This document shows positions 1 to 24,000 of a DNA stretch of 24,000 nucleotides, in pieces. Where the stretch lies: contig NZ_BAAANE010000003.1 in NCBI RefSeq assembly GCF_039529635.1, positions 130,137 to 154,136 on the forward strand, written 5' to 3'. The notes beneath the pieces were generated by a model. That model was given only the letters and a program-made list of their open reading frames with translations, was not told the origin of the DNA and ran no database searches. The position numbers were made by a program, and so were the translations under genes. The number at the start of each line of letters is the position of its first letter. Within the stretch, counting starts at the first letter, position 1. The stretch is from Kribbella alba. GTDB taxonomy: Bacteria; Actinomycetota; Actinomycetes; Propionibacteriales; Kribbellaceae.

Positions 1-566
1 CCAGCCCCGCGACCTGGGTCCGGACCGCCATCAACCATCGCGAACCGGAGCAGGCCGTGCGCGACATCACCCGGCGCTTCCTCACCGCGTACGGCCCCGC
101 GACTCCTGCGGATCTCGGCCGCTGGTGGCTCGGACCGCCGGCGCCGCGCCGCACGGCGCGCATGCTTGCGAGCCTGGCCGAAGAGACGACCCAGGTGGAC
201 GTGGACGGCACCAAGGCTCTGGTTCTGACCGACGACCTCGACGAACTGCGGTCCGCCCAACCGCTGGAGGTCACCAGGCTGCTGCCGGCCTTCGATCCGT
301 GGGTCATCGGAGCGGCGCGACACTCACCACTGATGCCTTCCGGCGACGTACGACGGATCTTTCGTCCGCAGGGCTGGGTATCACCGACGCTGCTGGTCGA
401 CGGCCGAATCGCCGGCGTCTGGCGGCACGAACGAAAGGGACAGCGCCTTGTCGTGGAGTTGGAGCCGTTCGGTCGGCTGGCAGCGCGGGCGCGACAGGGT
501 CTTGAAGCGGAAGCCGAACGCCTCGCAGGCTTCCTCTCCGGACAGCTCGACGTGAACTGGAGCTGA
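1..566 (+). CDS. Winged-helix DNA-binding domain protein, YcaQ/AlkZ (DUF1006) family, C-terminal part; 5' end lies outside the window
   Basis: The reading frame is open from nt 3 (SPATWVRTAINHREPEQAVRDITRRFLTAYGPATPADLGRWW...), so the listed GTG at 57 is probably internal. The C-terminal pattern (FDPWVIG, LLVDGRIAGVWRHERKG..LVVELEPF) recalls the YcaQ/AlkZ family from memory. Confidence 0.65.
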   Translation, partial: SPATWVRTAINHREPEQAVRDITRRFLTAYGPATPADLGRWWLGPPAPRRTARMLASLAEETTQVDVDGTKALVLTDDLDELRSAQPLEVTRLLPAFDPWVIGAARHSPLMPSGDVRRIFRPQGWVSPTLLVDGRIAGVWRHERKGQRLVVELEPFGRLAARARQGLEAEAERLAGFLSGQLDVNWS

Positions 567-636
567 CCTCGCATGGATGGGCGCCCAGGGGGTACTGCGG
601 CGTCGGCCGAGTGTGCTGATCAGGTGGTGACTGAAG

Positions 637-1332
637 ATGAGTGACGAGTGGACCATCGGCGTTCCTGTCCTGTCGCGTGGACGTCACCGCAATGCCCGCA
701 AGGGCGGCTGCTTCATGGAGTTCGCGTCGTACTTGGCCGGCCAACCGTGGTCGGACCACCCCGACTGCACCGACCCGCTGCTGGCTTTGGTCGCGCGTGA
801 GGTCAACGACGAGACCTCCGACCGCGGCCGGACCGAGTTGGCGCCGCTGATCCCGTCAGTCATCGGGGTGACGACCGATGATCCACGACTGCCGCCGGCC
901 CTCGTCGCCCGGTGTGTCCGATTGGTGCTGCCGGTCGTATCCCCGCAATTCCAGTGTGTTCTGGCGGTTGCCTTGTTGTCTGCCGAGCACGTCCTGGCCC
1001 AGCTCGAGCACAGGCCGCGCGGCGATATCCGGGCAGCCAGCGTGCAGGCACTGAACGAAGTACCGGTGGCTCGGAGCTGGGCGGAAGCCTTCATCGCGGA
1101 TCGCACGCCATCCTGCTACTCGCGCTATGCGAGCCGTTACGCACCGCGTGCGCTTGCCGGTGCTGTTCGAGCGGTCACTGATTTCCGTACTCCGAACGCG
1201 GACCAGCTGCTACGACAGTTGTTGGTCGAGTCCATCGACGAGTGTCACCAGTGGATGCCAACCGCCGGGCCCAAGCTCAGCGGGCCGGCACAATCTCTGC
1301 AGGGAGGATCAGCGTCGGCACGGAGCTCGTGA
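637..1332 (+). CDS. Conserved hypothetical protein (231 aa), function unknown
   Basis: Long ORF with a third-position G+C bias typical of real genes here. The N-terminal motif RGRHRNARKGGCFMEFASYLAGQPWSDHPDCTDPLL resembles a recurrent actinobacterial hypothetical family. I recognise no domain. Confidence 0.6.
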   Translation: MSDEWTIGVPVLSRGRHRNARKGGCFMEFASYLAGQPWSDHPDCTDPLLALVAREVNDETSDRGRTELAPLIPSVIGVTTDDPRLPPALVARCVRLVLPVVSPQFQCVLAVALLSAEHVLAQLEHRPRGDIRAASVQALNEVPVARSWAEAFIADRTPSCYSRYASRYAPRALAGAVRAVTDFRTPNADQLLRQLLVESIDECHQWMPTAGPKLSGPAQSLQGGSASARSS

Positions 1333-1415
1333 TCCTGAGCAGCGCAGGCCCACCGCAGTGGACTACCTGGTTTCAAACCGCTGGGTGTCTCAAAAGGGTG
1401 GATAGTGAGCCTTAG

Positions 1416-1498
1416 GTGACCGGCCGCGCTTGCCCCAGTGTCGTCCCCCCGGAGCTGGGGCAACCCCCCGGCGGGGCTGGTCACCGTGCTATCCGGTG
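1416..1498 (+). other. Nested GC-rich stem-loops with two CCCCCCGG repeats, in the 186-bp spacer upstream of the 1519 gene
   Basis: Outer stem GTGACCGGCC (1416-1425) pairs with GGCTGGTCAC (1475-1484), 10 bp with one G-U. Inner stem GCCCCAG (1432-1438) pairs with CTGGGGC (1455-1461). C6 runs sit at 1445-1450 and 1464-1469. A third hairpin, CACCG (1482-1486) with CGGTG (1494-1498), lies just 5' of the AAGGAGG Shine-Dalgarno at 1508-1514. Confidence 0.35.
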
Positions 1499-1518
1499 CG
1501 CGCGACCAAGGAGGCCTG

Positions 1519-1977
1519 ATGCAGCTCGCGAGCTACCTCGGCCTCCTCTGGGACTCGGAGGAGTCGTTGGCCAACGCGGCACAGTTGGTCGGCGCACACC
1601 ACGGCGACGAACCGGAGATCGCACACCTCTGCAAGGTCCTCGGCGACCAGTCGGCCGGGCATATGAGTGCCCTGGAGCCCGTCGTCGAACGGTACGGCGA
1701 GCATGACGACCCCGAGCCTGGTCGGCTCCAAGCAGCCGAGTTCCGCGGAACCCGCGAGGGGAGCATGGGGCTGCTCCGCGATCTCCAGGACCTTCACGTG
1801 CTGGCGTCTTTCGTCGACGTCACTTGGACCGTTGTCGGCCGAGCCGCCGAAGCTCTGCATGACCACGACCTTGTGACCGTGGTCCGGACCTGCGAGACGG
1901 AGACCGCCCAGCAACTGGCCTGGCTCCGCACCCGGATCAAGGAGGTCGCCCCCAATGCCCTGACTGCGGCCGACTGA
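1519..1977 (+). CDS. Hypothetical protein (152 aa), predicted helical, function unknown
   Basis: The ATG at 1519 is preceded by AAGGAGG (1508-1514), so I prefer it to the listed 1438 start. Codon bias is good. No recognisable domain. Confidence 0.6.
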   Translation: MQLASYLGLLWDSEESLANAAQLVGAHHGDEPEIAHLCKVLGDQSAGHMSALEPVVERYGEHDDPEPGRLQAAEFRGTREGSMGLLRDLQDLHVLASFVDVTWTVVGRAAEALHDHDLVTVVRTCETETAQQLAWLRTRIKEVAPNALTAAD

Positions 1978-2039
1978 CGAGAGCCGGGAGCCGGGAGTTC
2001 AATCGGCGGGTTGATCAGCAGGGCTGTGAGCCGGCCGAC

Positions 2040-2768
2040 TCACGAGCCTGGAGCCGAGGCCGGCTCGAGGCGGACACAGCAGTGGCCGGGCTCCGGCTTG
2101 AGGTGTGCTTGCAGGCGGATGGTGCCCAGGCCGGCGAGGAGTCCGTCGAGCAGGCAGAGGTTCATCTCGCAGACCAGGTCGGTGTGCTGTTTGGCCAGCG
2201 TGTGAAAAGGGCAGTTGCCGAGGACGATTGCGTTCTTGTCAATGCGCGGCTCGAAGCCTTGTTCCTCGAGGATGCGCAGCACGACATCTGGGCCGTTCGC
2301 CTGGCCGATCGCGTCGCGGTCACCGGCGGCGAGCTCGTTTCCGAGTTCACGGGCGCGCCGGTCGAGGGCTGCTCGCGGGGACTCGCCCGACGCTTCGGCG
2401 TCCTCGATCGCTGTCGCGAGCAGGCGTCCCGCCAGGTCGTAGCGGAGTTCCGGCAAGGACACCGAGACGTGGCGCTCCGAGCGACGGTACAGCTTCATCG
2501 GGCGTCCGGCGCCGGGGCCGGACCGGCCGGTGCGGCGCTCGTACATCACCTCGAGCAGGCCCTCGTCGGCCAGCCGGTCGAGGTGGAATGCGGCGGTCGT
2601 GCGTCTCAGACCCAGAGCCGTGGCCGCCTCGTCCCGCGTTACTGGGCCCGTCTGGCGCACCACATGGTCGTACAGCCTGCGCCGCGTCGGCTCCTCCAAC
2701 ACGGCGACCGCCAAGATCCGGGCTTCCCGGGAGTCGTTCACGAGATCGATTCTAAAGCCAACTTCCAT
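2040..2768 (-). CDS. ArsR-like winged-helix transcriptional regulator with a Cys-rich C-terminal domain
   Basis: The N-terminal wHTH (LEEPTRRRLYDHVVRQTGPVTRDEAATALGLRRTTAAFHLDRLADEGLL) is ArsR/SmtB-like. The C-terminal half carries NCPFH, VCEMNLC and HCCV. The start is uncertain: ATG 2768 is chosen, GTG 2741 is possible, and the listed 2849 start would run through the operator and the neighbour's ribosome-binding site. Confidence 0.7.
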   Translation of the reverse strand: MEVGFRIDLVNDSREARILAVAVLEEPTRRRLYDHVVRQTGPVTRDEAATALGLRRTTAAFHLDRLADEGLLEVMYERRTGRSGPGAGRPMKLYRRSERHVSVSLPELRYDLAGRLLATAIEDAEASGESPRAALDRRARELGNELAAGDRDAIGQANGPDVVLRILEEQGFEPRIDKNAIVLGNCPFHTLAKQHTDLVCEMNLCLLDGLLAGLGTIRLQAHLKPEPGHCCVRLEPASAPGS

Positions 2769-2797
2769 TGACGAAAACTCGGGAAGGCTTCTAAAGT
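2768..2797 (+). promoter_or_regulatory. Candidate sigma-70-type promoter for the DoxX-like gene
   Basis: TTGACG (2768-2773), an 18-nt spacer, then TAAAGT (2792-2797, fits TANNNT). The -10 element lies inside the left arm of the operator palindrome. Confidence 0.4.
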
Positions 2798-2819
2798 CAA
2801 AACACATCGACTTTAGAAG
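2788..2819. promoter_or_regulatory. Operator-like perfect inverted repeat in the divergent regulator / DoxX-like spacer
   Basis: CTTCTAAAGTC (2788-2798), a 10-nt spacer, then GACTTTAGAAG (2809-2819), 11/11 complementary. A third copy of the TTCTAAAG half-site is at 2750-2757. This is an AT-rich island in GC-rich DNA. The right arm overlaps the AAGGAG Shine-Dalgarno at 2817-2822. Confidence 0.55.
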
Positions 2820-2830
2820 GAGTGAGTGGA

Positions 2831-3262
2831 ATGACGACTGAAGTGCCAAGCACCCGCACAGCCGGCCCAGGCGCGCTGTCGGACCCGGCGTACCAGGCCT
2901 TCCTGGCCCTCCGAACGGTCTTCACGGTGGCGCCGATCGTGTTCGGTCTGGACAAGTTCGCCAACCTGCTCACCGACTGGCCGGGCTATCTGGCCTCGTG
3001 GGTCAACGAAATCGTTCCAGGCTCCGGGCAGGACGCCATGTATGCCGTCGGGATCATCGAGATCGTGGCCGGCGTGGCTGTCGCGTTGATTCCACGATTC
3101 GGCGGGCTGCTCGTCGCGGCGTGGCTTTCGGGCATCATCGTCAACCTGCTGACGATCCCGGGCTTCTACGACGTCGCGCTGCGCGACTTCGGCCTCCTGG
3201 TCGCCGCGCTGGCGCTGTCTCGTCTCGCCGTCACCTACGCACCCGCCCGACCCGGCTCCTGA
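2831..3262 (+). CDS. DoxX-like small integral membrane protein (143 aa)
   Basis: ATG 2831 lies 8 nt after AAGGAG. There are about four hydrophobic segments. The pattern LRTVFTVAPIVFGLDKF resembles the DoxX-family N-terminus from memory. Confidence 0.55.
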   Translation: MTTEVPSTRTAGPGALSDPAYQAFLALRTVFTVAPIVFGLDKFANLLTDWPGYLASWVNEIVPGSGQDAMYAVGIIEIVAGVAVALIPRFGGLLVAAWLSGIIVNLLTIPGFYDVALRDFGLLVAALALSRLAVTYAPARPGS

Positions 3263-3288
3263 GCCTCTGTTGCCCTGGGCAAGGACAT

Positions 3289-3499
3289 CGCCTGACCGAT
3301 GACGGGAGCGAGTTCGCGGCGGACGCGGTCGTCGTGGGATCGGCGCGATCCCCAAGATCGGTCTCTCAGAACAGGCGGAGCTGAGCTGTGGGACGAAGGC
3401 ATCGCGCCCGTCCAGGAACTGATCCGCAGCCGGCAACTGGTCGATCCGGATCGGCTTGCGGACACGTCGGTGCCACTGGCGTCGCATGTCATGGTCTAG
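3289..3499 (+). pseudogene. Remnant of a ferredoxin/rubredoxin-reductase-type FAD/NAD(P) oxidoreductase (frameshifted, internally deleted, N-terminus missing)
   Basis: Reading across three frames gives RLTDDGSEFAADAVVV, then GIGAIPKIGLSEQAEL, then ELWDEGIAPVQELIRSRQLVDPDRLADTSVPL. These match the DG..L.AD.V..GIG.IPN.ELA..AGL segment and the C-terminal LI......P..L.D.SVPL segment of putidaredoxin-reductase-like enzymes. The first join needs one extra G at about 3336-3338. About 120 aa between the two segments are absent. Confidence 0.5.
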
Positions 3500-3597
3500 C
3501 CGCGACGAACCACCCTGCCCCTGGCGGCAACCGCCAGCACATAGCGAGCGAGCCCCGGGGGCGTGGAGCACTGCATGGTCGTGCCTAGGCTCCTGCC

Positions 3598-4128
3598 ATG
3601 GATACGCTTTTGGAGCGGGTGTTCCTCCGCCCGCTCGTCTTGTCAGATGTGGAGACGTATGCGTCCTGGGGTCTGGACCGCGCCTTCTGCGAGCACGCCG
3701 GGTGGACCGTTGACCTGCCTTTGGCCGCCCACCAGGCGCACTGGCACACGTTGGTCGCGCAGCCGAGACTGGACCATACGCGCCTCGCGGCAGTTGCCGG
3801 AGTTCAGCTGGTGGGCTACGTCGATTTCGCCGGTGACGAGCCGGATCGACGCGAGCTGGGCTACGCCATCGGACCGTCTGAGCGCTGGGGCCAAGGTCTG
3901 GGAGGGACCGTTGCACGACTAGGCGTCGAGCACGGCTTCCACCAACTGGGGTTCCGTGAGATCTGGGCTGAAGCAATAGACGCGAATCGCGCGTCAGTTC
4001 GCATCCTCACTTCTCTCGGGATGACCGAGACCGGCAGAGGCCAGGCAGAGTCGTTCCTGGGGACTGCAAGCTTCTACCGGCAGTTCTCCATCACCACGGC
4101 CGAGTGGAGACGCCAGACCACGTCCTGA
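3598..4128 (+). CDS. GNAT family N-acetyltransferase (RimJ/RimL-like)
   Basis: 176-aa ORF. It shows the typical LRPL..D motif near the N-terminus, the ELGYAIGPSERWGQGLG acetyl-CoA pocket motif and the C-terminal N.AS.R.L..LGM motif. Confidence 0.75.
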   Translation: MDTLLERVFLRPLVLSDVETYASWGLDRAFCEHAGWTVDLPLAAHQAHWHTLVAQPRLDHTRLAAVAGVQLVGYVDFAGDEPDRRELGYAIGPSERWGQGLGGTVARLGVEHGFHQLGFREIWAEAIDANRASVRILTSLGMTETGRGQAESFLGTASFYRQFSITTAEWRRQTTS

Positions 4129-4249
4129 CGATCCGGCGAAGGCGGTGGTGCCGCTCAGGGGGAGTGCTGGGCCGCTGGTTCCTGAGGCCTCAAGTCAGGC
4201 AGCCGAAATACAGTGGCGCAGGGGTGCGGACGACGTCACTCTGGATGGC

Positions 4250-4771
4250 ATGCAGCTCACCTTCCAGCATGATCCGCGCGGCGAGAGCCTCACGCTGATC
4301 CGGCGGGCGGACGGCGCGGTCTTCACCCTCTCGTCGTACTCGCGCAAGTGGCGCGTACCTCACGACCTCTCCCACGCCGTGACCGAACGAGAGCTCGGCA
4401 TGGCCGACGGAATCTTCGGCTGCATCGCGGCAGGCGCGGTGTTCGACACCATGCGCCAGATCGAGGGCAAGAAGCGCCACGACGCCAAGGTCCGCAGTGC
4501 CCGCATTCTGAAAGCCGCGCAGAACCTCGGCTGGACGGAGGCGATCTCGGCAGTCATCCATAAAGCTGTTGAAACTCGCCGGCCGACGCCCTACGCCCAA
4601 GCCCGCGAAGCGTGGGGTATCGCCGCCCAGGATCCCTATCCCTATCTCGACGAAGACATCCGCCGGGCCACGACGACTCTGCGCGAACTGGGCGAACTAT
4701 GGAGCGCCGGCTCCGAACCCCTTGAGTTCCCCTGGCCAGACAGACTGCGTGCGACCGAACCGAGGCGCTAG
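4250..4771 (+). CDS. Hypothetical protein (173 aa), function unknown
   Basis: Very strong third-position G+C bias. ATG 4250 is chosen (MQLTFQHDP...). The listed upstream start at 4145 adds a low-complexity leader. No recognised domain. Confidence 0.55.
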   Translation: MQLTFQHDPRGESLTLIRRADGAVFTLSSYSRKWRVPHDLSHAVTERELGMADGIFGCIAAGAVFDTMRQIEGKKRHDAKVRSARILKAAQNLGWTEAISAVIHKAVETRRPTPYAQAREAWGIAAQDPYPYLDEDIRRATTTLRELGELWSAGSEPLEFPWPDRLRATEPRR

Positions 4772-5048
4772 GCGTCTCGCCGCGCGACGCGGGAGTAGAT
4801 ATCGCGGCTGCGTGGTCAGCGGGTGTAGCGGCGGTCAGCAGGCTCAGGTTCGACATAGCCAAGGCGAGGGCGATCACGGACGGGATCTGTCCGCTATCTA
4901 CGCAAGGCTGAAGCCGTGACCGACCAGACCTGGAATCCTTTCCGCGACCAACTCGCCCACCACTGGACCGCCCGACGACCGGCCCAGCTCGACGGCGTCC
5001 CCGACGATGAGTACATCTATCTGCACACTCATGGAAAGGAGCAGTGAG

Positions 5049-5486
5049 ATGGCACGCGAGATCCAGGTGACGTTCGACTGCGCCGACCCGGGCGCGCTGG
5101 CACCGTTCTGGGCGGAGGCGCTCGGCTACCGGGTGCAGGAACCGCCGGGGAACTTCGACTCCTGGGACGAGGCGCTGGCGGCGATGGGCGTGCCCCCGGA
5201 ACGCCGTAACGACGCGTCGGCGGTTGTGGACCCCGATGGCGCCGGCCCTCGCCTCTTCTTCCAGCAGGTGCCCGAAGGCAAGGAGACCAAGAATCGGGTG
5301 CACCTAGACGTCCGGGCGGCGCCTGGCCTCGAGGGCGAACAGCGGATGGCAGCCCTCGAGGCCGAGTGCGACCGGCTGGTGGCCCTCGGCGCCAGCCGAG
5401 TCCGCCGCTTCGAGCCCGATCCGCCTCTCGGCGCCGGCTTCATCGTGATGACCGACCCCGAGGGCAACGAGTTCTGCCTGGACTGA
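5049..5486 (+). CDS. VOC (glyoxalase/bleomycin-resistance/dioxygenase fold) family protein
   Basis: ATG 5049 follows GGAAAGGAG. Motifs: VTFDCADPGALAPFWAEALGY, RLFFQQVPE.K..KNRVHLDV and MTDPEGNEFCL, typical of glyoxalase-like-domain proteins. Confidence 0.75.
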   Translation: MAREIQVTFDCADPGALAPFWAEALGYRVQEPPGNFDSWDEALAAMGVPPERRNDASAVVDPDGAGPRLFFQQVPEGKETKNRVHLDVRAAPGLEGEQRMAALEAECDRLVALGASRVRRFEPDPPLGAGFIVMTDPEGNEFCLD

Positions 5487-5566
5487 CCTCACGGTCGCCA
5501 CCCCGACACGGGAACGCTGGTGAGCCCAGCGACCCTGGCTGCTTCAGCGTCAGACCGACTGAGCTG

Positions 5567-6313
5567 TCACCGGAGTTCGCCCCGTTCCAATGGGTCTACG
5601 GGGATCTCGTCGGGTCGGAACCGCAGCGTGCGGAAGACAGCGGCGGCGTCTAGCTCCAGATGCTCGGGATCCAACTCTATGCCGAGCTCGTCCTCGACGT
5701 CCTCGGCGGCGCCGATGAGTACGACCTCCGCCCCGGGCTGGTCGAGGAAGCGTGGGTCGTCGACCGGAGCGAACCGTCGGCCTCTGAACCGCTCCATCAG
5801 CTCGGGCGGGTACTGCGCGCGGGCGTGCGGGGGCAGACCCCTGCCGGGTGGTGTCGCGGCTTCGGGATTTCGGATCGCCATCACGAAGCTCGCCTCGGGA
5901 CGGACACCGAACGTCGCCTGGGCGGGACCGGGCTCACGTGGCAGCTCGAGTACGTACGCGAGGTGCGTATGGCCTTCGTGGTCCACGATTGCGTACCGGC
6001 CTTCACCGACCGGACGCGCCTCGGGCTCCACCCGGGTCCCGCGGGTGTTGGTCTCGTACTCCCGCCGCTCGAGGTCTTCCTTGAGCTTTTCCGGATCGTC
6101 GACCACTTCGTAGACGAACGCCCACTCGCGCTCGTGGTGGTCCGGCTCGGGGAGGCGTTTCCGGCCGACAATCACCCTCCGGTACCTTCGCTTCCGGTCG
6201 GGTTTCAGGATGAAGGAGAACCGGGCCACGTCGCCGAGCCCCCTGACCTCCTCGACCCCGACCCGAGGTTGGTAGAAGAAGAAGATCTCACCCTGCTCGA
6301 GGATTCGACTCAC
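5567..6313 (-). CDS. Conserved hypothetical protein (248 aa), function unknown
   Basis: GTG start at 6313 with good codon bias. Motifs EQGEIFFFYQPRV, GRKRLPEP, EGRYAIVDHEGHTHLAYVLELP and RRFAPVDDPRFLD recall a widespread uncharacterised family. Confidence 0.65.
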   Translation of the reverse strand: MSRILEQGEIFFFYQPRVGVEEVRGLGDVARFSFILKPDRKRRYRRVIVGRKRLPEPDHHEREWAFVYEVVDDPEKLKEDLERREYETNTRGTRVEPEARPVGEGRYAIVDHEGHTHLAYVLELPREPGPAQATFGVRPEASFVMAIRNPEAATPPGRGLPPHARAQYPPELMERFRGRRFAPVDDPRFLDQPGAEVVLIGAAEDVEDELGIELDPEHLELDAAAVFRTLRFRPDEIPVDPLERGELR

Positions 6314-6687
6314 ACCGGCTGAGTGCCCAGGAGACCGCGGACCATTCGCCGTTCTACCGCTCCTACCAGAGCGGACCGCGAACCGGCCGCGAAATACCGC
6401 AGTACCACATTTGCCGGCTGCAGGTGTCGGGCCAGTCGAAGGTCATCGATGACACGGTCGCTGCCGCCATGAAGGCAAGGGTTGCGATGACGAACAGGCC
6501 GCCTACGACCTGCGAGGCTCCCCGCGACGACGCAGCCGATGGAACAGTTGCGGCGACGGATCGCTGACACCTCTGCTCTGCGCCCCATGCGTCACCCGGA
6601 TTCCTTCACCGCCGCGCACGAACTGTCAAGAAGTCTGCAGGGAGAGGCAACTCGCCGTCGCTGCCAATGTTTAGCGTTGATGCAGTA

Positions 6688-6710
6688 GGCCTGCCAGATA
6701 TCGGCAGGCC
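6688..6710. repeat. Isolated hairpin/inverted repeat in a 670-bp gene-poor gap
   Basis: GGCCTGCC (6688-6695), then agatatc, then GGCAGGCC (6703-6710), 8/8 complementary. Confidence 0.3.
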
Positions 6711-6985
6711 GGGCACATCGGCGTACGGCGCTATCAGGGCTGCGCTCCGTTCGCTGACGCACTTGGGCGACGGAGCTCAAAGCGGCCGCCGTCCGCGTGG
6801 TCGCACGGCTGCTTAGGACTCGGGACCTCCGATGGCGCGAGCGTAGCCGCGCCGGACACGCTCCTTGACCGAGTCGCCGTAGGAGGACCGTGCTCGCGCC
6901 GCTGCACCAACCCGCCGCGGTGGACCAGAGCATCGATTCGTTGGGGGACATTCCGCGCCGCGGGACCGTTGAGAGGTGGAACCGA

Positions 6986-7615
6986 ATGGCCCGGTTGAGA
7001 ACCCGACAGCGCCGCCCGGTGGCGGACGAGGAGCTCATCCGTACGTTGTGCAACGAGCACGGCAACGCGATGCTCGCCTATGCCACCCGGTTGACCGGCG
7101 ATCGGGCGAGTGCCGAGGACGTCATCCAGGAGGCACTGGTGCGGGCCTGGCGGCATCCCGACAGCCTGACCAACGGCAAGGGCCCGCTGCGCGGGTGGCT
7201 GCTCACGGTCGTGCGGAACATCGTCACGGACCGGGTCCGGGCGCGCAACGCCCGTCCGGCCGAAGTGGCCGAGTCGCCGGCGACCGAGCCAGTCGAACTC
7301 GACCACGCCGACCAGGTGGTGAACACGATGGTGGTTCTAGCGGCCCTGGACCAGCTTTCGCCTGAGCATCGCGTCGTGCTGGAACAGGTCTATTTGCAGG
7401 GGCGCAGCGTCACCGAGGCGGCCGAAGTGCTCGGGATCCCGCCCGGCACGGTGAAATCACGCTCCCACTACGCGCTCCGCGCACTGCGCGAGCGCTTTTC
7501 CGCCCGTCGCGTGGGGATGGAACGAGTGGTGCGAGACGGGCGTCAGCTGCGAACCGCCGGGCACCTCCCGGATGTGGGAGTGGGCCGTGGCGGAGCGCAC
7601 TCCTCTACCCGCTAG
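6986..7615 (+). CDS. ECF-type sigma-70 family RNA polymerase sigma factor
   Basis: ATG 6986 follows GAGAGGTGGA. Region 2 is DRASAEDVIQEALVRAWRH. Region 4 is LSPEHRVVLEQVYLQGRSVTEAAEVLGIPPGTVKSRSHYALRALRERF. The last roughly 38 aa are a non-canonical tail (see findings). Confidence 0.8.
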   Translation: MARLRTRQRRPVADEELIRTLCNEHGNAMLAYATRLTGDRASAEDVIQEALVRAWRHPDSLTNGKGPLRGWLLTVVRNIVTDRVRARNARPAEVAESPATEPVELDHADQVVNTMVVLAALDQLSPEHRVVLEQVYLQGRSVTEAAEVLGIPPGTVKSRSHYALRALRERFSARRVGMERVVRDGRQLRTAGHLPDVGVGRGGAHSSTR

Positions 7616-7730
7616 CAGGAACCCCTACTGGGTGCGAGCCGCAATCTCTGTCTCCTTCTTGAACCAGGCCGTTGGATCCCCGCGTGTGGAGGGTGTGTCA
7701 ACTGTTCAACACATCAAGGAGAAACCTGAG

Positions 7731-8312
7731 ATGAAACGTATCGCCTTCGTCGTCGGCACCGCGGTGGTCGGACTGTCCACCCTGACCGCCTGCGGCGGCA
7801 GCACCAATGCCTCCTCTCCCGTCTCGCAGAACACTCCCAGTGCATCGGCGCCGGCAACCGCCAGCCCGTCAGCGCCGGCCACCACTGGCGCGGCCAACCT
7901 GTCCACGGCCACCGTGGGGAACTTTGGCAAGATAGTTGTCGACGGCACCGGTCGCACGCTGTACGTGTACGACCTGGACACCGCGAAGCCCTCGAAGTCG
8001 AACTGCAACGGCTCGTGCGCGACGGCTTGGCCACCGCTGCTGGCCGGCACCGGTACGCCGCAGGTGAGCGGGGTATCCGCCTCACTGGTGGGCACGGTGA
8101 CTCGTTCGGACGGCACCAAGCAGGTCACTCTCGCCGGGTCGCCGCTCTACTACTTCGCCAACGACGCCAAGGCCGGTGACGCGAGCGGCCAGGCCGTCGG
8201 CGGGATCTGGTGGGTCGTCGGCGCGAACGGCCAGAAGATCACCACCCCGGCCTCCCCGAGCAACTCCCCGAGCAGCCCCCCGAGTAGCTCCTCCGGATAC
8301 TCCGGCTACTGA
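7731..8312 (+). CDS. Secreted lipoprotein with two COG4315/PF03640-type repeats (Y.Y/F..D motif)
   Basis: ATG 7731 lies 9 nt after AAGGAG. Signal peptide with lipobox LSTLTAC. Repeats are GRTLYVYDLD...C.GSCATAWPP and GSPLYYFANDAKAGDASGQAVGGIWWVV. The tail is Ser/Pro-rich. Confidence 0.75.
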   Translation: MKRIAFVVGTAVVGLSTLTACGGSTNASSPVSQNTPSASAPATASPSAPATTGAANLSTATVGNFGKIVVDGTGRTLYVYDLDTAKPSKSNCNGSCATAWPPLLAGTGTPQVSGVSASLVGTVTRSDGTKQVTLAGSPLYYFANDAKAGDASGQAVGGIWWVVGANGQKITTPASPSNSPSSPPSSSSGYSGY

Positions 8313-8577
8313 TTCGATGAGCCAGCTCGACCGGCTACGGCCGCCCGAGGGTCCACGGAGAAGACCTCGGTGGGGCATCGGGCCGCCGTCCGGAGCGAGC
8401 CGTCGCGCGCTGATCTGCTCGCTCTACGCCGGGGCCGGTCCGTGCCAGGTGCCGCGGCACGTCGTCACCGATCGGCCCCCGGGTTCGGCCCGGCCAGTGC
8501 ATCTGACGAGATTCGAGGGCACGAGGATGGCTGACAGACCGGTCCGCGACAACCAGATCACAGTGGGCTGGTAGCGG

Positions 8578-9648
8578 ATGCTTTCCACTACAGCTGCCGG
8601 CGGTGCTCGGGAAGCGCTGCGCAGGTTGGGCCGCAGCAGCCTCGATCCGCAAGGGTTCCTGTACGAGGTGTCGGCCCTCATCCGCCGCACGGTTCCCAAC
8701 GACGTCTCCGGGTGGATGACGCTGGATCCGGACACGCTGCTCTCCAGTGGCACGCTCGTGACCCAGAAGTCGCCAGAACTCGATCGCGCCTTGTGGCGCA
8801 ACGAATTGCTGCAGGACGGCGAGGTGCACAAGCTGGCTGAGCTCGCGACGCGGCGGTCGCCCGTCGCTGCGTTGAGCGAGCTCGATGCCGCGACCGCGGC
8901 GAACAGTCCGCGCGTTCAGCAGATCCTTCGCCCGGCCGGGATCGGCGACGGGTTGAGAGCCATGTTGCGTTCTGGCGGATCGACCTGGGGGCACGGCGCG
9001 ATCTACCGGGAGCTCGGTGCTCGCGACTTCGACTCCGACGAACGGACGTTCCTGGCGGCGATCGCCGATGACATCGCCGAGGGCTTGCGGCGGAGTCTGT
9101 CCCGTCGACCGGAGCCCGGCGGCGCCGCAGTCGTCGTCCCGGGTGTAGTGGCCTTCGATGCTCAGGGCCGGGTCGTTTCAGCAACTGCCGAGGCGAGCCG
9201 GGTGATAGCGCTCATGCCGGGTGATGCCACCTCGACGCTTTATGCCGTAGCGATCGCGGCCGGCCTTCGCGACCGCGCGTCGGCGCGGGTGCGCCTGACC
9301 GACGGCCGGTGGCTGCTGGCCCAGGGCGGGCGAATGCACGGCGCCCCGAACGACCGCCTGTGGGTAACGCTCACGCTCGTGCAGGTCCCGCGTGCAGACC
9401 TCACCTCGCTGCTGCTTCGCCTGCACACACTCAGCGCACGTCAGCGTGAGGTGGCCGAGCTACTGATGAGCGGCCCTCGGACAGACGAGATCGCGGCGCA
9501 GCTTCACATCTCGCAGCACACCTTGCACGATCACGTGAAAGCGATCTTCGCCAAGCTCGGAGTCCAAGGCCGCGCCGAGCTGATGGCCTTGGTCACGGAC
9601 TATGTCCAGCCGGACCTCTCGACCAACCTGCACAGTTCCCCCAGGTAG
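8578..9648 (+). CDS. LuxR-family transcriptional regulator (N-terminal sensor-like domain plus C-terminal GerE/LuxR HTH)
   Basis: The C-terminal sequence LSARQREVAELLMSGPRTDEIAAQLHISQHTLHDHVKAIFAKLGVQGRAELMALV is a canonical LuxR HTH. Confidence 0.8.
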   Translation: MLSTTAAGGAREALRRLGRSSLDPQGFLYEVSALIRRTVPNDVSGWMTLDPDTLLSSGTLVTQKSPELDRALWRNELLQDGEVHKLAELATRRSPVAALSELDAATAANSPRVQQILRPAGIGDGLRAMLRSGGSTWGHGAIYRELGARDFDSDERTFLAAIADDIAEGLRRSLSRRPEPGGAAVVVPGVVAFDAQGRVVSATAEASRVIALMPGDATSTLYAVAIAAGLRDRASARVRLTDGRWLLAQGGRMHGAPNDRLWVTLTLVQVPRADLTSLLLRLHTLSARQREVAELLMSGPRTDEIAAQLHISQHTLHDHVKAIFAKLGVQGRAELMALVTDYVQPDLSTNLHSSPR

Positions 9649-9739
9649 GGGATTAACCAAGCCCGCTTGACGATCAACGATTCAACTAACAGGTTTCGCG
9701 CCGGCCTCGCCCGGCACAACCCGAAGGAGAACAGGAAAC

Positions 9740-10858
9740 ATGATCGGAAAGCGTCTACCCGGAATGGTGCTCGCAGCCGCTGCCGTGACCTCGGCCGCGC
9801 TCGTCGCCACCGGACCCGCTGTCGCAGCGCCGTACCAGCAACCACACCGTCCGGCGCCGGTGCATGGTGTGGTGCACGGTGTGACCCAGACGAACCTGGT
9901 GTCCGACCAGCCGGGAAAAGCCCAGCTCACCGACCCCAACCTGGTGAACGCATGGGGCATGTCCCGTGGCGCTGACACGCCCGTTTGGGTGTCCGACACC
10001 AACACGGGCGTCTCGACGTTGTACTCCGGTGCGGTCAAGGGCAGCCCGGTCGTGGCCGCACCCGCGGGCAAGCAGTTGGTTGTCAAGGTGCCCGGCGGCC
10101 CGGTCACCGGCCAGACCTTCAACAGCGCGTCGTCCGGTTTTGTCGTGCCGGGCACCCACGCGTCGGCCAACTTCATCTTCGCCACCATCGGCGGAACCAT
10201 CGCCGCGTGGAACGGCGCGGCCGGCACTCAGGCGGTAACTGTCGCCACCACTCGCGGCGCCATTTACACCGGCCTCACCGAGGTATCAAGCCGGTTCGGT
10301 CCGCTACTGCTGGCGGCCAACTTCCACAACAACAGCGTCGATGTCTTCAATTCCTCGTTCCACAAGATCAATGCGGCAAGCATGTTCCGTGACCGGTCGC
10401 TGCCACGCGGCTACGCACCCTTCAACGTCCAGGTCCTCGGCAACGCTGTCTACGTGGCCTTCGCCAAGCAGGACGCCGACAAGCAGGACACCGCGGACGG
10501 CGCTGGTCACGGCTTCGTCGACCGGTTCACGACCATCGGCACCAACGAGCAGCGGGTCGCGTCTGCCGGCGCCCTGAACTCACCGTGGGGGCTGGAGATC
10601 GCACCACAGAAGTTCGGCAAATTCTCCAACGACCTGCTCGTCGGCAACTTCGGAGACGGGACGATCCACGCCTACAACCCGCACAGCGGCCGGTTCCTGG
10701 GCACCCTCACCGACACCAAGGGCCACGTGATCAAGATCGAGCGGCTGTGGAGCCTGCTGACCGGTGACGCTGTCGCCGGTGGGCCGAACTCGGTCTGGTT
10801 CAGCGCCGGACCCAACGACGAGCAGCACGGTCTGCTGGGCATCCTGACCGCCCGCTGA
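9740..10858 (+). CDS. Secreted TIGR03118-family protein (predicted beta-propeller), function unknown
   Basis: AAGGAG at 9724-9729 precedes the ATG. Signal peptide ends ...GPAVAAP. Motifs: QTNLVSDQPGKAQLTDPNLVNAWGMS, PVWVSDTNTGVSTLY, GYAPFNVQVLG, LNSPWGLEIAP..FG, LLVGNFGDGTIHAYNP and GPNDEQHGLLG. They match my recollection of TIGR03118. Confidence 0.7.
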   Translation: MIGKRLPGMVLAAAAVTSAALVATGPAVAAPYQQPHRPAPVHGVVHGVTQTNLVSDQPGKAQLTDPNLVNAWGMSRGADTPVWVSDTNTGVSTLYSGAVKGSPVVAAPAGKQLVVKVPGGPVTGQTFNSASSGFVVPGTHASANFIFATIGGTIAAWNGAAGTQAVTVATTRGAIYTGLTEVSSRFGPLLLAANFHNNSVDVFNSSFHKINAASMFRDRSLPRGYAPFNVQVLGNAVYVAFAKQDADKQDTADGAGHGFVDRFTTIGTNEQRVASAGALNSPWGLEIAPQKFGKFSNDLLVGNFGDGTIHAYNPHSGRFLGTLTDTKGHVIKIERLWSLLTGDAVAGGPNSVWFSAGPNDEQHGLLGILTAR

Positions 10859-10863
10859 CAAGC

Positions 10864-10900
10864 TCGCTGGTCCCCGGACGACGGCCACGGGGACCAGCGA
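10864..10900 (+). terminator. Strong stem-loop between the TIGR03118 gene and the GMC oxidoreductase gene (terminator or attenuator candidate, no U-tract)
   Basis: TCGCTGGTCCCCG (10864-10876) pairs perfectly with CGGGGACCAGCGA (10888-10900). The stem is 13 bp with an 11-nt loop and begins 6 nt after the stop codon. Confidence 0.45.
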
Positions 10901-10921
10901 CACGGGACCATAGGAGATGCA

Positions 10922-12427
10922 ATGCGGAGTTATGAGTACGTGGTGGTGGGCGGTGGCACTGCGGGATGCGTGCTGGCGGCACGGCTGTCGGAGGACGGCG
11001 TACGGGTGTTGCTTCTCGAGGCGGGTAACGCGCGGCCGCTGGAGTCGATGGCGGTCCCGCCGGCATGGCCTAGCCTGATGGGATCCACAGCCGACTGGGC
11101 TGACCAGACCGTGCCTCAGCAAGCCACTGGCACTCGCGTGGCCTGGCCGCGCGGCCGCGGGCTGGGCGGGTCCTCGTCCATCAACGCGATGAACTTCGTG
11201 CGTGGGCATCGAGCGAGCTACGACGCCTGGGTCACCGCAGATGCGAAGGGTTGGGGCTTCGACGACTTGTTGCCGGCCTTCAAACGCAGCGAACACACCG
11301 AAGGGCGCGATCCCATGGTCCGCGGTGTCGGTGGCCCGCTGAGACCTGGGCCTGCCGTCCAGCGGCATCCCATCGCGGAGGCCGGCCTGGAGGCAGCCGA
11401 GCAAGCCGGTTTCCCGATTGCGCGGGACATCAGCGGCGGCCTGGAGGAGGGCTTCGCATTCTGCGACCTGAGCATCGTTGACGGTCGCCGCCAAAGCGCG
11501 GCGGATGCCTATCTCACCCCGATCCTGAGCCGGCCGAACCTGGATGTGGTCACCGACGCGCTGGTAGATCGGCTGCTGATGGACGGCGACCGATGCAGGG
11601 GACTGGAGTATCACGTAGGCGCCGGCACCTCCGTCGCTGAATGTACGGGTGAGGTCGTGCTCGCGGCGGGCACCATCGGCACGCCGCAACTGCTGATGCT
11701 GTCCGGGATCGGGCCGGCGGATCATCTGGAGGACCTCGGTATCGAGGTGGTTGCGGACCTGCCCGGCGTCGGCGCGAACCTGCACGACCATCCAATGTGC
11801 GGACTGGTCTACGAGTCCGCACAGCCGGTGCCGCATGGGATCAACAACCACGGCGAGGTCCAGGGCCTGCTCAGCACCGGGATCGGGGGGCACGGCCCGG
11901 ATGTGCAGATCATGTTCGTGGACGTTCCGCTGCGTGCGGAGTCGTTGCCGGGTCCCGCTATCGGTCACGGCTACGCCATCATGGTCTCGCTGATGGCGCC
12001 CTTCAGTCGCGGTTCCCTTCGCTTGGCCGGGATCAGCCCTGGTGCACATCCGTTGATCGATCCCGCGTACTACACCGACCAGCGTGACGTCGACATCGTG
12101 GTTGCAGGACTGCGCATCGCCCGCGAGATCGGCGCCGCGCCGGCCTTGTCCCCGTGGTGCGGTAGGGAGGCGCTACCCGGACCGGATGTGCGTGGCGAAG
12201 AACTGCGGAGCTACATCAGGTCGAACCTCCGCAGCTACTCGCACTACGCCGGAACCTGCGCCGTCGGTACCGATGATCGGTCCGTGGTCGACACCAGCCT
12301 GCACGTACACGGCATCAGCAACCTGAGGGTCGCCGACGCGTCGGTGATGCCCTCTCCGATCTCCGCCAACACCAACGCAACCGTCTACGCGATTGCCGAG
12401 CGAGCAGCGGAACTCATCCGTTCGTGA
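10922..12427 (+). CDS. GMC family FAD-dependent oxidoreductase (choline-dehydrogenase-like)
   Basis: N-terminal YEYVVVGGGTAGCVLAARLSED..VLLLEAG, then the GGSSSINAM signature, and a C-terminal SNLRVADASVMP....NTNATVYAIAERAAELI. Confidence 0.9.
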   Translation: MRSYEYVVVGGGTAGCVLAARLSEDGVRVLLLEAGNARPLESMAVPPAWPSLMGSTADWADQTVPQQATGTRVAWPRGRGLGGSSSINAMNFVRGHRASYDAWVTADAKGWGFDDLLPAFKRSEHTEGRDPMVRGVGGPLRPGPAVQRHPIAEAGLEAAEQAGFPIARDISGGLEEGFAFCDLSIVDGRRQSAADAYLTPILSRPNLDVVTDALVDRLLMDGDRCRGLEYHVGAGTSVAECTGEVVLAAGTIGTPQLLMLSGIGPADHLEDLGIEVVADLPGVGANLHDHPMCGLVYESAQPVPHGINNHGEVQGLLSTGIGGHGPDVQIMFVDVPLRAESLPGPAIGHGYAIMVSLMAPFSRGSLRLAGISPGAHPLIDPAYYTDQRDVDIVVAGLRIAREIGAAPALSPWCGREALPGPDVRGEELRSYIRSNLRSYSHYAGTCAVGTDDRSVVDTSLHVHGISNLRVADASVMPSPISANTNATVYAIAERAAELIRS

Positions 12428-12461
12428 CCAGCGACGGATGGTCTACAAGGGAGCCAACAAC

Positions 12462-12653
12462 ATGAGGAAAAGTCTGTGGGTCGTCGTCGGTGGTGTGGTG
12501 GCAGTCCTGGGGCTGCTCTTCACCCTGCAGGGCACCGGCGTCATCGGCGGCAGCGCGATGAGTGGAAACACCTTCTGGGCGGTGGCCGGACCGATCATCA
12601 TCGTGATCGGACTGGTAGTGGCTGCGGCGGGAGTCAGGGGACGAGGTCGGTGA
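12462..12653 (+). CDS. Small membrane protein (63 aa, two predicted TM helices)
   Basis: ATG 12462 follows AAGGGAG. The product is MRKSLWVVVGGVVAVLGLLFTLQG...FWAVAGPIIIVIGLVVAAAGVRGRGR. Confidence 0.5.
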   Translation: MRKSLWVVVGGVVAVLGLLFTLQGTGVIGGSAMSGNTFWAVAGPIIIVIGLVVAAAGVRGRGR

Positions 12654-13133
12654 GGTGTCGGTTGTGTCCGGGGGCCGATGGTGAGCGAACGGCAGTGGGA
12701 GCGTGTCCAGAGCTACATCCGGCGCGGTGTCGAGGAAGGCGCCCGGATCGTCGTTGGCGGACCCGGCCGCCCCGAGGGACTAGCGGACGGATATTTCGTG
12801 CGGCCGACACTGTTCGCGGACGTCACCAACGACATGACGATCGCCCGCGAGGAAATCTTCGGACCGGTGCTGTCGATCCTCACCTATCGCGACGAGGATC
12901 ACGCGGTTGAGATCGCCAACGACACCGACTACGGCCTGCATGCCTATGTGTTTTCGTCGGACATCGCGCGAGCGCATCGCATCGCGTCGCGGCTTGAGGC
13001 GGGCCGGGTGGCGATCAACGGTGGCTTTGAGCCGCTGTCCCCGTTCGGGGGGTTCAAGCAGTCGGGCATTGGGCGGGAATACGGCACCTTCGGTCTTGAG
13101 GGCTTTCTCGAACCGCGGTCTGTGATGGCCTGA
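12654..13133 (+). pseudogene. Aldehyde dehydrogenase, C-terminal third only (5'-truncated remnant)
   Basis: The frame opens directly after the in-frame TGA at 12651-12653. It reads [24 protein letters not shown]...[10 protein letters not shown]...GLHAYVFS...[15 protein letters not shown], which are ALDH C-terminal motifs. The roughly 320 aa that include the catalytic Cys region are absent. Confidence 0.75.
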
Positions 13134-13213
13134 CTTGCATGCCCCGGCCTGGCCCTTGTCCTCCGCTGAGCCGTGACCGCACCGTTGAGCCGGTCGCCCG
13201 CCGCTGACCTGGT

Positions 13214-14404
13214 TCAGCGCGCTGGGCGGCCGTCGACGGTGTAGAGGCCTTCGACGCGTGGTGAACCGGACTGGATACCGGAAACCGGGGCCACCAGGCT
13301 GCGGGTGTAGAAGGCTTGGGCGCGGAAACAGAACAGGACAGAATCGCCCGGACGCAAGGTTCGACCCTCCGTTTGCGCGAGCCGGCCGTAGAAGTCGATC
13401 ACCTGGTGGTTCTGGCTCAGGGCTGCGTCCACGGACTGCTTGACGGCTCTCTCGAAGTCGGGGCCCACCAGCGCCTGCGGTTGATAATCCACCGAACCGA
13501 TGCACAGGTAGAGTCCACCGCCGAAGCAGAACGCCGCATCGCCGTCGAGGTGGGACACCTCACTCAGATACAGCATCGCCGGACGCTCGGGAAGTTCGGC
13601 GAAAGCGTGGTAGGCACCGGTGGCGGTGAAGCCGTGACCTGGCTCTACCTGCGTGACCCCGGCGTTCGCCAAAGTGGCAAGGGTCTCTGTCGAGGTCTCA
13701 CCCGGACCGTTGACGCTGAGCCCGCTCCGGCCGCCCCGGCGCAGGCGCTCAATCGTGCGTTCCAGCGTGCCAAGATTCGGCGTCGGCACCACCTTGCGGG
13801 CCACCCGGTCGAAGGTCAACGCAGGATAGGTGGTGATCCCGCCGAAGTGACCGCCGTCCAGGGCGTCGAACCGATCGGCGACAGCCTCGATCTCGTCGGC
13901 ATCGAAGCCGCCTGCGTGGGTCTCGATCACCATCCCGTCCAGGTCATACACCCGTGCCAGCAGTCGCTGGTCCAGGCCGGCGGCGCCGGCCGCCGCGGCG
14001 GCTTCCTCGGCCTTGGTGTCGCTGAACACCGTCCAGTTCTGCGGTCGCATGGCGGCCGCGGCCGGTGCCTCGTGCCGGGGGATCTGGACCAGGTGGCCGA
14101 CGTGCCCCACCGGTTGCCCCGCGCGGTCGATCGCCCGGGCGCAGGTCATGTCGACTGCGACGAAGGAATCCACGCCGTTCTTCTTCAGGGTGTCCAGCGC
14201 GACCGGGTTCCGGCCGAACTGCTTGGTCATCGCGATGACGTCGAGTCCCAGCCGGTGCGCCTCCGAGCAGAGCGTCTCCGCGTTCGTCCCGAGCATGTCC
14301 AGGTCGATGACGTAGGTGTCGGGGGGCAGCTCACCGGACTGGTGGAGCTCGATCGCCGCGCGGGCGAACGCCGGGTTCTGCGCGACGAGGTTCTTGAGGA
14401 ACAT
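13214..14404 (-). CDS. YhfX-like PLP-dependent enzyme (alanine-racemase-N fold, type III), paralogue 1
   Basis: GAAGGGA ribosome-binding site before ATG 14404. Motifs match my recollection of E. coli YhfX: MFLKNLVAQNPAF, AMTKQFGRNP (putative PLP lysine), GHVGHLVQIPR, VEPGHGFT and SGIQSGSPRVEG. Confidence 0.7.
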   Translation of the reverse strand: MFLKNLVAQNPAFARAAIELHQSGELPPDTYVIDLDMLGTNAETLCSEAHRLGLDVIAMTKQFGRNPVALDTLKKNGVDSFVAVDMTCARAIDRAGQPVGHVGHLVQIPRHEAPAAAAMRPQNWTVFSDTKAEEAAAAAGAAGLDQRLLARVYDLDGMVIETHAGGFDADEIEAVADRFDALDGGHFGGITTYPALTFDRVARKVVPTPNLGTLERTIERLRRGGRSGLSVNGPGETSTETLATLANAGVTQVEPGHGFTATGAYHAFAELPERPAMLYLSEVSHLDGDAAFCFGGGLYLCIGSVDYQPQALVGPDFERAVKQSVDAALSQNHQVIDFYGRLAQTEGRTLRPGDSVLFCFRAQAFYTRSLVAPVSGIQSGSPRVEGLYTVDGRPAR

Positions 14405-14435
14405 GGTTTTCCCTTCAGCAGCAGGCGGCTGCGGC

Positions 14436-15233
14436 TCAGACGTCCGCTTCCTGTAGGCCGGTGATCATCGAGACGATCTCGTTCTTGTGGGTTTCCGCGG
14501 TGACCCGGGTGCCGATCTGGTTGCCACGACGCAGTACGGCGATCCGGTCAGCGATCCGGAACACCTGGTCCAGGTTGTGGCTCACCACCAAGACAGCCGC
14601 ACCTCGCTCACGCAGCCGCAGGATGAGTTCCTCCACCTTGGCGGTCTCGGCCACACCCAGTGCCGCGGTCGGCTCGTCCATCAGCACCAGGCTGCTGGCC
14701 CAGTGGGTGGCGCGGCAGATCGCGATGCCCTGACGCTGACCACCGGACAGTGCGCTGATGGTCACCCTGGCGGACGGGATGCGGACGTCGAGTGTGTCCA
14801 CCAGCGTCTGGGTCTCCCGGGCCATCCTCTTGCGGTCGAGCAGCCGCAGCGGTCCCTTCACCAGTTCGCGGCCGAGGAACATGTTCATGTAGACCGGCTG
14901 GTCGTCGACCAGGGCGAGGTCCTGGTAGACCACCTCGACGCCCTTGCGGCGGGCGTCCGAAGCGTCGGTGAAGGAAACCTGCTCGCCACCGAGCCAGATC
15001 TCGCCCTCGCTCGGTTTGTAGAGGCCCGAGATCATCTTCACCAGGGTGGATTTGCCCGCTCCGTTGTCGCCGACCAGTGCGACGATCTCGCCCGCGGCGA
15101 CCTCGAGGTCGAACCGCCGGACCGCGACCACGCCACCGAAGTGCTTCGCCAGTCCGATCAGCCGCAACGGCGGCACGGACGGATCCGCCACCGCGGTCGT
15201 CCCGACCAGCTCAAGGTTCTCTGCCATGGTCAC
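14436..15233 (-). CDS. ABC transporter ATP-binding protein, single nucleotide-binding domain (sugar/CUT2-like, FrcA-type size)
   Basis: Walker A GDNGAGKST, signature LSGGQRQ, Walker B LVLMDEPTAAL, H-loop VVSHNL. GTG 15233 overlaps the upstream stop (GTGA). ATG 15227 is an alternative start. Confidence 0.9.
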   Translation of the reverse strand: MTMAENLELVGTTAVADPSVPPLRLIGLAKHFGGVVAVRRFDLEVAAGEIVALVGDNGAGKSTLVKMISGLYKPSEGEIWLGGEQVSFTDASDARRKGVEVVYQDLALVDDQPVYMNMFLGRELVKGPLRLLDRKRMARETQTLVDTLDVRIPSARVTISALSGGQRQGIAICRATHWASSLVLMDEPTAALGVAETAKVEELILRLRERGAAVLVVSHNLDQVFRIADRIAVLRRGNQIGTRVTAETHKNEIVSMITGLQEADV

Positions 15234-16459
15234 CTCACCTCTTCACGTACGTCGTACGAAACCAGCGGGGCGGAGCCGTCGGAGGCCCAGACACCTTCTA
15301 CCCGCGGCGATCCCGAGGAGATCCCCGAGATCGCGGCGGTCAGTCCACGGGTGACGAACACCTGCGGCCGGAAGCCGAACATCACCGTGTCGCCCACCGC
15401 CACGTCGTTTCTGCCACCCAGCGGGATCGGCGCGTAGTAGTCGATGGCCTCGGGCGCAGGCATGTCGACCGGCAGCACCGGCGCACTCGCGATCCCCTTG
15501 TCCAGCGCGTCCCGGGTGACGACGATCGCGGAGGTGCTCGAGCGGCCGAGGACGGGGTCGACGTACAGGCCGCCACCGAAGGTGTAGGCCTCGTCGTTCC
15601 AGAGGTGCGAGACCTCGCTGACATAGACGATCGCGGGTTCCTCGGCGAGGTCCTCGACGGCATGCCACGGGGTCGTTCCGGTCAGGCCGTGCCCCGGCTC
15701 CACCTGGGTGGCGCCGGCCTCAGCGAGCCGCTCGAGCATCGCGGTGGACGTCGTACCGGGGGCGTTCAGCTCCAGGTCGGTGCGACCCGCGGCTCGCAGT
15801 ACGGCAGCGGCGGCGCGAAGCGTCTCGAGGTTCTGCGTCGTCTTGACCGTGCGGTTCTCGGCGTCGAAGAGCGTGGCGGGGAAGGTGGTGATGCCCGCGA
15901 ACCGCGCGCCGTCGAGCGCATCGAGGCGATCCGCCAACGCCGCCACGTCGGCGGCGGGAAAGCCGCCCTCGTGCCCGCGGTAGTACCGGTCGTCCGGGCC
16001 GATCAGGCGCGCGAGCAGATCCTGGGTCCGTCCGAGGGCAGCGCTCGCCGCGGCCGCCTCAGAGGCCTTCTCGTCGTTGAACACAGTCCAGTACTGCGGT
16101 TCGAGCGCCGCGCCTGCGGCGGCTTGGTATCGGGGAATCTGAACCAGATGGCCTAGGTGGCCGGTGCGAAGACCACCGGATGCGGCGGCGACCGCGCACT
16201 CCAGGTCCACACCCACCGCATGGGTGATCCCCGACTCGACCAGCCTGCGCGACACGTCGGGATTTCGGCCGAGTTGCTTCACCATCGCGAAGGTCTTCAA
16301 CCCCAGGCGGTCCGCCTCGGTCCGGATCGTGGTTGCGTTCCGCCCGACCGCGTCCAGGTCGATCGCATAGCAGTTCGCCGGCAGCCGGCCACTGCGGTGC
16401 AGGCTCGCGGCAGCCTCGAGGAGGGCCGGATTACGGCGTCGTAGCAGGTCAAGGAACAT
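15230..16459 (-). CDS. YhfX-like PLP-dependent enzyme, paralogue 2 (409 aa)
   Basis: ATG 16459 is preceded by AAGGAAG and lies 15 nt after the permease stop. The product begins MFLDLLRRRNPALLEAAASLHRSGRLP, followed by AMVKQLGRNP, GHLGHLVQIPR, VEPGHGLT and SGISSGSPRVEG. The listed 640-aa ORF start at 17152 is an Arg/Pro-rich artefact that overlaps the permease gene. Confidence 0.7.
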   Translation of the reverse strand: MFLDLLRRRNPALLEAAASLHRSGRLPANCYAIDLDAVGRNATTIRTEADRLGLKTFAMVKQLGRNPDVSRRLVESGITHAVGVDLECAVAAASGGLRTGHLGHLVQIPRYQAAAGAALEPQYWTVFNDEKASEAAAASAALGRTQDLLARLIGPDDRYYRGHEGGFPAADVAALADRLDALDGARFAGITTFPATLFDAENRTVKTTQNLETLRAAAAVLRAAGRTDLELNAPGTTSTAMLERLAEAGATQVEPGHGLTGTTPWHAVEDLAEEPAIVYVSEVSHLWNDEAYTFGGGLYVDPVLGRSSTSAIVVTRDALDKGIASAPVLPVDMPAPEAIDYYAPIPLGGRNDVAVGDTVMFGFRPQVFVTRGLTAAISGISSGSPRVEGVWASDGSAPLVSYDVREEVR

Positions 16460-16473
16460 TGTCAGGTCTTCCT

Positions 16474-17445
16474 TTACTGGCTCTTCTTGCCGCGGAGCGA
16501 GAACGACACCGCGATGAGGATGATGATGGCGCGCGCGATCATCTGCTGGGACACGGTTAGACCGGCCAGGACCAGGCCGTTGTTCAGCATGCTCATCAGC
16601 AGACTGCCGATCAGGGCACCGACGACCGACCCCTTGCCGCCGAACAGGCTGGTCCCGCCGACGATCGCGGCGGCGATCACGGTCATCAGGTCGGCCTCGC
16701 CCAGCGTGTACCGGGCGCCCTGAAGGCGGCCCGCGTAGAGCAGACCCGCCAGGGCGGCCGTCATGGCACTGCCGACCAGCACCATCAACCGGACCCGGTT
16801 CACCTTGATACCGCTCACCCGGGCGGCGGACGAGTTGTTGCCCACCGCAAGGACATGCGCGCCGTACCGCCGCTGGCGCAGGAACATCCACCCGACCGCG
16901 ATCGCGACGGCGGTCCACCAGATGAGGATCGGGATGCCCAGCACGCTGCCACCCCCGAAGAGCGACACGAAGGTGGCGTTGGTCACCGGAACCGATTGCA
17001 GGTCCGTGAGCTGCCTGGCCAGACCTGCCACCAGCCCCATCGTCGCCAGCGTGACGAGGAAGGACGGCAGCCGGACCATGGTGACGAAGAGGCCGTTGAG
17101 GAGGCCGACCAAGGCGCCGACGAGGAGGCCGGCGGCCGCGGCGAGCAACCACTGGTCGGTGCTCCGCAACGTCACGGCCGTGACCAGTGCGGAGAGGGCA
17201 ACGACCGATCCGATCGACAGGTCGATCTCACCGGCGCTCAGGACGAACACCATCCCGACGGCCATCACGGTCACCGGCGCCGCCTGGATCACGATGTTCG
17301 CGAGGTTGGTGCCGGTCAGGAAGTACTGCGTCTGGGTGATCGCGAAGTACAGGAACACCAGCACGAAGCCGACGTACACGACATAGTTCTGCAGTCCCAG
17401 CCGGCGCCACCAAGGCGCCTGCATCAGTTCGGCCGAGGTCGTCAT
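16474..17445 (-). CDS. ABC transporter permease (ribose/xylose-type, BPD_transp_2 family)
   Basis: 323 aa with about 9-10 hydrophobic segments. The pattern SAGEIDLSIGS...TLATM... is typical of RbsC-like permeases. ATGA overlap with the upstream binding-protein gene. Confidence 0.85.
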   Translation of the reverse strand: MTTSAELMQAPWWRRLGLQNYVVYVGFVLVFLYFAITQTQYFLTGTNLANIVIQAAPVTVMAVGMVFVLSAGEIDLSIGSVVALSALVTAVTLRSTDQWLLAAAAGLLVGALVGLLNGLFVTMVRLPSFLVTLATMGLVAGLARQLTDLQSVPVTNATFVSLFGGGSVLGIPILIWWTAVAIAVGWMFLRQRRYGAHVLAVGNNSSAARVSGIKVNRVRLMVLVGSAMTAALAGLLYAGRLQGARYTLGEADLMTVIAAAIVGGTSLFGGKGSVVGALIGSLLMSMLNNGLVLAGLTVSQQMIARAIIILIAVSFSLRGKKSQ

Positions 17446-18632
17446 CGCCCGGCTCCGCCCGCTGCGGCGATGTCAGTCGGAAGGGACACTCCGAAGGTCG
17501 ACTCCCAGCCCTTGGCCAGGTTGTCCTTGGTGACCGGGAAAGCGGGAACGATCACCATCGGCGGGGCCTTCTTGCCCAGCAGACCGTACGCCCCGGCGAC
17601 CGCGAGCGAGTTGCCGAACTCGACGGCCAGTGTGGACGTCATTTCCTTGATCATGCCCCCCTTGGCCATCTCGAGGGCATTGGTGTTGCCGAGGTCGATC
17701 GTGTAGACGCCGACGTCAGTCCGCCCGGCGTTCCGCAGCGCCGCCACGACCCCCTCGGCCGCGGTGTCCCAGGGAGCGAAGATCGCTTTGATGTCCGGAT
17801 GCCTGGCGATCATCGCCGCGGCCACGTCCTCGACCTTGGCCGGATCGGCCATCGGGACCCGATCCACCACCTCGATGCCGGGATACTTCGACTTCAGGGT
17901 CTGCTCGAACGCCTTCTCCCGCTGGTTGGTCACGTAGAAGTTGGCGTCATAGTAGATCTGGCCGATCTTGCCCTTGCCGCCGAGACCGTTGCCGACGGCA
18001 TCGGCCGTCGCGTTGCCCAGGCCGCTCAGGTCGTACGTCACCAGGCTGACGTACTCCTTGCCTGCCTTGTAGTTCTGCGGCTTCACGCTGGCGAAGACCA
18101 GCTTGACACCCTGGTCGACCGCAGGCTTGAAGGTGGCCACGTCGGCTACCGGGTCGATGGCGATCGTGATGATGACGTCCGGCTTCAGCGCGAGGACGCT
18201 GCGGACGTTGTTGGCCAGCGTGGTCTGGTCGAAGTTGGCCGCGGTCGTCGAGACGATCTTGATGCCCAGCGCCTTGTACGTCTGCTCCACCCCCTTGCCG
18301 AGGGCGTTCATGAACGGGGAGGCCTCCTGCCACACGATCGCGGCGCGGTAGTTGCCCGCCTTGACCCGCTGGACCTCGGCAGAGGTCAGATTCAGCTGCG
18401 TGTACCAAACTGGCTTCTCCCCGTCGGGACCGCGAGTGTCCGTGCTGGCCGGCAGCGCCACCGGCGAGACGTAGCGGGACAGACCTCCCGGGTCCGGGGT
18501 GACGACGTTGGCGATGGGAGTGCCGCCGGCTCCGGCCGCCGTGGCACTGTCGTCGGTCGCGTTGACCGAGCAGGCGCCTAGCAGCAAACTCGCGGTGATT
18601 GCGGCGACCACCGTGATTCGCGTTCTGGTCAT
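17442..18632 (-). CDS. Sugar-type (periplasmic binding protein type I) ABC substrate-binding lipoprotein, copy B
   Basis: Signal peptide with lipobox LLLGAC and AAGGAG before ATG 18632. It is clearly a paralogue of the adjacent gene (GEKP...VKAGNYRAA, GVKLVFA, YDA.F.VTN, KYP.I..V, HPD, AL.NAG, LGKKAP). Confidence 0.8.
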   Translation of the reverse strand: MTRTRITVVAAITASLLLGACSVNATDDSATAAGAGGTPIANVVTPDPGGLSRYVSPVALPASTDTRGPDGEKPVWYTQLNLTSAEVQRVKAGNYRAAIVWQEASPFMNALGKGVEQTYKALGIKIVSTTAANFDQTTLANNVRSVLALKPDVIITIAIDPVADVATFKPAVDQGVKLVFASVKPQNYKAGKEYVSLVTYDLSGLGNATADAVGNGLGGKGKIGQIYYDANFYVTNQREKAFEQTLKSKYPGIEVVDRVPMADPAKVEDVAAAMIARHPDIKAIFAPWDTAAEGVVAALRNAGRTDVGVYTIDLGNTNALEMAKGGMIKEMTSTLAVEFGNSLAVAGAYGLLGKKAPPMVIVPAFPVTKDNLAKGWESTFGVSLPTDIAAAGGAGR

Positions 18633-18717
18633 TCAGAGACTCCTTGTTGTGCTGGCTGGGAGCCAGACGATCCGATCAGGGGAGTGGGCATCCGGCTGGG
18701 GGACCGGCGCCACGGTG

Positions 18718-19875
18718 TCAGCCGAGCGCCTCCTTCACGGCCTTGGGCAACTGCTGGTCCCACGCGGAGTACCCCTCGGTGAGAGTGCTCTTCGTGACCG
18801 TCACCGCTTCGACGATGCCGAACTCGGGCGCCTTCTTGCCGAGGATGGCCAGGGCTGCCGACACTGCCATCGCCCTGCCGAAGTCGTACGCCCGGTCACA
18901 GGCGAGCGCGACCGTCACGCCACCACTGGCCATGTTCGTGGCCATGGTGTCGTCCAGGTCGAGGGTGACCAGTTTGGTCCGTGTGTTCCCGGCGTTGTTC
19001 AGCGCCGCCAGGACCCCCTGAGCAGGCTGCGCCCAGCTCGTGTAGATGCCGCCGAGGTCGGGATGCTGGGCGATCATCGCGTTCGCGATGTCCTCGGCCT
19101 TGTTGGGGTCGGAGAAGCCCTGCTGGGCAACGATCTTGATGTTCGGGTACTTCTGCTGCAACGTCTTCTTGAACGCGGAGTCGCGCAGGTTGGTGACGTG
19201 GAACTGTGCGTCGTAGAACAGAATCCCGACGTTGCCCTCGCCGCCCATGGCCTCGCCCAGTGCCTCGGCGGCGCGACGTCCCAGCTGGAAGAGGTCGCCG
19301 GTGACGATTGCTTGGTACTGCTGCGGGTAGGTGAACCCGATCGGCGCCTGGTCGGCGAAGACGAGTTTCACGCCCTTGACGACGGCCGGCCGGTAGGCGG
19401 CGGCGCCTGTGGTCGGATCGACGGCCTGCCCGAGGATGACGTCGGGGTTGGTGGCCAACGCGTTCTGGATCTGGTTCGCCTGGGTCGCGGGGTCGAACTT
19501 CGCGTCGGCGGTGGCGACCACCCGGATCCCCAGGTTCTTGAACTGGTCCAGCGCGCCGCGCTGGACGGCGCTCGACCAGGCCGACATCTCGTGCCACAGC
19601 AGCGCGGCCCGATAGTTGCCGGCCTTGACCTTCGCGGCGTCGGCGGGACTCAGGGCGAGGTCGGTGACTCGCGTCGGTTTCTCGCCGTGCGGGCCCACCG
19701 TGTCGGTCGCGGCCATGTCGATCACCGTGTGGGAACCGACCGCTCCTTGAGCCTGCTTCCCGCCGCCATTGCAGGCGGCGAGCAGCAGGCAGAGCACGAT
19801 CGCCGGTGCGACGACCAGCTTGTTGACCTTCATACTCGTTCCCTTCGCGACAGTCCGGAGGCGGTGCCGGGTCAT
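18718..19875 (-). CDS. Sugar-type ABC substrate-binding lipoprotein, copy A
   Basis: Lipobox LLLAAC. Start is either ATG 19875 (ATGA overlap with the M20 stop) or ATG 19833 (MKVNKL..., preceded by GAAGGGA). Confidence 0.8.
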   Translation of the reverse strand: MTRHRLRTVAKGTSMKVNKLVVAPAIVLCLLLAACNGGGKQAQGAVGSHTVIDMAATDTVGPHGEKPTRVTDLALSPADAAKVKAGNYRAALLWHEMSAWSSAVQRGALDQFKNLGIRVVATADAKFDPATQANQIQNALATNPDVILGQAVDPTTGAAAYRPAVVKGVKLVFADQAPIGFTYPQQYQAIVTGDLFQLGRRAAEALGEAMGGEGNVGILFYDAQFHVTNLRDSAFKKTLQQKYPNIKIVAQQGFSDPNKAEDIANAMIAQHPDLGGIYTSWAQPAQGVLAALNNAGNTRTKLVTLDLDDTMATNMASGGVTVALACDRAYDFGRAMAVSAALAILGKKAPEFGIVEAVTVTKSTLTEGYSAWDQQLPKAVKEALG

Positions 19876-21158
19876 CGTCCGGTCCCGTCGTCGAGGTCGC
19901 GGACACCGCAGTGCTCCGCGATGAACCGGACATAGACGGCCACGGCCGCGAGGTACTCGTCGACCGGCACGTGCTCGTCGAAGGTGTGGCAGTGACTGAT
20001 GTCGCCCGGCGCGAGGTAGACCGTCGGAATCCCCAGGTCTCGCTCGAAGAAGGGGCCTTCCGACCAGTACGGCCCGGCCGCGATGTCACCGCGGTCCGGC
20101 AGGAACTCCTTCACCGTGGCCTGCAGGTGGGCCACGACGTCGAGCTTCGGGTCAGTGACGAGGGCGGATCCGCCGACCGCGTGATCGCGAGTGGCCGGAT
20201 ACGACGTACCGACCTCGATGCGCTCGTCGGTGACCGCGCCGCGGATCACGTCCTCGAGCTCCGCGCGCGCGGCGTCCAGGTCCTCGTCGGGCGTGAGTTT
20301 GCGGATCAGGCTGATCCGGCATTCCCCTGGTACGGCGATGTAGCCACCGCCGGACATCCCGGTGACAAGCAGCGAGGGTGCTCCGATCAGGGGATCGGCC
20401 GGCCGGGTCGACAGGTCGTCGCCGTACGCCCACAGGGCGCGGAGCACCTCGTCCGCGGGACGGAGGGCGTCGACGCCGAGCTCCGGCGTACCGAAGTACG
20501 CGGCCTTGCCAGTCAGGGTCACGTCGGTGATGAAGAACCCCATGTGCGACGTGAAGACCTGCATGGTGGTCGGCTCGCCGTAGATGACCAGGTCCGCCGA
20601 GATCTCCTGGTCCCCGTCCCGTGCGACGGCGATGGCGCGGCGGACGCCATCGCTGGTCCCGCTGCCCTCCTCGCCGCTCTCCTCGTCGGCGAGGAACAAC
20701 GCGGTGACCGGCGCGACCGGTGCGAGTCCGGCCCGGTGGAGCTGCTGGAGTGCCGCGATGGCGACCGCAACCCCCGCCTTGCAGTCGGCCGTGCCGCGAC
20801 CCCAGACGGCGCCGTCGATCACCGGCGCGGCGAACGGGCTCTCCCGCTCGGTGCCGGCCCAGTGCTCCTCCCAACCACGGACATGCACCGTGTCCAGGTG
20901 CGAGGCGAGCACCAGACCGCGGCGGTTGGTCGGGTCGCCCACCGACCAGCGAGCCCAGGTGTTCGCCCGTCCGGGCGCGAAGCTGTCGACGTGCACCTCG
21001 GTCGTGACCCGGCGAAGCTGCTCCGCCGCCCAGTGGGCGACGGCCTCCTCCTCACCAGTGACGCTCGGCACCGACACCGCGCCGCGCAGTACGTCGATCG
21101 CGCTTCCGTCGTCCGCTGCTGCGGCGAGGCGAGCGGCGACATCGTCGCTGATGGTCAT
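19872..21158 (-). CDS. M20 family metallohydrolase (ArgE/DapE/ACY1/CPG2-type deacylase or peptidase)
   Basis: Motifs: LASHLDTV, GRGTADCKAG and FLADEESGEEGSG (catalytic/metal-binding Glu pair). CAGGAG ribosome-binding site before ATG 21158. Confidence 0.8.
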   Translation of the reverse strand: MTISDDVAARLAAAADDGSAIDVLRGAVSVPSVTGEEEAVAHWAAEQLRRVTTEVHVDSFAPGRANTWARWSVGDPTNRRGLVLASHLDTVHVRGWEEHWAGTERESPFAAPVIDGAVWGRGTADCKAGVAVAIAALQQLHRAGLAPVAPVTALFLADEESGEEGSGTSDGVRRAIAVARDGDQEISADLVIYGEPTTMQVFTSHMGFFITDVTLTGKAAYFGTPELGVDALRPADEVLRALWAYGDDLSTRPADPLIGAPSLLVTGMSGGGYIAVPGECRISLIRKLTPDEDLDAARAELEDVIRGAVTDERIEVGTSYPATRDHAVGGSALVTDPKLDVVAHLQATVKEFLPDRGDIAAGPYWSEGPFFERDLGIPTVYLAPGDISHCHTFDEHVPVDEYLAAVAVYVRFIAEHCGVRDLDDGTGR

Positions 21159-21190
21159 GTTGGCTCCTGAAGATTTGCGTGGTCGATGGG

Positions 21191-22150
21191 TCAGTGAGCG
21201 GGGATGACTTCCGCGACGCCGGCCGGGAGTCCTAACTCGTGGAGTGCGAGTGCGACGGCGCCGTGGAGTGAGGCGTCCTGGGTGAACCGCGCCGGCTCGA
21301 GCTCCGGAGGGAAGGGCACGGCCCGGGTGAGGCGGGCGCCGATCACCGGCAGGATGGTGTCGGCGGAGGCCATCAGCCCACCCCCGATCACGACCCGTTC
21401 TGGATCCAGCAGGATCGCGACGTTGGCAATCGCGGTACCGAGGGCATCGAGGGCCTCGCCGACCAGTCGCCTGGCCGGCTCGTCCGTGCGGGCGAAGAGT
21501 TCGGCGGTGGTCACCGGCGCACCGAGGGCAGTAGAGGCTCGCTCTCCGAGTGCCTTGCCGCCGACGATCTCTTCCAGCGGAGCGCGCCCGGCTGCGATGT
21601 CCGCAGGGAGGCTGGGCTCGACCGCGAAGTACCCGATCTCTCCAGCAGCCTGGTGTGCCCCGGCGATGACCCCGCCGGCGGTCGTCACGGCGGCCGCGAC
21701 ACCGGTGCCCAGACTGACATACAGCCCGGGATCGACCCCCTGCAAGGCACCGAATCGCAGCTCGGCGAAGGCGCCCGCCCGGACGTCGTTCGCGACCGGC
21801 ACGAACGGTACGCCGAGGCCGTCCTCGAGGCGCCCGGCCAGTGCCAGGCGTTCCCAGCCCGGCAGGTTCGGCGCCAATAGGATTCCATCCGGTCGGATGA
21901 CACCGGGGCAGACGGCCGCGTGCCCGGCCACCGGTACGCCGTACCGACGGTCCGAAAGTTCCGTGAGCAGCTTTACGGCCGACAACACGCGCTCGATCGC
22001 TTGGTCGGGACCGGCCTCTGCGCGCGTCTGGAGCCGGGTCCGGTCAAGGATCCGCCCGGCATCGTCGGCCAGCGCCACGTCGATCTTCGTACCGCCGACA
22101 TCGATCGCGACGACGTGCCGCGGCTGGTCAAGCGGAGGCGTCTGGGTCAT
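21191..22150 (-). CDS. ROK family sugar kinase
   Basis: N-terminal VVAIDVGGTKIDVAL ATP-binding motif, 319 aa, no N-terminal HTH. The start codon abuts the palindromic operator and has no Shine-Dalgarno. Confidence 0.8.
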   Translation of the reverse strand: MTQTPPLDQPRHVVAIDVGGTKIDVALADDAGRILDRTRLQTRAEAGPDQAIERVLSAVKLLTELSDRRYGVPVAGHAAVCPGVIRPDGILLAPNLPGWERLALAGRLEDGLGVPFVPVANDVRAGAFAELRFGALQGVDPGLYVSLGTGVAAAVTTAGGVIAGAHQAAGEIGYFAVEPSLPADIAAGRAPLEEIVGGKALGERASTALGAPVTTAELFARTDEPARRLVGEALDALGTAIANVAILLDPERVVIGGGLMASADTILPVIGARLTRAVPFPPELEPARFTQDASLHGAVALALHELGLPAGVAEVIPAH

Positions 22151-22151
22151 A

Positions 22152-22180
22152 ATTAGGAGTCTTTAATAAAGAGTCCTAAT
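22152..22180. promoter_or_regulatory. 29-bp AT-rich near-perfect palindrome, candidate ROK-repressor operator
   Basis: ATTAGGAGTCTTTA-A-TAAAGAGTCCTAAT. The arms match at 13 of 14 positions (mismatch at 22159/22173). It starts 2 nt from the ROK kinase ATG. Confidence 0.55.
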
Positions 22181-22187
22181 GTGTCAA
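22160..22187 (-). promoter_or_regulatory. Candidate promoter of the minus-strand operon (near-leaderless transcript)
   Basis: On the minus strand: a perfect TTGACA (22187-22182), a 16-nt spacer, then TAAAGA (22165-22160), ending 9 nt before the ATG. The -10 element is imperfect because it lacks the final T. Confidence 0.3.
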
Positions 22188-22267
22188 CTCCCTTCCTCCC
22201 GGCGGGGGGATGCTCGATCATGGACCGGCAGCGCCAGCCGCCGACAACGACGACCCCGAGGTGACCG

Positions 22268-23503
22268 ATGTCCCCGACCGAGCGGCCACCGTCAAGGCTG
22301 ACCGCGGCCGTTGCGCCGTCACTGCTCCGAGAGATGAACCAGCGCCTGCTCCTGGACCTGCTGTTCAGCTCCGGCCCGGCGACCCGGCCACAGCTCGCGC
22401 GCGACGCCGGACTCTCACAACCGACCGTATTCGCCGCTCTATCGGGTCTCGAGAAGGCTGGGCTCGTGCGCCCCGCCGGACGGCCCGAGGTCAGCTCCGG
22501 GCGTCCCGCGGTGCTCTACGAGGCAGACCCCTCGGCGGGCTCGGTGGTCGGCGTCGACATCGGCCGGAACTGGCTGCACCTCGTCCTCGCGGACCTGGCC
22601 GGCGACGAAGTCGCACGTCTCGATGTCCGCAACACCGCTCGGACTTCGCGCTCGTTGGTGGACCAGGTCAGCGTGGCCGTCCAGCAGCTCACCGCACGGG
22701 CCGGCCTGACCGCTGAGGCTGTCACCCACACCGTCGTCGGGTCGCCAGGCGTACTCGATCCGCACCGGGGGAGGGTCAGGTACGCGGGCAACCTGCCGGG
22801 CTGGCAGCGCGCCGGCCTTGCCGAGGCACTTGCCGACAAGCTGGGCATGAGTCTGACCATCGACAACGACGCCAACCTCGCCGCCTTGGGCGAGTACACC
22901 TTCGGTGCCGCACGGAAGGCGCGGCAGTTCGCCTACCTGCACATCGGTACCGGTGTAGGGCTGGGTTTGGTCATCGACGGTGAGCTCTACCGGGGTTTCA
23001 ACGGATCGGCCGGTGAGGTCGGCTACCTGCCGATCCTGGGCGAACCGCCCTCGGGCGAACCGCAGTGGCCCCAGCGGGGAATGCTCGAGATGGCGCTCGC
23101 AGCCGATGCTGTCGTCCGGTATGCCACCGAGGCGGGGATGGCCGACAACCTCACGGCGGAGGACGTCTTCCTTGCCGCTGGCAACGGCGATCCCGCGGCG
23201 CGGCAGGCTGTCGTCACAGAGGCCCGGGTCCTGGCTCGCCTGGTCACGGGTATCTGTGCCTTCTTCGACCCGGAGTTGGTGGTGGTCGGTGGCGGTGTCG
23301 GTCAGAATCTCGCTCAGCTCGAGCACCCGATGCGGGAGGAGATGGCCCGCTTCACGCCGATGCGACCGCAGATGGCAGCCGGGGACCTCGGCGCCGACGC
23401 GGTCGTCCGTGGGGCGATCGCGACGGGCATCCATATCGCCCGCGAGATCGTCTTCACCTCGCAGCTGGCCGGTACGGCCGCTGGCGGCGACGAGGCAGGA
23501 TGA
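22268..23503 (+). CDS. ROK family transcriptional regulator (N-terminal wHTH plus ROK sugar-binding domain)
   Basis: LLREMNQRLLLDLLFSSGPATRPQLARDAGLSQPTVFAALSGLEKAGLV is followed by VVGVDIGRNWLHLVLADL and the rest of the ROK fold. GAGGTGA ribosome-binding site before ATG 22268. Confidence 0.85.
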   Translation: MSPTERPPSRLTAAVAPSLLREMNQRLLLDLLFSSGPATRPQLARDAGLSQPTVFAALSGLEKAGLVRPAGRPEVSSGRPAVLYEADPSAGSVVGVDIGRNWLHLVLADLAGDEVARLDVRNTARTSRSLVDQVSVAVQQLTARAGLTAEAVTHTVVGSPGVLDPHRGRVRYAGNLPGWQRAGLAEALADKLGMSLTIDNDANLAALGEYTFGAARKARQFAYLHIGTGVGLGLVIDGELYRGFNGSAGEVGYLPILGEPPSGEPQWPQRGMLEMALAADAVVRYATEAGMADNLTAEDVFLAAGNGDPAARQAVVTEARVLARLVTGICAFFDPELVVVGGGVGQNLAQLEHPMREEMARFTPMRPQMAAGDLGADAVVRGAIATGIHIAREIVFTSQLAGTAAGGDEAG

Positions 23504-23716
23504 GCCCGCCGGCGGAGTGGCGTTGGGGGGCTTTGCAGTCCCAGAAAGCGCCAAGGCCCAGGAGCAGATTGCGATGTCTGCCTGGGCCGCTGTGCTGGTG
23601 CGCCGCAAGGGACTCGAAGCCCGAAGGTTCATCGGGGTACGCTGCCCGGTCATCGACGTCGACGACCTGAAGATCAGCGCTGGTACGCGCGGGCAACGGG
23701 AGTAAAGTTTGGTGCC

Positions 23717-24000
23717 GTGGCTCGTGGAGGAGAGCTCGCGGGGGGTGATGGCGGATCACAGCGATGGAGACCTACCGCGGGACTGTTCGGTCGCGACACT
23801 GAACTCGAACAGCTTGGCGGCTTCATCGCCACCGCCGCTGTCAGCGGCGGTGGTCTGCTCCTGACCGGAGACGCGGGCATCGGCAAGTCGGTGCTCCTGG
23901 ATGCCACTGCGGCCCGGGCGACGGCACAAGGAACCCGGGTGTTGCGGGCCGCCGGTGTGGAGTTCGAGGCGGACATGAGTTTCGCGGGACTCCACCAGTT
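23717..24000 (+). CDS. Large ATP-binding LuxR-type (LAL/AAA ATPase) regulator, N-terminal part; 3' end outside the window
   Basis: The frame is open to the window end. GLFGRDTELEQLGGFIATAAVSGGGLLLTGDAGIGKSVLLDA is the typical N-terminus with Walker A. GTG 23717 is the first canonical start in this frame after the upstream stop. Confidence 0.6.
   Translation, partial: MARGGELAGGDGGSQRWRPTAGLFGRDTELEQLGGFIATAAVSGGGLLLTGDAGIGKSVLLDATAARATAQGTRVLRAAGVEFEADMSFAGLHQ

Follow-up and report, generated by a model that had tools for sequence, protein, structure and literature searches.

Gene content and organization of the locus

Eight tightly packed genes occupy positions 13214-22150 on the minus strand of the window, the whole 24,000-nucleotide stretch of Kribbella alba DNA analysed here. 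In transcription order they encode a ROK kinase, an M20 deacylase, binding proteins A and B, a permease, YhfX-2, an ATPase, and YhfX-1, and the spacings from kinase to YhfX-1 are 32, -4, 85, -4, 14, -4, and 31 nt (Table 1). A ROK repressor gene lies divergently across a gap of 117 nt. This agreed with an earlier sequence-only reading: all nine genes were present at the coordinates and in the order that it gave, its gene identities were borne out when domains were assigned with Pfam and NCBIfam profiles, the spacing of -4 to 85 nt matched the tight operon structure that it described, and the divergent gene was indeed of the wHTH plus ROK type. The start codon of the YhfX-2 gene is the ATG at 16459; the longest open reading frame, 15230-17152, was rejected because its 5' extension is spurious and overlaps the permease gene. 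The same nine-gene synteny was found in Kribbella, Planosporangium, Micromonospora, and one metagenome contig (L001, L002, L085, and L083), and incomplete versions occurred in dozens of species. The arrangement is non-random.

Table 1. Features of the operon and its control region (window positions).
Feature	Position	Strand	Evidence
YhfX-1, divergent second-copy paralogue, 396 aa, last operon gene	13214..14404	-	YhfX-like_C 75 bits, Ala_racemase_N 38 bits
ABC ATPase, single nucleotide-binding domain, 265 aa	14436..15233	-	ABC_tran 105 bits
YhfX-2, main-clade YhfX, 409 aa	15230..16459	-	YhfX-like_C 77 bits, Ala_racemase_N 61.5 bits
ABC permease, single gene, 323 aa	16474..17445	-	BPD_transp_2 125 bits
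Binding protein B, CUT2-type lipoprotein, 396 aa	17442..18632	-	Peripla_BP_4 122 bits
Binding protein A, CUT2-type lipoprotein, 385 aa	18718..19875	-	Peripla_BP_4 144 bits
M20 metallohydrolase, ArgE/DapE-type deacylase, 428 aa	19872..21158	-	Pfam Peptidase_M20 101 bits
ROK sugar kinase, 319 aa, first operon gene	21191..22150	-	Pfam ROK 136 bits
29-bp AT-rich palindrome, putative operator	22152..22180		Repeat search; conservation
-35 box TTGACA, predicted operon promoter	22182..22187	-	TTGAC conserved; predicted function
ROK-family repressor, wHTH + ROK sensor domain, 411 aa	22268..23503	+	Pfam ROK 153 bits

The ROK kinase contains no HTH. Its best NCBIfam matches were NanK, ROK glucokinase, and allose kinase, all far under the cut-offs, and its best PDB matches were glucokinase 3vov and ManNAc kinases. 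Its DVGGT motif is intact and NDV is present, GEIGY stands in place of ExGH, and no CxCGxxGC zinc motif was found. The M20 protein scored 139.6 bits against TIGR01910 (cut-off, 217.6), matched DapE 7uoi best in the PDB (E 1e-24), and retains the metal and catalytic motifs HLD, GRGTAD, DEE, GEPT, and a C-terminal His. Its orthologues, with 48-84% identity, lie inside the same cluster in Ensifer and Micromonospora.

Both binding proteins carry a lipobox (LAAC at 32-35 in A, LLGAC at 17-21 in B) and matched solved structures at E 4e-17 (A) and 4e-15 (B) at best. They are 42% identical to each other, suggesting that they probably bind two related ligands. The permease, presumed to form a homodimer, is GguB/RbsC/AraH-like (E 1e-57 to 1e-60, under the cut-offs). 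The ATPase has Walker A, LSGG, and Walker B motifs, and its best equivalogs were the sugar ATPases YtfR, XylG, MglA, and RbsA, of whose approximately 500 aa only the N-terminal half was aligned; in Firmicutes and Chloroflexota relatives the ATPase occurs in a fused 505-aa form.

Residues 21-70 of the repressor matched MarR, TrmB, and HTH_24 in Pfam, its ATP motif is degenerate (DIGRN), and motif inspection found no Zn Cys motif. In L001, L002, L003, L059, L069, L073, L078, L083, and L085, the orthologous repressor gene is likewise transcribed divergently from the kinase gene. In an alignment of nine actinobacterial loci, TTGAC of the -35 box was invariant and stood at a constant distance from the kinase ATG. 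The palindrome, which reads ATTAGGAGTCTTTA A TAAAGAGTCCTAAT on the plus strand, has two 14-nt arms that are 93% complementary around a 1-nt spacer; it lies immediately upstream of the kinase start codon and overlaps the promoter spacer and the putative -10 element. It is unique within the window (0 matches expected in shuffled sequences), its position and sequence were kept in nine loci from at least five actinobacterial lineages, and its spacing to the -35 box was fixed across them. Judging from its position and conservation, it is probably the operator to which the ROK repressor would bind. No RBS was seen upstream of the kinase ATG, and the promoter-to-ATG spacing suggests a leaderless transcript starting at that codon.

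The two YhfX proteins

HMM searches matched both PLP proteins to YhfX-like_C and Ala_racemase_N, placing them in the YhfX family as the sequence-only reading had done. YhfX-2 and YhfX-1 matched E. coli YhfX (PDB 4KBX) at E 5e-64 and 1e-70, respectively; YhfX-1 is approximately 38% identical to the E. coli protein and 48% identical to YhfX-2. In the tree, YhfX-2, whose gene sits between those of the permease and the ATPase, belonged to a widespread clade with a permease upstream and an ATPase downstream, while the YhfX-1 clade was small, separate, and found only beside a main-clade copy. The AF2 model of YhfX-1 has a pLDDT of 94. YhfX-2 contains the motifs MVKQ (Lys61), PGTTS, and EPGH, and the Lys61 Schiff-base motif was invariant in 60 sequences.

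Characterised fold-type III PLP enzymes (alanine, ornithine, and lysine racemases; the D-threonine aldolase/D-serine dehydratase group; DAP and ornithine decarboxylases) have the TIM-barrel and beta-domain in common with YhfX (TM 0.6-0.7), as well as the Schiff-base lysine and the phosphate-binding loop. However, identity was only 12-19%, profile E-values were non-significant, and YhfX has a C-terminal domain model of its own. Both proteins are true YhfX members by their match to 4KBX; membership of the D-threonine aldolase or D-serine dehydratase families was rejected (profile E 0.018-0.23), as was that of the alanine racemase family. Neither Ala_racemase_C nor an NCBIfam racemase match was present in the window proteins, and Pfam gave no D-ser_dehydrat-type C-terminal domain. 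A literature search found no published function for YhfX, and the cluster matched no described pathway, in keeping with the earlier description of a functionally orphan fold-type III family.

In alanine racemase, an Arg at the xPG-motif position contacts the pyridine N1, a role that Glu takes in fold-III decarboxylases. The strand-8 motif of YhfX is E254-P-G-H, compared with R209-P-G in E. coli Alr, E268-P-G-R in LysA, and Q-P-G-S in D-threonine aldolase, and EPGH may map onto the pyridine N1. The racemase label for YhfX is doubtful: the motif has Glu rather than the Arg of racemases, which makes simple racemisation of amino acids an unlikely function. Ornithine racemase retains the xPG Arg and uses Cys164 (PMC13397332).

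YhfX loci in relatives

We collected 79 species-level YhfX loci with YhfX as bait, ranked by similarity to YhfX-1, so the locus frequencies are biased. A CUT2 permease and ATPase were present in 46 of the 79, the order permease-YhfX-ATPase in 30, M20 in 27, and ABC, ROK, and M20 together in 20, from at least three phyla. The combination of YhfX, M20, ROK, and CUT2, whose recurrence the earlier reading had raised, therefore recurs, and it was retrieved again with M20 as the query, indicating reciprocal linkage.

A two-domain SIS protein occurred in 16 of the 79 loci. These proteins scored 157-187 bits as NagB-II/GlmS-type glucosamine-6-P deaminases but less than 40 bits as FrlB deglycase; their best matches were NagB-II SO3506 and the GlmS isomerase domain (E 1e-46 to 1e-55), compared with 1e-6 to 1e-10 for FrlB. 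The SIS gene is often translationally coupled to YhfX, with 4-nt overlaps in L022, L042, L053, and L054. In L070 and L075 the operon itself instead encodes classical NagB, which is unrelated to the SIS type, matched Pfam Glucosamine_iso, and shares 36-39% identity with the E. coli protein. No NagA homologue was found in any YhfX locus. The window contains no deaminase, SIS, or Php gene; the earlier remark on the missing SIS gene thus holds for the window, but orthologous clusters do carry one.

The kinase family is exchanged among ROK, BadF/NagK-like, and PfkB. Lachnospiraceae loci combine CUT2 with a BadF/NagK-like kinase (best NCBIfam match, NagK_SO3507), Anaerolineales loci have LacI, CUT1, and a BadF kinase, and PfkB was confined to one alphaproteobacterial subgroup. 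Seven of the 79 loci, and also the close relative L083, encode a Php-type hydrolase that shares 27-34% identity with E. coli Php.

The E. coli cluster yhfZY-yhfX-yhfW-php-yhfUTS encodes a full-length homologue of YhfX-1 and YhfX-2 with the same two Pfam domains, and shares the Php-type hydrolase with some relatives of the operon. In contrast, genes for a CUT2 transporter, a ROK kinase, and an M20 protein are missing from it, and it encodes YhfT/YhfU, the YhfW mutase, and the YhfS aminotransferase, none of which was matched among the neighbouring ORFs of YhfX loci. According to the literature search, it is uncharacterised too.

Candidate substrates and pathway

The sequence-only reading suggested a glycated amino acid, an N-acyl amino sugar, or an amino-sugar acid as substrate. 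The SIS deaminase type and the in-operon NagB favour the amino sugar, and we tentatively propose, at somewhat less than even confidence, that the operon serves inducible uptake and catabolism of a modified amino sugar (a hexosamine derivative). Building on the observed genes with their synteny and families, and on the conserved operator, we infer the biochemical steps, their order, and the substrate as follows. Without substrate, the repressor would occupy the palindrome overlapping the promoter of the probably leaderless transcript. With substrate, the two lipoproteins would pass ligand to a CUT2-type importer of homodimeric permease and single-domain ATPase, and the ROK kinase would phosphorylate the sugar in the cytoplasm. 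The M20 hydrolase, replacing NagA, would strip an N-acyl (or aminoacyl) group to leave a primary amine, on which the YhfX enzymes would carry out a PLP reaction at C-alpha to give glucosamine-6-phosphate, either by C2 epimerisation (as for mannosamine-6-P) or by beta-elimination or replacement of a 3-O substituent (as for muramic acid-6-P). A GlcN-6-P deaminase, in-cluster in relatives and elsewhere in the present genome, would then yield fructose-6-P and ammonia.

The sugar character is suggested by the three different sugar-type uptake and kinase solutions found alongside YhfX, and the end point by the two deaminase types; as the window encodes neither a deaminase, SIS, nor Php protein, this end point is borrowed from relatives. 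The role of M20 as deacylase is suggested by the absence of NagA and by its linkage to YhfX, and the need for a primary amine by established PLP chemistry and the invariant Lys61 motif. The Nag pathway (NagK/NagE, NagA, NagB or NagB-II, NagC) follows the same scheme of ROK-family regulation, sugar phosphorylation, deacylation, and GlcN-6-P deamination, the last by an enzyme of either type in related clusters. In contrast, M20 fills the deacylase slot of the operon, uptake is through a CUT2 transporter served by two binding proteins, the one or two PLP enzymes of YhfX clusters have no Nag counterpart, and no protein reached an NCBIfam Nag equivalog cut-off. Several points argue against an amino sugar. 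The usual substrates of M20 enzymes are N-acyl amino acids whose alpha-carboxylate is free, and we know of no M20 amino-sugar deacetylase and no PLP-dependent hexosamine epimerase or etherase. Some YhfX genes lie beside amino-acid permeases and aminotransferases in Gaiellales, or beside a hydantoinase B-family gene in alphaproteobacterial MAGs; these neighbourhoods fit an amino-acid-like substrate better.

An amino-sugar acid (a 2-amino-2-deoxy-aldonate such as D-glucosaminate, its N-acetyl form, or lactone) is a possible but rather unlikely substrate. M20 would deacylate an N-acyl alpha-amino acid, which suits its chemistry, and YhfX, working as an ammonia-lyase or aldolase of fold-type III, would convert the beta-hydroxy-alpha-amino acid or its 6-phosphate to KDG or KDPG, with the kinase acting before or after. 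The nearest solved folds after 4KBX (TM 0.64-0.71), D-threonine aldolases, beta-hydroxyaspartate aldolase, and D-threo-3-hydroxyaspartate dehydratase, act on beta-hydroxy-D-amino acids and so favour this route. Further points for it are APC amino-acid permeases in 11 loci, Edd and Eda adjoining one cluster (L054), and a weak match of Php relatives to a phospho-furanose lactonase model (E 1e-9 to 1e-14, far under the cut-off). ROK and BadF kinases, however, are known for aldoses, not aldonates. The two unrelated deaminase types would be unneeded, no locus has a KdgK homologue and only one has Eda, YhfX lacks a match to the D-ser_dehydrat-type domain, and the clusters of strict anaerobes (Lachnospiraceae, Anaerolineae) speak against an O2-dependent source such as LPMO products. 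A characterised precedent with the same logic is the Ong pathway of Pseudoalteromonas, almost confined to Gammaproteobacteria, in which OngB deacetylase, OngC, and KdgK convert GlcNAc1A to KDG-6-P (PMC9537276). Both systems pair a deacetylase with a PLP enzyme of fold-type III for a sugar-like amine, along with a sugar kinase and a transporter and repressor of their own. However, OngB belongs to the amidohydrolase superfamily rather than M20, OngC is D-amino-acid-deaminase-like (a distant relative of D-serine deaminase and D-threonine aldolase) and not of the separate YhfX family, KdgK (PfkB) and an SSS transporter replace ROK and CUT2, and the pathway ends at KDG-6-P (PMC9537276), whereas YhfX clusters have GlcN-6-P deaminases and no KdgK.

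Glycated amino acids, the Amadori or opine-like part of the earlier suggestion, proved its weakest member and are improbable. In an frl/fra-type route for Amadori or Heyns compounds, the kinase would form a 6-phosphate, a deglycase encoded elsewhere (the SIS protein in relatives) would release hexose-6-P and amino acid, M20 would trim a peptide or amide, and YhfX would racemise or degrade the released or epsilon-linked amino acid. The E. coli yhfX cluster adjoins frlABCDR, one subgroup (L055, L058, L076, and L077) has an FrlR-resembling GntR/UTRA regulator, an amidase, and a PfkB kinase weakly matching FrlD, the deglycase fold is SIS, and deglycation of a Heyns (2-substituted glucosamine) phosphate by a NagB-II-like enzyme is conceivable. 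However, the SIS proteins score as deaminases, two loci have classical NagB in their place, and the window has none; among neighbouring ORFs, FrlA had no match and FrlB only two weak ones (20-25% identity, E ~4e-10). An alpha-glycated amino acid is a secondary amine that can form no PLP aldimine, which leaves YhfX, the most conserved enzyme, without a clear role. The frl and fra operons share with ours a transporter, a kinase, and a hydrolase modifying the amino-acid part, but their kinase family differs, they contain no PLP enzyme, and the window encodes no FrlB/FraB-type deglycase. The Amadori reading is thus weaker than the amino-sugar reading.

Least probable is a peptidoglycan-derived conjugate of sugar and amino acid (such as MurNAc-L-Ala or, for clusters with Php, muramic delta-lactam), with M20 as amidase and YhfX as a true racemase on the released D/L-amino acid: the N-acyl-L-amino acid with free carboxylate suits M20, YhfX carries the label "alanine/amino-acid racemase" in sources, MurNAc/GlcNAc kinases are among the BadF-type kinases, L083 has both Php and M20, and a substrate ubiquitous in soil, gut, and sludge agrees with the distribution, but no locus has the MurQ etherase, YhfX has neither the racemase Arg nor the racemase domain matches, and L-Ala use requires no dedicated racemase.

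Recurrence of the same gene set across many bacterial phyla suggests that the operon, read as serving a modified amino sugar, probably represents an undescribed amino-sugar pathway.

Gene organization and control region

ORF listing, translation, and family scans bore out the nine genes and the gene order proposed in the sequence-only reading. The eight operon genes encode, in transcription order, a ROK kinase, an M20 hydrolase, binding proteins A and B, a permease, YhfX-2, an ATPase, and YhfX-1. One coordinate was changed, the YhfX-2 start, now placed at an ATG (see the table); a 640-aa ORF reaching 17152 was rejected as YhfX-2 and regarded as a high-G+C artefact. The G+C content of the window is 65-71%. 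The intergenic distances, in transcription order, are 32, -4, 85, -4, 14, -4, and 31 nt. Shine-Dalgarno-like purine runs were found upstream of five of the seven internal genes, both genes without one being genes with a 4-nt overlap onto the preceding gene. No convincing promoter or terminator was seen inside the operon, where terminator-like matches occurred at chance level (5 versus 3.5 expected), and no intrinsic terminator or hairpin was detected 3' of YhfX-1 (z = -0.08).

The 117-nt divergent gap contains an AT-rich 29-bp palindrome, which occurs once in the window and has no match in shuffled sequence. The operon-strand layout, TTGACA-N3-TTAGGACTCTTTATTAAAGACTCCTAA-TT-ATG, recurs in nine loci, including those of Kribbella, Planosporangium, two Pseudonocardia, Jatrophihabitans, and a Solirubrobacterales MAG. 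Across these nine loci the spacing of TTGAC, the palindrome core, and the ATG is fixed. No Shine-Dalgarno-like run precedes the first operon gene, that of the kinase. The spacing (-35, 18 nt, AAGACT, 7 nt, ATG) and the missing ribosome-binding site imply that the operon mRNA is probably leaderless and that its promoter would be occluded by the predicted operator lying over it. We infer that the divergent HTH-bearing ROK protein is the binder of the palindrome. As ROK repressors are expected to do, this protein has a degenerate ATP motif (DIGRN). In the kinase, DVGGT (residue 17) is retained, as is NDV (residue 121), which contains the catalytic Asp.

At the other end of the operon, 81 nt from its convergent end, lies a 151-aa ORF. 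It covers only the last part of Pfam Aldedh and is therefore an aldehyde dehydrogenase gene reduced to its 3' third, whose presence at that position indicates that the YhfX-1 end of the operon has been rearranged. YhfX-1 shares 98% identity with a Kribbellaceae MAG protein and 89% with a Kribbella sp. protein, which marks the source as a Kribbella-like actinobacterium. In the close relative L083, whose YhfX-1 is 82% identical to that of the window, the operon extends 3' of YhfX-1 with a third binding protein, a PTE/Php hydrolase, and a GNAT fragment. In the window these extra genes seem to have been lost, or never to have been acquired, through rearrangement. SIS, Php, and APC homologues were searched for in the window and were not found. 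L083 also carries an HAD type II hydrolase gene (355-1107) after its repressor gene.

When ten larger ORFs upstream were tested, five had no Pfam match, nor did the ORF downstream of the sigma factor-regulator stretch, and all of these may be spurious high-G+C frames. Near the window end, an open frame (...GRDTELEQLGGFIATAAVSGGGLLLTGDAGIGKSVLL...) with a P-loop runs past the last position; by eye, it looks like the N-terminal part of a large ATP-binding regulator of the LuxR type.

Positions of features in the window
Feature	Position	Strand	Remark
ORF	637-1332		no Pfam match
ORF	1438-1977		no Pfam match
ORF	2813-3976		no Pfam match
ORF	4145-4771		no Pfam match
ORF	5520-6113		no Pfam match
ECF-type sigma factor	6890-7615
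Lipoprotein_15 repeat protein	7572-8312
GerE/LuxR-type regulator	8578-9648
ORF	9740-10858		no Pfam match
GMC oxidoreductase	10922-12427	+	intact; ends 250 nt before aldehyde dehydrogenase remnant
Aldehyde dehydrogenase remnant	12678-13133	+	Pfam Aldedh positions 311-461 of 461
Operon	13214-22150	-	eight genes
ATPase gene	14436-15233	-	265 aa
YhfX-2 start codon	16459	-	ATG
ROK kinase gene	21191-22150	-
Palindrome	22152-22180		predicted operator
ROK repressor gene	22268-23503	+
Open frame with P-loop	~23800-24000	+	continues past window end

The YhfX proteins

The YhfX family corresponds to Pfam PF21279 plus PF01168 and carries the COG label "predicted amino acid racemase." Profile searches upheld the assignment of both PLP proteins to it: YhfX-like_C (PF21279) scored 75.1 and 77.3 bits (Pfam gathering cut-off, 27), with matches spanning profile positions 1-97 of 97. 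No NCBIfam model names either protein. In phmmer comparisons with E. coli YhfX (PDB 4KBX), E values were 1e-70 for YhfX-1 and 5e-64 for YhfX-2 over residues 1-390, and the AF2 model of YhfX-1 (pLDDT 94) matched 4KBX with a TM score of 0.91. The next structural matches to this model (TM 0.6-0.7, 12-19% identity) were D-threonine aldolases, beta-hydroxyaspartate aldolase, D-threo-3-hydroxyaspartate dehydratase, DAP decarboxylases, and alanine racemases. At the sequence-profile level, 4KBX was the sole significant match; YhfX therefore stands as a separate branch within fold type III. Placement of the two proteins in a characterised PLP family would have counted against the earlier reading, and it was not observed. 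The family is compact: at E <= 1e-30 it makes up 209 clusters (50% identity) in a set of 1.84 billion representatives. No published functional study of the YhfX family, of yhfS/T/U/W/Z, or of Php was found in the literature.

The YhfX pair matches alanine racemase (Alr/DadX) in the N-terminal barrel model alone (38 and 61.5 bits), with no Ala_racemase_C and no NCBIfam racemase match at E <= 0.01. The likeness to the D-threonine aldolase/D-serine dehydratase (DSD1-type) group is one of fold (TM ~0.7 at 16-19% identity), and the profile matches to PDB entries cover only the barrel (BhcC, E 0.018; DTA, E 0.23). In that group the beta-hydroxyl is bound at a C-terminal His/Asp(Cys) metal site. No D-ser_dehydrat-type C-terminal Pfam domain was reported in the YhfX proteins.

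The predicted PLP lysine, K61 (MTKQ/MVKQ), showed no variation among 60 sequences and lines up with the lysine in the MTKQ of 4KBX. Conservation extends to a PGxTS phosphate loop and to the motif E254-P-G-H257. The latter corresponds to R209-P-G in E. coli Alr, E-P-G-R in LysA, and Q-P-G-S in D-threonine aldolase, the Alr and LysA comparisons being kept at motif level because hhalign and MAFFT alignments were uninformative and unreliable. In alanine racemase the pyridine N1 is contacted by the Arg of R-P-G (Arg219 in Geobacillus stearothermophilus) and the second catalytic base is Tyr265'; in fold-III decarboxylases the N1 contact is a Glu. In both alanine racemase and ornithine racemase an Arg hydrogen-bonds the pyridine N1, and the second base of ornithine racemase is Cys164 (PMC13397332). 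Judging by these motifs, we infer that YhfX would prefer reactions of the quinonoid type (elimination, aldol reaction, decarboxylation, or epimerisation at a centre of low acidity) over classical amino-acid racemisation.

YhfX-1 and YhfX-2 share 48% identity. In a neighbour-joining tree of 88 sequences, YhfX-2 belongs to a widespread clade whose genes sit between the permease and ATPase genes, and YhfX-1 belongs to a small clade (the window and loci L001-L006). Members of the small clade accompany a main-clade copy in every locus except L006, a 16.8-kb contig on which no neighbour family was detected. Judged by gene order, L083 and L085 have the same two-copy layout, and a second, independent clade of extra copies occurs in Alphaproteobacteria (L025 and L038). 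Most two-YhfX loci also encode 2-3 binding proteins. The combination of two paralogues with multiple binding proteins hints at a pair of related substrates or at two consecutive steps; a YhfX-1/YhfX-2 heterodimer is also possible.

Genomic contexts of YhfX

Scanning one genome per species gave at least 579 YhfX-encoding stretches, and the best 79 distinct loci were analysed. The window proteins were used as tblastn queries; in addition, neighbour ORFs were clustered without prior labels, antisense shadows were taken out, and the clusters were annotated with Pfam and NCBIfam. Within 8 kb of YhfX, a permease and an ATPase were present in 46 of the 79 loci (in the exact order permease-YhfX-ATPase in 30), ROK in 44, M20 in 27, a two-domain SIS protein in 16, an APC permease in 11, and Php/PTE in 7. 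The combination of YhfX, M20, ROK, and CUT2 on which the sequence-only reading was built does recur, since ABC, ROK, and M20 genes occurred together in 20/79 loci. Carriers include Actinomycetota, Alphaproteobacteria (Inquilinus, Mesorhizobium, Labrys, and Ensifer), Chloroflexota, and Firmicutes. When M20 was the starting point, orthologues with 48% (Ensifer adhaerens) and 74% (Micromonospora) identity were recovered in the same cluster, indicating that the M20-YhfX association is reciprocal. A dimethylglycine-dehydrogenase-like gene adjoining the Ensifer cluster is not conserved elsewhere. The idea that M20 and Php replace each other as analogues, never occurring together, was rejected, as L083 has both.

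The transporter has the components of a CUT2 importer, namely a Peripla_BP_4 binding protein, a BPD_transp_2 permease, and a sugar-type ATPase. CUT2 importers usually have a fused pair of nucleotide-binding domains, whereas the window ATPase has one. Single-domain ATPases (~260 aa) occur in the actinobacterial and alphaproteobacterial clusters, and fused two-domain ATPases (505 aa) in those of Firmicutes and Chloroflexota (for example, L061, 11182-12699). The solved structures nearest to binding proteins A and B are too distant for ligand inference. The window kinase lacks the ROK ExGH motif and the CxCGxxGC zinc site and has GEIGY instead. GE[IV]G[YF] replaces ExGH, without CxCGxxGC, in nearly all cluster ROK proteins, kinases and regulators alike (window and L001-L085), and only Inquilinus-type regulators keep both ExGH and CxCGxxGC. 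Many HTH-bearing ROK proteins adjoining YhfX retain the DxGGTK motif, and several of those adjoining YhfX-SIS, with DxGGTK intact, might be bifunctional.

YhfX also occurs outside sugar operons. Alphaproteobacterial MAG loci (L009, L011-L018, L027, L028, L040, and L049) share a different, conserved neighbourhood with a LysR regulator, two class I/II aminotransferases, hydantoinase B/oxoprolinase-family genes, a TPP enzyme, and a luciferase-like monooxygenase, and no sugar transporter was present in it. In Gaiellales, YhfX is paired with an APC permease and an aminotransferase. In E. coli it accompanies Php, a phosphopentomutase-like protein, and an aminotransferase, within the uncharacterised yhfZY-yhfX-yhfW-php-yhfUTS cluster of K-12 (L080, 3499910-3512344), which is convergent with and directly adjoins frlABCDR (151 nt between frlR and yhfS). 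These contexts show that the YhfX family is not tied to one pathway.

Candidate pathway and alternatives

The enzymes around YhfX vary among relatives. The kinase is ROK in Actinobacteria clusters and BadF-type in Firmicutes, with NagK_SO3507 as best match; Anaerolineales clusters combine a BadF-type kinase with a CUT1 transporter and a LacI regulator, and an alphaproteobacterial subgroup has a PfkB kinase, a GntR/UTRA regulator, and an amidase. In relatives, the genes for SIS proteins are often joined to YhfX by a 4-nt overlap at its stop codon; the proteins score 157-187 bits as NagB-II/GlmS isomerase domain and 25-38 bits as FrlB. In L070 and L075 the operon contains an unrelated classical NagB instead (Pfam Glucosamine_iso, 36-39% identity to E. 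coli NagB). In L070 a fumarylacetoacetate-hydrolase-family gene (3577-4356) follows NagB. The deaminase of the Nag pathway is in-cluster in relatives (SIS type in 16 loci, NagB in two), whereas neither NagB nor NagB-II is present inside the window. NagA was found neither in the window nor in 82 related loci (tblastn with E. coli NagA, E 1e-8), MurQ and KdgK homologues were absent from every locus searched, and Edd and Eda flank one locus only. Kinase displacement, deaminase displacement, and these absences point to glucosamine-6-phosphate as the probable exit metabolite; the kinase, the amide hydrolase, and YhfX would act upstream of it. The earlier proposal that the substrate is both a sugar and an amine is strengthened.

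A Nag-like funnel for a modified hexosamine is our tentative general model, and we would give it slightly less than an even chance. The substrate would be imported by the CUT2 system and phosphorylated by the ROK kinase; M20 would take off the N-acyl group in place of NagA; YhfX would carry out a PLP step on the freed C2 amine, yielding GlcN-6-P; and a deaminase, whose gene would have to lie elsewhere in the genome, would convert this to fructose-6-P. Candidate YhfX reactions are 2-epimerisation (mannosamine-6-P) and beta-elimination or replacement of the 3-O-lactyl group (muramic acid-6-P), any single substrate being unlikely at best. It is possible, though doubtful, that YhfX proteins are the first fold-type III PLP enzymes acting on a hexosamine (phosphate), as a mannosamine-6-P/glucosamine-6-P 2-epimerase or a PLP-dependent muramic-acid etherase. 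With M20 as a "NagA substitute," they would then make up a widespread route that has gone unrecognised.

The main rival, an amino-sugar-acid route resembling the Ong pathway, is unlikely. That pathway takes GlcNAc1A to KDG-6-P with a deacetylase, a PLP deaminase of fold type III, and a kinase; it is the only described route for oxidised chitin monomers and is confined almost entirely to Gammaproteobacteria (PMC9537276), so that a counterpart in other phyla is plausible. Such a route fits the M20 chemistry, the fold neighbours of YhfX, the lactonase relatives of Php, and the APC permeases, but leaves the embedded GlcN-6-P deaminases and the strictly anaerobic carriers unexplained. Compared by description with the Ong set (OngB-type D-aminoacylase, OngC, KdgK, and RidA), the deacylase here is M20, and KdgK is in no locus. 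An Amadori/Heyns pathway is weaker than this rival and quite improbable: the window has neither an FrlB/FraB-type deglycase nor an FrlD/FraD PfkB kinase, and neighbour ORFs of the loci gave no match to FrlA and two weak matches to FrlB. Muropeptide uptake with YhfX as a racemase, likewise weaker than the Ong-like route, is the least probable.

The cluster matches no already described pathway, and is best filed as a putative amino-sugar catabolic operon variant, of unproven chemistry, built on a family of no known function. YhfX is a structurally solved orphan of E. coli K-12, and in this sample its family is repeatedly wired into sugar uptake operons. Comparison of the loci, with three interchangeable kinase families, two interchangeable GlcN-6-P deaminases, M20 for NagA, and a conserved predicted operator, narrows a family of no assigned role down to a few substrates that can be tested. 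Among the principal amino sugars of soil are mannosamine, galactosamine, and muramic acid, whose bacterial catabolism is, to our knowledge, incompletely known. If the more far-reaching reading, in which YhfX acts on the hexosamine (phosphate) itself, is true, Actinomycetota, Alphaproteobacteria, Chloroflexota, and Firmicutes would use this route on little-understood amino sugars of soil and gut (mannosamine, muramic acid, or oxidised hexosamines), and the orphan E. coli YhfX would gain a function. Amino-sugar chemistry of this PLP-dependent kind would add a novel activity to those known for enzymes and improve the annotation of hundreds of genomes. The cluster is widespread, its regulation is conserved, and it makes this long-standing E. 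coli orphan directly testable.
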